From Terriglobia bacterium (GTDB taxonomy: Bacteria > Acidobacteriota > Polarisedimenticolia > Polarisedimenticolales > CAVOVZ01), in contig CAVOVZ010000027.1 in the NCBI GenBank assembly GCA_963699985.1, positions 16,128 to 80,127 of the forward strand: DNA of 64,000 nucleotides, read 5' to 3'. Under the pieces are notes generated by a model. It was not told where the DNA came from. It saw only the letters and a program-made list of their open reading frames with translations, and did not search any database. Shown piece after piece: positions 1-64,000 of the stretch. The position numbers and the translations under genes are program-made. How positions within the stretch are numbered: the first letter of the stretch is position 1; the number at the start of each line of letters is the position of its first letter.

Positions 1-17
1 GTGGGGAGCGACGCGGG

Positions 18-2753
18 TCAGGCCGGGCGGCCCACGGCGGGCCCCCGCGCTCTCGCCCGCGCGAAGGCGCCGATGGCCATCGCGACGATCACGGCCGCGG
101 CCGCAGCAGCGTAGCCGAAGAACCAGTGATCCGGATCGAGCGTCGCCGGGAATCGCGCCATCACCTGGCCGGCGAGCGTCATCGCCATCAGGGCCAGCAG
201 CCCGAATCGCACGACGACGAACAGCATCGCACCGATCACCAGGATCCCGATCAAGAGGCTGAGCCAAGGAGCGCCCGCAGCCGCGCGCGCGCTTCCGACC
301 ACGGGTCCCAGCAGCAGCAGCGTCACGACCAGGGCGGCCGCGTTCGAGCGCAGGATGCCCCGAAGCACGGCGAGCAAGAGGAGAATCATCATCGGCGACA
401 ACAGGACTCCCACGGAGGTGCCTGCCAGCTGGCCCACGAAGCTGCGCATCCCGAGCGTTCCGGAAAAATCCGCGACCGCCGGCGCCGTCGCCGTCCCGGT
501 GAACGTCTGGGCCGCGCGAGTCACGCCGCCCACGATCCATGCGAGCGCCGGGGCGGCGGCCAGACCGTACAGAACGTCGCGCGCGACGAGCGAGTCTCGT
601 ACCCGTCCCGCCAGCAGCCGGCTCCACCCGATGAGCGCGTCCGGCCAGCGCTTGCGGACGATGGGCTCCAGGCCGAGATACAGGACGCAGCAGATGCCGG
701 AGAGGAGAAGAGAGAACGCGATGCCCTGAAGGAGCAGGCTCCACTCCTCCGGGGCGACGCTCTGATGGTGCGCGTTGCACGCCCAGCTCAGAAGCGTCGT
801 GACGAAGACCGCGAACGAGAGTCGCAGCGCACCGCGGCTGTCCCCTCGTCCCGAAACGAGGCTGCGTCGAGCGAGGAACCCGGCGCCGGATAGACCGACG
901 AGGACGAGGAGAATGTTCAGATTCTGCCCGACCCGTTCCCAACGCGAGGGCACGTACGGCTTCATCCGCGCGGGTCGGCTCCACGGCCGCACGACCTCGA
1001 ACGAGACCGGCTCTCCGCGGAACGACGCGGCCTCGATGCGGATGGGAATGCCGGGCGGCTCGGGCCAGATCCCCTTCCACGCGGCTCTCGAGTCGGCGTA
1101 GACCACGGGAATCCACTCCGGCTCCACGGTCTCAAAGCTCTTCGGGTCGAGTCCGGCCGCTTCGAAGAGCGGGTCCCATTGCGTGACCGCCGCCCCTTCG
1201 GGAGCGGGGCCGGGAACTTGCGGGGGCACGACGAGCAAGCTCAAAAGGCGCCCCGCCTCGTCGAGGGATACCACGCCGGACCCCGATTCGTCCGCGGGGC
1301 TCGGGTCGTCCATGCTCACGCGCCCTTCGATGTTGTCGGGGGTCAGATCGCGCGGCGCCTGACGGTACCAGAATTGCGTGGCGCCGATTCGCTGCGTCGC
1401 GAGCGGGCGAAACCGATCGTCGGCCGGCCCATGGTCGCCCAGCCAGGCGAGCGCCTCGCGGCTCGATCGGAAGCCGTATGCGCGATCGGCGGCAGGCGTG
1501 TCGAGGCCCGCGCTCCGGAGCGCCGCGCGCGCGCGCTCCGCAAGGGCTTCGGGAGGAAGCGCAACCGGACCGCGGCCGGCGACGCTGCGCGAGTGCGCGA
1601 GCCCGAGCGTGCCCACGACCCCCAATACGGCCAGCGCCAGCGCGATCCACGCCCGGGCGCCCGAAATCCCCTCATGGGCTCCGGCGGCGGCCACCATCTC
1701 GGGCGAGGGCAGCTCGCCCGCCGCGATCGCCGCGCGGAGCGGATCGCCTCCGGGAAGAGCGACGGCGACGGCGAGCGCCGAAGCGGGGCGCTCCGCAGGA
1801 TCGCGCTCGAGGCAGCGCCGGATCACCCGCTCGACGGCCGGATCCACGTCGGCGAATTCGATGCGGGTCCGCTCGGGCGAGAAGCTCTCCCTCTGGCGAC
1901 GCAGGTCGGCGAGCGTCGGTGCATCGAAGACCTGTCGGCCCGTGAACATCTCTTGGAGGACGAGGCCGAGCGCGTAGAGGTCGCTCCGGACCGTGACCTC
2001 GCGACCTTCGATCTGCTCCGGCGCCATGTAGGCCGGCGTCCCCGAGCGCAGGTCGTCGGCGGAAAGGTCGTCTCGGACGGCAGCCAGACCGAAGTCCATG
2101 AGACGCACCCGCCCCTCGCCGTCGAGCATGACGTTCTCGGGCTTGAGGTCCCGGTGGAGCACCCCGCGATCGTGCGCCGCGGCGAGCCCGGCGCAGATCT
2201 GCCGGGCGATCTCCACCGCTTTCACGCCGGGAAGCCGTCCGATCCGCCGCAGGAGCGAGGCGAGATTCTCTCCGTCCACGCATTCCATCGTGATGTAGGG
2301 CTGCCCGTCCGCCTCGCCGATATCGTGGACTCGGCAGACGTTCGCGTGCGTCACCTGTCGCGCCGCCCGGACCTCGTTGTGGAATCGCGCGAGCATGAGC
2401 GGGTTCTGCGCGAGCGAGGCCGGTAGGAACTTCAGCGCCACCGCCTGCCCCAGCCTCATGTCCTCCGCCCGATACACCTCGCCCATTCCGCCGCGACCCA
2501 GCGGACCTTCGATGCGGTACCGCCCGGCAAGGACCTCTCCCGGAACGAAGCGGGTCCGGCGGCCGGCTGCGGTGGCCCTGGGACTCGATGACGACGTGAC
2601 GACCGTCGGGGTCGCGGTCGAGGAGAGAGCAGGACCCGCCGGACTTCCGCACGACGGGCAAAAGCGGGCCTCCTTCGGAACCGCAGCACTGCATCGAACG
2701 CAAGGTGCGAGCATGTCGCCGTAGAGGCTACCGGGGAAATCCGGGGACAGCAA
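18..2753 (-). CDS. Ser/Thr protein kinase with N-terminal zinc ribbon and large C-terminal multi-pass membrane region
   Basis: 911-aa ORF. CxxC..CxxC ribbon (CVRCSA..FCPSCGS). Hanks kinase motifs GRGGMGEVY, VALKFL, HRDLKPENVML, DFGLA, GTPAYMAPE. Many hydrophobic helices in the C-terminal half. Confidence 0.9.
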   Translation of the reverse strand: MLSPDFPGSLYGDMLAPCVRCSAAVPKEARFCPSCGSPAGPALSSTATPTVVTSSSSPRATAAGRRTRFVPGEVLAGRYRIEGPLGRGGMGEVYRAEDMRLGQAVALKFLPASLAQNPLMLARFHNEVRAARQVTHANVCRVHDIGEADGQPYITMECVDGENLASLLRRIGRLPGVKAVEIARQICAGLAAAHDRGVLHRDLKPENVMLDGEGRVRLMDFGLAAVRDDLSADDLRSGTPAYMAPEQIEGREVTVRSDLYALGLVLQEMFTGRQVFDAPTLADLRRQRESFSPERTRIEFADVDPAVERVIRRCLERDPAERPASALAVAVALPGGDPLRAAIAAGELPSPEMVAAAGAHEGISGARAWIALALAVLGVVGTLGLAHSRSVAGRGPVALPPEALAERARAALRSAGLDTPAADRAYGFRSSREALAWLGDHGPADDRFRPLATQRIGATQFWYRQAPRDLTPDNIEGRVSMDDPSPADESGSGVVSLDEAGRLLSLLVVPPQVPGPAPEGAAVTQWDPLFEAAGLDPKSFETVEPEWIPVVYADSRAAWKGIWPEPPGIPIRIEAASFRGEPVSFEVVRPWSRPARMKPYVPSRWERVGQNLNILLVLVGLSGAGFLARRSLVSGRGDSRGALRLSFAVFVTTLLSWACNAHHQSVAPEEWSLLLQGIAFSLLLSGICCVLYLGLEPIVRKRWPDALIGWSRLLAGRVRDSLVARDVLYGLAAAPALAWIVGGVTRAAQTFTGTATAPAVADFSGTLGMRSFVGQLAGTSVGVLLSPMMILLLLAVLRGILRSNAAALVVTLLLLGPVVGSARAAAGAPWLSLLIGILVIGAMLFVVVRFGLLALMAMTLAGQVMARFPATLDPDHWFFGYAAAAAAVIVAMAIGAFARARARGPAVGRPA

Positions 2754-3196
2754 CCGAACCTCGGGGTCGACCCACGGATGGGAGCACCCTGGGTCTCGCG
2801 ATCAAAGTTGTCGTCCCCGAATTTCCTCCGCGGGTCGTTTCGCGAGTTTCGGTTGCATACGGTCCGATGCCGCGCTGAGGATGGGGTTGTCTCGAATTCG
2901 GCTGCGGCACGGCGACTCCTCGGACATCCCCGAATCCGCCGACGCGACGCGCGGTCGTTACGAACAACGGCGTTGAACGCGTCTCCCCTGCTTCGTACGA
3001 ATGCACGCGACGAGTTCATCCCACCGGATCTCGCGAACGTGGGGCGGACTCGACGGGAGAACCGGTGAAGTTCATGAGGCCGCCATCTCGACCGCGCTCG
3101 GCAGGAACGGCAACGGCCTCGCTTCTCCCCGACTCGACACGACACGTGAACCTGATGCGGCATGGCGTCGCACAGGAACGGTAAAGGGAGAGACGT

Positions 3197-4237
3197 ATGA
3201 AGAAGAACCTGTTCCTGGCGGGGCTCGCGTTGGCCCTCGCCTTTAGCACGGCGCAGGCCGGCATCGATCTGAACGAAGTCGGCGCGTTCCTCGTCTATCC
3301 GGGAGTCGCCGCCACGGCGGACGGACTCCAGGTCGAGACGTTCCTCACGATCACCAACACCTCCGAGATGGCGGTGATCGCCCATGTGTCGTTCATCAAC
3401 GGGAACGAGCGCAGCCCCCGCTACTGCTACGAGTGCGATTTCGACGTTCCGCTCAGCGGCCTCGACACCGAGACCCTGGTGCTGATCCGGCAGGGCGACG
3501 TCACGATCATCCGGAACATGGACACGGGTGCCCAGCGCTCTTGTTCCCAGGGCATCGGGTTCGTGACCGTGGACGTCGAGGACTTCAACCACAACGTCCT
3601 GTCCGACAACATCCTCCTCGGCTCCGAGGTGGTGGTCGACTACACGAACGGCGCGGCGATGTCCGTTTCCGCCATCTCCATCCAGGGCGAGAGCGGCGAC
3701 GGCGACCGCACCTTCGCATTCGACGGCATCGAGTACCGCAAGTTCCCGTCGGTCGTGGGCGCCGACTTCCTGGCCCCGGACTATGACGGCCTCCTCGACG
3801 CGGACCTGGTCCTCTTCACGCTGGCGTTCGACCGCCAGTTCCCGCCGCTGACCGACTGCTCCGTGATCGGCTTCGACGCCTTCGAGTCGCAGTTCTCCAA
3901 CTCGTTCCAGTTCGGCTGCTGGACGATGGCCTCGCTCGAGGACATCGACCCCGAGTTCGCGTATCCCTTCCTGGGCGACGTGTTCGACCAGCAGGAGCAC
4001 GGCTGGGTGCAGCTGAGCTGCACCGTGTTCGGCACGGGAACCAACGGCGTGATCGAGGGTGGCGTGCACGGCGCGCTGGCCCAGTACGCTCCCGCCGGAA
4101 CGATCCTTCGCCGCAACGACGGCGGCCCGGCGCTGGCCACGGCGGCCGGCTGGGCGCGGCTCCTCTACCAGAGCGGCACGGTGGGCGACGCCATGACGCT
4201 GCATCTCGAGAACGCGGCCCGCGGCGGCACGTTCTGA
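3197..4237 (+). CDS. Secreted hypothetical protein
   Basis: ATG preceded by AAGGGAGAG. Signal peptide MKKNLFLAGLALALAFSTAQA. 346 aa with coding-like composition. Followed by a strong terminator. Confidence 0.75.
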   Translation: MKKNLFLAGLALALAFSTAQAGIDLNEVGAFLVYPGVAATADGLQVETFLTITNTSEMAVIAHVSFINGNERSPRYCYECDFDVPLSGLDTETLVLIRQGDVTIIRNMDTGAQRSCSQGIGFVTVDVEDFNHNVLSDNILLGSEVVVDYTNGAAMSVSAISIQGESGDGDRTFAFDGIEYRKFPSVVGADFLAPDYDGLLDADLVLFTLAFDRQFPPLTDCSVIGFDAFESQFSNSFQFGCWTMASLEDIDPEFAYPFLGDVFDQQEHGWVQLSCTVFGTGTNGVIEGGVHGALAQYAPAGTILRRNDGGPALATAAGWARLLYQSGTVGDAMTLHLENAARGGTF

Positions 4238-4299
4238 TCCGTTTCCTCGAATCCGCTCCGGGGGCTCCCGATCGAGCCCCCGGAACGGTTTCTTCTCGA

Positions 4300-4333
4300 G
4301 GCCGGGGAGACGTCCTCCCCGGCCTTTTTGTTT
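4300..4333 (+). terminator. Rho-independent terminator
   Basis: GGCCGGGGAG / CTCCCCGGCC 10-bp stem with a 5-nt loop, followed by TTTTTGTTT. A second GC hairpin (CCGGGGGCTC..GAGCCCCCGG) lies just upstream. Confidence 0.75.
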
Positions 4334-4615
4334 CTGATGGTAGACTCTCTCGGTCGCTGAGCGCTCGGCCGTGCGGTGGGACGCGCGTTCGCTCCGTACG
4401 AAACCACCCAGGCAATGCTTGAAAACCCAGCGGCATCAGCGAGATCCGGAGGCTCGCCTGCGCTTGACACCGCCGATTCCTCGCCGTATGAAGCATCGCG
4501 TCGAGACGATCGTTCGGATCGAGATCTGGCGGCTGCCCGGTGTGCGGCGGCGCAATCGGTGAGGTGTACAGAAAGCGCGGCGGCGTGGGAGGCTCGGATG
4601 AGGCGGCTGACGTGG

Positions 4616-4873
4616 CTCTTAGGAAACAGATGCTCTCGGGGGCTCTGCCCCCGAACCCCCGCTCCCGCCCTCCGCGACGCCGGCAGACCGGCATCGCTCC
4701 GGTTGGGCTGTTTCCTCCGGAGGTGTCGGGACGCCCGCCCCGTGCCGCCGCTCTTAAGAAACAGATGCTCGGGGGCTTTGCCCCCGAACCCCCACTCCCG
4801 CCCTCCGCGACGCCGGCGGACCGGCATCGCTCCGGTTGGGCTTGCTTCTTCCCGAGGTGTCGGGAGAACGCCC
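4616..4873. repeat. Two tandem copies of a ~135-bp element in the leader of the giant gene
   Basis: Copy A is ~4616-4737 and copy B ~4751-4873, nearly identical (ctcttaRgaaacagatgctc..gggggctYtgcccccgaaccccc..ccgcgacgccggcRgaccggcatcgctccggttgggct). Each copy contains a GGGGGC-nnn-GCCCCC hairpin. Copy B ends at the predicted GTG start. Confidence 0.85.
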
Positions 4874-7800
4874 GTGGGGCTGCTCCTAACCCTGATATTG
4901 ATCCTGCCGGCCGGTTCGGCTGCGGCCGAACTCCTGGATGCCGCCCCGCCGAGCGCCGGGGAATCGACTCCTGGTGTTCCGTGGACGGGCCCGAGGGGAA
5001 TCGTCGAGACGGTCGAGCGAATCGTCGCGCGCGAGGCCGCGTCGGCAGGCGTTCCCTCGGTGGTTCGTACGATCCTGCCCGAGCGTCTGAGCGTCCGGGC
5101 CGTTGCGCGCAAGCAGGATCCGTCGGCTCCCGCCGTGGCGCAGTGGCCCCCCGCCGAGAACGCATCCAGCGCCGCCCCGCCACTCGAGATTCTGGCTCCG
5201 CAGACCATCGGCGCCAGTTTCCTCGCCGCCAACCTCGGTGCCGCAGGGGGAGTCGTCCCCCCGGATGCGTCGGGCGACGTGGGTCCCACGCAGGTTCTGG
5301 TGGCCGTCAACGGCCGCATCCGCGTGTTCGCGAAGAACGGGACCGCGGGAGGCCTGAACGTCAGCCTCGACTCGTTCTTCGCCTCGGTGCGCAACGGGAG
5401 CGCCACGCGCGATCCCCGAGTGCGGTACGACCGGCTGTCGGCACGATGGTTCGTCGTCGCGATCAACGCAGCTCCGCCCAACCGGATCCTCATCGCGGTG
5501 AGTGACGGTTCCGCGATCACCGGGCAGTCGAGCTTCACGTTCTTCCAGTTTCAACACGACCTCGTCGGCTCGGTGCCGAACTCCGACAGTGGAGGCCTCC
5601 TCGACTACCCCACGTTGGGGGTGGACAAGAACGCGCTGTACATCGGGGGAAACGTCTCCAACGCCGCCGGCACCTCGCCGGTGGGGAGCACCGCGTTCGT
5701 CGTGAAAAAGGCGGCGCTGCTCGCGGGCACGCTCCAGGTCACCGCCTTCCGTCAGCTCAGCGACTTCGCGACGACGAACGGACCGTTCGCCCCGCAGGGA
5801 GTGGACAACGACGATCCGAACGCCTCGCAAGGGTACTTCGTGGGAGTGGACGCCCTCGCGTTCTCGCGTCTCGTCATCCGGCGCGTGACGAATCCGGGGG
5901 GTACGCCGTCTCTCTCGGCGAACCTGAATGTCTCCGTCCCCACCACCGTCTATCCGATCCTGGTGCCGCACGCGGGAGTTCCGGAGAACCGCAGGCTCGA
6001 CGCGGTGGACGACCGCCTCGTCTCCGCGGCAGTGACGAGGAACAAGATCACGGGGATCACGAGCCTCTGGACCGCCCATGCCATCGAGGTGAACGCCGCC
6101 GGCGCGGCGACGATCGGAGGGGGGCGCGACGGGGTTCGCTGGTACGAGATCCGTAACTTGACCGGCACTCCGGCCTTGTTCCAGGCCGGAACCCTGTTCG
6201 ACGGGGCGGCGACGGGCCCGAGGTTCTTCTGGATGCCCTCCGTCGCAGCGTCCGGCCAGGGAAACATGGCCATCGGCGCCAGCGCTGCAGGGACGGGTCG
6301 CTTCGCCGAGATCGCCACGGCAGGTCGGTACGCGAGCGATCCAGCCGGAAGTCTCCAGCCTCTCGCCATCGCCCAGACCAGCTCCACCTCGTATCTCGTC
6401 GAGCCGGTCGACGGCCAGCGGTGGGGCGAGTCCTCGCAGACCGTCGTCGACCCCGCGGACGACATGACCCTATGGACGTTCCAGCAGTACTGCGACGCGA
6501 CGAACTCGTGGGGGGTGCGGGCGATCGAGCTGAAGGCACCGCCGCCCGCCCTTCCGGTGAGCGCTCAGCCGTCCACCGTGTGCCAGGGGGTTTCCTCCGC
6601 GAGCGTCACCATCACCGGTTCCTCCAGTGCCGGCTCGGCGTTCTTCGACCCCGGCTCGGACCTGGGCGGGCCGGGATTCTCGAACCGGATCACGGCGTCG
6701 GTGACAGGCGGAGTCGCCGTGAACGACGCCACGTTCGTTGGCCCGACTCAGATGGTCCTCGACCTGGCGACGGAGGGGGCGTCGAGCGGCTCGAAAGCCG
6801 TCACGGTGACGAATCCGGACGGGCAGAGCGCGACGGGGACGGGGATCCTCACGGTCGTCGCCACGCCACCCGCCCCCGTGCCTTCGAACAGCGGCCCGGT
6901 GTGCGCGGGGACGGCGCTTCGACTCTCTGCGTCCACTCTCGCAGGGGCCAGCTACTCATGGACCGGTCCCGACGGCTTCGTGTCCACCGAGCAGAATCCG
7001 GTGATTGCCGTCGCGACCTCCGCGAACGCCGGGGTCTACCACGTCACCGCCGCGGTGGCGGGTTGTCCGTCCTTGCCCGCCGCCACGGTGGCGGTCGTCG
7101 CAGGGGACGGAGGTTCCTGTGACGACGGGAACCCGTGCACGACCGGAACCACCTGCTCGCAGGGGGCTTGCGTGGGCGGATCGGCGACGAGTTGCAACGA
7201 CGGAAACGCGTGCACGGACGATTCGTGCGCGCCCGCCAGCGGATGCGCGCACGTCGCCAACACCGTCCCGTGCGATGACGGCAACGCCTGCACGATCGCG
7301 GACGTCTGCGCGAACGGCGCGTGCCGTGCCGGAACGCAGCTGGGATGCGACGACGGAAACCTCTGTACGATCGACACCTGCGATGCGGTGCTGGGCTGCC
7401 TCCATACGAACAACGCGGTGGCCTGCAACGACGGAAATGCGTGTACCACCGCGGACCGCTGCTCGAACGGGGCCTGCATCGGCGGGCCGGCGGTGAGCTG
7501 CGACGACACCAACGAGTGCACCGACGATTCCTGCGATCCGGCTCTCGGATGTCGCCACACCATCCGCGCCGGCCCGTGCAGCGACGGGGACGCGTGCACG
7601 ACGGGGGACGCCTGCTCGAACGGGACGTGCGTCGGTGGGGGACCCGTGAATTGCGATGACGCCAACCCATGCACGGACGAGGCGTGCTCGCCGGCTCTCG
7701 GGTGCGTCTACGAGGAGAACGCGGCTCCGTGCAGCGACGGCAGCGCGTGCACGGTGGGGGATGTCTGCGACGCCGGCTCGTGCCAGGCGGGTCCGCCCCT

Positions 7801-10800
7801 GAATTGCGATGACGGGAACGCTTGCACCGACGACTCCTGCAATCCGCTCTCCGGATGCGTGCACGTGGCGAACTCGATCTCGTGCAGCGACGGGAACGCC
7901 TGCACCTCGGGGGATCGGTGCTCCGGTGGCACGTGCGTCAGCGGGGGGGCGCTCAGCTGCGACGACGCGAACCCTTGCACGGACGATTCGTGCGATCCGG
8001 TCTCGGGCTGCGCCCACATCAACAACACGGCTCCGTGCAGCGACGGCAGCGTCTGCACCACCGGCGACCAATGCGCGGCCGGAGACTGCGTGGGCGGCCC
8101 TCGGCTGAGCTGCGACGACGGGAACGTGTGCACCACCGATTCGTGCAACTCGGTGTCCGGCTGCCTGCACGCGAACAACACGGCGCCGTGCAACGACGGG
8201 AGCGCGTGCACGACCGGGGACGCCTGCTCGGGCGGCGCGTGCGTCGGAGGACCCGCTCCCAACTGCGACGACGGGAACGTGTGCACGACCGACTCGTGCA
8301 GTCCGGCGTCCGGCTGCCTGCACGCGAACAACACGGCGCCGTGCAGCGACGGGAACGCGTGCACCACCGCGGATACCTGCTCGGGCGGAGTGTGCGTGGG
8401 AGGCGCCGCTGCAAACTGCAACGACGGAAACGTGTGCACCGCCGATTCGTGCGTTCCTGCGACCGGCTGTGCGCACACGAACGTCACCGGCTCGTGCAGC
8501 GACGGGAGCGCGTGCACGACCGGGGACGCCTGCTCGGGCGGCGTGTGCGTCGGAGGACCCGCTCCCAACTGCGACGACGGGAACGTGTGCACGACCGACT
8601 CGTGCAGCCCGGCCTCCGGCTGCCAGCATGCGAACAACACCGCGCCGTGCAGCGACGGGAGCGCGTGCACCACCGGAGACGCCTGCGCCGCCGGGGTGTG
8701 CGTGGGCGGGCCTGCTCCCAACTGCGACGACGCAAACGTGTGCACGGCCGACTCGTGCATCCCTGCGACCGGATGCGCCCACGCGAGCGTCCCGGGGCCG
8801 TGCAGCGACGGGAACGCGTGCACGACCGGGGACGCCTGCTCGGGCGGCGCGTGTGTCGGCGGGCCCGCTCCCAACTGCGACGACGGGAACGTGTGCACGA
8901 CTGACTCGTGCAACCAGGTGTCGGGCTGCCAGCACGCGAACAACACGGCGCCCTGCAGCGACGGGAGCGCGTGCACGACCGCCGACACCTGCTCGGGTGG
9001 AGCGTGCGTGGGCGGCCCGGCTCCGAACTGCGACGACGGGAACGTGTGCACCACCGACTCGTGCATCCCCGCATCCGGTTGCCAGCATGCCAACAACACG
9101 GCGGCCTGCAGCGACGGGAACGCGTGCACGACCGGGGACACCTGTTCGGGCGGGTCGTGCGTCGGCGGCGCCCCTCCGAACTGCGACGACGGCAACGTGT
9201 GCACCGCCGACTCGTGCATCCCGGCGACGGGCTGTGCGCACGCGAACGTCACCGGATCGTGCAGCGACGGGAGCGCGTGCACGATCGGGGACAGCTGTTC
9301 GGGAGGAGTGTGCGTGGGCGGTCCCGCGCCGAACTGCGACGACGGGATCGTGTGCACGGATGACTCGTGCGATGCGGCGACGGGCTGCGTGCACGTGAAC
9401 GGCACGGCGCCGTGCAGCGACGGGAACGCGTGCACGATCGGAGATCGATGCGCCGCAGGGTCGTGCGTGGGAGGGCCGCCGCGCCGGTGCGACGATCGCA
9501 ACGTGTGCACGGACGACTCCTGCGATGCGGCGACGGGGTGCGTGCACGCGAACAACGAGGCGCCGTGCAACGACGGGAGCCTGTGTACGGTCGGGGACCG
9601 CTGCTCGGCCGGCGTCTGCTCCAGCGGGACAGCCGTGGCGTGCGACGACGGGAACGCGTGCACCACCGACTCGTGCGATCCGTCGGCCGGGTGCGTGTTC
9701 ACGGAGAGCGAAGAGCGGTGCGACGACGGGAACCCGTGCACCGATGATTCGTGCGATCCGCTTGCGGGCTGCCTGCACGCGGCGAACGCGGCGCCGTGTA
9801 GCGACGGGAGCGCGTGCAGCGGTCCGGACACCTGCTCGGGCGGAGTGTGCGTGGGCGGACCCGCCCCCAACTGCGACGACGGAAACGCGTGCACGACCGA
9901 TTCGTGCGCCCCGGCGTCCGGTTGCCAGCACGCGAACAACACGGCGCCGTGCAGCGACGGGAACGCGTGCACGACCGGCGACACATGCGCGGCCGGCGCG
10001 TGCACGGGCGGAATGGCGACGAATTGCGACGACGGGAACGTGTGCACGGACGATTCGTGCTCTCCGGCCACCGGCTGCGTGCACGCCAACAACACCGTTT
10101 CGTGCAGCGACGGGGACGCGTGCACGACCGGCGACACATGCGCGGCCGGCGCGTGCACGGGTGGAATGGCGACGAATTGCGACGACGGGAACGTGTGCAC
10201 GGCCGATTCGTGCGTTCCCGCCACGGGATGCGCGCACACGAGCGTCCCGGGGGCGTGCGACGACGGGAACGCGTGCACGACCGGCGACGCGTGCTCGGCG
10301 GGCGCGTGCGTGGGAGGGGCCGCCCCGAACTGCGACGACGGGAACGTGTGCACGACCGACTCGTGCAGCCCGGGCTCCGGCTGCCAGCATGCGCACAACA
10401 CCGCGCCGTGCAGCGACGGGAACGCGTGCACCACCGGCGATGCTTGCTCGGCCGGGGTGTGCGTGGGAGGTGCCGCTCCGAACTGCAACGACAACAACGT
10501 GTGCACGGCCGATTCGTGCATCCCGGCGACGGGTTGCGCGCACACGAACGTCGCCGGATCGTGCAGCGACGGGAGCGCGTGCACGACGGGCGATACCTGC
10601 TCGGGTGGGGTGTGCGTGGGAGGCGCCGCTCCGAACTGCGACGACGGGAACGTGTGCACCACCGACTCGTGTTCTCCGGCTACGGGCTGCGTTCACGCGA
10701 ACAACCCGGCGCCGTGCAGCGACGGGAATGCGTGCACGACCGGGGATGCCTGCTCGGGCGGGGTGTGCGTGGGAGGGGCCGCCCCGAACTGCGACGACGG

Positions 10801-12790
10801 CAACGTGTGCACGTCCGACTCGTGCGTCACGTCCACGGGCTGCGTTCACGCGAACATCACGGGGTCGTGCAGCGACGGGAACGCGTGCACCACCGGCGAC
10901 GCCTGCTCGGCCGGGGTCTGCGTGGGCGGCGCGGCTCCGAACTGCAACGATAGCAACGTGTGCACGGACGATTCGTGCTCTCCGGCCACCGGCTGCGTGC
11001 ACGCGAACAACACCGTCTCGTGCAACGATGCGAACGCGTGCACGACGAATGATGCCTGCTCGAACGGTGCATGCGTGGGCGGCGCCGCTGCGAACTGCGA
11101 CGACGCGAACGTCTGCACGACCGACTCCTGCGTTCCGGCCACGGGTTGCAAGCACGTGAACGTCGCGGGGTCGTGCAGCGACGGGAACGCGTGCACGACG
11201 AATGACGCCTGCTCGGCGGGAGTGTGCGTGGGCGGCGCCGCTCCGAACTGCAGCGACGGCAACGTGTGCACGACCGACTCGTGCAATCCGGCCACCGGTT
11301 GCGTGAACGCGAACAACACCCTCTCGTGCAACGATGCGAACGCGTGCACGACCGGCGACGCCTGCTCGGGGGGCGTGTGCGTGGGCGGCCCCCCCCCGAA
11401 CTGCGACGACGGGAATCTCTGCACCACCGACAGTTGCGTTCCGGCTTCCGGCTGCGCGCACGCGAACAACACGCTTGCGTGCGAAGACGGAAACGCCTGC
11501 ACCACCGGAGACCGGTGCAACGGCGGGTCGTGCAAGGCGGGGACGACGATCAGCTGCAACGACTCGAACCCGTGCACCGACGATTCGTGCAACACGACGA
11601 CCGGCTGCGTGAACGCGAACAACACCAGGACGTGCAACGACGGCAGCGCCTGCACCACGTCGGATCGCTGCGCGGGCGGCGTGTGCGTGGGAGGGCCGGC
11701 GCCGGACTGTGACGACAACAAGATCTGCACGGACGACCTGTGCAGCCCCTCCTCGGGCTGCCTCCACCTGAACAACACCGCGCCGTGCAGCGACGGGAAC
11801 GCGTGCACGACGGGCGACCAGTGCTCGAACGGGTCGTGCGCGAGCGGCGGGCCGACGAACTGCGACGACGCGAACGTGTGCACGACCGACTCCTGCGTTA
11901 CGTCCACGGGCTGCAGGCACGTGAACGTCGCGGGGTCGTGCAGCGACGGGAACGCGTGCACGACAGGCGATACCTGCTCCGCCGGCGTCTGCGTGGGAGG
12001 CGCAGCCCCGAACTGCAACGACGGAAACGCGTGCACGAACGACTCGTGCGACCCGGCGTCGGGATGCGTGAACGCGAACAACACGGCGCCGTGCAGCGAC
12101 GGGAACGCCTGCACGACGGGCGACGCCTGCGCGCAAGGCGCCTGCGTCGGCGGCCCACCCGAAAGCTGCGACGACGGGAATCCGTGCACGAACGACTCGT
12201 GCGACGTCGCTTCGGGCTGCGTCCACGCGAACAACACGGCGCCGTGCAGCGATGGAAACGCGTGCACGACGGCGGATGCGTGCTCGAACGGGACCTGCGT
12301 CGGCGGCGCTCCTCCGATGTGCGACGACGGAAACCCGTGCACGGACGATGCGTGCCTTCCCGGCACCGGCTGCGTGAACGCGAACAACCAGGCGCCGTGC
12401 GACGACCGGGACGACTGCACGGGCGGCGACACCTGCTCGGCCGGAGCGTGCTCCGGGGTTCCACTCCCGCATGACGAGGTTACCGGCCTGCGCCTCGGGC
12501 CGGACAAGTCCGTGCTGACGTGGTCGGGCGGAGCGGATGTCCGTCTGGACACCGTCTACGAGGTGCCGCGCGGACTTCTCGGCGAGCTCCCGGTGGGGAC
12601 CGGAGCCCGAGAGACCTGCGTTGCCTCGGGAATCGCGGCGGTCACGGCGACGGATTCCACGATCCCCGACGCGGGGACCGGGTACTGGTACCTGGTTCGC
12701 GCGCGGGACGGGTGCGGGATCGGAACCTACGGGCACGCCGCGGTGCGGGGAAGCCCGACCGCCGAGCGCGTAACGTCCGCATGCCCGTGA
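4874..12790 (+). CDS. Giant secreted Cys-rich repeat protein (propeller-like N-domain, Ig-like segments, ~35 bipartite Dicty_CTDC-like repeats, C-terminal CP module)
   Basis: The ORF is open from 4376, but 4376-4873 is an R/C/P-rich repeat element. GTG at 4874 follows GGGAGA and gives the hydrophobic leader GLLLTLILILPAGSAAA. An in-frame GTG at 4742 is an alternative start. The repeats are CDDGNxCTxDSCxPxxGCxHxNNTxxC + SDGxACTxGDxCxxGxCVGG. Confidence 0.85.
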   Translation: MGLLLTLILILPAGSAAAELLDAAPPSAGESTPGVPWTGPRGIVETVERIVAREAASAGVPSVVRTILPERLSVRAVARKQDPSAPAVAQWPPAENASSAAPPLEILAPQTIGASFLAANLGAAGGVVPPDASGDVGPTQVLVAVNGRIRVFAKNGTAGGLNVSLDSFFASVRNGSATRDPRVRYDRLSARWFVVAINAAPPNRILIAVSDGSAITGQSSFTFFQFQHDLVGSVPNSDSGGLLDYPTLGVDKNALYIGGNVSNAAGTSPVGSTAFVVKKAALLAGTLQVTAFRQLSDFATTNGPFAPQGVDNDDPNASQGYFVGVDALAFSRLVIRRVTNPGGTPSLSANLNVSVPTTVYPILVPHAGVPENRRLDAVDDRLVSAAVTRNKITGITSLWTAHAIEVNAAGAATIGGGRDGVRWYEIRNLTGTPALFQAGTLFDGAATGPRFFWMPSVAASGQGNMAIGASAAGTGRFAEIATAGRYASDPAGSLQPLAIAQTSSTSYLVEPVDGQRWGESSQTVVDPADDMTLWTFQQYCDATNSWGVRAIELKAPPPALPVSAQPSTVCQGVSSASVTITGSSSAGSAFFDPGSDLGGPGFSNRITASVTGGVAVNDATFVGPTQMVLDLATEGASSGSKAVTVTNPDGQSATGTGILTVVATPPAPVPSNSGPVCAGTALRLSASTLAGASYSWTGPDGFVSTEQNPVIAVATSANAGVYHVTAAVAGCPSLPAATVAVVAGDGGSCDDGNPCTTGTTCSQGACVGGSATSCNDGNACTDDSCAPASGCAHVANTVPCDDGNACTIADVCANGACRAGTQLGCDDGNLCTIDTCDAVLGCLHTNNAVACNDGNACTTADRCSNGACIGGPAVSCDDTNECTDDSCDPALGCRHTIRAGPCSDGDACTTGDACSNGTCVGGGPVNCDDANPCTDEACSPALGCVYEENAAPCSDGSACTVGDVCDAGSCQAGPPLNCDDGNACTDDSCNPLSGCVHVANSISCSDGNACTSGDRCSGGTCVSGGALSCDDANPCTDDSCDPVSGCAHINNTAPCSDGSVCTTGDQCAAGDCVGGPRLSCDDGNVCTTDSCNSVSGCLHANNTAPCNDGSACTTGDACSGGACVGGPAPNCDDGNVCTTDSCSPASGCLHANNTAPCSDGNACTTADTCSGGVCVGGAAANCNDGNVCTADSCVPATGCAHTNVTGSCSDGSACTTGDACSGGVCVGGPAPNCDDGNVCTTDSCSPASGCQHANNTAPCSDGSACTTGDACAAGVCVGGPAPNCDDANVCTADSCIPATGCAHASVPGPCSDGNACTTGDACSGGACVGGPAPNCDDGNVCTTDSCNQVSGCQHANNTAPCSDGSACTTADTCSGGACVGGPAPNCDDGNVCTTDSCIPASGCQHANNTAACSDGNACTTGDTCSGGSCVGGAPPNCDDGNVCTADSCIPATGCAHANVTGSCSDGSACTIGDSCSGGVCVGGPAPNCDDGIVCTDDSCDAATGCVHVNGTAPCSDGNACTIGDRCAAGSCVGGPPRRCDDRNVCTDDSCDAATGCVHANNEAPCNDGSLCTVGDRCSAGVCSSGTAVACDDGNACTTDSCDPSAGCVFTESEERCDDGNPCTDDSCDPLAGCLHAANAAPCSDGSACSGPDTCSGGVCVGGPAPNCDDGNACTTDSCAPASGCQHANNTAPCSDGNACTTGDTCAAGACTGGMATNCDDGNVCTDDSCSPATGCVHANNTVSCSDGDACTTGDTCAAGACTGGMATNCDDGNVCTADSCVPATGCAHTSVPGACDDGNACTTGDACSAGACVGGAAPNCDDGNVCTTDSCSPGSGCQHAHNTAPCSDGNACTTGDACSAGVCVGGAAPNCNDNNVCTADSCIPATGCAHTNVAGSCSDGSACTTGDTCSGGVCVGGAAPNCDDGNVCTTDSCSPATGCVHANNPAPCSDGNACTTGDACSGGVCVGGAAPNCDDGNVCTSDSCVTSTGCVHANITGSCSDGNACTTGDACSAGVCVGGAAPNCNDSNVCTDDSCSPATGCVHANNTVSCNDANACTTNDACSNGACVGGAAANCDDANVCTTDSCVPATGCKHVNVAGSCSDGNACTTNDACSAGVCVGGAAPNCSDGNVCTTDSCNPATGCVNANNTLSCNDANACTTGDACSGGVCVGGPPPNCDDGNLCTTDSCVPASGCAHANNTLACEDGNACTTGDRCNGGSCKAGTTISCNDSNPCTDDSCNTTTGCVNANNTRTCNDGSACTTSDRCAGGVCVGGPAPDCDDNKICTDDLCSPSSGCLHLNNTAPCSDGNACTTGDQCSNGSCASGGPTNCDDANVCTTDSCVTSTGCRHVNVAGSCSDGNACTTGDTCSAGVCVGGAAPNCNDGNACTNDSCDPASGCVNANNTAPCSDGNACTTGDACAQGACVGGPPESCDDGNPCTNDSCDVASGCVHANNTAPCSDGNACTTADACSNGTCVGGAPPMCDDGNPCTDDACLPGTGCVNANNQAPCDDRDDCTGGDTCSAGACSGVPLPHDEVTGLRLGPDKSVLTWSGGADVRLDTVYEVPRGLLGELPVGTGARETCVASGIAAVTATDSTIPDAGTGYWYLVRARDGCGIGTYGHAAVRGSPTAERVTSACP
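7118..12455 (+). repeat. In-frame array of bipartite cysteine-rich repeats (~44 aa unit)
   Basis: I counted 35 occurrences of the SCxxxxGC(x)H/N..C half-unit by hand. It resembles the Dictyostelium CTDC-type repeat (CxDxNxCTxDxC..GC). The periodic DNA also creates long spurious antisense ORFs. Confidence 0.9.
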
Positions 12791-12809
12791 TCCGGGATCG
12801 AGCGCGGCT

Positions 12810-13373
12810 TCAGGCCCGGCTGTCCCAGAGAGGATCGTCGATCCCGCGCTTCAGATTCTCGTAACGCGCCATCACGAACAGGGCGTCCGACAGGCGATTC
12901 AGGTACTTCACCACGAGCGGGCCAGCGTCCTCTTCACGGGCGAGGGCGACGACGGCTCGTTCCGCCCGACGGCACACCGAGCGGGCGACGTGGAGCTGCC
13001 CCGCGCCCGGGGCACCGCCGGGCAGGATGAAGTTCTCGAGAGGCGCAAGCTCGGTCGCGAGGCGGTCCATGAGCGCCTCGAGGGCGTCCACGTGTCGCTG
13101 CTCGATCCGAGGAACCGGGAAGCGCTTCTTGTCTTCCTCGAGCATGCAGAGGTCCGAGCCCAGGTGGAAGAGCTCGTTCTGAATGCGGGCCAGCTCGGGA
13201 CGCAGCGCCTCGCACACGCCGAGGGCCGTCGCGGCGCCGAGGTGGGAGTTCAGCTCGTCCACCGTGCCGTACGCCTCCACCCGCGCCGAGTCCTTGGGGA
13301 CGCGCTGGCCTCCTCCGAGGCCGGTGGTTCCGTCGTCTCCCGTCCGGGTGTACACGCGCGTGATCCTGGGCAT
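12810..13373 (-). CDS. pduO: PduO-type ATP:cob(I)alamin adenosyltransferase
   Basis: 187 aa starting [46 protein letters not shown], the hallmark N-terminus of the family. The start lies 2 nt after the btuB-like stop. The longer ORF-track version (to 13799) overlaps the upstream gene and is rejected. Confidence 0.9.
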
Positions 13374-13374
13374 T

Positions 13375-15291
13375 TCAGCTCCTCTCGTGAACCCGCCGGC
13401 CGGGCCAGCGGACCTCGAACCCCGCGGACAGGCGGACGCCGGCCGCGGGGAAACCGTCCGCCTCCTCGTACCTCTGGTCGGTGGCGTTGTCCAGGCGTAG
13501 ATACGGCGCAATCGTGCCGAGATCGTAGCGCGCGTACACGTCGAGGCGGGTGTATGAGGGGTTCGTGACGCGTTGGTAGGTGATCCCGTCCACGTCGGGG
13601 CGGCTGCCGACGAAGGTTGCCCGCGCCGTCGCGAGCAGTCGTGGCAGCGGACGGAACGTCGCCGTCGCGTAGGCGCGATGTCGAGGCCGCCGGAGGAGGG
13701 GTTCGCCCGTCGTCTCGTCCGAAGCGTCGAGGTAGGTGTATCCCGCGTCCAGGGCGAGCGACTCCCCGACGCGTCGGCGGATCGCGACCTCCACGCCACG
13801 CGTCCGTGCGGCGCGCACGTTCTCGTTCTGCCTGGACCCGAGGAAGTCGTAGAAGATCATGTCCTGGTAGTCGCTCCGGAACACCGACATCTCGACGCGG
13901 TCCGAGTCTCCGAAGTACCGTTCGATTCCGACCTCGATGGAACGTGAGCGCTCCGGCCTCAGATCGGGGTTCCCGGAGCGCGGGTAGAACAGCTCGCCCA
14001 GGGACGGCGCGCGAAACGCGCTGCCCGCCGATCCGCGCAGCTTGGAGCGCCCGTTCCGCATGAGCCACGAAACGGAGGCGCGCGGGCTCAGCGCGGTGCC
14101 GAACGCGTCGTGGCGGTCCGCGCGGAGCCCGACCGTCGCGAACCCGCGGGCGCCGATCGGGAAGGCATCCTGGACGCCGGCGCCCCAGGTCTCCATCTGC
14201 CGCTCGTCGAACAGCACGATCTCGGATTCCTTCGCCGTCACGCTCCCGCGCTCCCACGAGGCGAACGCGGTGAAGCCGTGCCGCGCCATCGTCCAGTGAT
14301 CCGTCGCGCGCGCCTGCAGCGTCCGCGCGTCGGTGTCGCTTTGGCTTGGGAACGGAGGGTCGGGGTTGCTGTAGGTGGGTGTCGAGCGGACGTGGGCGAG
14401 GAGAATTGTCGCGTCGTGACCGTCCGCGGGACGAAACGAGACGGGAGTCGCCACGCGCTCTTCCCGGAAGGTCCTCCGCGCGTTCGGGGATTCGCCATCC
14501 ACCGGTCCGGGAACTCCGGCCTCGCCGTCCAGGATCGATCCCTCCACCCCGAATCGAATGACTTCCCCCACTGCCGCGTCCAGTCGAACCGAGCCGTTGT
14601 CTTCCCGCCAGTCCGAGTTCGCGCGCTCTCCGTCCGTTTCCGTGCCGCGATAGCTCGCGGTGAGCGACACCGGTCCGGACCCGGTGGAGGCGAAGACGGT
14701 GCCGGTTTTCGAGTCCCGGCCGCCGACCTCGATCGCGGCGCCGACGTCCGGATGAGCGGACGCCGGGCGCGTGAAGATCTGCACGACGCCGCCCGATGCA
14801 TCGGAGCCGTAAAGGGAAGAGAAGGGCCCCCGCACGATCTCGATACGCTCCACGTTCTCGGTGGTGAGCGCGGAGAAGTCGTATCCGGAGAAGTAAGGCG
14901 AGTTCACTCGCACGCCGTTCACCAGGACCAGCGCGTGGGTCGAGTTCGCTCCTCGGAGGAAGAGCGACGTCACGGAGCCGTCTTCACCGGACCGCACGAT
15001 GTCCACGCCGGGGACCGAGCGGAGCAGCTCTTGCACGGTCTGGGCTCCGCTGTCCTCGATGCGCGCCCGGTTCAGAACCGTGGTCGCCGCGCCGATCTGG
15101 GTCTCCTCCTGAGGCGAAAGCGTGGCGGTGACCACCACGTTCTCCTCGATCGGGGGGAAAACCTGGGCGCCCGCGACGCCGCACGCGAGCGTGGCGATTG
15201 CGATCCCGACCAGCGGGGCCGAGATGCGGCACGGAGTGGGCCAGACGGAAGACGCAGCGGACCGGGACCGTGCGACGGAGCGACGGATCAT
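13375..15291 (-). CDS. btuB: TonB-dependent outer-membrane receptor, BtuB-like
   Basis: Start MIRRSVARS.. preceded by GGGAGG. Signal peptide, then plug-domain motifs ([38 protein letters not shown]). Beta-barrel C-terminus. Riboswitch upstream and cobalamin adenosyltransferase downstream. Confidence 0.85.
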
Positions 15292-15397
15292 TCGAACCTC
15301 CCGTTCGACGAAACGACCTCCCCGTCCGAAACCGGGAAGACACGCCACGTCCACGAGAGATCGAAGCGCGCTCTTCCCCGTGCCCCGACGGGACAGC

Positions 15398-15572
15398 GGT
15401 CCGCTCGTCCGGTCTCCTGGCTTCCGGATCCTCCGCCTTCGGGCACCTTCCCGGGAGCGCGACCGGCCTGGCCGATCCTTCACCCCCAGTGGTGATTCCG
15501 CCCGAGGCGTCCCCGGTCACAGTGGCGGGGGCCGCGCGGGATTCTCACCCGCTTCCCCGATCGTCAGGCCTG
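15398..15572 (-). promoter_or_regulatory. Cobalamin (B12) riboswitch
   Basis: The minus strand reads GGGAAGCGGGTGAGAATCCCGCGCGGCCCCCGCCACTGTGACC ... and a B12-box-like GAAGCCAGGAGACCGGAC. It sits directly 5' of the btuB-like gene. Confidence 0.8.
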
Positions 15573-15953
15573 GCGACGCGCCTTCCGATCGATGACGAAC
15601 GAATCGATCCAACGATCGAACTGAAACCGGCCGAGCCTATCGTCGCTGCGGAGGGTTGTCAAGGAACGAGCGACGGGGGAATGTACGACAGGGAAGTGAG
15701 AGCAAATCGGGGCAGTCGTCCATGACGCGCAAGGCGTCACCCTGGAATGCTGAAAACGTCCCGCGGAAATGCACGGCGGTCCGCCGGCGTGCATTTCCCG
15801 CGGGAGCCGGGGGCGCGGGGGCGGAGCCCCGGATTGCAGACCAGCGACTGAATCTCGCAGGCTTGACCTGGTGCGAGACCGGCGGCTACGATCCACCCTT
15901 GGTCCGGATCACGATCCCGTTGCGACGGTGACATCGATGGGAGCGAGGGTTGC

Positions 15954-17378
15954 ATGCGAATCGACGTCGTCCCGTGCATCGTAGGGTGCCTTGTTGCGAG
16001 CCTCTTCGGGCTCCCCGATTCGCCACGTGCCGCCGCGGACGACGAGCCTCCGACGGAGGTGGGAATCCTGCTGGGAGCTGGATTCGTCGATTCCGACGTG
16101 GCGGGCTACGATTCCGGGTCCGGCGAGATCGGGCCGGTGCTCGGAGTTCGGGCTGCACGACGGTTCGGGCGATCGATCGTCTGGTTCGCCGATTCGTTCA
16201 CGTCGCGCTACGACACGACTCGAGCGCCGGGGAAGGTGGAGGGCAATGCCACCCGTACCGGGTTGGAGTACCTGTTTCCCTCGACGACGCGCGCACGATG
16301 GTTCGTGAGCGCCGCAGCCGGCGTGTTCGAGGCCGACTACGAGATCCCCATCGACTTCGACCGCCCCTTGGTGTCCGTGGGCTTCGGCAAGCGGCGGAGC
16401 CTCGCAAGCCCCGGCTCGTTTCGATGGGAGGTTCGCGTCGATCGGGTGCTGGGCGAGGACGGGATCGAAGGGCGGGATGTCGTGAACGCGCAGGCGCTCG
16501 TCGGCTGGTCGCTCGGACTGCGATTCCGGCGCCAGACGGTGGATACCGACGCGGACGGGGTGGTCGACCAAGCCGACCAATGCGCCGGCACCCCGTCCGG
16601 GGCCGTCGTGGACAGCTCGGGGTGTCCCATCGATACCGACCGGGACGGGGTGTGGGACGGGCAGGACCAGTGCCCGGAGACTCCAAGAAACGTCCGGGTC
16701 GACGCGAGCGGGTGTTTCACGGACGAGGACGGAGATGGGATCGCGGACGGGATCGATCGGTGCGCGACCACGCCTCGAGGCGCGGTGGTGGATTCCCGCG
16801 GCTGTCCCATGGACAGCGACGGGGATGGTGTCCCGGACGGGGTGGATCTGTGCCCGGACACGCCGCGTGACGTGATGGTCGGCATGAGCGGGTGCACGCT
16901 CGACACCGACGGGGACGGCGTTCCGAACGGTCGCGACCGTTGCCTGGACACGCCGAAGGGAACTCCCGTCGACGAGATCGGCTGCCCCGCCGCTGCCCCG
17001 CGCAAGCCCAAGTCGGAGGCATTGTTCTCGGACTCGAAGAACACCCTCATTCTCGAAGGAGTCAGTTTCCGGCTCAATCGCGCGGAGCTGACCCCCGAGT
17101 CCCTGGTCGTCCTCGACCGGATCGCGGCGAGCCTGGCGGACTGGCCCGAGGTGCGGGTCGAGGTCGGCGGGCACACCGACTCCAGCGGGAGCGATGCCCT
17201 CAACCAGCGCCTGTCGGAAGCTCGCGCCGAGGCCGTGCGAGCCTACCTCTTGCGTGCGGGAGTCGCCGCGTCGCGGCTCGAGGCGCGCGGGTACGGCGAG
17301 ACCAGGCCGATCGACGACAACGGGACCGCAGACGGGCGCGCCCGGAACCGCCGCGTGGAATTCACGAAGGTGGAGTGA
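15954..17378 (+). CDS. OmpA-family protein with thrombospondin type-3 (TSP3) repeats
   Basis: Repeated DTDxDGVxDxxDxCPxTP units. C-terminal OmpA domain (VEVGGHTDSSGSDALNQRLSEARAEAVRAYL...GYGETRPI...NRRVEF). Confidence 0.9.
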   Translation: MRIDVVPCIVGCLVASLFGLPDSPRAAADDEPPTEVGILLGAGFVDSDVAGYDSGSGEIGPVLGVRAARRFGRSIVWFADSFTSRYDTTRAPGKVEGNATRTGLEYLFPSTTRARWFVSAAAGVFEADYEIPIDFDRPLVSVGFGKRRSLASPGSFRWEVRVDRVLGEDGIEGRDVVNAQALVGWSLGLRFRRQTVDTDADGVVDQADQCAGTPSGAVVDSSGCPIDTDRDGVWDGQDQCPETPRNVRVDASGCFTDEDGDGIADGIDRCATTPRGAVVDSRGCPMDSDGDGVPDGVDLCPDTPRDVMVGMSGCTLDTDGDGVPNGRDRCLDTPKGTPVDEIGCPAAAPRKPKSEALFSDSKNTLILEGVSFRLNRAELTPESLVVLDRIAASLADWPEVRVEVGGHTDSSGSDALNQRLSEARAEAVRAYLLRAGVAASRLEARGYGETRPIDDNGTADGRARNRRVEFTKVE

Positions 17379-18297
17379 TCGTCCGCGCAAGAGCAACTCC
17401 CGCTGTCAGGTGGTGGGGCGCAGTGTGTGATTCCACTTCGGAATCGACGTTCCGAGTGGCGCCGTTACAGCTACAGGACGCGCCAGCGAGCCGCGCCGCG
17501 ACCACCTCCTGCATCAGAAGGACCACGACGACCTTGCCTGAAAAAGGGACCTGACCCCGATTCCCTTCATCTATCCATGGCGGCTCACGGCAAGGGTGTG
17601 TGGCTCTCTGAAGAGCAGGCGACGCGCGAAGAGCGGCGCCATTCCGCGATTCGGACTGACGTGGTTCTGGTTCGAAAGTTCGAGTCTCTGCGGAGCCAGA
17701 TCTCGGGATTTCGGAATGTTGGCTCTCCAGCATCACTCACACCGCGAGATTCCTGGCTTTTTCCCCAGATCGTCGCCCGCGGGCGCGTTCTTGCTCCCGC
17801 CAGGGAACTCCGAGGTTCTCATTGTGGCGCGGATCGCCTCGGGATGGCGGTGAATACGGCAACCCTCGCCCGCTTTATTCACGAAGGTCCGTCGCGAGAC
17901 CGTGGAGACGGCCGTGAGGACGGGCATCCGCAGGGGCGAGGACCCGAGACGTACTGGAACAGTACGTCGCAGGGTCCGAGCCCCGAGGACGCCCGTCAGC
18001 ATGGCCGGATCCGCGGTCGCAGCAGGAGCTTCGTGAATAATGCGGGCTAGGGAAATGCGCGCTCTTCCTCTCCACGCCCGATCGAGAGCCGCCCTGATCT
18101 ACGGCGCCCCAGCCGACGCTTCTCGGTCGCCTGGAGTTCGCCTTCCCAACGAGACGCGCCATGCGGTGGAGGTTCGGGCGATGCCTGCTGAATGCCAGAT
18201 CGCCATTTCGTTGAATGCGGATCGATTCAGTCGCAATTCGGGGATTGACCGTAACGACGGGCAGGGGTAACAACAGTACATCCGAGGAGGAAATCTC

Positions 18298-21156
18298 ATG
18301 ATCAATACTCTGCTTCGTGCTGCCGCCACCGCGTTTTTGCTCGCGTGGACCGCGGTTTTCGTCGTCCAGGCTCGCGACCTGACGTTCGAGGATCGCGTCA
18401 AGGCGCAGGAGGCCATCGAACGCGTTCACTACTCCCACCAGATCGGCGCGCAACAACCGTTCGAGGCGGTGGTTTCGCGAGACGTCCTCGAGAGAAAAGT
18501 GCAAACGCACCTGGAGCGTTCGGAGGCGATCGAGACGCTGTATCGCACGACGCTCACGCCGGACATCCTCCGCGCCGAGCAGGAACGGATGACCCGGACC
18601 TCGCGCATGCCGGAACGGCTGCACGAGCTGTTCTCCGCGCTCGACGACGATCCGGTCCTCATCCAGGAGTGTCTCGTGCGGCCCGCGCTCGTCGAGCAGC
18701 TCCGGATGATCGCCGACGCCACCGACGAGCCGCTCCGCTTCGGCGAATGGAGCGAAGCGGTCTCGCGGGCGCGGAATGCGACCGACGCCGCGGCCCCCTC
18801 GCGGTTGGGGCGGTTGCTGCCGAGCGACGAAGGGCGCCCCGATTCCGAGGAATCAACCTGCGCGCCCGCCTGGCGCGACCTTCCCACCCCGGGCCCGCTT
18901 CAGCACTGGGGTCTCGAGGCGGTGTGGACCGGGAACGTGATGATCGTCTGGGGCGGACAAAGCCCCCAGACCAACACCGGCAGCCGCTACGACCCGGCGA
19001 CGGACACCTGGTCGCCGATGTCCACCACGAACGCCCCGATCGCACGCTCGCTTCACACGTCGGTGTGGACGGGGACGCAGATGGTGGTGTTCGGAGGAAG
19101 AGGTCCTTCGAGCGAGTTCCTCAGCTCCGGCGGTCGCTACGACCCGATCACCGATACGTGGACGCCCACCTCGCAAGTCGGAGCCCCGATTCGGCGGCAG
19201 AGCGCCACAGCGGTGTGGACCGGCAGCGTCGCGATCTTCTGGGGTGGGTTCGGTCAGGTCGACAGCAGCACCACCACCTGGCTCAACACCGGCGGGCGTT
19301 ATGACCCGGTCCTCGACCGCTGGACTTCGATGCGGACCCCATCGATGGTCGCCCGGGCGGACCATACCGCGATCTGGACGGGAAGCAGGATGATCGTGTG
19401 GGGCGGGAGCAATGGGTATCCGGTCCCGGAGAAAACCGGAGCGAGCTACGACCCGATCACCAACACCTGGACGCCTACTTCGCTCGTCGGCGCCCCGGTG
19501 GAACGGTACAACCACTCGGCCGTCTGGACCGGCTCGAAGATGATCGTGTTCGGCGGACTGGGGTACAGCTGGGAGGCCCTGCGGGACGGCGGGATTTACG
19601 ATCCGAACCTCGATTCCTGGACACCTCTGGCCTCGCCACTCTCGGGGCGGTCGAGCCACACTGCGATCTGGACGGGAACGCACATGGTGGTCTGGGGCGG
19701 CCTCACCAGCTACTGGGGTCAGTCGGCGACGAATACGGGCGCGATGTACTCCCCGGCAGACGGACAGTGGACGAGTCTGCCGACCACGGGCGCGCCGTCG
19801 GCACGCTGGGATCACACCGCGGTCTGGACGGGGCAGTCCATGATCTTGTGGGGCTCCTCCGGGTTGGTCCTTCCCCGCGGGAGCGTCTTGACCCTCGGCT
19901 CGGACCAGGATGCGGACGGATATCCGTGCACGAGCGACTGCGATGATTCCGATCCGGAGGTGCACCCGGGCGCCCAGGAACGGTGCAACGGCCGGGACGA
20001 CGACTGCAACGGGGTCATCGACGACTGGAACGGGATTCCTGACCAGGACGGCGACGGAGTCGTGGGCGCGTGCGACAACTGCCCGTTGCTCGCGAACGCG
20101 GACCAGGCGGACTCGGACGGCGACGGCGTGGGCGACGCGTGCCAGGTGTATGACACGGACGGCGACGGCGTCCCGGACGACTTGGACAACTGCGTCGAGG
20201 TTCCGAACCCCGACCAGCTCAACTCCGACAGCGACGCCTTCGGCGACGCGTGCGACTGCGAACCGACCTCCGCGAACAACTGCAACGACAACAACACCTG
20301 CACGGCCGACTCCTGCAACCTGGCGACGCGGACCTGCGTCAACGCGCCGCTTGCGGGCCAGGCCTGCGACGACGGGAACGCTTGCACCTCCGGCGACACC
20401 TGCGACGCGACGGGTGCCTGCTTCGGACCGGCGATCAGCTGCCGCGACGACTCCGCCTGCACCTTCGACTACTGCGATCCCGCGGTGGGCTGCCTGCACG
20501 TGGGCGGCGGAGATCCGGACACCAGCACGATCTCTTCGTCCTTCAACTCGACGCGGATCCCGGCCGGCAAGTACATCTGGTTCAACGCGAACATCAAGAT
20601 GAACATGTACTACGACTGCGTGCCGACCGTCATCGACGTGACGAACAACGTGATCACGTTCTCGGCGAACGGCGTGCCGTACGTGCTGCACGCCCCCGAC
20701 GCCCGCATCATCCTCGATCCGGCCGCCACCTGCTCCACGGCGACCTGGAACGCCGGCATGAACCGTTGGGACATCGTGGCCCCGATCCTGGGCACCGAGG
20801 AGATCTTCTTCACGGGCCTCGGATTCCAGGTCCCGGTGGACTTCCCCGGCGGGATCAAGCCGGTCCACTGGACGGCCACGTTCACCGCGAACCACCCCGG
20901 AGTCACCTTCGACTGGAAGTGGAGCGCCGCGGTGTACGGGACGGACATGAGCAACTACGCGGGTCTCGGCGTCAAGGCGTCGACGAAGAAGGCTTGCGGG
21001 TACAACAACAACGACAAGGCCGGAACGCCCGAGAACAAGAAGTCGTTCGTCATGAACGGCGCACGCGGAGGCGGCGGATCGAACTACACCGGCTCCTGGT
21101 CCAAGAAGATGGGGATCTACTCCGAGTGTCTGGACGTGGTGCACCCGGAGGAGTGA
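18298..21156 (+). CDS. Secreted Kelch-repeat / TSP3 / Cys-rich-repeat mosaic protein
   Basis: ATG after GAGGAGG, then a signal peptide. About 7 Kelch-like blades (WTGxxMIVWGG..RYDPxxDTWxP). TSP3 repeats (DxDGDGVxDxCDNCP). Two or three CxDxNxCTxDxC repeats. Distinct ~200-aa C-terminal domain. Confidence 0.9.
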   Translation: MINTLLRAAATAFLLAWTAVFVVQARDLTFEDRVKAQEAIERVHYSHQIGAQQPFEAVVSRDVLERKVQTHLERSEAIETLYRTTLTPDILRAEQERMTRTSRMPERLHELFSALDDDPVLIQECLVRPALVEQLRMIADATDEPLRFGEWSEAVSRARNATDAAAPSRLGRLLPSDEGRPDSEESTCAPAWRDLPTPGPLQHWGLEAVWTGNVMIVWGGQSPQTNTGSRYDPATDTWSPMSTTNAPIARSLHTSVWTGTQMVVFGGRGPSSEFLSSGGRYDPITDTWTPTSQVGAPIRRQSATAVWTGSVAIFWGGFGQVDSSTTTWLNTGGRYDPVLDRWTSMRTPSMVARADHTAIWTGSRMIVWGGSNGYPVPEKTGASYDPITNTWTPTSLVGAPVERYNHSAVWTGSKMIVFGGLGYSWEALRDGGIYDPNLDSWTPLASPLSGRSSHTAIWTGTHMVVWGGLTSYWGQSATNTGAMYSPADGQWTSLPTTGAPSARWDHTAVWTGQSMILWGSSGLVLPRGSVLTLGSDQDADGYPCTSDCDDSDPEVHPGAQERCNGRDDDCNGVIDDWNGIPDQDGDGVVGACDNCPLLANADQADSDGDGVGDACQVYDTDGDGVPDDLDNCVEVPNPDQLNSDSDAFGDACDCEPTSANNCNDNNTCTADSCNLATRTCVNAPLAGQACDDGNACTSGDTCDATGACFGPAISCRDDSACTFDYCDPAVGCLHVGGGDPDTSTISSSFNSTRIPAGKYIWFNANIKMNMYYDCVPTVIDVTNNVITFSANGVPYVLHAPDARIILDPAATCSTATWNAGMNRWDIVAPILGTEEIFFTGLGFQVPVDFPGGIKPVHWTATFTANHPGVTFDWKWSAAVYGTDMSNYAGLGVKASTKKACGYNNNDKAGTPENKKSFVMNGARGGGGSNYTGSWSKKMGIYSECLDVVHPEE

Positions 21157-21165
21157 CTCTGGCGA

Positions 21166-21199
21166 GGTGCCGTCGGTCGCTTCCGTGACCGACGGCACC
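21166..21199 (+). terminator. Putative terminator hairpin
   Basis: Perfect 13-bp stem GGTGCCGTCGGTC / GACCGACGGCACC with an 8-nt loop, 10 nt after the stop codon. No U-tract. Confidence 0.5.
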
Positions 21200-21300
21200 G
21201 TCCCGGACCGAGACGAGCGCGCCGGCCCCGCGGGCCAGACCCCTGGCGGCGCTCCGGCTCGAAAGCATCGAGACGCCCGGGTCGAGCAGTCCCGACCCGG

Positions 21301-21340
21301 GTGAAGCGCGCCAGGGAAACTACGTACTCGATTTCCGCGG
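21301..21340 (-). repeat. Solo end remnant of the IS481-like element
   Basis: gtgaagcgcgccagggaaactacgtactcgatttccgcgg is the reverse complement of the right-end sequences at 26553-26594 and 24931-24955. Confidence 0.5.
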
Positions 21341-21585
21341 TTGGGTGCCGCACCACCGAGTTCAGGAAGCCGCTCGTTCGGAACGACGGACGGAAAGAGC
21401 GCGATCTGGTCGCGCGAGAAACCGGTGAAGGGCGCCACGCGTAGCTGGTGTATCGCCGAATTCGATTCCTGCGCTTTCGTGTTTTTCTGTTGGTTCCGAG
21501 GAGGATCTGTAGGACGATGCGGCGAGGTCCCTCATCAAGAACCGGAATGGAAGGCTCGGCGGTGCCTCGTTCGACGAATAGGCGC

Positions 21586-22482
21586 ATGCTGTGGTTAGCC
21601 ATCACACCGGCAATCGTTGCCTTGATGCTCGGCTGCCATGCCGCCGACAGCCGGCCGAACAAGCCAGCGGAGCAGGAAGCCATGGGAATTTTCGATGCAA
21701 TCAAGGGGAAGAAGGCGGCGCGCGGGCCTGGAGAGGACCAGAGCGCCATCCTGACAGGCTTCATTCTGGCCAACGGCTCGGTGCTCCCAAGAGCAGAAGC
21801 GATTGTTGAGGCAGCGGCCGATTTGGGGGAGCCGAAGCTGACTCCGCTTCCCTCCGGAGAAGACGGGATTCTGGCCTTCCAGCACCCAGCCGGGGAGTTC
21901 CTTGTAACGCTCGTGACGGTGCGGTTCCCGGATCTGGACAAGATGCCCTCATCCCCGTTCTCCCCCACAGTTGAAGAGATGAACGCGACTTCCGCACACT
22001 TCATGACGGCCCTCACGCCGGGACACGGGGATCTGCGCCAGCGGGATCTCACGATTGCCCGCCTCAGCGGAGCGGTCGCTCTGGCAAACAAGGCCGTCGC
22101 CGTCATGCTGGGCCACGGGGTCACCTTCAACAAGACGGCGCGATTCGTTGCTTCTTTGGTGGAGGCTGGTGCAGACGGTGTCCCGATTCCTGGCGGGGTC
22201 GACATCACAGTCGCCAACGAGCCGAATGGCCGCGCCTCCCTGCTCACCCACGGCATGACTCGCTATGGCCGTGAGGACCTCTATGTGACCGGTGAGGCGA
22301 CAGAGCCAAGCATGAAGGACGCCTACGAGTTCACAGTTTCCATCGCGAGTTGGCTGCTCGGTACGGACGAGAAGGTCCCTGACGGCGATACGGTGGGTCG
22401 CTCGGCGGAGGAGCGGGTGAAGGCCAAGCGAGTTGCGAATCCGACGGGTGCTGGGGCTCCGGTGCTACGCCTTGATCTGTAG
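21586..22482 (+). CDS. Hypothetical lipoprotein (possibly DUF4261-like)
   Basis: Candidate start MLWLAITPAIVALMLGC with a lipobox-like LMLGC. Visibly lower G+C. The family assignment is from memory only (SLLTHGMTRYGREDLYV resembles the DUF4261 pattern). The ORF is open from 21448. Confidence 0.6.
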   Translation: MLWLAITPAIVALMLGCHAADSRPNKPAEQEAMGIFDAIKGKKAARGPGEDQSAILTGFILANGSVLPRAEAIVEAAADLGEPKLTPLPSGEDGILAFQHPAGEFLVTLVTVRFPDLDKMPSSPFSPTVEEMNATSAHFMTALTPGHGDLRQRDLTIARLSGAVALANKAVAVMLGHGVTFNKTARFVASLVEAGADGVPIPGGVDITVANEPNGRASLLTHGMTRYGREDLYVTGEATEPSMKDAYEFTVSIASWLLGTDEKVPDGDTVGRSAEERVKAKRVANPTGAGAPVLRLDL

Positions 22483-22686
22483 ACAGACGGAAGCACGCCA
22501 TCGATTTCCAGACGCCACTTGCTCGGCGGAGCCGGCGGAAAATCGTCCCTCGTCTGAGTTAGGTCGAGTTCCCCAGACACTTCGCAGGTCGAACCAGGAC
22601 CGAATCATTCCACTTTGTGAAGTGCCGCTGCTTTTTCCTCCTCCGACCGTGCTCTCCAGAGAGCCATGCTCCCCGCGCGAGCGCAC

Positions 22687-22953
22687 CTACGCCGCCGATT
22701 CCGACTTCACATCCCAGCCCGGGAACACCAGGACCGCCGGGTGGCATCGCAGCGCCCGGGCGATCACCTTGGCGCGCTCGACCCCCAGCTTGATTCGATC
22801 GGTCTCGATCCCGGAAATCGTGGACTGGGGAATCCCGGTTCGTCTGGCAAGATCACTCTGCGAGAGCGATTGGAGCTCGCGCAGGATGCGCACCGACTCC
22901 CCAACGGATACGTCGATCATCTTTCGCGCACGGCGAAACTCCTTGCTTCGCAT
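22687..22953 (-). CDS. XRE-family HTH antitoxin (HigA-like)
   Basis: MRSKEFRRARKMIDVSVGESVRILRELQSLSQSDLARRTGIPQSTISGIETDRIKLGVERAKVIARAL. Lies 5 nt downstream of the toxin gene. Confidence 0.8.
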   Translation of the reverse strand: MRSKEFRRARKMIDVSVGESVRILRELQSLSQSDLARRTGIPQSTISGIETDRIKLGVERAKVIARALRCHPAVLVFPGWDVKSESAA

Positions 22954-22958
22954 CACCT

Positions 22959-23240
22959 TCACCTCCTGCCATAGTCGTGCGCCGTCAGGTCGATCACGAG
23001 CACGTGAAGTTCCTGGGTCGCCATCCTGTAGATGATTCGGTGTTGGATCCCAAGCCGCGACGACCGATGCCCTTGCCACTCACCCCGGAGGGCTTCGTCA
23101 TGGAACCCCTGGATCAGCCTCAGACCTGCTGGGCCAGAGATCCGGACGATGTCCTTCCACTTCTCGTAGCGCTTCAGAACCTCGACGGGCAGCCGGCGCA
23201 GGCGACCGGCGACGCGTCGATGCTCGTACACCTCCCACAT
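22959..23240 (-). CDS. RelE/ParE-superfamily toxin (HigB-like; toxin-first order)
   Basis: 93 aa; ..EALRGEWQGHRSSRLGIQHRIIYRMATQELHVLVIDLTAHDY is typical of RelE-fold toxins. Paired with the HTH antitoxin. Confidence 0.8.
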   Translation of the reverse strand: MWEVYEHRRVAGRLRRLPVEVLKRYEKWKDIVRISGPAGLRLIQGFHDEALRGEWQGHRSSRLGIQHRIIYRMATQELHVLVIDLTAHDYGRR

Positions 23241-23299
23241 ACCATATATATACTAGGCGGGCGTCGGCAACACCAGCGGTGGAGGGTGTAGCGGGCCGG

Positions 23300-24955
23300 T
23301 GTAGTGCGCCAGCGATTCTGCCGGTCTACCCCCCCTCCGGCACGTAGCTGGCTCCGTTTCAGGCGGCTCTCCTCTTTCTACCTCCCCCCAGTACCCCCCC
23401 GGAGCAGGATCATGCGCGATGCCCCGGTCCTACGGAACCTCTCTCTTCCGAAGGGATGGCCCGCCCGCGTCCGTTCCTCGACCGTGCAGGCAATCTCCCT
23501 CGCCCTCTTCTCCCTCACCTTCGCCCGAGGCGTCGCCGCCAACAGCATTCACAAGAGGATGCGCCTCCAGGCGGAGGTCGACCGGCTCCGGCAGGAAGCC
23601 GCTCTCCTCCGAGAAGAGTCGCGCATCAAGGACTCGCGGATGCTTCGAATCCCGGCCCAGCGAAGGCCACACGACCCTCCCACCGAACGCCTCGCGATCC
23701 TCGAGCTTCGGGCGGCGCGGGCTTGGTCCATCGCGGAAACTGCGAGGCGGCTCCTTGTGACGCCGCCGACGGTGACCTCGTGGATGAGTCGCCTCGATGA
23801 CGCGGGCCCGGACGCACTCGTCCGACTGACCGAGCCGGTCAACCGCTTCCCCGAGTTCGTCGGCTACATGGTCCGTCGGCTCGAGACCCTCTGCCCAACG
23901 ATGGGAACGAGGAAGATTGCCCAAGTCCTTTGTCGAGCGGGGCTCCACCTCGGCGCCACGACCGTTCGCAGGATGCTCGCCGAGTCCGACCGACGGCGAT
24001 CGAAGTCCGTCGGAGCCGAGTCCTCGCGCCGGATCCACACCACCCGGCCCAACGAGGCGTGGAACGTGGACCTCACGACGGTACCCATCGGAAGCGGGTT
24101 CTGGGTACCCTGGCTTCCGTGGGCCCTTCCCCAGCGCTGGCCGTTCTGCTGGTGGGTCGCCGTCGTGGTTGACCACTACTCCCGCCGGATGATGGGTGTG
24201 GCCGCGTTCCGCTCCGTGCCGACCTCCGCGGCCGTCCGCTCGTTCCTCGATCGCGTCATTCGGAAGGTGGGGATGGCGCCCAGGTATCTCATCTCGGACC
24301 AGGGCAGACAGTTCGGCGCGATCGGATTCCGGCGTTGGTGTCGGCGCCGCGGGATCCACCAGCGGTTCGGGGCCGTCGGCAAGTACGGGAGCATCGCGGT
24401 CGTGGAACGTCTGATCCGTACCATGAAGAACGAGTGCACGAGGAGAGTCCTCGTGCCCCTGCCCCAGGCCGCGTTCCAACGGGAGTTGTCGATCTTCGCT
24501 GATTGGTACAACGGCCAGCGCCCTCATGCCAGCCTGAACACCCGCACCCCCGACGAGGTGTACTTCGGACGCCGTCCCGCTTGCCGGATGCCGCGATTCG
24601 AACCCCGGTCTCGGTGGCCCCGACGCTCGCCCTGCGCCGCGCCGTGCACGTTGATTCGCCGAAGGCCTGGCGTTGTCGTCGAGCTCGACGTGAGTCGGAG
24701 GTGCGGCCGGAAGCATCTCCCGGTCGTCGGACTCCGTCGCGTCGCGTAGACACGGCGTTCGATGGAACGACGCGCTTGCCGCGTCCGACGCCCTCGTGTG
24801 CCCGCGACGCTCCACGGGGCGGCATCGCACGCTCACGACGCCCGTGTCGGGTTCATCCGGGTCTCTCGCAATCGCCTTGACCGTCCACGATCACGTTCTC
24901 CCTCTCGTTCCGAACGCCGAAACCGCGCCTGTACTTTCCCTGGCGCGCTTCACCA
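23300..24955 (+). mobile_element. IS481-family-like insertion sequence (full copy)
   Basis: Left end TGTAGTGCGCCAGCGATTC (23300). Right end ..CCCTGGCGCGCTTCACCA (~24955), imperfectly inverted. Single rve-domain transposase ORF. Confidence 0.7.
23412..24749 (+). CDS. IS481-like transposase (HTH + rve integrase core)
   Basis: Start MRDAPVLRNLSLPKGW. DDE core: WNVDLTTV, LISDQGRQF, VVERLIRTMKNE. Ends ..NGQRPHASLNTRTPDEVY. Confidence 0.85.
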   Translation: MRDAPVLRNLSLPKGWPARVRSSTVQAISLALFSLTFARGVAANSIHKRMRLQAEVDRLRQEAALLREESRIKDSRMLRIPAQRRPHDPPTERLAILELRAARAWSIAETARRLLVTPPTVTSWMSRLDDAGPDALVRLTEPVNRFPEFVGYMVRRLETLCPTMGTRKIAQVLCRAGLHLGATTVRRMLAESDRRRSKSVGAESSRRIHTTRPNEAWNVDLTTVPIGSGFWVPWLPWALPQRWPFCWWVAVVVDHYSRRMMGVAAFRSVPTSAAVRSFLDRVIRKVGMAPRYLISDQGRQFGAIGFRRWCRRRGIHQRFGAVGKYGSIAVVERLIRTMKNECTRRVLVPLPQAAFQRELSIFADWYNGQRPHASLNTRTPDEVYFGRRPACRMPRFEPRSRWPRRSPCAAPCTLIRRRPGVVVELDVSRRCGRKHLPVVGLRRVA

Positions 24956-25056
24956 ACCCTGGACTGCGCCCGATTCGCCTGCGTCGACGGGGCGTCGAGC
25001 TCACTCGGTCCATCCTGTTCCCCTGGAGTCACTCCACCCACCGACGCCAACGGCCC

Positions 25057-25470
25057 TCACGCAGCAACGTGCCAGACGATTCGTTGGTTGGGTGCGATGG
25101 CTTTGAGCAGTTCCTCCAGCTTCTCGACCGTCGGCATCGTTTTCCCCTGTTCGTATCGCGCGTAGGCGTTCTTGGATCGTTGTCCCAATCGCTCCGCCGC
25201 CTCCGCGAGCGTCAGCCCCTGGCGCTCCCGCTGCCGACGCAACAAGAGCGCCAGCAAGACGCCTACGCGATTGGCTCCGATCTCGAACGTCTCCCCTCCC
25301 GTCGGATAGACGGTGACGCGGAAGCCCTTTGCGTTGGCCATGGTCTCCATGAGATCCCCAGCCATCTCAAACGCCTCGCGCTTCGTTCGCCCTTGCGTAA
25401 GCGCGTCGAACGCTGGAATCTCCACCAACCAGAACTTTCCGTCTTTCCTAATGCTCCCCGGGAATCTCAT
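25057..25470 (-). CDS. hicB: HicB-family antitoxin with C-terminal XRE HTH
   Basis: MRFPGSIRKDGKFWLVEIPAFDALTQGRTKREAFEMAGD.. plus the HTH RERQGLTLAEAAERLGQRSKNAYARYEQGKTMPTVEKL. Overlaps the hicA stop by 4 nt. Confidence 0.85.
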   Translation of the reverse strand: MRFPGSIRKDGKFWLVEIPAFDALTQGRTKREAFEMAGDLMETMANAKGFRVTVYPTGGETFEIGANRVGVLLALLLRRQRERQGLTLAEAAERLGQRSKNAYARYEQGKTMPTVEKLEELLKAIAPNQRIVWHVAA

Positions 25471-25664
25471 CCTCGCTCCTTGGCCCTACGAAGAATCGCT
25501 TGCGCCAGTTTTTCGTTTATCTCTGCGTGTCGGGGAACGAACTCCATGAACGGGCCGTCCGGACTCGTCCAGACATCATGTTTCCCGCCGTGACGGTGGA
25601 ACGTCCACCCAAGTTCGCGCAGCCGACGTTCCAGTTCTTTCCGTTTCACCGCACGAATGTACAC
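25467..25664 (-). CDS. hicA: HicA mRNA-interferase toxin
   Basis: 65 aa; KRKELERRLRELGWTFHRHGGKHDVWTSP..VPRHAEINEKLAQAILRRA. Confidence 0.9.
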   Translation of the reverse strand: MYIRAVKRKELERRLRELGWTFHRHGGKHDVWTSPDGPFMEFVPRHAEINEKLAQAILRRAKERG

Positions 25665-25722
25665 CTATGCGTGTACGATGGCAACCCCGTAGGGTCCAGA
25701 TACTCGAACGACGGTCGCACGG

Positions 25723-26596
25723 TGTAGTGCGCCAGCGATTCCATGGGTCAACCCTCTGGCACGTATCGGGCTCCGTTTCGGGCGGTTATCCTCTTTCCCT
25801 GAGCATCCCCCCCGGAGCAGGATCATGCGCGATGCCGCGATCCGTCGGAACCTCTCGCTTCCCAAAGGCTGGCCCGCCCGCATCCGTTCCTCGACCGTGC
25901 AGGCAATCTCCCTCGCCCACTTCTCCCTCACCTTCGCCCGCGGCTCTGCCAACGAGGGTGTCAAGATGATACGCCTTCGGACAAGGTCTACTTCTGCCAC
26001 CGGCCAGCCTGCCGGACGCCCCCCTTCGAACCGCATGCTCGCTGGCCGCGTCCATCGCCGTGCGCGAGGACGAACGTCCTGGGGTGAGGTAGCCCCGGAG
26101 TCGTCGTCGACCTGGACGGCCGCAACCATGCGAGGCGGAAGCACCCGCCGATCGTCCACCTCCGTCGCGCTGCCTCAGCCTCGGTCAACGAAGAAACCCC
26201 GCCATCGATACGACGCGGTCGACGTGTCGCCTGCGGAAAGCGCACGTCCCGCCTGACGATGATTCGTGGTGCTCACGGCACTCGTGACAACCTCGGCCCC
26301 GACCCTTCCATCGACTGCGTCCCCTCCGAAACCGCCGTTTTCTGCCGCATTCTCGGCCCGAAGAATCGGTGGAGCGGATCAGCGCAGAACGCGGCCTTCT
26401 GCGGGAAGTCGCCGCCATGGCCTCCACGGAGGTCGTGTGCCCGCGACGCGCGACGGGGCCACCGCGCCCGATAACAAAACGCCTATCGGGCACATCCGGG
26501 TCCTCTGCGCCCCCCCCTCGAACGACGACAATCGCGTTCTTCGTCACCTTTCGACCGCGGAAATCGAGTGTGTAGAATCGCTGGCGCGGTTCACCT
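25723..26596 (+). mobile_element. Internally deleted IS481-like derivative
   Basis: The left ~245 bp is collinear with 23300-23545 and carries the same start (MRDAAIRRNLSLPKGWPARIRSSTVQAISLA). It also has a 3' transposase remnant (PGVVVDLDGRNHARRKHPPIVHLRRAA vs PGVVVELDVSRRCGRKHLPVVGLRRVA). Right end GAATCGCTGGCGCGGTTCAC at 26575-26594. Confidence 0.65.
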
Positions 26597-26652
26597 CCCC
26601 GTGCCCGGAAGAGGTCCGGAGCGGTCCGCTCGCGTCCCTGGCCGCGCTCGGT

Positions 26653-26811
26653 CTACGGGCAGGCCGTCGTGCCCCACACGAGGCACTCCGGATTCCCCTG
26701 CGGACGCTCGGCGCAGTTTCCGTCGAGCCCGTAGGAGCCTTCCCTCGTGACCGTTCTCGGAACCACGAGGTAGTACGTGTTTCGCTCCCTGGGGGTGAAT
26801 GTCCAAACTGC
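26653..26811 (-). pseudogene. Orphan fragment of the CP-type C-terminal module
   Basis: Minus-strand translation ..[52 protein letters not shown]-stop matches the YWYLVR..GxGTYG..CP pattern. No upstream coding body. Confidence 0.45.
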
Positions 26812-27336
26812 ATTTTCGTCGGCAATGCGGACCAGGCCGACACCGATTCCGACGGCCGCGGAAACGCATGCGACAACTGTCCGTTGAACGCGAACCCGAT
26901 GCAGAACGACATCGATGGGGACCACGTGGGCGATGCCTGCGACAACTGCCCCCTCAGCTACAACACCGACCAGCGAGACCTCGACCACGATGGCGAGGGC
27001 GATCTCTGCGACCTCGACGACGGCGTCATCCTGATCCTCTTCGCCGACCCCAACTACATCGAGTGGCAGGAGGAAGCGGGGTTTACCGCGTGGAACGTGA
27101 ACGAGGGGGACCTGGACGTGCTGAAGGCGGCGGGCCTCTACACCCAGGTACCGGGTTCCAATCCGCTCGCCGACCGGCACTGCGGTGAGGCGGCGCCATG
27201 GGTGTAGGACTTCGACATGCCACCCGTGGGCAAGACGGTCTTCTCGCTGGTCGCGGGCGTTGCGAACGGGGTCGAGGGGAGCCGGGGCCAGGACAGCCAT
27301 GGAGTCGAGAGGCCGAACGCGAATCCGTGTCCGTAA
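26812..27336 (+). pseudogene. TSP3-repeat + CP-module protein fragment with in-frame TAG
   Basis: [51 protein letters not shown].. with no start codon or signal peptide (the upstream part is IS debris). TAG at 27205-27207, then in-frame DFDMPPVGKTVFSLVAGVANGVEGSRGQDSHGVERPNANPCP-TAA. Confidence 0.6.
27259..27336 (+). repeat. CP-tail DNA relic, copy 1
   Basis: gttgcgaacggggtcgaggggagccggggccaggacagccatggagtcgagaggccgaacgcgaatccgtgtccgtaa. Closely matches 29966-30043 and partially matches 27789-27848 and 59333-59392. Confidence 0.8.
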
Positions 27337-27344
27337 GAGGTGCT

Positions 27345-27470
27345 CCGTACCCCTCTTCCCATCCCGCCCGCTTCGTTGTAGAACTTCCCCCAAAATGGGG
27401 AGACCCAGTATGATTCGCCTGTTCGCCGACACCATCGCGCTCCCGTCGGCTTCCGCTATCGTCTTGGGCC
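27345..27470 (+). repeat. Degenerate copy of the 5' leader/signal-peptide cassette
   Basis: tgtagaacttcccc and atgattcgcctgttcgcc (MIRLFADTIALPSASAIVLGQ) parallel gtgtagaacctcccc and atggcccgcctgttcgca (MARLFAAS..) at 53901-54082. Confidence 0.45.
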
Positions 27471-27480
27471 AAGGAGGATC

Positions 27481-27756
27481 GTGCGAATGAAGGTCTGGAA
27501 GGCTGTCCTCGTCGCGAATTTACTGTTGCTCACGCTCCTTGCGGTGCCGTGGGTTTTTGTGGGGTTCATCGCGCTCGGGTTCGCCGGACAGGTTTCTCCT
27601 CTGATCACGCTCTACCTCTTCTTGTACTGCGCCGTCGCAGTCGTCACCCGCGTGCACTGGCGGCGTCCGAGATGGTACCTGCCGCTGATCGCCCTGTGCT
27701 TGTCCCTCCCGTTCTACTTCGCCTACGTCTCCGACTATCTGGAAGGGCGCGGATGA
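27481..27756 (+). CDS. Small integral membrane protein (3 predicted TM helices)
   Basis: AAGGAGG upstream. GTG at 27481 or ATG at 27487. KVWKAVLVANLLLLTLLAVPWVFVGFIALGFAGQVSPLITLYLFLYCAVAVV..LPLIALCLSLPFYFAYV. Confidence 0.65.
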   Translation: MRMKVWKAVLVANLLLLTLLAVPWVFVGFIALGFAGQVSPLITLYLFLYCAVAVVTRVHWRRPRWYLPLIALCLSLPFYFAYVSDYLEGRG

Positions 27757-27848
27757 CCCGATCAGGTGGGTCAGCCCAGTCGGCCGGTGGCATCCTGGGA
27801 CAGAACGGCGCCGGGACCGAAAGGCCGAACGCGAATCGGTGTCCGTAG
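27753..27848 (+). other. 31-codon micro-ORF overlapping the previous stop (ATGA), ending in CP-tail relic copy 2
   Basis: MTRSGGSAQSAGGILGQNGAGTERPNANRCP-TAG. The 3' 60 nt (27789-27848) is homologous to the other tail relics. Coding status unknown. Confidence 0.3.
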
Positions 27849-28379
27849 CGAGCCCGATGACATACTTCTGAACCATCCCTCGGCGCAGTTCGGGCATGGG
27901 TCACCTTCTGAAGGCCCACCCGGCCCGAAGGGGGCCCTGCACCGAAACCTCACGACGGAGAGTCGAGGTTTGTGAACCACCGGCACCGATGGAGTAATTC
28001 AACGTCCTTGATGGCTCGAGGTCAAAGCCCCGCTCGAGTGCCGGCGGCGATGCCCTGCGCTCAGAGGATGAGGCTCACAAACTCCCCGCGTTACCTTCCG
28101 CTCCCGAGCGTATACTGCCAGACAGCGACCGTGACGGCTTGCTGAGAAGGCTGATCGATGCCGCGGAAGAACCAGGCGTTGATCGGGAGCGATGCGGTAG
28201 GCGGCGCGTTTTTCCTCGTACCGTCGACTCGATCCTCCCCAGTTTGCTGCTCGAGCACGTCAGCCCGTCTTTCGCGAAGACTCTCCCGCTTTCATCCCTC
28301 GTTTCGGAAAACCGCAACATGTCGTAGTGCGGGACACTCGCCGTGATAAAGAAACGTTTCGGAGAATAGGAGGTGCGAC

Positions 28380-29213
28380 GTGAAGAGCGCAACACAGAGG
28401 GCCTCGCCTGGATTCGTCCTGCTGGCCATTCCGTTCCTCGTGATAGGAAGTGTGGCCTTTGCAGAAAACATCGATCCTGGCAACGAAGGTTCCCGGTACG
28501 CCTGGGCAGAGAACTTGGGCTGGATCAACCTTCAACCGAACGGCCCTGGTGGACCCGGCGTGCAGGTTTCGGATTCGGACCTGACCGGTTGGGCCTGGTC
28601 AGAGAACGCGGGATGGGTCAGCCTGTCGTGCACGAACCGTTCGTGTTCCGTCCGAAGCTACGGCGTGACGAACGACGGGTGTGGCACCCTCGCGGGCCAC
28701 GCGTGGTCGGAGAACGCCGGCTGGATCAACTTCGCGCCCACGGGGGCGGGGGTCGTGATCGATCCCAAGACCGGGATGTTCAGCGGTCGGGCCTGGTCAG
28801 AGAACGCCGGTTGGATCACGTTCTCGTCGGCCGGTCCCAACCCGTACCGGGTGGCGACCGCTTGGCGTCGGGCCATCCCGGCGGGAAGGCCAGGTCTTGC
28901 CGCGGACAAGGCTGGCGGCAGCAACGTGCTCCTCTCGTGGACCGCGGTGTCCGGAGCGACCTCGTACGACGTGGTCCGCGGCGGGGTTAGCGATCTGCTG
29001 AACTCGAACGGTAGCTTTCAGTCCGCGACGCAGACGTGCATCGCCAACACGACCGATACGTCTTTCACCACGGGCGGGACGCCGAGTGAGGGCGACGGCT
29101 ATTGGTTCCTCGTCCGCGGCCACAATTGCGGTGGCGCCGGGACCTATGACGACGGAACCCAGGTTGGCTCGCGCGACGCTGGCATCACCGCGTCGGGCAA
29201 TGACTGCCCCTGA
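28380..29213 (+). CDS. Secreted GW-repeat protein with CP-type C-terminal module
   Basis: GTG after AGGAGG, then a signal peptide. Five AW(A/S)EN(L/A)GWI(N/S/T) repeats. C-terminus LLSWTAVSGATSYDVVRGG..GDGYWFLVRGHNCGGAGTYD..SGNDCP-stop. Confidence 0.85.
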   Translation: MKSATQRASPGFVLLAIPFLVIGSVAFAENIDPGNEGSRYAWAENLGWINLQPNGPGGPGVQVSDSDLTGWAWSENAGWVSLSCTNRSCSVRSYGVTNDGCGTLAGHAWSENAGWINFAPTGAGVVIDPKTGMFSGRAWSENAGWITFSSAGPNPYRVATAWRRAIPAGRPGLAADKAGGSNVLLSWTAVSGATSYDVVRGGVSDLLNSNGSFQSATQTCIANTTDTSFTTGGTPSEGDGYWFLVRGHNCGGAGTYDDGTQVGSRDAGITASGNDCP

Positions 29214-29240
29214 ACGGGGTCACGAAAAGGAAGGTCAGCC

Positions 29241-29909
29241 ATGAAAGCGACGACGATGAGACTCATGCTCGTGCTTGCGATCGGTTCAGTCGTTCTCGGG
29301 CCAGGCGCGGCGGGTACCTTGGACCCTCCGGGGCCTCCGGCGCCGACCATGGTCACGCTTCAACAGATTTACGACAAGATCGGTGCGAGTCTGACTGGTG
29401 TTCCGAAGACGGGTCAGACCGGTTGCTGGAACGCAACCGGCACCCCTATCGCCTGCGACGGGACGGGCCAGGATGGCGACTATCAGAAGGGTGTTTCGGT
29501 GTCGCCTCGCTTCACAGACAACGGGAATGGAACCGTGAAGGACAACCTGACGGGATTGATCTGGTTGAAGAACGCTAACTGTTTTGGTTACCGGACCTGG
29601 ACGAACGCGCTGACCGACGCGAACACCCTGTCCGACGGGGCCTGTGGTCTGACGGACGGCTCGGTAGACGGGGCCTGGCGCTTGCCGAACGTGAGGGAGC
29701 TGCAGAGCCTGATTGACTATGGTCATTGGAATCTTGCACTCCCTGCAGGCCATCCGTTCTCCGGGGTGCAGTCGGGCGACTGCTGGTCGTCTACGTCGAG
29801 CGCGTACCGCCCGGACTACGCGTGGTTCGTGTACCTGGGCGTCGGCTACGTCGACAGCGCCTACAAGCCCAGCAACCTCTGTGTGTGGCCGGTCCGTGGT
29901 GGACAGTGA
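29241..29909 (+). CDS. Secreted DUF1566 (Lcl C-terminal domain)-like protein
   Basis: Signal peptide. ..GTVKDNLTGLIWLKNANCFG..TWTNAL..GAWRLPNVRELQSLID..WSSTS.. is the DUF1566 pattern. Lies 27 nt after the previous gene, with AAGGAAGG upstream. Confidence 0.85.
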   Translation: MKATTMRLMLVLAIGSVVLGPGAAGTLDPPGPPAPTMVTLQQIYDKIGASLTGVPKTGQTGCWNATGTPIACDGTGQDGDYQKGVSVSPRFTDNGNGTVKDNLTGLIWLKNANCFGYRTWTNALTDANTLSDGACGLTDGSVDGAWRLPNVRELQSLIDYGHWNLALPAGHPFSGVQSGDCWSSTSSAYRPDYAWFVYLGVGYVDSAYKPSNLCVWPVRGGQ

Positions 29910-29965
29910 GGCGGTTCCCGACGCTCGACTCGTGAACGACCGGCGACGTTGACCTGGCAACCGGG

Positions 29966-30043
29966 GTTGCGAACGGCGTCGCGGGGAGCCTGGGGCAGGA
30001 CAGCCGCGGGGTGGAGAGGACGAACGGGAGTCCGTGTCCGTAG
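29966..30043 (+). repeat. CP-tail DNA relic, copy 3
   Basis: Translates VANGVAGSLGQDSRGVERTNGSPCP-TAG. It is in a different frame from the DUF1566 gene, is blocked by an upstream TGA, and has no start codon. Confidence 0.8.
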
Positions 30044-30127
30044 GCTGGGTTCGTCGGTAGGCGCCGGAGAGTAGACACGCCTGGTGGATACGCGCATCCA
30101 CGAAGACAAGACCCAAACACCCCCGCC

Positions 30128-30940
30128 CTACAGCGCGAGTCTCTCGACTCGTGGCGGTAATACGCGAGGTCCCTGGCACGGCCCGAATGCGACCCACGAG
30201 GGGATCCTTCCCCGGAAGATCGCGTAGGCGCTCATCGCGGGATCGACGGGCCCACGCATCGCGTCGATCTTCGCCTTCTCACCGAAGATTTCGACGTCCT
30301 CCCACTCGTTGGAGTCGGGCGCCACGCCGCTGACGGATCCACCTCCTGCGGCACCCGTTCCAACGAGTTCGGGCCCTGGCATCGGAGCGAGGATCGCGAA
30401 GTACGGGATGGAGCCGAACCGGGGACGCACCTCGACGGCGATCGCTTCCGGATCGTCCTCGTAGTTCCTGTGCACGGTCCAGTGGTAATTCTCCAAGTGC
30501 TGCTGCGGCAGACACGGAATGCGGCCCTCGACACCTGCCACGACTCGATCCACCCACTGGGGTGCCTTAAGATCGACGTACAAGCGCGAACGGATCGCGA
30601 GGGGTAGCTGTTCCGCGGGCACGCGATCCACGAGACCGATGAGGGGGAAGCCCTCGCCTCGCGCGTTGAGGGTGCGAAGACGCGCGTACTCGAGTTCCTC
30701 CCGGCACGCCTCTCGCGAAACGCTGTTCGGTGTCAGGAGCCAACCCCATGCGTCCGTGCCCTCGTCCACGATCGCAGCCTCGATTTGCGGCCAGAGCCTC
30801 CGACCCGGTACGACCACACGATCATCAAAAAGGACGTCGAGGCCGGCCCGCTCAATCCGCTGAACGAGCCAACTGAAGTCTCCTTCTGCATCGTCAAGAC
30901 GCGCGTAGGTCAAGAACAGCTTCCGTTTCGGCGTGCCCAT
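30128..30940 (-). CDS. TIR-domain protein with uncharacterized C-terminal domain
   Basis: N-terminus KLFLTYARLDDAEGDFSWLVQRIERAGLDVLFDDRVVVPGRRLWPQIEAAIVD..WLLTPNSVSREACREELEYA has the bacterial TIR pattern. About 140 aa of C-terminal domain is unassigned. Confidence 0.85.
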   Translation of the reverse strand: MGTPKRKLFLTYARLDDAEGDFSWLVQRIERAGLDVLFDDRVVVPGRRLWPQIEAAIVDEGTDAWGWLLTPNSVSREACREELEYARLRTLNARGEGFPLIGLVDRVPAEQLPLAIRSRLYVDLKAPQWVDRVVAGVEGRIPCLPQQHLENYHWTVHRNYEDDPEAIAVEVRPRFGSIPYFAILAPMPGPELVGTGAAGGGSVSGVAPDSNEWEDVEIFGEKAKIDAMRGPVDPAMSAYAIFRGRIPSWVAFGPCQGPRVLPPRVERLAL

Positions 30941-31304
30941 CTCTTACCTCGGCATAACATCGGCTCTCTGCTACCGGGGAGAGCGCGAGAGCCGGCGATG
31001 CCTCTCCTTTCCGCCACCCAACAGGTGCGGTCCAAGGTGGGAGAGTCTACACGTGTTCTCGGCGGTCGGGATGGGCGCGATGTGGCGGGCAGGAGTTCCG
31101 CATCGGCATACGGGCGGACCGTTGCGCCGGCCCGGGGGACCGGGGACCTCTCGTCCGGGAGAGGCGTCCCCCTGGGCTGGCTGGTTCGCTCGCTTTTCTG
31201 TCGGATCCTCCTGCACTCGTGGGAGCTGGGTGCGAGGGTTGGGGGTCGGAGGGATGGGACGCCGTTGGACCGGCGCGACCAATTCGCCGGGGGCGTCGGC
31301 GGGT

Positions 31305-32642
31305 TCAGCTCGTATCCCAAACCGGGCCGCTTAGGCGGGCCAGGTCGTCCAGCATCTCCTGGACCAACCGGCAGATCGTCCGCGTGACGTCTTTGCCTCG
31401 GTCTCGGCCGTAAGCACGCAACTGTCGATAGAGGAAGAGCGTCAACAGATTGTAGGCGACGAAGAACAGCCGGTAGAGTGCCAGGATCCCATTGCGGTCG
31501 TGAGTGAACACATGCCCGAATGCCCAATGCTTCGTCCACTGGTGGAAGCCGGTGTTTTCGATGTGCCATCGCCCGCGACCCACCGCGAGCACTCGACGCG
31601 CGGACAGGCGCGTCGCGCAACCGGTCACGGCCATGCACCATTCACGTGCCGACTTCTCCGGGTGCCGCAGATCGCCCACGCGAGCAAGAACCACCCGAAT
31701 CGAACCGCGGTACGTGTCCAGGGTCTCCAGCCCGGGACAGTCCCACAACTCCACTCGCTCATTCGCTTCGAGATCCTCGATCACACTCTGGGGAGCTTGG
31801 TTGCTACAAAGCCTGCGTGCTTCCTTCAACGGCTCATCGCTCTCCCGACGCGCGATGACCACGGCCCCCATCCCCAGTTCCTTCACCAAGCTCAGAAAGG
31901 GCCCGTTCGAGTAAAGTCCATCGGCCACCGCCACGTCCAGCCACCCGAAGGTCTCCTTCACCCTGCGCAACAGCCGCTTGGCTGCCGTCAGCTCCCCCTC
32001 GTCTTCGTTGTCTCGGGCTGCACCCTCCGGCCGCAAGTCGTGCGGGAGCACCGGCTCGATGTCTAGCGCCAGATCGAATCGGGCGTCGATGAGCATCGCC
32101 ACCGCGTACCGGTGGTAGTACTGCTCGACCTCCTTGATCTCCCCCTTCCGAGTCTTGACCTTCACCCGTCGAATCAGGCACCCCTCGCAGTGGCGGTTCC
32201 AGGATTGGATCGGCTCCCAGCCGTCCACGGCAACGTAGCGCAGAGCGAAATGCCAACCCTCGCGGAAAACCTTGTTCCGTTCCGCCTGGGCCAGCAGCCT
32301 GACGTTTATCTCCCGCACCGTCGCCAAGTCGGCCACTCGTACGGCTCGGCTCAGGGTGTCTGCCCCGCACAACTTGCGCACCTTCTCCGCGGCGCCGATC
32401 AACCACAAGAACGGCCTCTCCGATAGCCTCGGCTCCAACGCGTTGAAGCTCCGAATCCGAAGCAAGCCGGCGAAAAGAACCGTGCTCGCCACTTCCCACG
32501 CCGGTGTCCGTGGTCGCCGCCGCCCGTCCCGGACCCCACCGAGCAGATCCTTCAGGTCGTAGACATCCCGACCATAGGTCACCAACTGGCGTAATCGCCC
32601 TGGACCGATTCTCCATGGACCCGGCCCCGCGTCGGCCAGCAC
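31305..32642 (-). CDS. IS4-superfamily DDE transposase
   Basis: 445 aa. ..YVAVDGWEP.., ..VAVADGLYSNGPF.., C-terminal GRGRWHIENTGFHQWTKHW (YREK-type signature). Confidence 0.85.
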   Translation of the reverse strand: MLADAGPGPWRIGPGRLRQLVTYGRDVYDLKDLLGGVRDGRRRPRTPAWEVASTVLFAGLLRIRSFNALEPRLSERPFLWLIGAAEKVRKLCGADTLSRAVRVADLATVREINVRLLAQAERNKVFREGWHFALRYVAVDGWEPIQSWNRHCEGCLIRRVKVKTRKGEIKEVEQYYHRYAVAMLIDARFDLALDIEPVLPHDLRPEGAARDNEDEGELTAAKRLLRRVKETFGWLDVAVADGLYSNGPFLSLVKELGMGAVVIARRESDEPLKEARRLCSNQAPQSVIEDLEANERVELWDCPGLETLDTYRGSIRVVLARVGDLRHPEKSAREWCMAVTGCATRLSARRVLAVGRGRWHIENTGFHQWTKHWAFGHVFTHDRNGILALYRLFFVAYNLLTLFLYRQLRAYGRDRGKDVTRTICRLVQEMLDDLARLSGPVWDTS

Positions 32643-32658
32643 AGTGGCCTCGATGCTG

Positions 32659-33120
32659 TCAGCTCGGTTCGTGACCTTCTCCTCGAGGACGAGGGCCCCG
32701 GTGCCGTGCCGCAGGAAGCGGACGGTCGGGAGGGTAAGGATCGAGTAACGAACGTCCGAGCTCGTCGATCAGTTCCAGTTGCTGCTCGTTCAGCTCAGCC
32801 AGCCCTGCTCGGACCTGCCAGAACCGACGGTAGCGACCTACCCCGGCGGAAACCTTCTCCTCCTCGGCGACAGGGACGTGAACCTGGCGGACTCTCCCCC
32901 CGTCCGTTGCCGAAAGGTATCTGGACTCGTGCAACTCTCCGCGGGTACAGCGGCATCCCGCCTTCCCGCAGACGCGAGATCGGGCCCCGAAGCTGCCACG
33001 AATCAGAGGCCCTCGCTCGGCCAGGATGCGCCGGAGCAGCGCCTCGTACCGCCGCCCGAGGTCAAGAATCCGCTGCCGAAGCCGGCTGCTCTCGCTCCCC
33101 ATCGCGGTGAAGGCTAGCAT
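32659..33120 (-). CDS. DUF6788-like protein accompanying the transposase
   Basis: CGKAGCRCTRGELHESRYLSATDGGRVRQVHVP resembles the CGKxxCxCxxGxxHGPYxYL motif. Same strand, 16 nt upstream of the transposase. Confidence 0.6.
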   Translation of the reverse strand: MLAFTAMGSESSRLRQRILDLGRRYEALLRRILAERGPLIRGSFGARSRVCGKAGCRCTRGELHESRYLSATDGGRVRQVHVPVAEEEKVSAGVGRYRRFWQVRAGLAELNEQQLELIDELGRSLLDPYPPDRPLPAARHRGPRPRGEGHEPS

Positions 33121-33213
33121 GTTCTGGCATACAAGTCAAATTAATAACTGTGCCAGATTTCAACCCCAGAATCCTCTCGGGAACCGGCCCTCGCCGAACG
33201 CCTCTCACTTCAT

Positions 33214-33345
33214 GGGCTTAGAGGTCGCCGCGGAACTCCTGTGTGGCGGGCTCTATGCGTGAAAAGCGTTGAGATCTCCGGCGGTAGAGTTCACCAGAAC
33301 GCCCGTTTCCGATTCCGGCAGGCCTGGCTCCCCAGACATATCGCA
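33214..33345. repeat. Repeat family X (second copy ~63238-63470)
   Basis: gagatctccggcggtagagttcaccagaacgcccgtttccgattccggcaggcctggctcccca vs gagatgtcgagcggcagagttaaccaaaccgcccgtttcggatttgggacggtctgcctcccca. Both copies are preceded by cttagagg. Confidence 0.5.
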
Positions 33346-33574
33346 AATCACACCGAAAAAAGAGCGCCGTTTCAACAGGGAGCATGCTTGCTGGAGAGCC
33401 GGGACCACGTGTAATACGTGTAGTAGATGAAGAGGGCCTGCCCCGGGCCAGTGACAGAACACCCGGCAGCAGAGGCGCCACATCGACGGAGCACCGATCC
33501 AAGCAGCTTCCGCGTACGAGCCTCGCCATTTTGGAACACAACCTTCTCCTCGCATTCTCCTCGCGCCCGACAGC

Positions 33575-34520
33575 CATCGATGCGCCATGGTCGACGTGTC
33601 GCCCACGAACCGTGCATGCCCCACCAGACGATGCTTCGCGGTGCTCACGGTGTTGGCGGGGACCAGAACCCGCGCGAATTTGGTGAATAGCGCGGGTGAC
33701 CCTCGGTTTTCTTCGCCGCTTCTGGTCGAGGGGAGCTTGCCGTAGCAGCGCCTGTGGGAGCGGTGGGAATCCGCAGTTTGGATTTCCACGGCTTCCACAG
33801 GTCCGGCGCGCGTAGTTTCCGAGAGACGAGGGAATCCGGTTCCGAGCCTGACCAACCGGCATACCATGAACGGTGATGCCCGAAGCCCGACGCCAGTTGT
33901 TGAATCGTGCTCACCGGCTCCTCCAGTGCAGCGGCTGCCGGTGCTTGTTCATCCTCTGCCGTGCCTGCGCCCGGAGACGGCGGTACTGCTCGGATACGTG
34001 TGCCGCTGATGCACGTTGTCGAAGCCTGCGGGAGGCCGGCAGGCGGTACCAAAGGACTCTGGTCGGTGCCTATCGGAATGCCCTTCGTCAGCGCGATTGG
34101 CGGGCACGTCGGCGAGGCCGCGTAACGCATCAGTCTCGGCATCGAGCGGCTCCCGTACACCGTTGTGGCGGCGCGGGAGCCTCTGGTCACCCAACTCAGC
34201 ACCCCGAGGTCGCCGGTCCCGCCTCTCCGGGCCCTCGTCTGACTCAAGGCCACACTCAGGCGTTTCGGCATAGGTCCGCGGTTCGCTGCCACTCGTGCCA
34301 CCGGTTCTGCAACGCCTTTGCTGTCGTTGGTCCAGTCGGACCGCGAAGAACCCGCCACCACCGTTCGCGCGCGTCTTCACCGGATTGACGCGCTTTTACA
34401 ACCCCGCCAACACTCACGGCGCTCGTGAAGACCTCGACCCCGACGCGTTCATCGACTGCGTCCCCTCCGACGCCGGCATTCTCGCCTGCGTTCTCGGCCG
34501 AAACAACCGCTGGAGCGGTT
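33575..34520 (+). mobile_element. IS481-like right-end remnant split by a ~0.75-kb insertion
   Basis: 33575-33650 and 34410-34520 are collinear with 26195-26400. Ends in CTGGAGCGGTTCACC (compare CTGGCGCGGTTCACC). ctcacgg is present at both insertion borders. Confidence 0.4.
33873..34388 (+). CDS. Hypothetical Cys-rich (zinc-ribbon-like) protein inside the insertion
   Basis: CSGCRCLFILCRACARRRRYCSDTCAADARCRSLREAGRRYQ. The composition beyond that is Arg-rich and weakly coding-like. Confidence 0.3.
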   Translation: MMPEARRQLLNRAHRLLQCSGCRCLFILCRACARRRRYCSDTCAADARCRSLREAGRRYQRTLVGAYRNALRQRDWRARRRGRVTHQSRHRAAPVHRCGGAGASGHPTQHPEVAGPASPGPRLTQGHTQAFRHRSAVRCHSCHRFCNAFAVVGPVGPRRTRHHRSRASSPD

Positions 34521-35407
34521 CACCCGCTGCTGACACAGACGCGAACCTCCTCCGACACGAGCACCTCTCGCAACAGGAGTGGATCCGTCTCATCGTCGGT
34601 GGGCTCATGTTCATACCAGAACCTGATACCGTAGCACCCGGCTTGGATCCGATTGCCGCCTTTGTGGAGGTACTTTCGCAAGTCCATAGGCTGACGGAAC
34701 TTCTGCCCGCTGCCGATGGTATGTTGTTCATCGCGATGACCGCCGGCTGGATCACCCCGAATCGCTGCGGCGCCGACAATCGATCCCTGCCAGCTCTCCA
34801 GTGTCTCGCCATCCTTCTTCTCACGAAAACGTCGCACTCGCCACACTGACGGCAACTGCGACACGACGACCACTATCGCCTCTGAGCAGTCGTTCGTCAC
34901 CGAAATCGTGCCGCCGAGTGCTTCGTCCTGGCGATAGCTCCGTTGTGCCAGCGTGACATGAAGTGAGTGCTTCCGGCACCTACCGAACTCGCCAGCCTCA
35001 AGCTCGCCTTCGAGGCTGGCGGCAGTACGTCGGATCTTCTGTCCTCCCTTCAGGAGCAGAATTCTCTGCACTTCCTTATGGCACGAAGTCGAATCGATCT
35101 CGCACAGACTGCGCAGAGCCATGGAGGCGACGGATTCATCCGCGTCGTCAATCAAGCGGCTTAGGTGTCTCGCAGCATCTGGGACCTCGACGCGCCCCAG
35201 TATGATCGCCGTCCGCGCGCGAACTCTCGGATCGGTGCTGCGCGTCAGAGCAATTAAGGCTCGACCCAAGTTCGCGCACCGGTCGTGGGTCAGAATCTCT
35301 GCTACAACTCCGCCATCCCGCTCGTCCTCCAAGCGGTCTAACCATCGCTCATCACACCAGTCATAGCCATACTTCTTCTCGACGTGCTCTCGCTCTGCGG
35401 AGGCCAT
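34520..35407 (-). CDS. HEAT-repeat protein, candidate immunity protein for the upstream RHS toxin tip
   Basis: Start MASAEREH (the ORF is open further upstream). HEAT-like LTRSTDPRVRARTAIILGRVEVPDAARHLSRLIDDADESVASMALRSL. Lower G+C. Immediately downstream of the toxin on the same strand. Confidence 0.55.
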   Translation of the reverse strand: MASAEREHVEKKYGYDWCDERWLDRLEDERDGGVVAEILTHDRCANLGRALIALTRSTDPRVRARTAIILGRVEVPDAARHLSRLIDDADESVASMALRSLCEIDSTSCHKEVQRILLLKGGQKIRRTAASLEGELEAGEFGRCRKHSLHVTLAQRSYRQDEALGGTISVTNDCSEAIVVVVSQLPSVWRVRRFREKKDGETLESWQGSIVGAAAIRGDPAGGHRDEQHTIGSGQKFRQPMDLRKYLHKGGNRIQAGCYGIRFWYEHEPTDDETDPLLLREVLVSEEVRVCVSSG

Positions 35408-35762
35408 CGCTGAGAGCGGTGATCTGGTAGGTTGTTTCGGAAGTTCGCCAGCCTTCGAGTGGCTCGCTCGAGGCGCCCCGCCCGTCGAGTCACACCGCGT
35501 GATCCCCTGAGCCTGATAGACCTCACTCCGCAATTCCGAGCAAGACTGCGAGTGGGAACCCGCGATCCAAACAGCACTGAAGAGCGCCACAAAGTACCGG
35601 AAGCCGCGCTTGGCATTCGTGAGCGCCGCACGCCTGTGCAGACTCCCGAGCAAGATGGTCGACGCATGTGAGCCACACCGACGTTCTCGTTCCCCATCGA
35701 TCCGGCACCGATTGTGTGCCGCAGCAGCGATTGGACTCACCGGTCCACCGCTATTCGGGACG

Positions 35763-36600
35763 TCACTTGGTCTTCGCAACTCTCTGCTCCCTGTACATCT
35801 CGTTGGCGACATCGGTTCGTTCCTCGGCCAGCGCGTGTCCGCCTGTCGCAGCCTTCACGTCTTCGGCAGTACCGGCCGGGTCAGCTTGCGCGAGAACACC
35901 AAGAGACGCCTCGAATCTGACCAGCCGATCAATTGCATCCGCACTGCCCTGTCGCACTGAGCTGCCAGGTTCCCGCGAGGTAGCGGCTCCTGCCAATTCC
36001 GGATCTATGCCCACGTCTATGGTGGTCGTTCCCGCTTGGGAATCGTACTGAAGCCTCGCCATTCCCCCGTCCTTCATCAGGTCGCTGCACACCCCTGTTG
36101 GATAATTGATGTAGCTGACATTGACGACGACGTCCGGGGAATCCATCAGCGCCTGGAAGATCGGTGACTGCGTCGCGAGATTGTCGAGAGCGGCATGGGT
36201 ATCCGGGTCCGTTGCGCCGTTAATCACGGTTTGCCCGTCGGGGTCCTTGAGCACCAGCGGGCTGTTTCGCGAATAGGTGAACTTGTTCGAGCTCTGAGGA
36301 GCATCGACACTTGTGTCATCAACCGGATCGACGCTCAGAAACCGCGCCAACCCCGCCCCGTAGTACCTAGCTAACATGTAATCCAACCCAACCTCCCGAT
36401 CCCGCTCGTGTCCGGTGCACTCGATCCGGTTCCCCACGCTGTCCGAATACTCCCGCCTCCTGGCCGAACGGGTAGTACTTGTACGCAGCCAGCGGCACCC
36501 CCATCTCGTCGGTCAGACGACAACGGCGCCGGCCGAGGTGATCCCAGTGCACGTACTGGAACGCCGTCGTCGGCCGCCGCGGAATTCTACCAAGTTCCAT
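35763..36600 (-). pseudogene. Orphan RHS repeat-associated core end + C-terminal toxin domain (one frameshift)
   Basis: YVHWDHLGRRRCRLTDEMGVPLAAYKYYPFGQEAG, then a frame change near 36440, then NRIECTGHERDREVGLDYMLARYYGAGLARFLSVDP, the canonical RHS core terminus. About 170 aa of unassigned C-terminal domain follows. No RHS body upstream. Confidence 0.75.
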
Positions 36601-37449
36601 CGAGGCCTCGGTGCCTCTTTGCCGCCAGCTCGGACCTGGCTCGACACCCTCCGACATAGCCTGATTCCTTACCCAGGTACGCGACCTAGTGCCATGCCGG
36701 TCGTCCGTAGTCGTCATAGGTCGCATGAGCGAAACGGACCTTTGAGGTTGTTCCTGAAACGCCGGGCAGCGCGGGGATCGCGGCTAAGTCGAAACCCCGA
36801 AGGCACGCTCGCAGCACCGCTCACGTTTGCCGAAGGGCGCCACACGCTCATCGCCTCGTCGAACTGCGCGGCAATCTCTCTCGCGGCTTGGCAATACCTC
36901 TGAGGGCGATGTGACACGCGACGCCTCAGGGAACTTGCTTTGTTTGGTACGCCTCTCTGCACCACTGGTCAATGCTCGAATGACGACCGATACGATCCGC
37001 AATTAGTGGACACAGCCGGCCGGCCGTCAGCAGTCGTTGCCCAATCGTCCGCGCACGTCGCCTCACGCTGGAAGCCGGACATGCGGCACACAATCGGCTC
37101 ATGAAGCGGCGGTTTGGCGGCGGTTCCGGCGGCCAACCGGCACGTTGGCGGCACGTTTCGCGACGAATGCGGCGCTTTCAGCAGGCCGCGGAGGCGCCCG
37201 ATTCCACGCATCGCATTGTCAAATCAAGTAGTTAGCGCCAACGCGGCAACCGGCAGATCGGGAAACCCCGTTCCGAACATGCCGCTTGGTGGGCGATTTG
37301 GGCACCCCAGGCGTCCCCGCAGGAGCGGTTTCGGTCCCCGCCAGCCCGCACCGGGCGCGATTTCCGTCCCGGGCACTCACGCCGAGGGCCGTTTTCGACC
37401 CGCCCGTTCGATCGCCGCAGGACGGCTCGAAGGATCGAGATCGCCGCGT

Positions 37450-39075
37450 CTACCAGACCGCATGCAGGATCGGGTCACAGAACTCGTCCTCGTTGCCCAG
37501 CCAGTGGACCGTGTAGTCCCCCAAGAAGAACCGGGTCGCAGCGATGCAGTCGTAGGTGAACGCCAGCGAGAAGTGGTTCGTCCCCGTCTTCACGTACCGG
37601 AACGATCGCGCCCCCGTCTCCTCGTCCTCCACGAGCCGCTTCGCGTCGGCCGCCAGGTGCTCGGCGAACTCCTGAACGACGGGCCCGCCCCGGGGGAGGA
37701 CCACCCTGCGGTCCCGGATCGCCTGGCGGCTGGCGTCCAGCGCCTCGGTCCGGTTCTCCTGGACGATCTGCTCGTGGTCCCACTGGTACGTCCCGCGCTG
37801 GGACTCCAGGAAGTAGTTCAAGCAGACCGCCCGGATGGCGGTTGGCGAACGCCCGCGTGGCGTGGATCTCCGGCAGCGCGTCGATCACGCACAACGCACG
37901 TGAAGCGCTTCATCAGCTCGTCGAGCTCCAGTAGTGCTGCCGCATGCCGATGTAGACCACTCGTCGCAACCCCGCTGGCGTCCCTCGTGGATCTGGCGCG
38001 AGACCACGACGTGCAGTTCCTTCCGGTGTCGACGCCCATCGTGCAGGCCTCGGTCGTCGACCGTCGAGCATCCCGTACTCGCCGCAGCAGGCCAGCACCT
38101 CGTCGCCGTCAGCCGGTTCTGGGTGTCCGCCCAGGCGATGCCGATCTTCAGGTTGTAGAACCGCTCAGGAACCGGGTCGTCCGGTACTCCGCAGGATCTC
38201 CCCGGGGTCGACCTTGACGAGATGAGCTGGGAGACGTAGCCGTGGATCGGCCGGTCCGGGAAGTCTGCGACCCACTCCCCCTGGTCGAGGTCGAGCGGCT
38301 CACCGCACCGGGACAGGCGCGGTAGTAGCTGCCGTCGTCGCGCTCCCGGATGATCCGGACCTCCTGGCCGAGCTTCTTCGGGAACTCCTTGTCGAGCGCG
38401 GTCCAGTGCCCGCAGCCCGGGCACTTCAGCGTCCAGTGCCGCTGGTCCGAATGCTGGAAGGCCTCGTCGATCCCGTAGCCGGGCAGGGACGGGTTCGAAA
38501 GCTCCACCAGCCGTCGTAGTCGGAGTGGCAAGGCGCTCCCTCGCCCGGGTCTTCGCGTCCGGGGTCGCTTCGTCCAGCTCGTCGAACACGACCATGTCGA
38601 CGGGGACCGACTTCATCCCGACCGTCGACTGCATGCCGCGGAAGTACAGGTACGCGGAGCCGATCCGCTTCAGGCCGGCGGTATCGGTGTCCTCCATCTT
38701 CCGCGACAGGAACGGGTTTTCGGCGATGAGCGGACCGACGCGCGACTTCGAGAATTCCAGCACGTCGGTGCGGGTCGGGAAGAAGTACATCCCGTTCAGA
38801 CCCATGACGCAGGCGTGGACGGCGGAGGACCGCCCAGGTCGTGCCGCCGATCTGCGCGGCCTTCACAGGACGACGTGCGGCGCGGTGTCGTCGTAGATCG
38901 TTCGGAGGTACTCGTGGCCCTCGAACGAGAACGGCTTGCCGTCGAGCCGGATGCGCCGCAGCGCCCAGGCGGCCAGCGGCTCGCTCGCCGCCCGGGTGGC
39001 CGCTTCGCGATCTCCGCGACCGGCCGCGAAGGTAGCCCCGGACGGGGAGCCCCGGTGGCTCGGCGCGGTCGGGCA
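37450..39075 (-). pseudogene. Phage terminase large subunit (GpA-like), multiple frameshifts
   Basis: Pieces lie in different frames: LDGKPFSFEGHEYLRTIYDDTAPHVVL / KAAQIGGTTWAVL / GMYFFPTRTDVLEFSKSRVGPLIAENP..VDMVVFDELDE / DQRHWTLKCPGCGHW / GEWVADFPDRPIHGYVSQL / FYNLKIGIAWAD / FRYVKTGTNHFSLAFTYD. Confidence 0.7.
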
Positions 39076-39585
39076 TCCTCCGCTCCTCCTCGTCTCCCGC
39101 CGGGACCCGCTCCAGAAGCATCCGGGCGATCCGATCCCGCATGTCTTCGTCCGGGACCTCCTTCTTCACGATCCCGATGAACAGGTCGACCAGGCCGCGC
39201 CTGTCGGCCTCGGCCTGGGCGCGGATCTGCTCCTCGGTCTGACCGTCGAGCGACAAGCCGCGGGCGAGCCGCTGGCCCTTCTGCGCCCGCTCCAGGATGC
39301 CGGCACCTCCTTGAGCCCTTCGATGCCCATCGTCTTCTCGCTCTGCAGCGTCTCGAAGAGCTGCGAGACCACGACACCCCAGAGCTTGAAGTGCGAGCGT
39401 TCAGGGTCACGCGCTCGCTGGCGAGTTTCTCGACCAGCTGCTCCGCGGCCTTCCGCTCGATCTTAGACGGAGACCGTCCCAGTCCTCTTCCTTCTTCCAG
39501 GTGCCAACCGTGTGCGCCTTGTCCTCAGACGCCGGGCGATCTCGGCCACCGATGGGGCCTCGCCCGTCAGGAAGAGCGCCGGGCC
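39076..39585 (-). pseudogene. Terminase small-subunit-like HTH protein, frameshifted
   Basis: Fragments SVAEIARRL.., KAHTVGTWKKEEDWD, KIERKAAEQLVEKLASER, VVSQLFETLQSEKTMGIEGLKE, LSLDGQTEEQIRAQAEADRRGLVDLFIGIVKK in shifting frames. Confidence 0.4.
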
Positions 39586-39599
39586 TCCTCACGCTTGCT

Positions 39600-40254
39600 C
39601 TTCGAGTACCGCATCGTCCCGCGCCTCCATGAAGTGCCGGGCGAGGTTGGCGAGGCCGCGGGCCTTCCGGTCCCGGCCCTGCGGTGCCGTCGCTGGCGAG
39701 CTCGACCGCCCGCTCGATGAGCTCCTCCTGCTCCGGGGTGACGACGAACGTCATGACGCGCGGGAGGACCTTCTCCTCGCTTCTCCGCCTCGTCGGCCAG
39801 GAGGGCGGCGATCTCCTCGGCGGGAAAGTCGAGGAGCGAGTGCAGCTCCTCGAGCTGCTTGTCCGTCTCGGGGAGGAGCCCGGCGAGGTCCTCAGGCTCA
39901 GCTCGCCGAGCAGTTCGTGGATCAGCTGCGCCCGGCGGATCGGGACGTCCTGGCCCTGGAGGCGGTTCAGGGTGGCGAGCAGCAGTTTCGCCTCCCGGTC
40001 GTCGACGTCCCAGACGTCGCAGCGGACCTCGGTGTGGCCGAGATCGCGGAGGACCTCGACCCGGTGGTGGCCGTCGAGGACCTGGAAGCACCGGGCTCGT
40101 CGGGGTGCGGGCGGACGACGATGAACGGGTACCGGCCCGTCCGGTGGATGTGGGCCTTGAGCTTCTCCCTCAGGTCCTCGGGCATCACGTTGCTGTTGAG
40201 CGGGTGCGGGAGGAGGTCGTCGAGCGGGACCATCCGGGCGCCGATGCGCTTCAC
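39600..40254 (-). pseudogene. ParB-like nuclease domain protein, frameshifted
   Basis: MVPLDDLLPHPLNSNVMPEDLREKLKAHIHRTGRYPFIVVRP, then in another frame FQVLDGHHRVEVLRDLGHTEVRCDVWDVDDREAKLLLATLNRLQGQD. Confidence 0.6.
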
Positions 40255-40285
40255 GTCTCCTGGTCGGTGTCTGACGTTCAGTTCG

Positions 40286-41387
40286 TCATCGCGTGACCTC
40301 CTCCAGGGCGCGGCCGCTTCCCGCCAGGAGCGGCGCCGTTGGGTCCCAGCCGACCACCAGGAACTCCCGGTTCGCTTCCTTCTTCTCCTCGGTCGCGACC
40401 GCCGGCAGGTGCTGGTACTTGATCTCGATCGCCCGGGTCTCCCGGCCGAGCCGGCGCATCTTCTCCTCGAGCTCGCCGATCGTGACGACCGCGTTGCCGA
40501 GGGAGAGGAGCCAGATCGGGATGTGCCGGGCCCGTTCGAAGAGCCCGTCGATCATCGCCGCGCCGTCCCTGGCGGTGAACGGGCTGGTGGGGCGGCGTCG
40601 CGCCTTCCAGGATCTCGTCGATGACCTGGTACTCCTTCTCGTAGCTCATGACGCCGGGATACGGCGGGTCGAAGTAGGCGACGTCGGCCTCGATCGTCGG
40701 GAGCACGTCGAAGACGCTCTCCTTCAGGACTCGGGCCTCGCCCTGGAACACGCCGGCGTTGATCTGCTGCGGCGAGCTCCCACAGCCTCTCCGGCCGGGT
40801 CAGCCGGAGGCCGTCGACGTAGTGGTGCACGCAGGACTCCGTGATCGCCTCGTACTCGCCGGTGGCCATCCGGTGGATCGTTCCTTTGCGGACCTGGCTC
40901 ATCGGGTGCGCGAGGAGCGCGACCCGGATGGCGAGCATCCTCAGGAGCGCGGCCTTCGCGGGGTCGGCGGTCACGCGAGCCTGGCGAGCGCGCGGTCGAT
41001 GAGCCGGGCGACGTTCGCGGTGAACACCGCCGGGACCATCTCCCGCTCGATGCGCATCGCCGGCTCCGGGTTCGGCGCGAGGAGCCGGAGCACGTCCTCG
41101 CGGGTGAGCTTGACGCGGGAGTTCTCGATCAGCGCCCGGCCGACGACGATCGACCGTTCCGCGATGTCGGTGGCGACGACCCGGAATCCCAGCGCCTTGG
41201 CGTAGAGCGAGACGGAACCGCCGCCCAGGAACCCGTCCAGGAACGTCCGACCCGGCCACAGCCGCCGCGGAAGCAGCCGGTCGACCTCCCGGAAGATCAG
41301 CGGGCACAGCCGCCGCTTGCCGCCCAGGTACGGGAACAACGCACCGAAGAACGCCAGCTTCCTGCGAGAACGCGCGGTCTTTCTCAT
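40286..41387 (-). pseudogene. N6-adenine DNA methyltransferase (D12/Dam class), frameshifted
   Basis: N-terminus LFPYLGGKRRL, later AYFDPPYPGVMSYEKEY in a second frame and a C-terminal segment in a third. Confidence 0.7.
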
Positions 41388-41905
41388 CGCTTCACCATCG
41401 CCATGGCGGCAGTCCTGCAAGCAGTTCGCCTCATGACGCAATCGCCTTCTGATCCGCTTGATGTTGCTGGGAACCCGAGCACTCCTTGCCTCGACGCGGA
41501 ACGGACCGCGAAAGGAGACCACGATGGGAACCGAGAAGCAGGAGAAGGAAGGACGGAGGTCAAGAGCAAGCGAACCAAGGGGAGACGAAGGGCTGCGAAG
41601 GCGAAGCCACGAACGACGCCGAAGAAGGAGAAGGCGCCGAAAGAGAGAAGATCTGCCGCGTGTTCGCTTAGGGTCGCGACGCCGAGCGGACGCGTTCCAC
41701 AAGGCGACCGGGCCGCGGGCGCGACCCGGTTCCCCGCGCGGTGATGGCGTCTTCGCCAACGGGGACGAGACGGCGTTCCGCGCGCTGGTGAAGGAGGCTC
41801 GCGAAGCCCGAGCCTGATCCCACCGCATCGAGACGGCCCGCGGGTGGCGACGCTCGCGGGCCGTCCGTCCCTCTGGGCGTTCGGGATCGCCTCGAAAGAC
41901 GGCGT

Positions 41906-43237
41906 TCATCGCCTCTCGCTCGCCACCGCGGCCTTCGCTGGCCGTGCGCCGCCCTCACACAGCCGCATGTTCGCCGGGCTGAATAGAAGCTCGACCGTCT
42001 TCCCCGCCATCCCCTGCCGTGCCTTCAGCACCTTCAGCATCAGCGTGGGGTCCTCCGCTCGCGGCCTCCACATCCCGACGAGGATGTCCGCGTTCTCTTC
42101 GATCGTCCCGCTGTCCCGTGCCCCCTCGAGGGACGGGAGCTCTTGCCCTTGCCCCCCGCTTCGCCGCGACCGACCTGGCAGAGGTTCACCACCAGCACCT
42201 CCTTGGTCTTCGCCAGCTCCTTCAGCTCGCGACTGAGACGAGACGACTTCTCGTACGGCGACTCCCCCTTCTGGCCGGCGAGATACTGGAAGTAGTCGAT
42301 GACGATCGCTCGAATGCGGCGGCCGTGCTGCCTCTGCCACAGTTCGATCCCCCGCTCGACGGCGCTGAGCGGCTGCCGCGCTTGCGCGAACAGGCAGTAG
42401 CGGTCAGTCGTCAGCCTGCGGTACTCGGACGGCACTCGGCCGGAACGCATGGCGTGCATCACTTCCGCCTGCGTCCATCCCTCGATAATCCGGATCAGGC
42501 GGTCCGTCGCGAGCGTGCCCTCCATTTCGAGGCTCGCGAAGAGGACTCCCCAGTCGCCGGGTTGGCGGAGCCAGTTCGCCGCGAGGTTCAAGCCGACGGC
42601 CGACTTGCCGACCCCGGTCCGTCCCAGCAACGTGATCACGCTCCCGGGGTGGATCTGGCCGACCGCCTCGTCGAAGCTGGGCCACCCGGTCGTCGTGCTC
42701 CACTCCTCCACGCGCTGGTAGAACTCCCTCAGCCTCGTCTCCGCCTGCATCGGCTCCATCGCTTGCTCGAGGGGCCAGTAGCGATCGCGAGCTTCCCGGA
42801 TCCTCCGTTCCCGCCACTCCTCGATCTCCTCGGGCTTCCAGCCGGGACCCTGCGCCAGCCGGCAGACCTCGTCCTCGATCCGGACGACGTCTCGCTGATG
42901 AGCCACGCGCTTCAGTCGCTCGACGTAGCCATCGAAGGCGCTGGTGACCGCTCCGAATCCAGGAGGGCGCCGAGTTCGGCGTGCGCGACTCGCCCGTCTG
43001 TTCCTGTATCCGGGAACGGACCAGCACGATGTCCGAGGGCAGCCCGTCAGCATCCAGCGAGGCCATGGTCTCGTACACGGCGCGATGGAAACCGGAGTAG
43101 AAGGCGTCGCTGTCGAAGTCGCACCGCCGAATCAGCTCCGGTCGTAGCAGGATGCAGTTCAGGACCGCCGCCTCGACACCGGGGTCGTGAGGCAACGTCC
43201 GATGTTGGTCATGCCACACCTCGACCTTGACTCGCAC
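41906..43237 (-). pseudogene. DnaB-family replicative helicase, frameshifted
   Basis: N-domain LPHDPGVEAAVLNCILLRPELI..FYSGFHRAVYETM. Walker A ITLLGRTGVGKSAVGLNLA. ..IVIDYFQYL... The C-terminus continues in another frame (ENADILVGMWRP). Confidence 0.7.
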
Positions 43238-43958
43238 TGGTTGCAGTGCGTGTGCCCAGGCTCCGCCGGCTCCGAGCAGTAGGCGCAGAGTCCGGGCGCG
43301 TCGCTGCTGGTCTCGATGGCGTACCGCTCCTGGTTGAGGTAGGTGGTCGTCATCGGGACGAACTGGCCGTCGTCCTTGGTCCAGTCCCGGGACTGTTTCT
43401 GGACCTCGAGGACATGGAGGAGATCGTCGACCCGGTCCTCGAGGCCGTCCCGAGCCACCGCTTCACGCACCTCTTCGGGTCCACCCGTCGCCGTGCCGGG
43501 TAGGCGGACCACCACCGCTCGAAGCCTGGTGGTCTGGGTTCCGCGGGTCGGCGACCGCGCTCCCCCCTTGGGGGTAGGGGGGTGTTTTTCTTCTTTCGTC
43601 TCGTTTCGTTTCGTTTCTTTCGTGGCGCGCTATACGTGCGCGATACGTGCGCTAAACGCGCGCTATTCGTCCGCTGTTTTTCCGCGCCGTTTCGCGCTTT
43701 CTGCCACCTCGCGTAGTTGCCGGCCGTTCGCCTCCATCCAGCCGTGGGCGTGCTCTCCAATACGACTGGCACTCGTGATGAATTCACTTCCTCTAAGTTG
43801 CTGGCGCCATTCGGAGGGGTCTCCGCGCCACCCGGAGGCCTCCGCCAGAAGCTCGTCGGAGACACCCTCGGAACGCCGGTCTGGCGGTAGCGGAGGAGCC
43901 AGAGCCACAGACGTGTCAGGTGACCGACGGCCTGCTCCCGGGCGATCCCCAGCGACAA
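43159..43958 (-). pseudogene. Phage replication-organizer-like protein, frameshifted
   Basis: Fragments LSLGIAREQAVGHLTRLWLWLLRY, ASGWRGDPSEW..HAHGWMEANG, FERWWSAYPARRRVDPKR, DDGQFVPMTTTYLNQERY. These patterns are common in phage DnaD/DUF1376-type proteins (from memory). Confidence 0.45.
43590..43700. repeat. AT-rich iteron-like patch (candidate phage ori)
   Basis: gtttc x3 run, then five consecutive 11-bp units from 43630: ctatacgtgcg cgatacgtgcg ctaaacgcgcg ctattcgtccg ctgtttttccg. Lies inside the replication-organizer gene. Confidence 0.45.
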
Positions 43959-44068
43959 CGCGAACTGGACGGTCTTGGGGTGGTCGTGGACGCCGTCCTC
44001 CAGGCGATCGAGAAGGCGCGCGGGCGAGGCATTCAGGTCGTCTCCACTGTGATCGCGCTATGCCGTGC

Positions 44069-44272
44069 TCATGGCTCTTTCACACCATCGAGCAGTTCGC
44101 TCTCGGGCAGTCCCAGGGCCTTCGCAATCGCTTCAATCTCTTCCTGTCGCGCCGGAAAGTACCTGTTCGCGATCCGAACGAGCCTGTTGTAGGGAATCCC
44201 GGTTTCGCGGTGAAGATCGACGAGTAGCCGACCTTGCTCCGCGAGGGCGATTCGCAGTCTTCTTGAATTCAT
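44069..44272 (-). CDS. Cro/CI-type HTH regulator
   Basis: 67 aa; LRIALAEQGRLLVDLHRETGIPYNRLVRIANRYFPARQEEIEAIAKALG. Confidence 0.7.
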   Translation of the reverse strand: MNSRRLRIALAEQGRLLVDLHRETGIPYNRLVRIANRYFPARQEEIEAIAKALGLPESELLDGVKEP

Positions 44273-44382
44273 CGCCGTGCTCCCGCCGAAGAATCGATCG
44301 GCTGAGTCACGGTACGTTATGTGACGGGACGGATGTCACCCCCAGCGGATGACAGACTCTGGGGGGTAGATCGGCGAGACCG

Positions 44383-45098
44383 CTATGTCCGGGGACGGCG
44401 TGTCGTCGGCGAGCGCATTCGCATCGCACGCGCCACCGGATCGCGAGCGATCTTCTTCCCGATGGTCTTCGGATCCGTGCCGTAGTACTCGGCTATCGTC
44501 TGGAGCGCCCAGCTCCGGGCAGTCCGGATTCGCCTCGACCCTGCGGTCAATCCCGTCAGGAAGGCTTTGCACCACCGGCGGCGCTCCCGCTGTTGAGGTA
44601 TCAAGGAAGCGTCGTCGCGACGCGAGGGTGCCGGAACGAACCGACCGTCTTCCGTTTCGATTCCGGCTTCCACACTCTTCGGCGACTTGCGCCGCCGACG
44701 AAGCGCGCTCAGAAGATCGAGGATGCGCCGTTCGAGCGCCTCCCGGTTGTCTTTGAGGTCGAGAAGATCATGGTTCTCGATCCATGTCACCAGCCCCCTC
44801 AGGCCCGCAAGGAGCACGTCACCCTCGGGGAGCCAGCCTGTCTTCCGAGGCCGGCGGATCAGAACGTTCGCGGTCTTCCGAAGCTCTGCACGCGCTTTTC
44901 GGTCTGGGAAGTCGGGATCGTACTTCAGCGTCACCAGGGCCCGCATCGCTTGCTGATCCGTCAGGAACTCGATGTCGATGGCGACGAGCGGGGCCAGGGC
45001 CGTGCAATCTCCGTCCCCGAGGCGGTCGTAGAGCCTCTTGACCTCATCCGTCCACGTCGTCGGGTCGTTGTAATTCACGACTGGGCCAAAAGCGACGA
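44383..45098 (-). pseudogene. Hypothetical phage-region protein, 5' end cut off by the IS1595-like insertion
   Basis: Reading across the IS (46110 to 46080, then 45098 downward) restores ..TLRFQRFVAFGPVVNYNDPTTWTDEVKRLYDRLG... C-terminal HTH-like SWALQTIAEYYGTDPKTIGKKIAR. Confidence 0.5.
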
Positions 45099-46079
45099 TG
45101 TGCTTATCGGGTTGACTCCGAACCATACAACATCTTGTAGGTCGTCGGGGCGCGGGCGGTGGCCAGACCGAGAAGGGTCTGGAAGGCCGCCATGGGGGTG
45201 CGGCGCCTGTTGAAGCGGAAGGTGAACTCGTCAAGGTAGACCTGCAGATGTTGCTTGCCGACGCCGTGATGAGTGCCGCGGAGCCAGGTCTGGAGGTTGC
45301 CGAAGACCCGGTGCACACGAGGCAGAATCTTCGCCGCCCGCTCCGGGTTGCCCTGGACCTTGGGGCGGTGGCGGTAACCCATGCCCTGGAGCGGTGCGTA
45401 GCCTCCCCAGCCATCGGTCAGGACGACCGCACCACGCTGGACGTTCGCCGCAACGAATCCGGTGAGCGAGGCGCCGGACACATCGGGAACCACCTGGAGA
45501 CGCACCCTGCCGGAGCCCTTCCCGCGCACCTCGACGGCGCCCACAACCAACGCTTTGCACGACGAGTTGTCGTCCTCCCTCGAGGCTAGCTTCGGGGCCG
45601 CCGATGTAGACCTCATCCACCTCAACCTTCTCCTTCAAAGCTTCGCGGTCGGGCCGTACCATCGCCCGCCGCAGCTTGTGGAGCATGGCCCAGGCCGTCT
45701 CGTAGGAGTCCAGGCCGAGCTGCCGCTGCAGCTGCAATGCCGAGAGACCCGGTGTGTGCGTGGTGACCAGGTACGCCGCCCAGAACCAGAGGGTGAGAGG
45801 CATTCGGGTTCGGTCGGAGTACGTTTCAGCCGTGACCGAGGTCTGATAGCCGCAGGCCTTGCACTGCCAGAGCCGACGCCCAGCCAACTCGAACGCCTCG
45901 GTGTTCTGGCACCGCGTGCACCGGTACCCCTCGGTCCACCGACACGCCGCGAGATAGGCCTGGCAGGCTGCCTCGTCTGCGAACCGTCGCTGGAACTCTT
46001 TCAAGGACCTGGGGAAGTCGGGCCGACCCACCGCCGTACACTACCCATGGTGGTCTTCGGAGTCAACCCGATAAGCACA
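45099..46079 (-). mobile_element. IS1595-family-like insertion sequence
   Basis: Perfect 24-bp inverted repeats TGTGCTTATCGGGTTGACTCCGAA (45099-45122 and 46056-46079). 8-bp direct repeat AGCGACGA at 45091-45098 and 46080-46087. Confidence 0.9.
45104..46031 (-). pseudogene. IS1595-type transposase with one frameshift (~45600)
   Basis: N-terminal zinc finger (CTRCQNT..CKACGY), then ..VEVDEVYIGG, then in a second frame ALVVGAVEVRGKGSGRVRLQVVPDVSGASL..VVLTDGWGGY..HLQVYLDEFTFRFNRR. Confidence 0.8.
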
Positions 46080-46406
46080 AGCGACGAATCGCTGAAAACG
46101 CAGGGTCACTGCGGACCTCCAATTCCCCCCCCCCCAAGAACCCGGAACGGCTCGGGGTTACTCGCTGAAGGAGAATTCTCCATCATCGACTTGGATGGTC
46201 AAGACGCGCGCCGCCTGTCTTCATCGATCGCCGACACTCGGGGAGTCGGCTGAACTCGCTGCGCTTCTCGCTCGCGCCTTCTTGCGGTTAACGCAGAAAC
46301 CGCGCAACTCCGCCGTTTTCCAGGCCAGGGAGCCGCAGATTCCCCTTGATGTTCTGGCCCCGGAGAGCCCTCATGAAGTTGGGGATCGACCCCGCCGGAG
46401 ACCCCG

Positions 46407-46897
46407 ATGGCGGACGGCGTGATTGCACAGATCCAGGCTCTCAAGATGATGAGCGTCGCTGAGCTGCAGGCTCGCTGGCGCGAGTTGTACGGCGAGGACA
46501 CCCGATCGCGGAACCGAGAGTTCCTCTGGCGGCGGCTGGCGTGGCGGGTCCAGGAACTCTCCCACGGCGGCATCTCCGATCGCGCCCGGGCCCGGATCGC
46601 CGAGCTCGCCCCGGATGGGTTCGAACGCGCTTAACGCCGCGGACCCCGGCTCCGGTGGACGTCTCCGCCCCGCCGCCCCGACCCAAGACGGTCCGCGACC
46701 TTCGCCTCCCCTCGCCCGGGACGGTCATCAGTCGGACCTGGCGCGGCCGTGAGCTACGCCTGCTGGTGATGGAAGGCGGATTCGAGCTGAACGGCACCTG
46801 CTACGCATCGTTGAGCGAGGCGGCACGAGCGGCGACGGGCGCGCACTGGAATGGGAAGTTGTTCTGGGGCGTGACGCAGCGGAAGCGGAGATCCTGA
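46407..46897 (+). pseudogene. DUF2924-like protein, one frameshift (~46630)
   Basis: VIAQIQALKMMSVAELQARWRELYGEDTRSRNREFLWRRLAWRVQEL, then in a second frame LPSPGTVISRTWRGRELRLLVMEGGFELNGTCYASLSEAARAATGAHWNGKLFWG. The stop overlaps the recombinase ATG. Confidence 0.65.
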
Positions 46898-48477
46898 TGT
46901 CGCTCGCGCGGCGGCACGGCCGAGCGTCCGCGGTAGCTACCGCGACGGCTCCCGTCCGGGCTGCCGTGTACACCAGGAAGTCTACTGAAGCCGGTCTGCA
47001 GCAGGCGTTCAACTCGCTGGCCAACCAGCGCGAGCGAGGTGAAGCATACGCCGCGAGCCAAGGCTGGTCGCTCGTGCCCACGCCATACGATGACGGTGGG
47101 TTCAGCGGCGGCACCACCGATCGCCCGGCATTGCAACGGCTCATTACCGACATCGAAGCGGGCCTCGTGGACGTGATCGTCGTCTACAAGCTGGACCGCT
47201 TGAGCCGATCCGTCTGCGACTTCGTCAACCTGAACCGGTTCCTGGAGAAGCACCGCGTCGAGATCGTGTCGGTCACGGAGCCGATCGACACCCGGACACC
47301 GATGGGCCGCGCCTTCGTCACGGTCCTGATGTCCTTCGGGCAGATGGAACGAGAACAGACCGCCGAGCGCACTCGCGACAAGGTCCACGCCGCTCGCCGA
47401 CGCGGGAAGTGGACTGGTGGCACGCCGATCCTCGGGTACGACACCGCGCCCGAGGGCGGGCGGCTGGTCGTCAACCGTGACGAGGCCGGGCAGGTGCGGG
47501 GCATCTTCGAGATGTTCGTGGAGAACCCCTCCCTGGTCTCCGTCGCCGCCGAAGTGAACCGCCGGGGATGGCGGCGGAAGTCGTGGACCACCCGGGACGG
47601 CCACCGCCGCGAAGGTGGGACCTGGGATCGCCTCAACCTTCGGACCCTGCTCACCAACCCGCTCTACACCGGTCTGCAGAAGCTCGCTGGCCAGACGTTC
47701 CCTGGCGAGCATCCTGCCATCGTCTCGAAGGCGCTGTTCCAGCGAGTCCAGCGGCTTCTCGACGGGAACCGCCGTGACCGGGGCGCGCCCGAGCGAAACC
47801 GCCACGGGGCCCTCCTGCGTGGACTGCTCCGCTGCGCCACGTGCGACTCGGCGATACTCCACACGCCCACGAAGAAGAACGGCAGGTTGTACCGCTATTA
47901 CCGATGCGGGTCTGTCCTCCGTCGTGGAGCGGAAGTCTGCGCGTCGCGGCCGCTCCCCGCGGAGAGGGTCGAGGGGTTCGTCGTCGACCAGATCCGGCGC
48001 ATCGGCCAGGACCCGGTGCTCCGGGCCGAGACGTTCCGGCAGGCCCTGGCGCAGATCGCAGCAGAGCGCAGGGGAGCCAAGGCGGAGGTGAAGCGCGTCA
48101 GACGCGACCTGGACGTCGCCAGGGGGGACGTGGAGCGCCTCGTCGCCACCCTCTCCCGCACGACCGGCCCGGCCGCCGAGGCAGTCCGCGCCGAGGTCGA
48201 GAAGGCCCAGGCGAACGTCACCACCCTCGACGCCCGGCTCGCCGAGGTCCGGGCCCGCGAAGCCGCCCTGGCCAGCCAGCACGTCGACGAGGCCGATGTA
48301 GCTCATGCGCTCCGGGACTTCGACGAGCTGTGGTCGGTCTTGCTCACCTCCGAGAAGGAGCGCGTCCTCGGCCTCCTGATCGCCGCCATCCGGTACGACG
48401 GCTCGACCGCGAAGCTCGACATCGACTGGCGGCTGGCTGGCTTTGGAGAGCTCGCCCAGGAGCTTGGCGGTGAGTAG
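46897..48477 (+). CDS. Large serine recombinase
   Basis: AAVYTRKSTEAGLQQAFNSLANQRE..VVYKLDRLSRSVCDFVNL..VSVTEPIDTRTPMGRAFVTVLMSFGQMEREQTAERTRD; recombinase and zinc-beta-ribbon regions; coiled-coil C-terminus. Confidence 0.9.
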   Translation: MSLARRHGRASAVATATAPVRAAVYTRKSTEAGLQQAFNSLANQRERGEAYAASQGWSLVPTPYDDGGFSGGTTDRPALQRLITDIEAGLVDVIVVYKLDRLSRSVCDFVNLNRFLEKHRVEIVSVTEPIDTRTPMGRAFVTVLMSFGQMEREQTAERTRDKVHAARRRGKWTGGTPILGYDTAPEGGRLVVNRDEAGQVRGIFEMFVENPSLVSVAAEVNRRGWRRKSWTTRDGHRREGGTWDRLNLRTLLTNPLYTGLQKLAGQTFPGEHPAIVSKALFQRVQRLLDGNRRDRGAPERNRHGALLRGLLRCATCDSAILHTPTKKNGRLYRYYRCGSVLRRGAEVCASRPLPAERVEGFVVDQIRRIGQDPVLRAETFRQALAQIAAERRGAKAEVKRVRRDLDVARGDVERLVATLSRTTGPAAEAVRAEVEKAQANVTTLDARLAEVRAREAALASQHVDEADVAHALRDFDELWSVLLTSEKERVLGLLIAAIRYDGSTAKLDIDWRLAGFGELAQELGGE

Positions 48478-48478
48478 G

Positions 48479-48853
48479 GTGGCGGCGAGTTCGTCCTACG
48501 TGGTCGACTTCCGACCCGGGCGTGCCCCGGAGTCGGAGCCCGTGGGCCGCGTCCCCCGCGTCGCCCGGCTGCTCGCCCTGGCTCACCGGATCGACGGGAT
48601 GATCCGCACCGGCGAGATAGCCGACCTCGCCACGGCCGCCCGACTGTGCGGCGTGAGCCGGGGTCGCATGAGCCAGGTGATGAACCTCTTGCTCCTGGCC
48701 CCCGCGATCCAGGAGGCGATCATCGACTTGCCGCCGGTCACGAAGGGGAGGGACCGGATCACCGAGCGGGGCCTGCGGGAGATCGTGGCGGAAACGGAGT
48801 GGGAGAGGCAGATCGCTCGTTGGGCGGCTATCCGCGCCCACGCGGAATCGTGA
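48479..48853 (+). CDS. Recombinase-associated small protein (third gene of the module)
   Basis: GTG 2 nt after the recombinase stop. ..LCGVSRGRMSQVMNLLLLAPAIQEAIIDLPPVTKGRDRITERGLREI.. (HTH-like). Confidence 0.55.
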   Translation: MAASSSYVVDFRPGRAPESEPVGRVPRVARLLALAHRIDGMIRTGEIADLATAARLCGVSRGRMSQVMNLLLLAPAIQEAIIDLPPVTKGRDRITERGLREIVAETEWERQIARWAAIRAHAES

Positions 48854-49063
48854 ACGTGCCCCCGTGCGGCCGTTCCTCCTGGTCGTCCCGCCGGCGAGAG
48901 TCCTTCTCGTTCTGGAGCTTCTTCGTATCGTGGGTCTCGCGGGCCTTCCCCTGCTGCTCCTTCTGGTGGACTGATTTGGCCCAAGGATCGGGAGTCGTCC
49001 GAGGCGTTCTCTTGTCAGTCATTCCGGTCTCCATGACGAATCGAGCGGTACTCGGAGGATATC

Positions 49064-49648
49064 ATGCCCTACCTCAGCCCCCCAACCCTCACCGCCGACG
49101 AACAGAAGCTGATCCTGCGCGCTACCATCGGCAACATTCGGGACCACGTGATCTTTTCCCTGGCCCTCGGCACCGGCCTCCGCCTCGCCGAGATCGTCGG
49201 GCTCAACGTCGGCGACGTGTTCACACCCGATGGCGCGCCCCGGGTTCGCGTCCGCATCCGCGCCGCGATCGCGAAGGGTCACCGGGCCGGGGATGTATTC
49301 CTTCCCGATCGGCTCCTGCCGAAGCTGAAGCGGTTCTGGACTCACAAGACGAAGCGCGGGGAGGGACTCCAGCCTGCCGATCCCCTCTTCGCAAACCAAT
49401 CCCGCCACCGGATTTCGAAGCGGCGGGTCCAGTTCGCCTGGAGGACGTGGCAGCAGAGGGCGGGGTTCGATCGGCTGTACCCGTTTCATTCCATTCGCCA
49501 CAGCAGTATCACGAACGTGTACCGGTCGTCCCGCGACCTCTTCCTGGCGCAGAGGTTCGCGAGGCACGTGAGCCCGTTGACGACGGTGGTGTACACGCAT
49601 CCGAGCGACGACGAGATGGCCAGGAGGGTGTGCGAACTCCCCTGCTGA
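49064..49648 (+). CDS. Short tyrosine recombinase (catalytic domain only, 194 aa)
   Basis: GGAGGA upstream. LALGTGLRLAEIVGL (Arg), HSIRHSSITNVY (HxxR), ARHVSPLTTVVYTHP (His..Tyr). Confidence 0.85.
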   Translation: MPYLSPPTLTADEQKLILRATIGNIRDHVIFSLALGTGLRLAEIVGLNVGDVFTPDGAPRVRVRIRAAIAKGHRAGDVFLPDRLLPKLKRFWTHKTKRGEGLQPADPLFANQSRHRISKRRVQFAWRTWQQRAGFDRLYPFHSIRHSSITNVYRSSRDLFLAQRFARHVSPLTTVVYTHPSDDEMARRVCELPC

Positions 49649-49669
49649 GCTGAGGCCAGCAGCAGCATC

Positions 49670-50083
49670 GTGGTACTCTGCCGGTGCGGTTTCCGGTGCG
49701 AACTGTGCGGAAAACGGACTGTTACGATGAGCAGACGATGGCGAACGGTTCATGGCTATGACCGGTCACGGGCAGCTGAAGAAGCTGAAGACACCGGCGA
49801 GCTGCCTCTGACCCGCGCCACAGATTTCGTCTATCGAGAGTATGACTGCAAGCGCCGTGGCATTACCCGCCGCCAGGTCCGAGAGTTCCTCGAGGCGAAT
49901 TGCAACCGTGGCTGGCACCACGTGGCTGGCCCGAGTGTCCGAGCGGTTGGTTACTACTCCACCGACCTCACGGAAGACGAGAAGCGGATGTTGCTTGCTT
50001 CTGCGAAGAAGTCGGGTCAGTTGAAGACATCGGAACCCCGCCGCAATCTCAATACGCCGTCTGATCCGCCCCTCAACACCTGA
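49670..50083 (+). CDS. Hypothetical cassette protein A
   Basis: ORF with an alternative ATG at 49727 (MSRRWRTVHGY..). Coding-like middle (DFVYREYDCKRRGITRRQVREFLEANCNRGWHHV). No family recognised. Confidence 0.4.
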   Translation: MVLCRCGFRCELCGKRTVTMSRRWRTVHGYDRSRAAEEAEDTGELPLTRATDFVYREYDCKRRGITRRQVREFLEANCNRGWHHVAGPSVRAVGYYSTDLTEDEKRMLLASAKKSGQLKTSEPRRNLNTPSDPPLNT

Positions 50084-50112
50084 CTGGCAAGGCGTCCTGG
50101 TGGACGGAGGCG

Positions 50113-50390
50113 TTCCAGCCGGGAGATGCACTCTTCTGTAACTACTCCCGCCGCTGGATCTCGAAGAGGCGGATCCAGTTCGCGTGGCGTACTTGGCGGA
50201 TAAAGGCCAAGTTCGATCGGTTGTACCCCTTCGATGCGATAAGACACAGCGCCGTGACTTCTGTCTGCCGGATGTCCAAGGACTTGTTCCTGGCCCAGAG
50301 ATTCGTAGGCATTCCTCGAGGTTGGCGACGACCGTCCACACCCATCCCTCGGACCAGGAGATGGCGGGCCGGTTGAGACGGTTGCCCTGA
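50113..50390 (+). pseudogene. Tyrosine-recombinase 3' fragment, copy 2 (frameshifted)
   Basis: QPGDALFCNYSRRWISKRRIQFAWRTWRIKAKFDRLYPFDAIRHSAVTSVCRMSKDLFLAQRF, then a frame change, then LATTVHTHPSDQEMAGRLRRLP-stop. Parallels residues from QPADPLFANQSRH of 49064-49648. Confidence 0.8.
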
Positions 50391-50558
50391 AACCGATGGA
50401 TGGGGTTGGTAGCTCGGCGTTCGCAGCGACGTCTCGCGTTCCACCTGACCCGAACGATGCGGACTGCAAGTCTGGCGCTATCATTCACGACGCGCGGAGG
50501 CGCGCGGAGGCAGACTGTGATCTGGGACAATCAGGACTTTCAACGCTACTGGCGCGGA

Positions 50559-51494
50559 ATGTGGATGGAGCGACAAAGCAAGCATAACCGCGAAGCCCAG
50601 GGGCGCCTCGACAAGCTTCTCGCCGATGCCGCAAAACACGGCTACGTCTGGGGCGGCGGCCTCGCCGCAGCCGCCAGTGGATACGCAGCGGTGATTCTCA
50701 CCGGCCGCGCAAATGAAGCGATAGAAACCTTTGACGAGTCCATCATGGCGCTCAAGCTGGAGCCTGACGACGCAGACTATCGTAACCTCCTCGTCGCAAT
50801 CGAGCAGAGCATCGAGTCTACATGGCCTGCGGTGCAGACCCACATCACCGCGTCGCTGACGCGGCATGCCATGAACCCCTCGCTCGCCGACGTGACGCAA
50901 CTGAAGGATCAGAAGCTCGCGGAGATAAGGCGACTAATAGACAGAAGGCAACTGGAGGTTAGGGCGAGGAATCAAAAGGCCATTCCAGAACTTCGCGATG
51001 CAGTGTTTAACCAGATCAGCCGCCTTAACACTTCCGCCAAAGCGCGACTCGGTTTCTCGATTTTCCGACTCTCGGAAACCCGGATAGTCTCTGACCTCGG
51101 ACGAGTTCCGGTTGGTTCCGCGGACCTGGCAACCTGTTTCCAGGCCTTGGCGATCTTGATCGATCAGATGGACCAGGAGACCCTCATTTGCGAGATCACG
51201 AAGGCCGGACGAGAAGTGCCCAATGGCGGGCTTAACCGCGTGGGGATCGTGCTCGAGCTTCACGGGGTTTCGCACCACATCGAAGTCATTCAGAGGCTGA
51301 GAGATCTCAGGCGCTTGCGGGAAAGCTATCCTGCGCATCCAGACAGCCCCAAGATGCTCGAGGCTGAGGCGAGGATGGGGCTCAATCAGAGAGAGATGAA
51401 TCCCGCTCTGGCCTGGCACGCGGCGCTTCGATATCTCATCTCCGCTCTAGCTGACCTCGACAGCGCGCTGAACGTTTTGCCCCGGAAGCAATGA
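50559..51494 (+). CDS. Hypothetical cassette protein B (helical, lower G+C)
   Basis: ORF open from 50400; first ATG with a coding-like continuation is at 50559 (MWMERQSKHNREAQGRLDKLLADAAKHG..). No family recognised. Confidence 0.5.
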   Translation: MWMERQSKHNREAQGRLDKLLADAAKHGYVWGGGLAAAASGYAAVILTGRANEAIETFDESIMALKLEPDDADYRNLLVAIEQSIESTWPAVQTHITASLTRHAMNPSLADVTQLKDQKLAEIRRLIDRRQLEVRARNQKAIPELRDAVFNQISRLNTSAKARLGFSIFRLSETRIVSDLGRVPVGSADLATCFQALAILIDQMDQETLICEITKAGREVPNGGLNRVGIVLELHGVSHHIEVIQRLRDLRRLRESYPAHPDSPKMLEAEARMGLNQREMNPALAWHAALRYLISALADLDSALNVLPRKQ

Positions 51495-51519
51495 GGAGTC
51501 CTCGCGAATCAACGCTCAC

Positions 51520-51635
51520 CTTCGAGGCCGCGTGCAGAATGGTTCGCTCGGCATGCTTCGCCGTCGATTACGGTTATCCACACGCACCCCTCGGGCCAGG
51601 AGCTGGCGAGCCAGATTCGCGCGTTGCCTTACTGA
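51520..51635 (+). pseudogene. Tyrosine-recombinase 3' fragment, copy 3 (short)
   Basis: EWFARHASPSITVIHTHPSGQELASQIRALPY-stop vs QRFARHVSPLTTVVYTHPSDDEMARRVCELPC-stop. Confidence 0.7.
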
Positions 51636-52147
51636 GACACCGCGTGGCGTCTCGGTGTAGTCGTTCTCGTTGAGACGGCCTCGGGATTCGTCGAAGAGAA
51701 GCCGCCGCGCGGTCTCCACGATGGCCACACCACGACAGCGTAGAACGCGATAGTAGTTCAGCCGCGCGTGACCTGGATGGCACGCGGCGAGAGCACCGCG
51801 ACTGCGTGGAGCAACGGGTCACCAACGTCGCGCAGGAACGGGTACGGACTCAGAATAGCGCGCATGGATCGTCGCGCGCTGGCGTCTCCGCAGCGACAGG
51901 TGAGGATTGTCTCGCCGAGGAACGCCGGCACCGACATGCTGGTCGCCGCGACCTCGCAGGCTTTCTGGACGACCTGTCCGGAACCGCGTAACGCCAAGAG
52001 CGACCGGTGGCGGACCCGGAAATCGCCTGGGATCCGCAAACCGTCGCCTCCCTCCACACCGGACGAAAGCCGGACGGAGGCATCGCAACGTAGCAAGTGG
52101 ACTTGACGGGTCGTTCCGTATCAGAATCAGCTCAGAGGAGAACGACT

Positions 52148-52513
52148 ATGGGTCTCATAGCAGGATGGCTCTTCCGAAGGGCCTACTACAGCCGGCTGGG
52201 TTCACCACACTGCCCCAAGTGCATCGTATTCGGTGGACGAGAGACTCGGATGAAGCGCGACGGCGGAGGCTTCTTCAAATGTGAAGTCTGCGGCTATGAG
52301 GAGTGGCCGACCCCAAGGATAAGGAGTTCGGAGACCGCATTCGTGCTGAGTACTTTGCCAAGAAGGAAGAGGCACCATGAAGGATCTACTCACGCAGCGC
52401 CTCGGTCTGGGCCTAGAGCTGCTCGGGGAAGTCGATATGCCGCCACACCAGCCGGAGGCCGAAGCCGCTACCTCAGCGAATCCTTCCAAGTTGGTCCGCC
52501 TGTCCGCCAATGA
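52148..52513 (+). CDS. Small zinc-ribbon protein (3' end uncertain)
   Basis: GGAGGAG upstream. MGLIAGWLFRRAYYSRLGSPHCPKCIVFGG..FFKCEVCGYEEW. After ~52310 a different frame looks more coding-like (KDKEFGDRIRAEYFAKKEEAP-stop, overlapping the next ATG). Confidence 0.4.
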   Translation: MGLIAGWLFRRAYYSRLGSPHCPKCIVFGGRETRMKRDGGGFFKCEVCGYEEWPTPRIRSSETAFVLSTLPRRKRHHEGSTHAAPRSGPRAARGSRYAATPAGGRSRYLSESFQVGPPVRQ

Positions 52514-52949
52514 GCGCGAGCAGCCCGTCGTCACAGTGAAGTTCGGCCAGTTCGTTGAGTGGACCCATGACGTCGGGAGATACCAGCGGAACAGTGTTAA
52601 TGACGTCGATGCCACGCCCGCAGTGCTCGCGTTACGCGACCCCTCACGTGCTGACTCGAGGTCGGCTGCCGCCGGGGGCGACCCGCTGTTCCTTAATCAG
52701 TCCCGCCGGTGGATCTCGAAGCGCTGGGTCCAGTTCGCGTGGCGGAGGTGGCAGAAGGGGGCCGGGTTCGACCGGCTGTACCCCTTTCAGTGCACGAGGC
52801 ACACGGCCGTGACCTCCGTCTACCGGATGTCCAAAGACCTGTTCCTGGCGCAGCGGTTCGCCCGGCACGTCTCGCCGCTGACGACCGTCGTCTACACGCA
52901 CCCCTCGGACCAGGAGATGGCTCGGGAGATTCGCGGGCTGCCGTGCTGA
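52377..52949 (+). CDS. Chimeric ORF: novel ~100-aa N-terminus fused to tyrosine-recombinase 3' fragment, copy 4
   Basis: MKDLLTQRLGLGLELLGE..VKFGQFVEWTHDVGRYQRNS.., then DPLFLNQSRRWISKRWVQFAWRRWQKGAGFDRLYPFQCTRHTAVTSVYRMSKDLFLAQRFARHVSPLTTVVYTHPSDQEMAREIRGLPC-stop. Intact frame. Confidence 0.55.
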   Translation: MKDLLTQRLGLGLELLGEVDMPPHQPEAEAATSANPSKLVRLSANEREQPVVTVKFGQFVEWTHDVGRYQRNSVNDVDATPAVLALRDPSRADSRSAAAGGDPLFLNQSRRWISKRWVQFAWRRWQKGAGFDRLYPFQCTRHTAVTSVYRMSKDLFLAQRFARHVSPLTTVVYTHPSDQEMAREIRGLPC

Positions 52950-53070
52950 TGCTGGGATACCCACCGAACGGGTCACGTTTCTTCTTTCCCCCACCCCGGT
53001 TCCGATGTAAAAGACACAGGATGTCGTTCGGAAGCGGCATCTGCCCATGCGGCGAAGGAGATGATGAAGA

Positions 53071-53868
53071 ATGCGAATCGCACCCGCGATCGTGATCCTT
53101 GGCGTCAGCTCGAGCTTGTTGTGTTCCGCGGCATCCCCAGCGGCTCCGACCGAACCTGCTTCTCCCACCGCATGCGCGGGGTGGCGCGTGTCCGAGTTCC
53201 CCCAGGGAACGCGATACCGGACCGTTGTCCTCCACATGAAAAAGGCCGGCAAGGAAGCAAGCGTCCGATCTGTCGAGGACTTCGTGCTTGTTCCGTTCCA
53301 CCGCAAGTTCGCTGGTGGGGACGTGGCCGGCACCTATCGATTCTGGAAGCCAGGCGGCTGGATTCTGACCGACCAGGCAGCTTCGTTTCGAACGACGGCC
53401 GACCTGGCGGTCGCAGCCGAGAAGTACTTGATACAGCAGTGGGGTGACCCTCTCCTGCCGAGGCGAATGATGTCGTCGCCGACGGAAGCAATCAACGCAC
53501 AGACAGCCGGGAAGGCCGCTGGCGTTGCCGCTGGGTCCTCAGTATTCGAGATGCTCCTCGGCGGCGCGATCTTCGGTTCGCTGGCCAAGGAGTTCGTCGC
53601 GATCGCAGAAGGCGTGGACTGGGAAAGCGCCGAATGCCGTGCTCGCGCGAGGCTGCTCGTCGTTTCGAGTGCCGCCTGGCCAGAGGGTTCGCGTTTGGTC
53701 ACCGTCGCCGTTTCGGCGATCGGCGCCAGCGAGAAGGAAGTGCTCCCGGAGGATCTTGAGGCGGTGCGACAGATTCTCAGGCCGCCGCTCGTGACGCCAG
53801 CAACCGATGCTCCAGGATCGCCCCCGGACCCGGCAACCGGTCCCGATGGCTCTTCGCGACAGGAGTAA
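53071..53868 (+). CDS. Secreted/lipoprotein-like hypothetical protein
   Basis: GAAGGAG upstream. MRIAPAIVILGVSSSLLCSAAS leader. 265 aa. No family recognised. Confidence 0.6.
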   Translation: MRIAPAIVILGVSSSLLCSAASPAAPTEPASPTACAGWRVSEFPQGTRYRTVVLHMKKAGKEASVRSVEDFVLVPFHRKFAGGDVAGTYRFWKPGGWILTDQAASFRTTADLAVAAEKYLIQQWGDPLLPRRMMSSPTEAINAQTAGKAAGVAAGSSVFEMLLGGAIFGSLAKEFVAIAEGVDWESAECRARARLLVVSSAAWPEGSRLVTVAVSAIGASEKEVLPEDLEAVRQILRPPLVTPATDAPGSPPDPATGPDGSSRQE

Positions 53869-53900
53869 CGGACGAACCCGCCACGCGAACGGATCTCCCG

Positions 53901-54082
53901 GCTGTTCCCTTCCCCAACCCGACCGAATCCGTCCGGTTTCCCGCTTCTCCGTCGTCGTGTTTGGGTGTAGAACCTCCCCAGGTTTGCCACCCGAGGGGGG
54001 TAGCCATGGCCCGCCTGTTCGCAGCCTCCATCCTCATCGTCGCCGTTCTTCCCGCCCTGGCCAGCGAGCCGGGGCAGCCGCT
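53901..54082 (+). repeat. 5' leader/signal-peptide cassette, copy A
   Basis: About 185 bp collinear with 59482-59662 (ggtttcccgcttct.., gggtgtaSaac, atggcccgYctgttcgcagcc..gccgttctYcccgccctggccagcgagcYggggcagcc). Confidence 0.85.
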
Positions 54083-54854
54083 GGATTGCAGCGACTGGGT
54101 GTTCGTGGAGCCGGGGCTGTCCTGCACCACTTGGATTCCGAACCCGTGTGACGAACGATATCCACCATGCGCCACGTCTGGCATACGGGAGGCGTTCGAC
54201 AACCAGGGGCGCATGTACTACACGCGAATGATCCTCAGTATCCGCGTCGAGAGTTGCGGCGGCATCGATCGTGTTGAACTCCGCCGCTACGACGGCGCGT
54301 CGGACCAGTTAGTCGCTTACATCGAGTCGCGTTGTGTCGATGGTTCTGGCTCGGATTCCGTAGCCGGTGGCGATGACATCCTCTTTGATGACAAGGCCGG
54401 GCGTTTCATAACCCTCCTACGAGACTACTGCTACGGCCCGTCTTGCAACTACTCTCCCGGCCATTGGAAGGCTGCGCTCGGCGGTTTCGCGACGACATTT
54501 GACGTTCTCCACACCTACACACCACAAGCCGCGCTGGGGTTCCGCGTCCCCTACATGCCCGAAGGCCTCCCCGCCGCCGACCACTTCGACACCTACACCG
54601 GCGACATCGCCACGCTCGGGGACTTCTCCCAGGCGCAGCCGCTGCAGTGCGACTACCCGACCGCACCGCCGAGCGTGGGCGACTACCTCACCGTGAACGA
54701 CAGCCTCCCGAATCCCGTGGTCGGGAGGGGCCGCTACTACGTCACCGCCGCCACGTACCAGGGACAGACCCGATACGGGCGCAAGGGATTCCGAGGCCAG
54801 TTGTCCGGTCGCGATCCCGCGCTCCTGCCCGCCTGCATCCCGCCCGGACCCTGA
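54006..54854 (+). CDS. Secreted Cys-rich protein with divergent CP-type C-terminal module
   Basis: Signal peptide MARLFAASILIVAVLPALASEPGQP. C-terminus HFDTYTGDIATLGDF..C..NDSLPNPVVGRGRYYVTAATYQGQTRYG..LLPACIPPGP-stop. Confidence 0.75.
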   Translation: MARLFAASILIVAVLPALASEPGQPLDCSDWVFVEPGLSCTTWIPNPCDERYPPCATSGIREAFDNQGRMYYTRMILSIRVESCGGIDRVELRRYDGASDQLVAYIESRCVDGSGSDSVAGGDDILFDDKAGRFITLLRDYCYGPSCNYSPGHWKAALGGFATTFDVLHTYTPQAALGFRVPYMPEGLPAADHFDTYTGDIATLGDFSQAQPLQCDYPTAPPSVGDYLTVNDSLPNPVVGRGRYYVTAATYQGQTRYGRKGFRGQLSGRDPALLPACIPPGP

Positions 54855-54869
54855 CACGGAGGACGCCAT

Positions 54870-55010
54870 GCGCCTCGCATTCATGGCGAGATTCTCGAGC
54901 TGGGCATCGAGGTCTCCCAGGCAACCGTTGCCAAGTACATGCCGCTACGCCGCAAGCCGCCCTCCCCTATCTGGCGAGCGTTTCTCGACAACCACTTGAA
55001 GCAGATCGCA
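54870..55010 (+). pseudogene. Transposase/integrase N-terminal fragment
   Basis: RIHGEILELGIEVSQATVAKYMPLRRKPPSPIWRAFLDNHLKQIA. This motif is typical of rve-type IS transposases (from memory). No remainder of the gene. Confidence 0.45.
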
Positions 55011-55025
55011 AATGAGGAGGAATTT

Positions 55026-55423
55026 ATGGGCCCACGTTCTAGATCCGACAAGGCACCAGCGTGGACGCGTAAGGCCGTTACAGTGGGAAGTGTCTTTCTG
55101 ACTCTCGGAGCATCCTCTCTGGCATCAGCGACGCAAGTGACTTTCCGCGTCCTTGACCAACTCGGTCAGTCGATTCCTGGCTCGACCATACTGGTAGACA
55201 GCCAGGAACTCTCACAGGGCGATACAATCAGCCTAACGCCTGGCCCATACGCGGTCTTCGTGCGGCCCGGCAGGGATGGCAGTCCCGGTGTCAATCGATT
55301 GGAACGTGTTGACAGTCTCGAAGTCGCTGGCGAGTCGCAACTTGCGGACTTCGTGTGGAGAACAGGGTTGCTCACAGTCCGAATCGTCGACCAGAACGAT
55401 GTGCCGATTCCCGCGTCACAATG
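55026..55423 (+). pseudogene. 5' part of the 95-aa-repeat secreted protein, split by an IS
   Basis: AGGAGG upstream. MGPRSRSDKAPAWTRKAVTVGSVFLTLGASSLASA signal. First (divergent) repeat ends ..LTVRIVDQNDVPIPASQ at the IS border. Confidence 0.8.
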
Positions 55424-57740
55424 CAGGGCTCCTGACCTGATCTGAGATTTCCTACGATTTTGCTTGCATCGAGACGGGATGTGGCATATCATTAGTGCCA
55501 CATATGAATACCAAATCGCTTCTCCCCCGCCTGCCTCTGCTTCCTCCAGCCGCGGAGATCGTGAGCACGGACCTCGCGGTCGTCCGCGAAGACGGCAAGG
55601 TGGTCTTGTTCAACGCTGGAGGCCCGATCTACGAGTGTCGTCAGGATGACCGGGTCAGCGTGCGTCTTGGTGTGGCCATCGCGGCGGCGCTGCGGCTGGC
55701 GCCGGTCACCGCGTTGGCCGCGACATTCGGTATGGATCGCGGAACGTTGCATCGCGACCGGGCCAAGCTCGCAGCGGGCGGCATCGAAGCGCTTCAGCCG
55801 AAGAAGCGTGGACCGAAGGGACCGTTCAAGCTGGATGCCACAGCACTTCGGAGCGCGCAGCGCGCCCTCGATTCCGGCGCTTCGCAGCGCGAGAGCGGAA
55901 AGCAGGCAGGGGTGAGTCACTTCGCGATCTATCACGCGATTCAGAAGGGCCTGCTGAGTCGGCCGGAGAAGCGAGCAGCCGTTCCTGTGATTGCTGGTGC
56001 TTCGACCGACGATACGCTGATCCGGTCTGGCGTGCGGGCCGCGGAGGATCAATCGTGCGAAACCGGGGTGGCGGTCAAGCGCACCGCAGAGCGAGCGCTG
56101 GCGCGATCCGGCCTGCTCGCCGAGGCCGCACCGGTGTTCGAGGCGGCAGAAGGTGTTCCTGGCGCAGGGGTGTTGCTGGCGCTGCCGGCGCTGCTCGAGG
56201 AGGGATTGCTCGAGGTCGGAACGAAAGTGTATGAGGGATTGCGCAACGGGTTCTTCGGCCTTCGCTCGGTTTTGCTGACGTTCGCGATGATGGCCCTCTT
56301 GCGGATCAAGACACCCGAGCAACTCACCGAACACGCCCCTGGTGAGCTCGGTCGTCTGTTGGGCCTCGACCGTGCACCCGAGGTCAAGACGTTGCGTCGC
56401 AAGCTGCGCGAGATGGGCGAGCGTGGACTGGCGCGGACGTTCATGCGGCTGCTCACCGAGCGCTGGGCACGTGCGACCCCGAGAGAGCTCGCGTTGCTCT
56501 ACGTCGACGGCCATGTCCGCCCGTATCACGGGCGGACCCAGGTGCTCCCCAAGCACCACGTCCAGCAACGGGGCCGGCCGATGCCGGGGACCAAGGATTT
56601 CCACGTCAACGATCGTCGCGCCGACCCGCTGTTCTTCGTCACTGCGGAGGCGACCGAGAGTCTCCTCGCGATGCTGGACTCGACCCTGCTGCCTGAGGTG
56701 CGACGTCTGGTCGGGCCCGGTCGGCGCGTGACGATCACCTTCGATCGGGAGGGCTGGAGCCCTGAGCGGTTCGCCAAGTGGAAGGACGAGGGCTTCGACG
56801 TCCTCACCTACCGGAAGGGGCAGTCGTCGCGGTGGCAGGAGCGGTTCTTCCGCACGGTCGCGGGGACGGTGGGTGGGGAGGAGGTCGAGTACCGGCTGGC
56901 CGAACGCACCGTGACGCTGTCCAACGGTCTGCGCGTCCGCGAGATCCGGCGCCTCACGGACGACGGCCATCAGACGGCGGTCATCACGACGAGCGAGAAG
57001 CTCCCGCTACTCGCGGTCGCGCACCGGATGTTCTCGCGGTGGCGGCAGGAAAACTTCTTCCGTTACATGCGGCACGAGTTTGCGCTCGATCACCTCTGTA
57101 CCTACGAGGTCGAACCCGCCGATCCCAAGCGCGAGGTGGCTCACCCGGAACGCGCCGCGCTGACGAAGCGACTCGCCAGGGTTCGAAGCGATCTGGCGCG
57201 GCTCGAGAACAAACGCTTCGACATGCGGTCCGGAGGACGGGTCCGTGTCGGCCAGCGCAGGCTGTCCGAGAAAGAGCTGGACCAGGTGATCGCGCGGCGA
57301 GACGAGGAGATCGATCGCTTGGAGCTCCGGATCGCCGCGCTGCCGAAGCGGGTGACGATCGATTCCATTCTCGACCCGTCCGAGATCGTGCAGCTCGAGC
57401 GTGAGCGCAAGGTGCTCGTCGATGCCATCAAGCTGATCGCCTACCGCGCCGAGTCCGCGCTGGCCCGACTGATGGCACCTCTCCTTGCTCGACACGACGA
57501 GGAGACGAGGAAGTTCCTGAAAACGGTTTTCCAAGCCACGGCTGACATCATTCCGGACCGAGGTGCACGCCGTCTCACGGTGCGCTTCCACGGCTTGGCC
57601 AACCCCAGGATGACCCGCGCTCTCGGCGAGCTCTGCGCCTTGGTCAACGAACATGACGCTCTGTACCCGGGCACGAACCTCCGGCTCCATTTCGACGCGC
57701 CGGTGTCGCAGGAATGATCCCGCTCAGGTCAGGAGCCCTG
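55424..57740 (+). mobile_element. 2.3-kb insertion sequence (IS4-superfamily-like, unclassified)
   Basis: 17-bp inverted repeats CAGGGCTCCTGACCTGA (55424-55440) and TCAGGTCAGGAGCCCTG (57724-57740). 5-bp direct repeat CAATG (55419-55423 and 57741-57745). Excision in silico recreates the repeat-junction sequence seen at 58015-58047. Confidence 0.9.
55495..57717 (+). CDS. DDE transposase of the 2.3-kb IS
   Basis: 740 aa (an ATG at 55504 is also possible). N-terminal HTH regions. LLYVDGHVRPY, ITFDREGWS, FSRWRQENFFRYMRHEFALDHL (DDE/YREK-like). Confidence 0.85.
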   Translation: MPHMNTKSLLPRLPLLPPAAEIVSTDLAVVREDGKVVLFNAGGPIYECRQDDRVSVRLGVAIAAALRLAPVTALAATFGMDRGTLHRDRAKLAAGGIEALQPKKRGPKGPFKLDATALRSAQRALDSGASQRESGKQAGVSHFAIYHAIQKGLLSRPEKRAAVPVIAGASTDDTLIRSGVRAAEDQSCETGVAVKRTAERALARSGLLAEAAPVFEAAEGVPGAGVLLALPALLEEGLLEVGTKVYEGLRNGFFGLRSVLLTFAMMALLRIKTPEQLTEHAPGELGRLLGLDRAPEVKTLRRKLREMGERGLARTFMRLLTERWARATPRELALLYVDGHVRPYHGRTQVLPKHHVQQRGRPMPGTKDFHVNDRRADPLFFVTAEATESLLAMLDSTLLPEVRRLVGPGRRVTITFDREGWSPERFAKWKDEGFDVLTYRKGQSSRWQERFFRTVAGTVGGEEVEYRLAERTVTLSNGLRVREIRRLTDDGHQTAVITTSEKLPLLAVAHRMFSRWRQENFFRYMRHEFALDHLCTYEVEPADPKREVAHPERAALTKRLARVRSDLARLENKRFDMRSGGRVRVGQRRLSEKELDQVIARRDEEIDRLELRIAALPKRVTIDSILDPSEIVQLERERKVLVDAIKLIAYRAESALARLMAPLLARHDEETRKFLKTVFQATADIIPDRGARRLTVRFHGLANPRMTRALGELCALVNEHDALYPGTNLRLHFDAPVSQE

Positions 57741-58595
57741 CAATGGGGTGGGCCCTACCTTCCGGGTGAGTACCCCAACGAAGCAACGTTGGTTCTTCCC
57801 GTAACCGAGGATCCACTCGCACCCCCGGCACAGGGTCTGCTGGCTACAGGTTATGTGCTTACCGTCAGGCCCGGTCGCGACGGCGCTCCGGGTCTCAACC
57901 GACTCGAAAGAAACGAAGACCCAGTTGAGTTGGCTGTGACTGGCATCGTCCATGACGCGGAATGGAAGACTGCCCCGCTCACAGTCCGAATCGTCGACCA
58001 GAACGGTGTGCCGATTCCCGCGTCACAATGGGGTGGGCCCTACCTTCCGGGTGAGTACCCCAACGAAGCAACGTTGGTTCTTCCCGTAACCGAGGATCCA
58101 CTCGCACCCCCGGCACAGGGTCTGCTGGCTACAGGTTATGTGCTTACCGTCAGGCCCGGTCGCGACGGCGCTCCGGGTCTCAACCGACTCGAAAGAAACG
58201 AAGACCCAGTTGAGTTGGCTGTGACTGGCATCGTCCATGACGCGGAATGGAAGACTGCCCCGCTCACAGTCCGAATCGTCGACCAGAACGGTGTGCCGAT
58301 TCCCGCGTCACAATGGGGTGGGCCCTACCTTCCGGGTGAGTACCCCAACGAAGCAACGTTGGTTCTTCCCGTAACCGAGGATCCACTCGCACCGCCAGCT
58401 CAGGGGCAACTGGCAGTTGGATATGCACTCACGAGTAAGCCCGGATTGAACGGAATGTCGGGCACGAGTTACCACTTGTTTCGCGCCGAGGAACCCCAAG
58501 AACTGACTTCCGCAGGTCTTGTGAAGAATCTCGAGTGGGAGACATCGAGCGGAGAGCTTCGAGTTGTCGACGTCATTGAGCACGAGGTTCTTGGG
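57741..58595 (+). repeat. 285-bp (95-aa) tandem repeat, 3 copies
   Basis: Units start at 57741, 58026 and 58311. The first two read identical. The third diverges after ~85 bp. An older divergent unit precedes the IS. Confidence 0.9.
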
Positions 58596-58790
58596 TCGTT
58601 CTTCGAGATCGCGTCCATTCCTCTTTCGCCCTCTGGATCCTTGATTTCGCTACCCGTCAATGATCTCACTGTGTATCCGACGATGGGGGGAGTGTACGCG
58701 GGAGGTTACGGAGACTGCCGGATCCGGGTGGCGTCCGGACTCCACTCGGTGGCCCCTTCGATTTCACGTTTCGCTCCGGAAGGGTCGTGA
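57741..58790 (+). pseudogene. 3' part of the 95-aa-repeat secreted protein
   Basis: Continues WGGPYLPGEYPNEATLVLPVTEDPLAPPAQG.. in the repeat frame after removal of the IS. Confidence 0.8.
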
Positions 58791-59248
58791 GTCCGCCGTT
58801 CGTTCAGATCGACAAAGGGTCTTATGGGCTGCGGTTCCAACCGTGCCCTAGTTCGCCGGATTCGGACGCGGACGGTCACGCGGATGTTTGCGACTGCCAA
58901 CCGAATGATCCCGCAGTGTATGCCCCCCCCGGTGCGGTTTCGACAATAGGGTGGGATGTGTCCAAGACCGTCTTCTCATGGGACACGCTGGCACCGATCA
59001 GCGGGACCGCGACGGCTTACGACGTCATCCGAGGGGCCCTCGGAGAACTTCCGGTAGGGGCGGGGATAGAGTATTGTGTGGAGTCAGGCGGCGCGGATAC
59101 TATGACGACAGACTCGCTCGGGCCTGTGGAAGGGCAAGGCCTCTGGTACCTGGTTCGCGGCCGGAACTCGTGCGGCACGGGGACCTACGGATTCCAGGGC
59201 CACAACGGGGTGGCCACCTTGGAGCGGAACTCCAACGTGTGCCCGTAG
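58787..59248 (+). CDS. CP-module protein (TSP3-like linker + C-terminal module); possibly the detached 3' end of the preceding gene
   Basis: GTG overlaps the previous stop (GTGA). DSDADGHADVCDCQPNDPAVYAPPG..FSWDTLAPISGTATAYDVIRGALGELPVG..GQGLWYLVRGRNSCGTGTYG..NSNVCP-TAG. No signal peptide of its own. Confidence 0.65.
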   Translation: MSPPFVQIDKGSYGLRFQPCPSSPDSDADGHADVCDCQPNDPAVYAPPGAVSTIGWDVSKTVFSWDTLAPISGTATAYDVIRGALGELPVGAGIEYCVESGGADTMTTDSLGPVEGQGLWYLVRGRNSCGTGTYGFQGHNGVATLERNSNVCP

Positions 59249-59332
59249 CGCGATTTCCCCAGCGGATGCGCTCGGGACGGCCACGCCACGTCGAGGCCGG
59301 ATCGTCACGGCGACGCGGGTGGCGAAAGCGAC

Positions 59333-59392
59333 GGCATCCTCGTCCAGGACAGCGCGGAGAACGAGAGGCCGAACGGGAATCCGTGTCCGTGA
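59333..59392 (+). repeat. CP-tail DNA relic, copy 4
   Basis: GILVQDSAENERPNGNPCP-TGA. In frame with, and 47 codons beyond, the TAG stop of 58787-59248. Confidence 0.8.
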
Positions 59393-59481
59393 CGAAGCAG
59401 CTGGCGCAGCTCGGGGCGGTGTAAGAGAGGAAGGAAATCGGGGCGGCGATTTGGGTGGCGAGGATGGGGTGAGGAGCCAAG

Positions 59482-59662
59482 CTGGTCCCTTTCCCCTCCT
59501 TAACCCGACTCAATCGGTCCGGTTTCCCGCTTCTTCCCCACCGCGTATGGGTGTACAACGGTCCCAGTTCCGCAATCTGAGGGGGGGCATGGCCCGTCTG
59601 TTCGCAGCCGCCGTCCTGCTCGTTGCCGTTCTCCCCGCCCTGGCCAGCGAGCTGGGGCAGCC
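59482..59662 (+). repeat. 5' leader/signal-peptide cassette, copy B
   Basis: Collinear with 53901-54082. Encodes MARLFAAAVLLVAVLPALASELGQP. Confidence 0.85.
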
Positions 59663-59770
59663 TCGGACACTCACGTTCGTGGACCGCGTCGCAGCCCAGC
59701 GAGCCTTCGAAGAGGTCTACTGGCGGAACCGGATCTGGCCCAAGGACAACCCCTCGCCACTTCGTGAGAT
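59589..59770 (+). pseudogene. Truncated N-terminal fragment of a paralog
   Basis: Signal peptide, then RTLTFVDRVAAQRAFEEVYWRNRIWPKDNP, which parallels RDLTFEDRVKAQEAIERVHYSHQIG of 18298-21156. Coding character is lost thereafter. Confidence 0.5.
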
Positions 59771-59829
59771 TTCCACTTGCTTCTGGCAGGCTCCTGACTC
59801 ACCGCGCGACAGCGCAGGGAGGTCCGGCG

Positions 59830-62800
59830 ATGTTCACCGGCAAAATCGGCTACTCGTTCCAGAATGTCACTCGTGGCCTGGTCTCGGTTCTGGCGCTCTC
59901 GTGCTTCCTGTCGACCGCGAACGCCACGGACAGGTGCGGTTCGGTCTGCAACGAGACCTGGACCCTCGGCGGGAGTCCATATGTCGCAACCTGTGACGTA
60001 ACGGTCGCGGCGGGATGCTCTCTGACGGTCGACGCCGGCGTCGAGGTGAGATTCGTCGCGGCGGCCGGGCTCGTCATCGACGGGAGTCTGAACGTGAACG
60101 GCACCGCCGCGAACGCCGTCGTCTTCCAATCGAGCGCCCCGTCCCCCACGCCCGGCAGCTGGGACGGACTGAGGCTCCAGGGATCGGGGCAGGCGACGAT
60201 CGACCATGCGGCAGTCAGCTACGCGGTCAGCGGCGTGTACGCGACGGGCAATGCGGTGATGAATCTGAGCGGGACCTCAGTGGACCACAGCAGCAGCTAC
60301 GGTATCTACGTGGATTCCCGTGCCGCGGTGACGCTGACCGGCGTGACGTCGCGGTACAACCGATTTGGTCTTATCGTGTACGGCTCCTCGCCGCCGCCCG
60401 TGGTGACGTCGACGGGCGGAACGTTCACCAACAACACTCTGTACGGGGTCTCCGTCGTCGGGCCCACGGCGACGGTGTCGGTGCGCGGCGGCGCGATCCA
60501 CTCGAACGGGGGCGGCTACGATTTCACCGCCGAGAGCTTCGCGAACGCGGGAGAGCGTGTGGTGGATGCGACCGGGAACTGGTGGGGGACGACGTCTGCG
60601 GCTGCGATTGGGCCGCGGATCCTGGACCACGGGGACCAAGCCAGTTCGCCGATTGTGGACTGGTGCGGTTACCTGGCGAGCGCCGGGGGTGTGCCGTGGC
60701 TGGACGTGCACTGTCCGGACCTGGCGGTGTGCGGAGAGACGGCGAGCTGGGACCTGACCGACAAGCCGTACTACATGACGTCGGACGTGGTGGTGTGCCC
60801 GACGGGGACGCTCGAGATCGGCCCTGGGGTGAATGTGCGAGCCGCGGCTGGGGCGAGCGCGGGCATCGTGGTGGACGGCACGCTGCACGTGAACGGTACG
60901 GCGGGGAGCCCGGTGGTCTTGACCTCGGACGCCGCGGTTCCGGCGGCTGGGAACTGGGACGGAGTGAAGGTCGAGGGATCAGGGCAGGCGACGATCGACC
61001 ACGCGACGGTGAGCTACGCGGGGAGCGGGGTGAACGCCACGGGCAGCGCGACGGTGAGCCTCGACGGGACGGCGGTGAGTTACTCGACCAGCGGCGTGTA
61101 CGCGACGGGCAACGCGGTGGTGAATCTGACCGGGACCTCAGTGGACCACAGCAGCAGCTACGGTATCTACGTGGATTCCCATGCCTCGGTGACGCTGACC
61201 GGCGTGACGTCGCGGTACAATCGGTTTGGTCTCATCGTGTACGGCTCCTCGCCGCCGCCCGTGGTTACGTCGACGGGCGGGACGTTCACCAACAACACGA
61301 CCTACGGGGTCTCCGTCGTCGGGCCCACGGCAACGGTGTCGGTGCGCGGCGGCGCGATCCACTCGAACGGGGGCGGCTACGATTTCACCGCCGAGAGCTT
61401 CGCGAACGCGGGAGAGCGTGTGGTGGATGCGACCGGGAACTGGTGGGGGACGACGTCTGCGGCTGCGATTGGGCCGCGGATCCTGGACCACGGGGACCAA
61501 GCCAGTTCGCCGATTGTGGACTGGTGCGGTTACCTGGCGAGCGCCGGGGGTGTGCCGTGGCTGGACGTGCACTGTCCGGACCTGGCGGTGTGCGGGGAGA
61601 CGGCGAGCTGGGACCTGACCGACAAGCCGTACTACATGACGTCGGACGTGGTGGTGTGCCCGACGGGGACGCTCGAGATCGGCCCTGGGGTGAATGTGCG
61701 AGCCGCGGCTGGGGCGAGCGCGGGCATCGTGGTGGACGGCACGCTGCACGTGAACGGTACGGCGGGGAGCCCGGTGGTCTTGACCTCGGACGCCGCGGTT
61801 CCGGCGGCTGGGAACTGGGACGGAGTGAAGGTCGAGGGATCAGGGCAGGCGACGATCGACCACGGGACGGTGAGCTACGCGGGGAGCGGGGTGAACGCCA
61901 CGGGCAGCGCGACGGTGAGCCTCGACGGGACGGCGACGGAGCACAACACGCACGGCGTGTACGTGGACACTCGATCGACCGTCACGATGACGGGGGTGAC
62001 GTCGAGGTACAATCAGAACGGTCTTACGGTGAAAGGCTCCTCGCCGCCGCCCGTGGTTACGTCGACGGGCGGCATGTTCACCAACAACACGATCTACGGG
62101 GTCAACATCGATGGCCAAGGGTACGGAGCCAAGGTCTGGGTCGGCGGTGCGAGCATCCACTCCAACATCGGCACCTATGATTTCTTCGTCTCCGGCTTCG
62201 CCAACCCGGCCACGTCTCTCGTCTGGGCTCCGGACTGCTGGTGGAGAACGAACGACATCGCAGCGATCCGTATCCGCATCTACGACCGAGAGGATAGTGC
62301 CTCCAGTCCCCGCGTCTGGTTCCGGCCGTTCGGTGGCGATTGCGAGCGGGCCCTCGGCGGCGACGCTGATCGAGATGGCCTCGGCGACTTCGAGGACAAC
62401 TGCCCGGCGACCCCGAACGCCGCCCAAACCGACGCCGACGGTGACGGGATGGGTGATGCGTGTGACCCCGCCGTGGCGACGCTTCCCGCGGGGGTCTGCG
62501 ACGGCATCAACGACACGTTCGAAGGCCACGTGGACTCCGACGGTGACGGGTGGGGTGACCCTTGCGATTTCCAGCCGACCCGCGCCGATTCGCATCCCGG
62601 TGCCGTGGAGCGTTGCGATGGGAGGGACAACGACGGCGACGCGGGTCTCGCCGAGGGCGAGGACGTGGACGCGGACCTGGACGAGGCGCTCGCCTGCGGG
62701 GACTGCGCCGATCTCGACGCCGCGATCTACCCCTGTGCCTGCGAATCGTGCACCAACCTGATCGACGACGATTGCGACACGCTCGTGGACCTGGCCGACT

Positions 62801-63123
62801 CCGCATGCGCGAGCTGGCCGGCTTGCATCATCATCTCCCCGGGTCCTGAGCCGGTGCTGACGATGAGACGGGGGGCGTGCGTCGGCGGCGGACCGGCGGG
62901 GCCCTACGAGGTGATCCGTGGAATCCTGGATCAGCTGCGGATCGCTGGAGTCTCGGTGGACCTTGGCACCGTGGGCTGCGTCGCCAGCAATCTAGTGTTG
63001 GATCGGACCAGCGAGACTCCGCGGCAGGAACCACGGCATGCAACGACGTTTCCTACTTTCTCGCCCGCGCCGAGGACGCCGGCGACTTCGGCCACGCAAG
63101 CGGTGGGGCGCCACGGGACGTGA
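59830..63123 (+). CDS. Secreted parallel beta-helix repeat protein with TSP3 repeats; CP module reached only after a frameshift
   Basis: MFTGKIGYSFQNVTRGLVSVLALSCFLSTANA signal. Repeated ..GxxxxxVxxNxxxGIYV.. (PbH1-like) turns. DADRDGLGDFEDNCP, DADGDGMGDACD. Near 63015 the frame changes; the +2 frame continues DSAAGTTACNDVSYFLARAEDAGDFG..NPDPPCP-stop at 63149. Confidence 0.8.
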   Translation: MFTGKIGYSFQNVTRGLVSVLALSCFLSTANATDRCGSVCNETWTLGGSPYVATCDVTVAAGCSLTVDAGVEVRFVAAAGLVIDGSLNVNGTAANAVVFQSSAPSPTPGSWDGLRLQGSGQATIDHAAVSYAVSGVYATGNAVMNLSGTSVDHSSSYGIYVDSRAAVTLTGVTSRYNRFGLIVYGSSPPPVVTSTGGTFTNNTLYGVSVVGPTATVSVRGGAIHSNGGGYDFTAESFANAGERVVDATGNWWGTTSAAAIGPRILDHGDQASSPIVDWCGYLASAGGVPWLDVHCPDLAVCGETASWDLTDKPYYMTSDVVVCPTGTLEIGPGVNVRAAAGASAGIVVDGTLHVNGTAGSPVVLTSDAAVPAAGNWDGVKVEGSGQATIDHATVSYAGSGVNATGSATVSLDGTAVSYSTSGVYATGNAVVNLTGTSVDHSSSYGIYVDSHASVTLTGVTSRYNRFGLIVYGSSPPPVVTSTGGTFTNNTTYGVSVVGPTATVSVRGGAIHSNGGGYDFTAESFANAGERVVDATGNWWGTTSAAAIGPRILDHGDQASSPIVDWCGYLASAGGVPWLDVHCPDLAVCGETASWDLTDKPYYMTSDVVVCPTGTLEIGPGVNVRAAAGASAGIVVDGTLHVNGTAGSPVVLTSDAAVPAAGNWDGVKVEGSGQATIDHGTVSYAGSGVNATGSATVSLDGTATEHNTHGVYVDTRSTVTMTGVTSRYNQNGLTVKGSSPPPVVTSTGGMFTNNTIYGVNIDGQGYGAKVWVGGASIHSNIGTYDFFVSGFANPATSLVWAPDCWWRTNDIAAIRIRIYDREDSASSPRVWFRPFGGDCERALGGDADRDGLGDFEDNCPATPNAAQTDADGDGMGDACDPAVATLPAGVCDGINDTFEGHVDSDGDGWGDPCDFQPTRADSHPGAVERCDGRDNDGDAGLAEGEDVDADLDEALACGDCADLDAAIYPCACESCTNLIDDDCDTLVDLADSACASWPACIIISPGPEPVLTMRRGACVGGGPAGPYEVIRGILDQLRIAGVSVDLGTVGCVASNLVLDRTSETPRQEPRHATTFPTFSPAPRTPATSATQAVGRHGT
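60229..61950 (+). repeat. 861-bp (287-aa) near-identical tandem duplication
   Basis: agcggcgtgtacgcgacgggcaa.. occurs at 60229 and 61090. Long stretches (60400-61020 vs 61261-61881) differ at only isolated positions. A third, diverged unit follows. Confidence 0.9.
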
Positions 63124-63237
63124 TGAACCCGGATCCGCCATGTCCGTGATTCCGCCTGCGCCGCGGCAGCGCGCGGCCTGCTGGCTACCGCCTCGGCAGG
63201 AAAGTTCAAGAGACAGCGAGCGCGTCGCGACCGTCGT

Positions 63238-63470
63238 TTCTTAGAGGCGTCGTGCTCTCCGTTGGTGTGGAGAGTGGGAGAGCCCGTACTGGTTCTCTTC
63301 GGCTGTACACCGGCCGGTCGACACGACAGAGAAGTCGGAGAGCCCGTGAGCGTTTTCGACGCGGGACAAACGGCGACACGACGCGCCGAATTCACGAACA
63401 GGCCTGAGATGTCGAGCGGCAGAGTTAACCAAACCGCCCGTTTCGGATTTGGGACGGTCTGCCTCCCCAC
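63238..63470. repeat. Repeat family X, second copy
   Basis: See 33214-33345. Contains the internal direct repeat ggagagcccgt twice. Confidence 0.45.
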
Positions 63471-63832
63471 CCAGGGTTCGAACCGCCGACCCGCCGGTTA
63501 ACAGCCATGACCTGAAGAGAGCCGCCGTCCCTCCGTGAGCTTCCGGCTCGCCGGGGTCTCGTTTCCGCCGGTCGCGGACCAAGGCAACCTCGCCGAGGGG
63601 AAGGACGCTCCGGGAGCTCCTGGGCCTCCGACGGGGGGGGCGGCGACCTCCGCGGCTCACGTTCGGCCTCCCGGTGGGGAACACCCCCACCCCACCGGGA
63701 ACCACTCCCGGTGGGTGAGGGGGGAGGTCCGTGTCCGTTGCAGCGCTCGCCAACGGGTCGATGGCACCCGGCCTCCGTGTGACCACCGCGTGACCGCGAC
63801 TGCCGCGACCGACGCGAATGAGCTAGGAAGAA

Positions 63833-63906
63833 TGGCTGAGGGGGCTGGACTCGAACCAGCATGACCGCATTAACAGTGCGGCAGGTTGCCGTTACCTCAC
63901 CCCTCA
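63833..63906 (-). tRNA. tRNA-Asn (anticodon GTT)
   Basis: Minus strand TGAGGGG TG AGGT AACGGCA ACCT G CCGCA CTGTTAA TGCGG TCAT GCTGG TTCGAGT CCAGC CCCCTCA G CCA. All four stems pair perfectly. CCA is encoded. Confidence 0.92.
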
Positions 63907-64000
63907 ATATCGAGACGGGAACCGATCATCCAAGCCACCCACCCGCGAGACGAAGGCAGAGCAGCGGGAATGTACGTCACGACCGAAAGCGAATCCAGGC

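Follow-up and report, generated by a model that had tools for sequence, protein, structure and literature searches.

Our analysis shows that the C-terminal module shared by several proteins encoded in a 64,000-nt stretch of Acidobacteriota DNA (the window) is a ~105-residue, lineage-specific and unnamed variant of the FN3 superfamily. In Candidatus Polarisedimenticolia and related Acidobacteriota, many multi-domain, Cys-rich proteins that are exported via Sec end in this domain. We regard it, with about even confidence, as a stapled FN3 subfamily that most likely serves as a non-covalent surface or matrix handle for Sec-exported Acidobacteriota proteins. Positioned behind Ca/Cys-rich stalk repeats, the domain would bind one shared partner and so keep the protein at the cell surface or in the matrix, a step that is less certain than the disulfides proposed below. 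Such a handle would resemble a dockerin or another domain-type anchor rather than a cleavable tripartite sorting signal.

Three intact copies, all on the forward strand and each with a CP-stop end, were scored with a family HMM built from 144 database modules. Copy 1 (12470-12787, +; subtype a, ..ELPVGxGxxETC..GYWYLVRARDGCGIGTYG..ERVTSACP-stop; HMM E 3e-19, AF2 pLDDT 80) is the last domain of a 2804-aa Cys-rich-repeat protein (ORF 4376..12790) with a signal-peptide-like start near 4859, and the segment immediately before it (12410-12469, +), made up of the final Cys-rich repeat plus a linker, provides the upstream Cys discussed below. Copy 2 (28890-29210, +; subtype b, ..GSFQSATQTC..GYWFLVRGHNCGGAGTYD..SRDAGITASGNDCP-stop; HMM E 8.5e-40, AF2 pLDDT 90.3) ends a 277-aa protein with a signal peptide and GW-type repeats (ORF 28380..29213), which has orthologues at 60-87% identity. 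Copy 3 (58931-59245, +; subtype a, ..NSNVCP-stop; HMM E 2e-22) lies in ORF 58787..59248 (P0001). An IS has split the gene of this copy: the N-terminal piece with the signal peptide is found at ~55026-55450 and the repeat body at 57714..58790, with the transposase (55495..57717) between them.

Two further copies are decayed. Copy 4 (62830-63149, +) is divergent and carries a frameshift near 63005-63015, so that its ..DPPCP-stop end lies in the +2 frame; it forms the end of a 1166-aa beta-helix/TSP3/MopE protein (ORF 59623..63123) and scores E 1.6e-6 once repaired. Copy 5 (27010-27336, +; divergent, ..NANPCP-stop) is broken by a TAG in frame (27205-27207), scores E 2.8e-4 with read-through, and sits in a gene remnant after TSP3 repeats at ~26800-27000 (TSP_3 match). 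These two copies and the two doubtful ones described next were scored with the larger HMM, with 1201 six-frame segments as the search space, and none of the four (62830, 27010, 54560 and 26653 on the minus strand) was detected with a 3-seed HMM.

The first doubtful copy (54560-54851, +; HMM E 0.046) makes up the C-terminal half of a protein with a signal peptide (ORF 53961..54854). Tested as a family member, this protein fell into a different and strongly conserved family with 97 database matches (identity up to 78%, mostly 55-75%), whose members end in Cys plus 0-6 residues and not in CP. A profile-profile comparison of this family with the module gave a weak match (hhalign E 0.007, probability 5%), and it may be a distant relative. 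The second, an orphan 3′ end on the minus strand (26653-26811; HMM E 0.49), is similar to copy 5 in strand F and the tail only (EGSxGxD..ERPxxNPxC) and shows a weak 22-nt inverted match to 27306-27327. Thus, the initial annotation, which had claimed at least six copies and whose positions and sequences are as described, holds for five of the seven that it listed, three intact and two decayed, while those at 54560 and 26653(-) are unproven, so that a number of six or more is not established. The window region at 30-50 kb is mobile-element debris and not a secretion locus.

A profile search returned 8878 cluster representatives at E<=1e-3, and all organism-named matches are from Acidobacteriota, several of them from Candidatus Polarisedimenticolia. 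The module was present in 19 of 19 Acidobacteriota MAG loci and in 98 of 102 loci overall, with several copies per MAG and per locus. The thousands of database clusters together with the MAG loci indicate that the module is not a local duplication, and the similarity is hence not confined to this locus, a concern that the initial annotation had raised. Among the 156 best-matching proteins with one or two modules, the module is at the extreme C-terminus in 147, and 140 end in CP.

The initial annotation had described one FN3-like strand next to several other conserved pieces. We find instead one complete FN3-superfamily domain with strands A-F, an insertion and a special tail. For comparison, we built a canonical profile from 80 fn3 repeats of 16 giant multi-repeat proteins, four of which were checked with Pfam as fn3 arrays. 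Against it, the 144-module profile gave an hhalign probability of 97.1% (E 7.5e-11, 80 columns); strands A-F align, the insertion falls in a gap and the tail stays outside the alignment. In line with this, a database search with the module profile also pulls out fn3 arrays. The structure prediction that had been proposed as a check confirmed the FN3-like character but not its restriction to a single strand: both AF2 models (pLDDT 80.1 and 90.3) show the FN3 strand order (A, B, C, C′, E, F) and a helix at residues 106-113. For both models, the top 50 Foldseek matches in the PDB are all FN3 domains, with that of CtXyl5A ranking first (E 7.8e-4, 30% identity), and a sequence-profile search of the PDB gave FN3 matches only, at non-significant E-values of 0.4-1. 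Strands A-F are homologous to canonical fn3.

Neither PF00041 nor any other FN3/Ig-type Pfam model matched the three intact copies at E<=10, and no relevant model was found for them in Pfam and NCBIfam at this threshold; one copy gave two unrelated chance-level Pfam matches only (E 0.09 and 0.23). The expectation that such an HMM check would not reveal a described sorting or anchoring domain was thus borne out, and we found no description of such a domain in the literature.

Two features set the family apart: an 11-residue insertion between strands C and C′ that contains an invariant Cys, and a tail of 20-28 residues that takes the place of strand G and closes with an invariant Cys plus Pro. 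The tail of subtype b is predicted to be helical (SRDAEIAAS). Across the 144 modules, the mid-domain and terminal Cys are each conserved in 100%, the terminal Pro in 95% and a Cys in the FG loop in 91%. The FG-loop Cys co-occurs with a Cys upstream of the domain (71/3/5/4, Fisher p = 0.002), an exception being copy 2 of the window, which has the FG-loop Cys without the upstream one. Moreover, the W, L and R of strand F, which are predicted to face the solvent, are 92-100% conserved, including in paralogues on unrelated bodies.

We infer that the insertion Cys and the terminal Cys are disulfide-bonded, which would staple the tail onto the sandwich, and that a second disulfide connects the FG-loop Cys to the Cys that shortly precedes strand A. 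The last residue, Pro, would then be a mere chain cap, e.g., against exopeptidases, rather than a cleavage or attachment motif; that such a cap explains the near-invariance of this Pro is a weak argument. The internal or tandem modules (~6%) retain the Cys and lack the Pro (CH, CR, CG or CT), which favors a disulfide staple over a processing motif. The terminal Cys-Pro is probably part of the staple and not a processing site.

The bodies that carry the module are mutually unrelated, as the initial annotation had noted, and have signal peptides, and the module-bearing proteins are Sec-exported. They include Kelch propellers, beta-helices and beta-helix enzymes, cohesins, hydrolases, peptidases and choice-of-anchor repeats. 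A MopE motif lies upstream of the module in 50 of 87 family members; in the beta-helix protein of the window, this PF11617 match (MopE-type putative metal-binding motif) covers residues 1027-1056, upstream of the module, and Pfam showed no PF11617 match inside the module. The NCBI name of one member, 'MopE-related protein', rests on this motif. Cohesin domains were found in seven of the 87 proteins and a T9SS-associated galactose-binding domain in two bodies. Three members scored above the cutoff of TIGR05002 ('choice-of-anchor' NxxGxxAF repeat), and choice_anch_Q, choice_anch_X and the MtsC family were each matched by single members. 'Choice-of-anchor' denotes surface proteins whose relatives carry different C-terminal anchors (10.1101/2023.03.06.531300). 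NCBIfam matches to myxosortase- and rhombosortase-dependent M36 peptidases were discarded, as they are local and cover only the Cys-rich linker (45-64 bits versus cutoffs of 1500-1700).

A binding partner, receptor or processing enzyme was not found among the neighbors in 102 loci. In the first 21 loci, the sole shared neighbor was a Ser/Thr protein kinase from a ubiquitous paralogue family; in all 102 loci (813 kb) such a kinase occurred in eight, and synteny was otherwise specific to single orthologue groups. A DUF1566/Lcl_C gene recurs, only beside orthologues of copy 2, and in two further contigs the neighbors are unrelated. No recurrent protease, transpeptidase or outer-membrane channel was seen in the 102 loci. 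T9SS machinery (PorU/V, SprA and others) was likewise lacking in the window and in the 102 loci with flanks of up to 10 kb. An OmpA-family protein of the window (15954..17378) matches the PorE model via its OmpA domain only (80 bits versus a cutoff of 600).

The almost always C-terminal position behind stalk repeats and unrelated bodies makes a common non-covalent handle the most likely role, and the range of unrelated Sec-exported bodies, including choice-of-anchor families, supports a surface-retention handle without proving it. A putative sorting or anchoring role of the domain as a whole is plausible, and the internal and tandem copies indicate that a free C-terminus is not strictly required. 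The same copies fit a reading that we consider rather unlikely, in which the module has no targeting role and serves as a stable end-cap, as a spacer or as an FN3 of a generic glycan- or polymer-binding type. Domain shuffling would have spread it, and it would come last simply because it was appended with the Cys-rich linker cassette. FN3 domains of bacterial exoenzymes are often mere spacers or linkers. The clear superfamily membership of the module, the fact that its best structural matches (CtXyl5A Fn3, 3mpc, chitinase A1 FN3) are such linker domains, the frequent company of the MopE motif and the failure to find a partner gene in the loci examined all agree with this explanation. However, a position at the extreme C-terminus in 94% and a terminal Pro in 95% are unusual for a spacer FN3, and the strong sequence conservation across unrelated bodies, which includes the predicted solvent-facing W/L/R of strand F, as well as the occurrence on choice-of-anchor bodies argue against it.

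It is unlikely that the module tags the cargo of a surface-display or secretion pathway that is specific to Acidobacteriota and as yet undescribed. In that case it would be a new 'choice of anchor' in the form of a disulfide-stapled FN3-type domain, and its Cys-Pro end would take part in recognition by a dedicated receptor, translocon or transpeptidase. Even somewhat more doubtful is a version in which a dedicated, undescribed export or attachment pathway uses the module as a functional analogue of the T9SS CTD; an outer-membrane translocon would recognize it, and a sortase-like peptidase might remove or exchange it. Size, beta-sandwich fold, strict C-terminal position, lineage restriction and the large number of paralogues that one genome has on exported proteins with unrelated bodies all recall the T9SS CTD, and some bodies are of the choice-of-anchor type or, in two cases, carry the T9SS-associated galactose-binding domain. 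The lack of a match to Por_Secre_tail, TIGR04183 or another sorting model at E<=10, the absence of the T9SS CTD from the top 50 structural matches and of machinery genes from the window and the 102 loci, and the existence of internal and tandem copies speak against such a tag. That a disulfide-stapled domain would fold in the periplasm is evidence neither for nor against it.

We consider it very improbable that the extreme C-terminal Cys-Pro is itself a functional motif that is recognized, cleaved or chemically modified, e.g., by lipidation or by covalent attachment via the Cys thiol or the Pro carboxylate. The initial annotation had suggested such a recognition or processing mark, and the high frequency of the CP end among the top proteins, the prevalence of terminal Pro in the 144 modules and the stop codon that always follows directly are in its favor. 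Yet the terminal Cys is co-invariant with the mid-domain Cys of the family-specific insertion, internal copies retain the Cys and swap the Pro, some terminal variants end in CQ, CL, CR, CS or CE, and a candidate modifying enzyme was not seen nearby in the window or the 102 loci. To our knowledge, there is no known sorting chemistry with a terminal Cys-Pro.

Acidobacteriota abound in soils and sediments and are largely uncultured, and how they expose or retain their many large secreted proteins is poorly known. The domain marks a large set of these exported proteins, as the profile search yielded clusters in the thousands and several copies in a single genome. As neither Pfam nor NCBIfam has a model for it, the domain is at present left blank in annotations, or the protein is named only 'MopE-related'. 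A family model would improve annotation and define a candidate secretome for the lineage, and the domain with its conserved W/L/R face and Cys-Pro end offers a means of finding a possible anchoring or sorting partner. Should it be only a stabilized FN3 end-cap, the result would be a useful new subfamily definition and no new mechanism.

Compared with fn3 (PF00041), the module has the same fold and shares the W of strand B, the Y-x-V of strand C and the Y-x-V-x-A-x-N-x-x-G of strand F. Bacterial FN3 structures (C. thermocellum Fn3-like protein 3mpc, CtXyl5A Fn3 5g56 and Bacillus chitinase A1 FN3 1k85) match it in Foldseek with TM-scores of ~0.5-0.6, an rmsd of 2.5-3 Å and up to 30% identity. 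The C-C′ Cys insertion, the loop or helix with a Cys-Pro tail in place of strand G and up to two putative disulfides set the module apart from fn3, and in contrast to ordinary fn3 domains, which are internal or tandem, it is almost always the last domain. Like the T9SS CTD (Por_Secre_tail PF18962 / TIGR04183), it is a strictly C-terminal beta-sandwich of ~80-110 aa that is found, within one lineage, on numerous exported proteins with little else in common, and the two may work similarly. However, the T9SS CTD belongs to Bacteroidota/FCB and the Cys-containing module to Acidobacteriota, and the Por_Secre_tail, TIGR04183 and type-B CTD models of Pfam and NCBIfam gave no match at E<=10. Type I dockerins (PF00404) of cellulosomal enzymes are also C-terminal, non-catalytic and present on diverse secreted enzymes, and tethering to a common partner is what we propose for the module. 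The dockerin is a Ca-binding duplicated helix-loop, whereas the module is a predicted FN3 beta-sandwich without a match to the dockerin HMM in Pfam.

LPXTG, PEP-CTERM, MYXO-CTERM, GlyGly-CTERM and CGP-CTERM signals share with the module the extreme C-terminus of exported proteins, those of MYXO-CTERM and CGP-CTERM likewise contain Cys, and some bodies of the module family come from choice-of-anchor families that carry tripartite signals elsewhere. The NCBIfam CTERM models did not match the module. Within the last 40 residues of the 144 modules, Kyte-Doolittle means over 15 residues reach 1.08 at most, and the last eight residues contain 0.13 K/R on average, in agreement with the initial annotation, which had noted neither a TM helix nor a basic tail and no likeness to known sortase, exosortase, MYXO-CTERM or T9SS signals. 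While tripartite signals consist of a motif, a TM helix and a basic tail, the module is a folded 105-aa domain that ends in Cys-Pro.

Translation of the sites named in the initial annotation recovered the module sequences that it had reported. Cys-Pro-stop closes three intact copies: copy 1 (12470-12787, + strand) at the C-terminus of a 2804-aa Cys-rich-repeat protein, copy 2 (28890-29210, +) at that of a 277-aa signal-peptide protein, and copy 3 (58931-59245, +). They share 28-46% pairwise identity and 24 invariant positions, and an HMM seeded with the three matched only them in the six-frame translation of the window. With a larger family HMM made from 144 database modules, E-values of the intact copies ran from 3e-19 to 8.5e-40; the remaining proposed sites were matched only as weak, collinear fragments. 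Repaired copies were evaluated in a search space of 1201 six-frame segments: copy 4 (62830, +) reached E 1.6e-6 once a frameshift near 63005-63015 was mended, and copy 5 (27010, +), a gene remnant, E 2.8e-4 with the TAG at 27205-27207 read through. Without repair, the sites at 54560 (+) and 26653 (-) gave E 0.046 and 0.49 with this HMM; profile-profile comparison of the former with the module yielded an hhalign E-value of 0.007 at 5% probability, and the likeness of the latter is confined to the tail of copy 5 and faint at the DNA level. Five copies, three intact and two decayed, are thus supported, short of the claimed six or more, and those at 54560 and 26653 are unproven. The observation as a whole was largely right. 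Several host genes are damaged, that of copy 3 being split by an insertion sequence (IS), that of copy 4 frameshifted and that of copy 5 a remnant.

The 54560 site forms the C-terminal half of a signal-peptide protein (53961-54854) that represents a distinct family, unannotated and with very strong conservation (FRVPYMPEG..ADHFDTYxGxL..QAQPLQCxYP..VGDYLTV..GxGRYYVTAxTYQGQTRYGRK..LSGRDPAxLPxC). It comprises 97 database clusters with up to 78%, mostly 55-75%, identity, one match coming from a Terriglobia/Acidobacteriia MAG, and its members end in a Cys followed by 0-6 residues. In the copy 3 gene, an N-terminal piece with a signal peptide (~55026-55450) is followed by a transposase (Transposase_29, 55495..57717) and a body with three near-identical 95-aa (285-nt) tandem repeats (57741-58405); an independent, 99.5% identical assembly (L001) has the same interrupted structure as 55026-59248. 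The 358-aa and 153-aa ORFs of this gene overlap by ATGA, which may hide another frameshift. A beta-helix protein gene carries a ~865-nt tandem duplication (60209-61074 and 61070-61935), seen as ~96%-identity cross-matches with L001. The giant protein at 4376-12790 contains dozens of tandem Cys-rich repeats of the C-x-D-G-N-x-C-T-x-D-x-C type (Dicty_CTDC-like), and because of these repeats and the high GC content (63-71% in the window) the opposite strand shows ORFs, as long as 1926 aa, that are spurious.

Profile searches and GTDB genomes establish the module as a genuine shared C-terminal unit, as initially proposed, from a large, widespread family and not from local duplication. A word-indexed profile search found 30 proteins, all with a C-terminal module, flush with the end in 29 and closing with CP in 26. 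When 1.84 billion cluster representatives were searched exhaustively with the profile, 8878, 3601 and 145 matches were obtained at E<=1e-3, 1e-10 and 1e-30, the weaker ones being partly ordinary fn3 arrays; in the 156 top-ranking proteins that have no more than two modules, the module occupies the extreme C-terminus of 147, and CP forms the end of 140. All 19 module loci found in GTDB representative genomes belong to Acidobacteriota MAGs, several of them Ca. Polarisedimenticolia and some with more than one locus, and at each locus the ORF ends with the module. The few NCBI-named matches are all from Acidobacteria or Polarisedimenticolia, one being annotated as "MopE-related protein". A metagenome scan confirmed 144 relatives, of which the best 80 loci were kept. 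Both main subtypes, a (ELPVGxG..ETC...GTYG..ERxTxxCP) and b (GGxFxxATxxC...NCGGxGTYDSG..SQVGSRDAEIAASxxxCP), are present in the window, and 128 of 144 sampled modules have a subtype-b-like tail. This C-terminal domain is real and widespread and carries no name.

Pfam and NCBIfam (June 2026) contain no relevant model for it at E<=10, the sole Pfam output being two unrelated chance-level matches of one copy. The giant multi-hit proteins retrieved by the module profile are canonical Pfam fn3 arrays, and hhalign aligned the 144-module profile with 80 of their fn3 repeats from strand A through the FG loop (probability 97.1%, E 7.5e-11). AlphaFold2 models of copy 1 (pLDDT 80.1, pTM 0.75) and copy 2 (pLDDT 90.3, pTM 0.81) have their strands in FN3 order, a helix (residues 106-113) taking the position of strand G in copy 2. 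In Foldseek searches of the PDB, the top 50 matches of each model are all FN3 domains, the best being bacterial: CtXyl5A Fn3 (E 7.8e-4, 30% identity), then 3mpc, chitinase A1. The module is therefore a divergent, specialised FN3 domain. Since fn3 is gapped opposite the segment L..L..GGxFxxATxxC and the last ~22 module residues stay unaligned, the family-specific parts are the C-C' insertion and the C-terminal tail, each with one invariant Cys.

Conservation over the 144 modules reaches 100% for both the insertion Cys and the terminal Cys, 95% for the terminal Pro and 91% for an FG-loop Cys; the last of these tends to accompany a Cys that immediately precedes strand A (counts 71/3/5/4, Fisher p = 0.002). 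The FN3 topology puts the C-terminus and the beginning of strand C' at one pole and groups the FG loop with the N-terminus at the opposite one; because the paired elements share a pole, insertion-terminal and upstream-FG-loop pairings would both be geometrically reasonable. When the F strand is aligned to the fn3 pattern Y-x-I-x-V-x-A-x-N, near-invariant W, L and R fall on the solvent side, where they may make up a conserved binding face or pack against a stapled tail. Modules in internal or tandem positions account for about 6% (database proteins P0036, P0052, P0116, P0143, P0146), and these keep the Cys and replace the Pro, giving CP-G.., CG, CH, CR or CT. This pattern points to a structural Cys and to a Pro that belongs to chain ends, and speaks against a joint CP recognition motif. 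The proposal that Cys-Pro is recognised or processed finds no support in its original form, and we regard C-terminal CP processing as improbable. The preferred reading of the Cys-Pro end is a putative disulfide staple plus chain cap. About half of the earlier interpretation holds: the real, unnamed C-terminal module stands, now as a specialised FN3 domain, and the reported lack of a TM helix and basic tail is borne out, neither a hydrophobic segment nor a basic tail being found in the module C-terminus.

Complete module proteins carry Sec-type signal peptides. Among 87 members, Pfam finds a MopE-type Cys motif immediately before the module in 50, Kelch propellers in ~30, cohesin in 7, DUF7453 in 6, and apiosidase, M64 peptidase, PIG-L, beta-helix, TSP3, PKD or FG-GAP in single members. 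Matches to an M36 "sortase-dependent" peptidase were discounted as linker matches only. A 952-aa protein (18298-21156) with Kelch, MopE, TSP3 and Dicty_CTDC repeats, a body that usually ends in the module, instead has a different ~210-aa end domain (from ..DPDTSTISSSFNSTRIPAGKYIWFN..) with no match in Pfam or NCBIfam.

That the module tags proteins for a pathway dedicated to export or attachment appears unlikely; no partner gene was found in the window or in 102 loci, where neighbour clustering gave nothing beyond a Ser/Thr kinase and orthologue-specific synteny. In the window lie a TonB-type ORF and genes for an OmpA/TSP3 protein and a Ser/Thr kinase, along with a large block of remnants of mobile elements. 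The kinase (18-2753, -; 911 aa, N-terminal zinc ribbon) is divergent from the giant module gene; 8 of the 102 loci have a homologous kinase close to a module gene, probably by chance, the family being common. The copy 2 gene (28380-29213) encodes a signal peptide, four W-S-E-N-x-G-W-I-x-F type repeats without Pfam match and the module; orthologues of this 277-aa protein show 60-87% identity. The gene 28 nt downstream (29241-29909), whose product has a signal peptide and an Lcl C-terminal/DUF1566 domain, forms a pair with the copy 2 gene that is conserved in 21 loci. Mobile-element debris of lower GC content (63-66%) fills 30128-49653, with a TIR-domain protein, DDE transposase, phage terminase large subunit fragment, D12 N6-adenine methyltransferase, DnaB-like helicase and large serine recombinase; outside this block, at 23304..24749, an rve integrase is encoded.

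A passive FN3 end-cap or spacer is a possible but doubtful reading. To a shared surface or matrix retention handle, structural reading included, we give roughly even chances. Building a family model for the module and surveying its co-occurrence across genomes would be worthwhile; a new mechanism is not yet demonstrated. According to NCBIfam, 6 members contain the "choice-of-anchor" NxxGxxAF repeat (TIGR05002), which reaches 185-195 bits (cutoff 50) in three of them; choice_anch_Q, choice_anch_X and the MtsC family are matched by single members. Choice-of-anchor proteins are surface proteins whose relatives bear alternative C-terminal anchors, LPXTG, PEP-CTERM or T9SS (10.1101/2023.03.06.531300). 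Because the module sits on such bodies where these anchors would be, the comparison lends indirect support to an anchor-like role. The module itself is a variant (subfamily) of the known FN3 fold, with a role that is possibly new.

Follow-up and report, generated by a model that had tools for sequence, protein, structure and literature searches.

Islands and tandem arrays at tRNA genes, as well as e14 and phage 21 in icd, integrate into the 3' end of their target gene and carry a replacement 3' end. At the 3' end of fda in Streptococcus thermophilus, integrase-less CIME elements accrete together with ICEs, and in archaeal integrases of the SSV1 type attP lies inside the int gene. For T6SS effector/immunity arrays and Rhs orphans, Kirchberger et al. 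(2017, PMC5361080; citing Jackson et al. 2009, PMC2935791) describe C-terminal displacement by homology-facilitated illegitimate recombination as the proposed mechanism. The window, i.e. the whole stretch of 64,000 nucleotides that was analysed here, contains a recombinase gene, int194, and downstream of it, in the same orientation, three diverged copies of the 3' end of this gene, each running to a stop codon. The locus was compared with related loci and with these systems.

The int194 gene and the array downstream of it

The int194 protein matched PF00589 at profile positions 2-170 of 172 (E 1e-22, 81.1 bits against a cutoff of 27.1) and was therefore regarded as a catalytic domain only, in agreement with an earlier note on this DNA that had described a short, catalytic-domain-only tyrosine recombinase of 194 aa. 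The core-binding (SAM-like) N-terminal domain of Xer proteins and integrases is absent, with no match to PF02899 or PF13495. XerA (5HXY) was the nearest solved structure; only its catalytic domain was matched, and the alignment begins at XerA residue 135. Residues R40, K71, H142, R145, H168 and Y177 align with the XerA catalytic residues, and this R-K-H-R-H/W-Y set was invariant in 17 family members. Almost every one of 2663 homologs is exactly 194 aa long, and the DNA identity of the genes across lineages is only ~70-80%.

The gene is highly conserved and closes a DUF2924/large-serine-recombinase module of phage-like elements, with hypervariable DNA downstream (Table 1). The module of DUF2924, serine recombinase and small protein was also found upstream of int194 in the related loci L001, L003, L004, L013, L015, L058 and L083-85. 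In the window, the terminase pseudogenes show 47% (TerL) and 43% (TerS) identity to their L034 counterparts and have two in-frame stops each. Because of these pseudogenes and an IS1595 insertion, the element was counted as a decaying phage-like (prophage-like) element. A second assembly, L082, contains the array at 99.9-100% identity, and the array is therefore real and not an assembly artefact. This level of identity holds from 44057 on and falls to about 83-93% left of 44057, a break that reflects ongoing mosaicism.

Table 1. Features of the int194 element in the window
Feature	Position	Strand	Description	Evidence
Terminase large and small subunit pseudogenes	37534-39520	-		tblastn to L034 TerL, TerS
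DUF2924 gene	46407-46634	+	part of conserved module upstream of int194	Pfam
Large serine recombinase gene	46897-48477	+	part of conserved module upstream of int194	Pfam
Small protein gene	48443-48853	+	last of upstream module 46407-48853	PHROG 14161
int194	49064-49648	+	194-aa tyrosine recombinase, full-length, catalytic domain only	PF00589
Spacer/cargo 1	49649-50105	+	orphan ORF 49670-50083, 137 aa	
Displaced 3' end no. 1	50106-50390	+	profile positions 297-581	nhmmer E 2e-52 (50106-50389)
Spacer/cargo 2	50391-51537	+	orphan ORF 50400 (or 50559)-51494	
Displaced 3' end no. 2	51538-51635	+	profile positions 488-597	nhmmer E 6e-12 (51538-51647)
Spacer/cargo 3	51636-52660	+	small zinc-ribbon-like ORF 52097-52513	
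Displaced 3' end no. 3	52661-52949	+	profile positions 313-595	nhmmer E 3e-72 (52677-52959)

The 3'-end copies were located by nhmmer with a nucleotide profile built from 51 full int194-family genes. Their terminal TGA codons lie at 50388-50390, 51633-51635 and 52947-52949, and profile hits and stop codons together agree with the three co-oriented copies of the earlier note. Copy 1 covers residues about 100-193 and has 71% nucleotide identity to 49360-49559. It is frameshifted, as had been noted: tblastn placed residues 100-165 and 167-193 in frames 1 and 3, and the frameshift is likewise present in L082. Copy 2 comprises about 32 codons (tblastn residues 162-193, 53% identity) and ends in Leu-Pro-Tyr-TGA instead of the Cys-stop. 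Copy 3 covers residues about 105-194 in frame with a Cys-TGA end (tblastn 75.6% identity) and forms the C-terminal half of ORF 52377-52949 (190 aa), with a PF00589 match over residues 96-179. The earlier note had described it as fused in frame to a novel N-terminus. The frame is indeed intact, but the apparent fusion probably reflects a chance open frame, because the N-terminal 100 aa of this ORF had no homolog in the protein search. The claim that two copies begin at the same point held only roughly: one starts at residue 100 (profile position 297), the other at residue 105 (position 313), and the third copy at position 488. The copies are clearly diverged, with 71-77% nucleotide identity among each other, 75-79% to genes of other genomes and a longest identical run between window copies of about 13 nt. 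The distal copy (no. 3) is the best preserved, and decay does not rise with distance from int194.

The unrelated, lower-G+C ORFs that had been reported between the copies are present. The three spacers are unrelated to each other, and their G+C is 0.54-0.62 compared with 0.65-0.72 upstream of the array. No match to Pfam, PHROG, NCBIfam or PADLOC was obtained for the ORFs of cargo 1 and cargo 3, the latter being called as 77 aa in L082. Cargo 1 had no DNA homolog among 85 related loci. For cargo 2 the L082 copy was the sole homolog found, apart from a partial relative directly upstream of int194 in L063.

Fragments and mosaic genes in related loci

A check proposed earlier was to look for the same recombinase with other downstream content. 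In 21 of 55 related loci with a full int194 gene, from several phyla, 1-4 3' fragments were found within 5 kb downstream. The displaced ends encode the conserved HxxR..H..Y segment, and the fragments range from pristine to decayed. At the same place, L013, L026, L028, L032 and L033 carry cargo with no int194 fragment. The cargo of relatives at this hotspot includes defence-type genes. Downstream 3'-fragment arrays were also found at p225, a divergent neighbour that is unrelated to int194 and not a recombinase, in L053, L050 and L045. The pattern thus also exists at a non-recombinase gene.

The polarity of the fragments bears on whether the array is an integrase graveyard, in which complete int194 elements lay side by side and large deletions left each 3' end plus a little flank. 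The fragments do come from once-complete genes; codon structure is kept, as is the terminal Cys-stop in 34/37 fragments, and 25/37 have no internal stop. Full-length counterparts with the same flank exist for some of them, the window element is decaying, and internal as well as 5' fragments occur, the latter 7 times upstream of full genes compared with 2 times downstream. However, random deletions would give both polarities about equally, whereas across the 55 loci 35 3' fragments lie downstream, 1 upstream only and 0 on the opposite strand. Between fragments, neither the serine-recombinase module nor any other element gene has left remnants, and the spacings are only 0.1-3 kb. Homologous recombination of full direct copies would moreover give one hybrid gene, not fragments. 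A graveyard was accordingly judged unlikely.

Where flanking DNA was informative, the fragments travel with the DNA downstream, not upstream, of them. In L059, fragment 12911 with its flank corresponds to the full genes and their flanks in L067 and L024 (93-95%), and fragment 11517 with its flank to the full gene and flank of L041 (94%). In L020, fragment 2489 followed by a unit X has its counterpart in a full gene followed by X, seen in L017, L020 and L061. These comparisons also bear on local duplication, in which unequal crossing-over or slippage would copy the 3' end with its surroundings on the spot and the copies would then diverge. The unit of X plus fragment is present twice in the Gemmatimonadota contig L020, and near-identical fragment starts recur in L017, L020 and L061; arrays are therefore able to expand by unequal exchange once repeats exist. 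As an origin of the window array, duplication in place is nevertheless very improbable. The three spacers share no sequence relationship, the copies are no more similar to each other than to genes of other genomes, and the L059 fragments are closer to full genes of other loci than to the adjoining gene. The comparisons suggest that each fragment groups with a different foreign lineage.

Full-length genes are mosaics with an exchanged 3' third, and in some cases the first cargo was replaced along with it. Eight copies from one Eiseniibacteriota MAG share 91-99% identity over the first 127 residues and mostly 70-86% over the last 63 residues (94-100% within one 3' type), and the synonymous identity of these last 63 residues is far lower between 3' types. 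At the nucleotide level, the 5' part shows 88-92% identity and the 3' part 64-77% within one MAG, and other pairs show the reverse. L045 and L046 have a common block of 98-100% identity that extends from the last ~60-90 nt of the gene to about 470 nt downstream. int194 is the resident, now complete gene, with its 3' third as the recombination hot zone. Discrete 3'-third types within one genome, and the many fragments that are still in frame, would also be expected of silent cassettes, kept like pilS for pilE as gene-conversion donors for the C-terminal third. The differences between types are largely synonymous, however, with the protein conserved, and therefore give no sign of diversifying selection. 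One third of the fragments contain stops or frameshifts, and neither the unrelated ORFs between fragments nor the p225 arrays would be explained, which makes cassette switching extremely improbable.

Site-specific capture or serial displacement as possible origins

The earlier note had read the array as integron-like. In such a mechanism, int194 would recombine a site in its own 3' end with the corresponding site of small circular cassettes (ORF plus 3'-end copy), resulting in a promoterless array. Several features fit. The int194 protein has the full catalytic residue set of a recombinase, the arrays adjoin the gene and are without exception co-oriented with it, the window units are small (0.75-1.3 kb) with no recombinase of their own, and no sigma-70-like promoter was found in the array. 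The other side of the hotspot is also without TerL fragments. One refuting observation named in the earlier note was the lack of a common core at the fragment starts. Across the family, the starts range between profile positions 297 and 538, share no core and are not preceded by a common motif, and the integron-like reading therefore fails by its own measure. Synonymous sites at the int194 3' end showed no extra conservation compared with the rest of the gene. The earlier note had recognised no attC-type hairpins; likewise, RNAalifold gave no consensus hairpin for 77 3'-end sequences on either strand, and inverted repeats in 48000-54000 are only weak and scattered. Identical stretches between copies do not exceed the short runs given above. 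The window spacers were not found in other arrays, neither among the 85 related loci nor by the protein search, the distal flank had no match in the metagenome scan, and the array is identical in two assemblies. int194 scored 50.9 bits with the IntI-type model TIGR02249 (cutoff 265) and 27.5 with NF011946 (cutoff 435); its best-matching models are Xer-like. Linkage of fragments to downstream rather than upstream DNA, the large share of hotspot cargo without any fragment, the equal array type at p225 and the 5' fragments upstream of full genes also argue against capture of this kind, which failed in all the tests that were run and was considered very unlikely.

We consider it fairly probable that the array consists of recombination scars at a cargo hotspot, left by serial 3'-end displacement, because of the polarity of 35 versus 1, the coreless junctions, the downstream linkage, the mosaicism and the p225 arrays. 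DNA of a related element would pair with the resident element inside the conserved int194 gene as homologous anchor, and an illegitimate join would follow slightly further on, inside or just past the 3' part of the resident gene. The product would be a complete hybrid gene with the donor 3' end, followed by the donor cargo and then by what is left of the old 3' end, still joined to the DNA that had lain downstream of it. Three events of this kind could give the window array, with decay of the fragments afterwards, and the enzymatic activity of int194 would not be needed. The formal description in the earlier note, serial arrivals that each displace the old 3' end, is borne out by the fragment-flank linkage and the mosaic genes. 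The underlying reaction may be illegitimate recombination facilitated by homology, or an out-of-register exchange between co-linear elements, and accumulation of cargo may have been selected for. Against displacement stands the DNA identity between int194 genes, which is low for RecA-type anchoring, so that a relaxed (phage-type) recombinase would be needed. In addition, no donor/recipient pair was recovered in which both junctions of one event, and with them any microhomology of a few bases at the illegitimate joint, can be read.

Terminase large-subunit genes face the same variable region. In ~9 cargo-bearing loci they had 0 3' fragments, compared with 5 for int194, and the int194 gene could be specially prone to breakage. 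The lack of TerL fragments and the lack of a decay gradient in the window were likewise counted against displacement. It is conceivable, although distinctly unlikely, that the 3' third of the gene serves as a dedicated landing pad. The recombinase would nick its own gene or recombine within it, and foreign DNA would be captured more readily as a result. A landing pad would explain why int194 but no terminase fragments occur in the same variable region. It would amount to a loose, core-less analogue of the integron in phage-like elements across several phyla, and the captured DNA would include defence genes in relatives.

Comparison with known systems

Serial displacement was finally compared with the described systems. 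Integrons (IntI, attI, attC) likewise have a tyrosine recombinase gene beside an array of small promoterless-looking units, with the newest unit presumably nearest to the gene. Unlike integrons, the int194 array has no attC-type hairpins, no conserved core and no fixed unit boundaries, the recombinase is not of the IntI type, and the array lies downstream of the gene and is co-directional with it.

In elements that target tRNA genes or icd, insertion creates a second copy of the 3' end and moves the old end to the far side of the insert, so that serial arrivals give arrays of partial copies as seen here. Those elements have their own integrase and an identical, fixed core, whereas the units described here have no integrase and their junction positions vary; no identical core at both junctions was found, the copies being 71-77% identical with runs of about 13 nt. 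CIMEs resemble the array as integrase-less units delimited by repeated gene 3' ends, but they have true att sites at their ends, on which the ICE integrase acts, and such sites were not detected here. With SSV1-type integrases the locus would share recombination within the recombinase gene. SSV integration, however, splits int into N- and C-terminal parts at the two provirus ends, whereas here int194 stays complete and 3' relics alone build up, all on the same side of it.

Agreement was found with Rhs, the CdiA orphan CT/immunity arrays and the T6SS arrays of Vibrio cholerae. The displaced ends of int194 are a conserved catalytic segment, not variable toxin domains, and in place of cognate immunity genes there are orphan ORFs, or defence-type genes in relatives, as cargo; no toxin 3' ends with cognate immunity genes were found, and the spacer ORFs had no family matches. 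In addition, the host here is a phage-like element, the anchor gene is a recombinase, and a second unrelated gene, p225, behaves alike. As in the toxin arrays, a full gene is followed by co-oriented displaced 3' ends with their own downstream DNA (35 downstream, 1 upstream only, 0 inverted), and full genes combine a conserved 5' part with an exchanged 3' part (88-92% versus 64-77%). In both cases the proposed events are a homologous anchor and an illegitimate joint, repeated serially, with no need for a dedicated recombinase. The int194 array thus looks like displacement scars of the kind proposed for Rhs and T6SS orphans, and not like a new capture machine.

Recombinase gene and fragment array in the window

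The window's 194-aa tyrosine recombinase gene and its family members are here called int194. In a profile search the PF00589 match was confined to the catalytic domain. The closest named models were Xer-like, with every score far under its cutoff, and the nearest solved structure was archaeal XerA; the alignment was limited to the XerA catalytic domain and placed all six catalytic residues in int194. A protein search yielded 2663 homologs, nearly all exactly 194 aa long, the best 120 of which shared 74-100% identity with int194. Of the best homologs, the few with a named source belong to MAGs whose labels are Acidobacteriia/Terriglobia, Thermoanaerobaculia, and Planctomycetota. Identity among the top hits, genomes labelled Acidobacteria included, is about 75-85%. 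A genome scan detected members 53-74% identical to the window protein in Eisenbacteria, Gemmatimonadota, Verrucomicrobiia, and Nitrospirales MAGs, often in several copies per genome. These proteins form a newly identified family, very large and uncharacterised, of tyrosine recombinases that consist of a catalytic domain alone and are exactly 194 aa long.

The earlier note described int194 as followed by three same-strand copies of its own 3' end, each reaching the stop codon. This was confirmed with a nucleotide profile built from 51 full family genes and by a second public assembly, L082, in which the array is 99.9-100% identical and the first copy shows the reported frameshift as well. As had been stated, the copies are diverged and not recent duplicates (71-77% identity to one another), and the DNA between them is of lower G+C (0.54-0.62) and mutually unrelated, each spacer with orphan ORFs. 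The spacer ORFs had no match in Pfam, PHROGs, NCBIfam, or PADLOC. Because of the profile matches, the diverged copies, the unrelated spacers, and the identical array in L082, the observation is confirmed. No cassette polymorphism was found between the window and L082. Protein searches with the second cargo and with the N terminus of the ORF holding fragment 3 matched only L082, and a single metagenome scan, for which a 25-mer of the distal flank served as query, gave no further occurrence.

Features of the window and of p225 arrays in related loci
Feature	Position	Strand	Remarks
Terminase large and small subunit genes	37534-39520	-	two in-frame stops in each
IS1595-family insertion	45099-46080		transposase ORF 45231-46031 on minus strand
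DUF2924, large serine recombinase, and small protein module	46407-48853		directly upstream of int194; Pfam
int194 ORF	49064-49648	+	194 aa; PF00589 E 1e-22, profile positions 2-170 of 172
Fragment 1	50106-50390	+	frameshifted, to stop codon; E 2e-52 (51-gene profile)
Fragment 2	51538-51635	+	to stop codon; E 6e-12 (51-gene profile)
Fragment 3	52661-52949	+	in frame inside ORF 52377-52949, to stop codon; E 3e-72 (51-gene profile)
p225 array, L053	5798-9166		
p225 array, L050	4281-7618		
p225 array, L045	601-2720	-	

The element around the array and its cargo

The DUF2924/serine-recombinase/small-protein module also precedes int194 in L001, L003, L004, L013, L015, L058, and L083-L085, and int194 is the last gene of the integration module in phage-like elements with a large serine recombinase. 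In L083-L085 the int194 start shares 28 nt with the preceding ORF (8001-8028). This overlap suggests that DUF2924, the serine recombinase, and int194 make up a single operon, and that int194 may be an accessory to this module. An attachment site of the serine recombinase inside int194 was considered and rejected: a 3' fragment would be expected at the far end of the prophage, and the 64-kb window holds no other int194 fragment.

The in-frame stops in the terminase genes and the IS1595 insertion indicate that the window carries a decaying phage-like element, which is defective. The terminase small subunit gene of L082 has no in-frame stop. The insertion is 99.2% identical to L084 2105-3085, on another contig (sample ERZ25039459), and the DUF2924 ORF beside it is shortened to 75 aa. 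When window positions 39108-59648 were compared with L082, identity changed abruptly at ~44056, a mosaic breakpoint: it is 99.9-100% across the 15.6 kb on the right and about 83-93% on the left, where terminase, ParB, methylase, and DnaB genes lie. The window also contains a giant 2804-aa ORF (4376-12790) made of diverged tandem repeats, with many self-matches at 68-78% over 7116-12450 and a shortest offset of ~153 nt. ORF 57714-58790 contains 285-nt repeats with 98% identity (57741-58414), and the 1166-aa ORF 59623-63123 an 866-nt tandem duplication with 97% identity (60209-61935). The start region of the latter (59491-59662) is 80% identical to that of a 297-aa ORF past the array (53905-54079); relatives of the 297-aa protein follow int194 in L001 and L015 and precede it in L011.

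In other lineages int194 is convergent with terminase genes or with the serine-recombinase module, and the gap beyond it is as short as 31-46 nt in L034, L037, and L038, while unrelated DNA widens it to as much as 4.4 kb elsewhere. Genes found downstream of int194 in relatives include SIR2/NB-ARC, type I restriction, TIR, ThsB, and SLATT genes. This variable gap and its defence- and restriction-type content mark the 3' side of int194 as a cargo hotspot. Defence-type domains are abundant in the cargo of L083 8796-16216, L003 14635-17664, and L001 18480-20585, where HATPase_c with DUF4325, SLATT, ThsB/TIR, SIR2 with NB-ARC, and type I restriction subunits occur. Cargo at the equivalent spot is accompanied by no fragment in L013, L026, L028, L032, and L033.

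Fragments across the family and tests of site-specific capture

In 21 of the 55 loci that have a full int194 gene, additional 3' fragments, one to four per locus, lie no more than 5 kb downstream. The 3' fragments numbered 35 downstream, one upstream only, and none on the opposite strand; 5' fragments, which bring along 45-80 nt of their own upstream DNA, were upstream in seven cases and downstream in two. By these counts the array of the window is one instance of a family-wide feature. The spacers of the window had no counterpart outside L082 in a blastn search of 85 loci. Among 37 fragments, ranging from intact to decayed, the Cys-stop ending was kept in 34 and internal stops were absent from 25.

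The earlier note likened the array to an integron, which would call for a defined crossover site. No common core was found in the four aligned 3'-end copies of the window, nor any shared motif in the 70 nt upstream of 38 fragment starts. The starts are spread over profile positions 297-538, those of the window being 297, 488, and 313. The only common right-hand limit is the stop codon, since nothing beyond it is conserved even among full genes. Across 47 genes, the final 60 codons showed no drop in synonymous-site entropy (normalised 0.71-0.85 versus 0.33-0.83 elsewhere); no DNA site is superimposed on the 3' coding sequence. The note had recognised no attC-type hairpins, and RNAalifold on 77 3' ends, both strands, likewise gave no consensus. 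The scattered starts, the lack of a hairpin and of 3' constraint, the fragment-free cargo, the absence of window spacers from other arrays, and the p225 arrays described below all speak against an integron-like mechanism. A diversity-generating retroelement was also rejected, as a reverse transcriptase is absent and the substitutions are of all kinds.

In Eiseniibacteriota contigs the gene upstream of int194, oriented divergently, encodes p225, a 225-aa lysine/alanine-rich non-recombinase without a Pfam match. Downstream of a full p225 gene in L053, L050, and L045, and in its direction, repeated copies of the gene's 3' end with the terminator hairpin follow one another about 1.3 kb apart, with varying starts. 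These arrays remove the need for a process that requires the recombinase's own gene as target. Insertions of another kind were seen in related loci. A 3.4-kb element with three tandem tyrosine recombinase genes (recombinase-in-trio type) splits int194 at codons R145/H146 in L052 (10441-13836); its ends are 30-nt terminal inverted repeats of TTATGCC sub-repeats. At this very point a second MAG is cut short (L064, 10441 onward), and these same repeats flank a p225 fragment in L050 (about 5570-5625). The serine recombinase gene of L085 (1028-6470) holds two such recombinase trios nested within it.

Probable displacement of gene 3' ends

Several fragments could be paired with full genes. In L059, fragment 12911 and its flank are the counterpart of full genes and flanks in L067 and L024 (93-95%), and fragment 11517 and its flank that of the full gene in L041 (94%). 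Fragment 2489 of L020, taken with unit X, has its counterpart in L017, L020, and L061, where X accompanies a full gene. Fragments are inherited jointly with the DNA downstream of them. The full genes themselves are mosaics: eight copies from one MAG share 91-99% identity over residues 1-127. Over the final 63 residues these copies sort into types; identity is 94-100% inside a type and mostly 70-86% from one type to another, and synonymous identity between types is far lower. L045 and L046 have a common block (98-100%) from the last ~60-90 nt of int194 to about 470 nt downstream. This linkage and the mosaic genes support the formal description in the note, serial displacement of a gene's 3' end.

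Unit X, ~480 nt long, ends in a conserved CTCGGCTC..TATTATGCGCC motif ~50 nt ahead of the next int194 fragment (L017 5390-5450; L020 2080-2140 and 3050-3110; L061 5530-5590), which could be a promoter directed into that fragment. In L007, L008, and L014 a GGCGTATA motif is found repeatedly ~50 nt past the stop.

From sequence comparison, serial 3'-end displacement is the most likely process behind the int194 arrays. DNA of a related element would recombine inside the conserved int194 gene as homologous anchor and be joined illegitimately a little further along. The donor 3' end and its cargo would thereby be installed, leaving the previous end, now truncated, and the previous cargo downstream, and repeated rounds would build an array. 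An anchor on the opposite side would be expected to give mirror-image 5' fragments like those observed, with their own upstream DNA. Loss of long direct repeats by homologous recombination may explain why mostly the last 50-190 nt survive. The enzymology of displacement and the selective value of retaining old cargo are parts of the scheme that we infer.

As a control for generic scars, terminase fragments were counted in ~9 cargo-bearing loci where terminase faces the same variable region; none was found, versus five int194 fragments. This asymmetry is a hint that breakage may favour int194. Among related loci, both parents could not be recovered for any one event. On these grounds a slim chance is retained that the recombinase contributes actively to array formation, which we consider improbable; if it did drive the process, this would be a new gene-capture system.

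Displaced 3' ends provide a readable record of successive cargo acquisitions, and the arrays could serve as markers to locate and order such events in metagenomic phage genomes. Their main value is as a marker of cargo accretion in widespread, uncharacterised phage-like elements. They carry 'C-terminal displacement', a pattern described at toxin loci, over to conserved mobile-element genes. A homologous anchor with an illegitimate joint has been proposed for T6SS effector/immunity arrays and Rhs 'orphans' (PMC5361080), and the same scheme also fits the int194 arrays.

Follow-up and report, generated by a model that had tools for sequence, protein, structure and literature searches.

The Borrelia erp/mlp families with their upstream homology boxes, the vlp/vsp genes of Mycoplasma and the msp2/p44 genes of Anaplasma have conserved 5' and 3' ends and undergo concerted evolution by gene conversion. 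In the vsa locus of Mycoplasma pulmonis and the vpma locus of Mycoplasma agalactiae, the latter with the recombinase Xer1, site-specific recombination moves a block consisting of promoter and signal peptide onto alternative gene bodies. Loci of this type possess a single expression site, a fixed recombination site and inverted copies. In integrons, the attC sites are imperfect inverted repeats (R''-L''...L'-R') that form a hairpin. Moreover, integrating elements such as tRNA-targeting islands, or e14 and phage 21 at icd, leave partial 3'-end duplicates of their target gene.

Here, we describe a junction at positions 59249-59662 of the window, i.e. the whole stretch of 64,000 nucleotides that was analysed. 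With a probability of about 0.65, we regard it as the fossil of a boundary between two adjacent genes, designated B and A, of a module that recurs in Acidobacteriota. Like the concerted surface-protein families, the locus has a near-identical leader and signal peptide combined with strongly different mature parts, mosaic 5' and 3' relationships, and truncated pseudogene pieces near intact copies. However, the two conserved ends at the junction come from two different neighbouring genes, the relics are ends only and contain no variable donor segment, no single expression site exists, the host belongs to a free-living soil lineage, and the assemblies do not vary here. Six-frame scans with the A-family and C-terminal (CT) domain HMMs returned end fragments only (59589-59663 and those starting at 27777, 29951 and 59315) and no donor pseudogenes with middles of the msp2, pilS or vls type. 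A literature search on the name of the lineage yielded nothing on these genes. The junction marks a recombining and decaying gene array in a soil Acidobacteriota genome, and there is no sign of a programmed switching device.

Remnants of the B and A genes at the junction

The A family consists of uncharacterised secreted proteins of about 285 amino acids with at least 369 homologues, none of which carries a Pfam domain. The N-domain is the only part that AlphaFold models confidently (pLDDT of about 90), and it had no match in the PDB. B-type proteins are those carrying a C-terminal domain of about 120 residues that ends in Cys-Pro. Four parts have been kept at the junction (Table 1): ~75 nt from the 3' end of a B gene, the spacer leading from B to A, and the promoter/5' UTR and signal peptide of an A gene. 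To the left, another gene (54939-59248) has taken the place of the B body. To the right, the A gene has lost its body, and 35 codons from a third family of secreted proteins follow the signal peptide in frame; this fragment is itself cut off upstream of a beta-helix gene. As a gene, the junction is probably non-functional, and the leader may still drive transcription of the downstream gene.

Table 1. Features of the junction and related elements in the window
Feature	Positions	Strand	Evidence
B-type 3' domain (TSP3 repeats and Cys-Pro domain), TAG-interrupted	26977-27337	+	CT HMM; homologue in L004
Degenerate A leader and signal peptide (MIRLFADTIALPSASAIVLGQ..), marginal	27366-27470	+	nhmmer E 0.015 (27366-27442); alignment A1
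B-tail relic behind small ORF	27777-27848	+	blastn, nhmmer, CT HMM
B-tail relic behind Lcl_C-domain gene (29241-29909)	29951-30043	+	blastn, nhmmer, CT HMM
Intact reference copy: leader (53898-54005) and A gene (54006-54854, 282 aa)	53898-54854	+	homologues; alignment A2
C-terminal Cys-Pro domain of upstream gene	58859-59248	+	CT-domain HMM positions 2-120, E 1e-24
B-tail relic, last ~23 codons (..DGILVQDSAENERPNGNPCP, TGA)	59315-59392	+	blastn, nhmmer; CT HMM positions 98-120, E 5e-4
Intergenic spacer, B tail to A leader	59393-59481	+	partly conserved with L004 and L005 (GGCGGCGATYKGGGTGGCGA ... GAGRAGCY); alignments
A-family leader (promoter/5' UTR)	59482-59588	+	five copies, 75-90% identity
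A-family signal peptide, 25 codons (MARLFAAAVLLVAVLPALASELGQP)	59589-59663	+	A-family HMM positions 1-25
Third-family in-frame fragment (RTLTFVDRVAAQRAFEEVYWRNRIWPKDNPSPL)	59664-59765	+	homologues P0137-P0145
Downstream gene: own signal peptide, beta-helix/NosD repeats, TSP3/MopE repeats, Cys-Pro tail	59830-63149	+	ORF list, Pfam

The relic of the B tail aligns with the intact B tails at 27278-27337 of the window and at 16550-16619 of locus L004, and the similarity between the copies stops at the stop codon (alignment A3). The sequence-only reading had placed this relic at 59333-59392, followed by a leader/signal block collinear with 53901-54082, and both features were recovered. Positions 59333-59390 match three other sites of the window (27789-27846 with 81%, 27288-27334 with 87.5% and 29996-30041 with 85% identity) at E-values of 6e-10 to 3e-7, and a search of the window with the tail profile returned these four sites and no others. 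In the leader/signal block, 59491-59662 is 80% identical to 53905-54079 over 175 nt (E 2e-40), and a profile built from five copies scores the copy at 59482 at E-values of 9e-54 to 1e-54. Given these values, the homologous junctions in L004, L005 and metagenome loci and two further assemblies with identical sequence, the probability that chance similarity or mis-assembly created the junction is negligible. This explanation would suit weak sites only, namely 27366-27442 and 63725-63760, where a possible fifth copy of the leader had been proposed and no profile match was obtained at E<10. Locus L001, which derives from a second assembly, equals the window over 52311-59764 with a sole difference at 57324-5, and L003 from a Logan assembly is 100% identical over 58364-59652. 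Thus, an assembly artefact is ruled out.

No Pfam or NCBIfam model matched the Cys-Pro domain, and a Pfam fn3 hit was not obtained either. Its AlphaFold model (pLDDT 75, pTM 0.71) was paired by Foldseek with the Fn3 domains of titin, integrin and cytokine receptors at probabilities of 0.97-1.0 and TM-scores of 0.45-0.6, with E-values of only about 0.01, and the fold is predicted to be Fn3-like.

The gene upstream of the relic (54939-59248) encodes a repeat protein, is broken up by an insertion sequence (IS) and a change of frame at 58787, and stops with TAG at 59246-59248. Its own tail and the relic at 59315 are alike at the protein level only. The 47 codons following the TAG are open and in frame with the relic; since the chance of such a stretch is about 0.3, no meaning is attached to it. 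Read-through or recoding of the TAG was considered and rejected: the relic is also in frame in L027/L044, but in L030, L040, L021 and at 29951 of the window it lies in another frame or behind an interrupting stop codon. Two independent in-frame cases among about eight agree with chance. A structured RNA or an attC-like site in the tail was likewise rejected on the basis of RNAalifold, which gave a consensus of -4.07 kcal/mol with no covariation and no conserved RNA structure, and of folding the tail with 70 nt of downstream sequence at 22 loci, where the z-scores were around 0 for most loci (range -3.45 to +2.19). Furthermore, no conserved inverted repeat or hairpin was found in or 3' of the tail.

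The leader/signal block (59482-59662) comprises about 107 nt of untranslated leader and the 25 codons of the signal peptide, which is near-identical in the homologues P0022, P0024, P0027 and P0039. Five DNA copies of the block were identified: the window copies w53898 and w59482, one in L004 (9891) and two in L005 (9891 and 2588). A core of 33 nt (59502-59534; AACCCGACTCAATCGGTCCGGTTTCCCGCTTCT) is invariant in the other four copies and carries 3 changes in the 59482 copy, with flanking and coding positions varying. The core is followed by GGGTGTACAAC and a G-rich ribosome-binding site. The invariance of the core may reflect function rather than conversion. The junction could have been kept as an active promoter/operator, formed by the leader and perhaps also by the final 30 nt of the tail, which would drive expression of the short chimeric ORF and of the beta-helix gene (59830-63149); such a regulatory role would be compatible with a fossil origin. 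The core holds an imperfect palindrome (AACCCGAC-N7-GTCCGGTT), and the ATG, the ribosome-binding site and the frame of the signal peptide are intact at 59589. Moreover, window and L005 are 87% identical over the final 30 nt of the relic, compared with about 65-70%, including indels, in the adjacent spacer. Thus, these 30 nt are better kept than a purely dead relic should be, which speaks against the fossil reading. However, a scan of 59200-59900 for sigma-70 promoters and terminators revealed nothing, and relics are present also at loci where no A gene follows. A pyrimidine tract could plausibly pair with the ribosome-binding site, but covariation is absent in the five sequences, and a structured leader RNA was not retained; an Rfam scan of the window returned a cobalamin riboswitch and tRNA only. 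The core was absent from 185,579 species-representative genomes, which were searched with a 25-base-specified pattern, and a 28-base version had no hits in the JGI metagenomes. Thus, its conservation is shallow in time. On balance, we consider a working regulatory unit possible, if rather unlikely.

The A signal peptide has lost its own gene body. The fragment that took its place is truncated to about 35 codons and corresponds to the mature N-terminus of large secreted proteins. Its homologues P0137-P0145 match 59664-59765 with 54-80% identity and have their own, unrelated signal peptides. The resulting chimeric ORF continues to 59996. In the downstream gene, the Cys-Pro tail that ends at 63149 lies in a different frame, which indicates a frameshift near 63000-63100, and L001 is identical to the window across this frameshift.

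The A/B module and the replacement of slot genes

In the intact module, an A gene with leader, signal peptide and ~285-aa protein alternates with a B-slot gene, which encodes a variable passenger protein with the ~120-aa Fn3-like Cys-Pro end. This adjacency is the usual state in other contigs of Acidobacteriota: the order B then A was found in L013, L012, L019, L037, L039 and L041, and the order A then B in L004, L005, L017 and L038. In L048, an intact A gene comes after a tail relic. In L005, the syntenic order is the 3' end of an A gene (93% identical to the window), the genes Y1 and Y2, a tail relic, the spacer, the leader and an intact A gene; the window has different genes in this slot, and its A gene is truncated. 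Positions 54883-59300 of the window and 8397-9770 of L005 have nothing in common, whereas their flanks are 85-93% alike. The earlier proposal of a conserved tail-then-leader repeat stands, except for the fifth copy and for the assumption that both are conserved ends of one gene family with unrelated middles: the tail belongs to the B family and the leader to the A family, which are neighbouring genes. Termini of a single mobile element would have refuted the sequence-only reading, but tail and leader have their homologues in the coding ends of genes that are intact, and the relics are thus not such termini.

The same elements are found in the region between 26 and 30 kb. Two isolated tail relics that had been suspected there (27789-27848 and 29966-30043) matched in blastn and with the tail profile. 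For a further pair of tail relic and degenerate leader at 27259-27470, the tail turned out to be the true end of the gene 26266-27337, and the leader is marginal. This gene has an in-frame TAG at 27205-27207, where the L004 homologue has GAG; it amounts to a plain GAG-to-TAG change and was not taken for recoding. The degenerate leader begins 29 nt past the stop codon of the B gene and is followed by a small ORF (27481-27756). The relic at 27777-27848 has its own ATG at 27753, which overlaps the stop codon of the upstream ORF, and the relic at 29951-30043 is devoid of a start codon and preceded by an in-frame TGA at 29933.

The surroundings of the junction contain an IS, recombinase fragments, a nonsense codon and frameshifts. 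The local IS has 22-nt inverted repeats at 55419-55440 and 57724-57745, which are unrelated to tail and leader. A family of small, catalytic-domain-only Xer-like tyrosine recombinases is present with four copies in the window, some of them fragments, and also near A genes or tails in L004, L008, L014, L017, L020/48, L025, L027 and L031. A Xer-like protein of 194 aa is encoded at 49064-49648 of the window. A reverse transcriptase in L004, the sole one seen, is carried by a 4.1-kb insertion that interrupts the B gene and suggested a diversity-generating retroelement; this idea was dropped because the 40 ORF segments of the window that were scanned gave no match to reverse transcriptase (RVT) models.

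Short tail relics behind unrelated genes occur in 10 of the 32 metagenome loci with the tail pattern, and an A gene or A fragment lies upstream in 7 of these 10. Detection of the relics relied on a probe that covers the final 25 nt of the tail; this biases the choice of relics seen and inflates the apparent conservation of the tail. The 5' ends of the relics cluster within about 30-150 nt of the stop codon, and an unrelated stop codon lies 0-70 nt upstream of each. This clustering is tighter than random deletion predicts and hints at a more specific mechanism. One such mechanism would be live cassette capture, in which the Xer-like recombinases would use the B tail and the leader/signal block of A genes as specific recombination sites and the slot would provide promoter and signal peptide. 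Besides the clustered 5' ends and the recombinase family shared by the window and other loci, the recurrent order of A gene or A 5' end, unrelated gene(s) and tail relic (27366-27848 and 54006-59392 of the window, L005, L021, L025/L029, L030, L040 and L044) is in line with this mechanism. Moreover, L030 and L040 share one relic and differ by one gene inserted beside it, and two breakpoints of the window, after GGGCAA (27470) and after GGGCAGCC (59662), fall within 3 nt of each other. As in integron cassettes and CALIN elements, unrelated ORFs on the same strand are each followed by a repeat of about 60-90 nt at a distance of 0-70 nt, and three repeats lie within 2.8 kb at 27.3-30.0 kb, as in integron arrays. 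Unlike attC, however, the repeat is a coding gene end that is kept in sequence and not in structure, and it has neither R''/R' inverted cores nor a hairpin. No integron integrase reached the family score either: against TIGR02249 and NF011946, the recombinases of the window scored at best 51 and 27 bits (cut-offs of 265 and 435, respectively).

The vsa and vpma loci offer a second comparison. Here as there, a block of promoter and signal peptide is fused in frame to unrelated bodies (59589 of the window and L044, where the 5' end of an A gene was independently fused to an SRPBCC protein), and Xer-like recombinase genes are nearby. Unlike in vsa and vpma, intact A genes all come with a leader of their own, and in the A genes of the window (wA), L004 and L005 nothing is missing from leader, ribosome-binding site, ATG or signal peptide. 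Moreover, the copies share one, direct orientation, and no conserved site was found. The fusion or break points differ, being located after GQP (59662), after GQ (27470) and after DCSDWV, seven codons later than at 59662, in L044. Further points against cassette capture are the range of the 5' boundaries of the tails (45 to 150 nt), the many products that are out of frame or truncated, the partial decay of the recombinase copies and the single arrangement in three assemblies. We therefore consider live capture improbable, and give equally little credit to the idea that B tail and A leader/signal bound a hot-swappable slot, in which unrelated genes are placed behind a common promoter and signal peptide.

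The relics might also be duplicated attachment sites, if integrative elements targeted the 3' ends of B genes and carried a short copy that remained as a partial direct repeat, with an intact tail at the opposite end of the insert. As in the 3'-end duplicates left by known elements, short 3'-terminal fragments follow a B copy as direct repeats on the same strand (27278-27337, 27777-27848 and 29951-30043). The relic of L048 is preceded by a recombinase ORF at a distance of about 50-120 nt, and that of L023 is located 16 nt behind a DNA methyltransferase gene; a gene of this kind adjoins the same recombinase in L014. Furthermore, the window is rich in islands and harbours a tRNA-Asn gene at 63833-63906. 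However, most relic loci are devoid of an intact B gene upstream and have the foreign gene directly after the A gene, the inserts at 27338-27776 and 27849-29950 encode no integrase or other recombinase, the relics vary in length, and the gene upstream of the relic at 59315 has a tail that is unrelated at the DNA level. We consider this explanation very improbable.

Mosaicism among the A paralogues

The preferred reading, a decayed boundary between B and A genes, agrees with the relationships among the A paralogues. The leader/signal block is 75-90% identical in the five copies, whereas the middles cannot be aligned as DNA. Among the four-fold sites, 12 of 53 differ between A paralogues in the first 30 codons, and the conserved 3' region has 51 differences at 112 such sites (p 0.006). 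The wA gene is closest to L004 at its 5' end (90%) and to the L005b gene at its 3' end (93%). Accordingly, the sites that wA shares with the A gene of L004 (L4A) versus L005b (L5b) number 22:10 in the 5' block and 4:38 in the 3' block (Fisher p 1e-7). The L5b gene, whose two IS-separated halves are assumed in this test to be one gene, shares sites only with L5A or only with wA in ratios of 20:8 (5' block) and 3:47 (3' block; Fisher p 2e-9). The copies w53898 and w59482 lie in one window. The source of L004 and L005 is another assembly of sample ERZ25039459, and they have an IS1595 copy in common with the window that is 98.7% identical. These two loci may hold paralogues of one genome or belong to related strains, and in the latter case the apparent gene conversion could partly be recombination between strains.

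We propose that exchange of the 5' block between paralogues by gene conversion would account for the high DNA identity of leader and signal peptide in at least five copies, to which constraint on a common regulatory core probably adds. The B tail, the 5' block and the 3' end of A genes would serve as short conserved anchors for recombination, and the DNA between these anchors would be replaced, leaving remnants at the junctions only.

The sequence-only reading had suggested a paralog array homogenised by gene conversion. The junction is indeed an array boundary and the paralogues recombine; the part of the suggestion that fails is a single gene with swapped middles. The idea of surface-protein variation by swapping of middles finds no support, as none of the loci has an expression site with silent cassettes and the pieces are pseudogenised. 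A variation locus was also expected to vary between assemblies. Only one arrangement was present in the three assemblies, which counts against active switching. Thus, the mosaicism of the A genes and the different slot contents support gene conversion and slot replacement, and they do not support a programmed variation system.

Implications for soil Acidobacteriota

The analysis exposes two protein families that are widespread in soil Acidobacteriota and for which no database model exists, namely the A family (~285 aa) and the Fn3-like Cys-Pro domain (~120 aa). The latter is found on many large secreted proteins, and A genes and genes for Cys-Pro carriers are alternating neighbours. Relic tails and orphan signal peptides like those described here will otherwise be mistaken for small ORFs or for read-through extensions during annotation. 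The in-frame fusions of promoter and signal peptide at 59589 and in L044 are small natural cases of secreted proteins that gain new heads. If the slot reading were true, the A leader and signal peptide would be a natural trap that provides promoter and secretion signal, in a cassette system distinct from integrons, and the co-located catalytic-domain-only Xer-like recombinases might help. If the replacement of slot genes is catalysed, it would represent a new kind of gene-capture system. Recombination in these arrays seems to be guided by short coding patches of high conservation, and thus the ends of the genes outlast their bodies.

Order of the junction and its neighbourhood

The sequence-only reading had noticed a gene-tail relic followed by a leader and signal peptide at 59249-59662, and this observation proved to be real. 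Using 59249-59700 as the blastn query against the window (G+C content 66%), 59491-59662 aligned with 53905-54079 (80% over 175 nt, E 2e-40), and the tail at 59333-59390 matched 27789-27846, 27288-27334 and 29996-30041 with 81-87.5% identity. Profile searches with nhmmer detected four tails within the window and five strong leader/signal copies, of which two are in the window; the other three lie on related contigs. Moreover, the junction is identical in the assemblies L001 (contig_47041 of ERZ25039459) and L003 (Logan assembly of ERR11561443), and it is thus genuine. Two degenerate copies had also been proposed: the leader at 27366-27442 is marginal (nhmmer E 0.015), and at 63725-63760 the profiles found no leader/signal copy.

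The junction involves two kinds of genes, namely the A family of secreted proteins, represented by the intact gene wA, and B-type genes ending in a Cys-Pro C-terminal domain. In L004 and L005, B comes next after A and its start codon overlaps the stop codon of A; in L017 and L038, A directly precedes B. The order B then A occurs in L012, L013, L019, L037, L039 and L041. The A gene of L048 has a tail relic in front of it instead of an intact B gene. Thus, the order tail, spacer, leader and signal peptide is what normally marks the step from B to A in an array in which the two alternate. L005, which shows synteny with the window, contains an A gene (3' end 93% identical to wA), the genes Y1 and Y2, a tail relic, spacer, leader, an intact A gene (P0039) and B. 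In the window, wA is followed by a remnant of the beginning of Y1 (~54868), a repeat-protein gene that an insertion sequence (IS) interrupts, the tail relic, spacer, leader and a truncated A.

Coordinates of features in the window and in related contigs
Feature	Sequence	Position	Remark
wA, intact A gene	window	54006-54854	leader 53898-54005
Leader and signal DNA copies	L004	9891-10089	
Leader and signal DNA copies	L005	9891-10089; 2588-2788	
Intact, more divergent Cys-Pro domains at gene ends	window	12404-12787; 28857-29210; 58859-59245	
B-type gene examples	L004	10894-12171 plus 16315-16620	
B-type gene examples	window	26789-27337	
B-tail relic	L005	9771-9826	
B-tail relic after SRPBCC gene	L027	6035-6091	
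B-tail relic after SRPBCC gene	L044	1641-1703	
IS	window	55419-57745	Transposase_29 protein 55495-57717
Xer-like recombinase copies or fragments	window	49064-49648; 50212-50384; 51534-51626; 52377-52949	
Beta-helix gene	window	59830-63149	~860-nt internal repeats 60209-61074 and 61070-61935, 96% identical
Large serine recombinase	window	46897-48477	
Interrupted homologue	L004	1304-6287	
4.1-kb insertion	L004	12172-16314	
Genes of a putative prophage or island	window	30128-43053	TIR-domain gene, DDE transposase, terminase fragment, D12 methyltransferase, DnaB-like helicase
tRNA-Asn	window	63833-63906	right end of window
153-nt (51-aa) tandem unit	window	7040-12250	~34 copies, 60-88% identity
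ORF containing the 153-nt repeats	window	4376-12790	2804 aa; ends with Dicty_CTDC repeats and Cys-Pro domain
Cobalamin riboswitch	window	15390-15614 (-)	83 bits; upstream of TonB-dependent receptor gene 13375-15483 (-)

The A family and its 5' block

The uncharacterised A family has at least 369 homologues of ~285 aa and matches no Pfam domain. Conserved parts are the mature N-terminus ASEPGQPLDCSDWVFLEPG and the C-terminal ~110 residues, with a variable stretch between them. P0022, P0024, P0027 and P0039 have signal peptides nearly identical to that in the window, yet they share only 52-58% identity overall. Four copies share an identical 33-nt leader core, AACCCGACCGAATCCGTCCGGTTTCCCGCTTCT, from which the copy at 59482 deviates at three positions. 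In another MAG, A paralogues (L008 vs L009) are alike in their coding part only, with no common upstream leader, and the core was not found in species-representative genomes or JGI metagenomes. Therefore, the leader block is specific to this lineage, which is probably Acidobacteriota of the class Polarisedimenticolia, as suggested by one named homologue of the Cys-Pro domain in the upstream gene.

At four-fold-degenerate sites, wA and the A genes of L004 and L005 differ at 12/53 positions in the first 30 codons, at 51/112 in the conserved 3' region and at ~72% in the middle. In the 5' block, wA is nearest to the A gene of L004 (90%) and L005b, the other A gene on L005, to its neighbour L005 A (90%). 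In a 3' block of 157 nt aligned without gaps, wA and L005b share 93% and all other pairs 64-72%. The site-pattern tables of the two blocks differ (p 2e-9 and 1e-7). This incongruence supports the view that the 5' block has been exchanged between paralogues, or between strains; the gene conversion suggested previously thus finds support for the A 5' block.

The 5' block also occurs in chimeric genes. Past the 25-codon signal peptide, the frame of the ORF at 59589 runs on as RTLTFVDRVAAQRAFEEVYWRNRIWPKDNPSPL, the mature N-terminus of a different family, made up of large secreted proteins (P0137-P0145, 54-80% identical) that have unrelated signal peptides of their own. Since this similarity ends at ~59765 and a beta-helix gene with its own signal peptide begins at 59830, the ORF is a truncated in-frame chimera. 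L044 is an independent case, in which the A signal peptide and ASEPGQPLDCSDWV are joined to an SRPBCC protein; the homologue in L027 has its own N-terminus. P0142, a member of the RTLTF family, begins with MARLFCAAS, like the A signal peptide, which raises the possibility that the A 5' block spread to this family more than once.

The B tail and replacement of B bodies

The tails are the final 23-30 codons of a C-terminal domain of ~120 residues with the consensus ..DGEGD.CDLDDGLIY...Y.EWQ.E.GF.SWN.YRGDLAVLR..G.YTQ.PGSN.LA...C....D..P..G...F.LVTGV.GG.E.SLGT.SAG..RPNANPCP-stop, for which Pfam and NCBIfam hold no model. Its AlphaFold model (pLDDT 75) resembles Fn3 domains in Foldseek searches (probability ~1, TM 0.5-0.6, E ~0.01). 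The subfamily with DNA-similar tails consists of B-type genes, in which F5/8-type-C, TSP3 and MopE repeats precede the domain. The window B gene (26266-27337) has TAG at 27205 vs GAG in L004 and looks 5'-truncated as well. Similarity among tail copies ends at the stop codon, their 5' limits differ, and no conserved RNA structure was found in the tail. Comparison of 15 intact genes showed DNA conservation to be highest in the last ~20-25 codons (75-84% vs 52-68% upstream), with the final nine codons biased by the search probe.

The pattern AGGCCGAACNNNAAYCCGTGTCCGT retrieved 32 loci from JGI metagenomes. About 20 are ends of long ORFs (321-2111 codons where uncut by a contig end), and ten are short relics from ~7 independent events, located 0-70 nt 3' of the stop codons of unrelated genes, including those for an SRPBCC protein, a SAM methyltransferase, a DNA methyltransferase and small proteins of unknown function. 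Where upstream sequence is available, the relic lies behind an A gene or a fragment of one (e.g. L021, L025, L030, L040, L044). Repeated replacement has therefore removed the B body, beginning directly behind the A gene and sparing the last ~30-150 nt of B, and short conserved patches would have served as recombination anchors. On an evolutionary time scale, the content between conserved flanks is seen to be replaced. In L020/L048, an A signal-peptide relic lies 20 nt after a tail relic, a junction-only fossil like that of the window. The relics in L027 and L044 directly follow the TAG of the SRPBCC gene in frame and differ by a 6-nt in-frame indel; this arrangement was judged to be due to chance, though it is the only hint of a translated extension.

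Mobile elements, decay and the origin of the junction

The IS, which has 22-nt inverted repeats and is flanked on either side by CAATG, is cleanly inserted in the repeat-protein gene, and its removal restores the frame PASQ/WGGPY. The window also holds a large serine recombinase and, at 30-53 kb, a probable degraded prophage or island, as the gene set at 30128-43053 suggests. In L004, the homologue of the serine recombinase gene is split by a tandem of three tyrosine recombinase genes, similar to a recombinase-in-trio element. The insertion in the L004 B gene, which splits it precisely where the Cys-Pro domain begins, contains a 584-aa ORF and, on the opposite strand, codes for a 484-aa reverse transcriptase (RVT_1); it may be a group II intron or a different kind of retroelement.

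Frameshifts are also present. At 58787-58790, a 358-aa repeat ORF (stop at 58790) and the Cys-Pro-domain ORF (start GTG at 58787) overlap in GTGA, which is either a single frameshifted gene or two coupled ORFs; the Logan assembly confirmed the sequence. The Cys-Pro tail of the beta-helix gene is in another frame, implying a frameshift near 63000-63100, and two assemblies differ by many small indels in this gene region.

A recombinase might have catalysed the replacement. The four Xer-like copies or fragments belong to a family of ~190-aa, catalytic-domain-only tyrosine recombinases (far below family cut-offs), which recurs in the vicinity of A genes or Cys-Pro tails in L004, L008, L014, L017, L020/48, L025, L027 and L031, so a catalysed mechanism is conceivable. 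However, no fixed site or hairpin was found, nor any alternative arrangement in the three assemblies. The programmed surface-variation locus proposed earlier is not supported. The best reading of the junction is that it is debris from an A/B array undergoing recombination; its leader may still be active.
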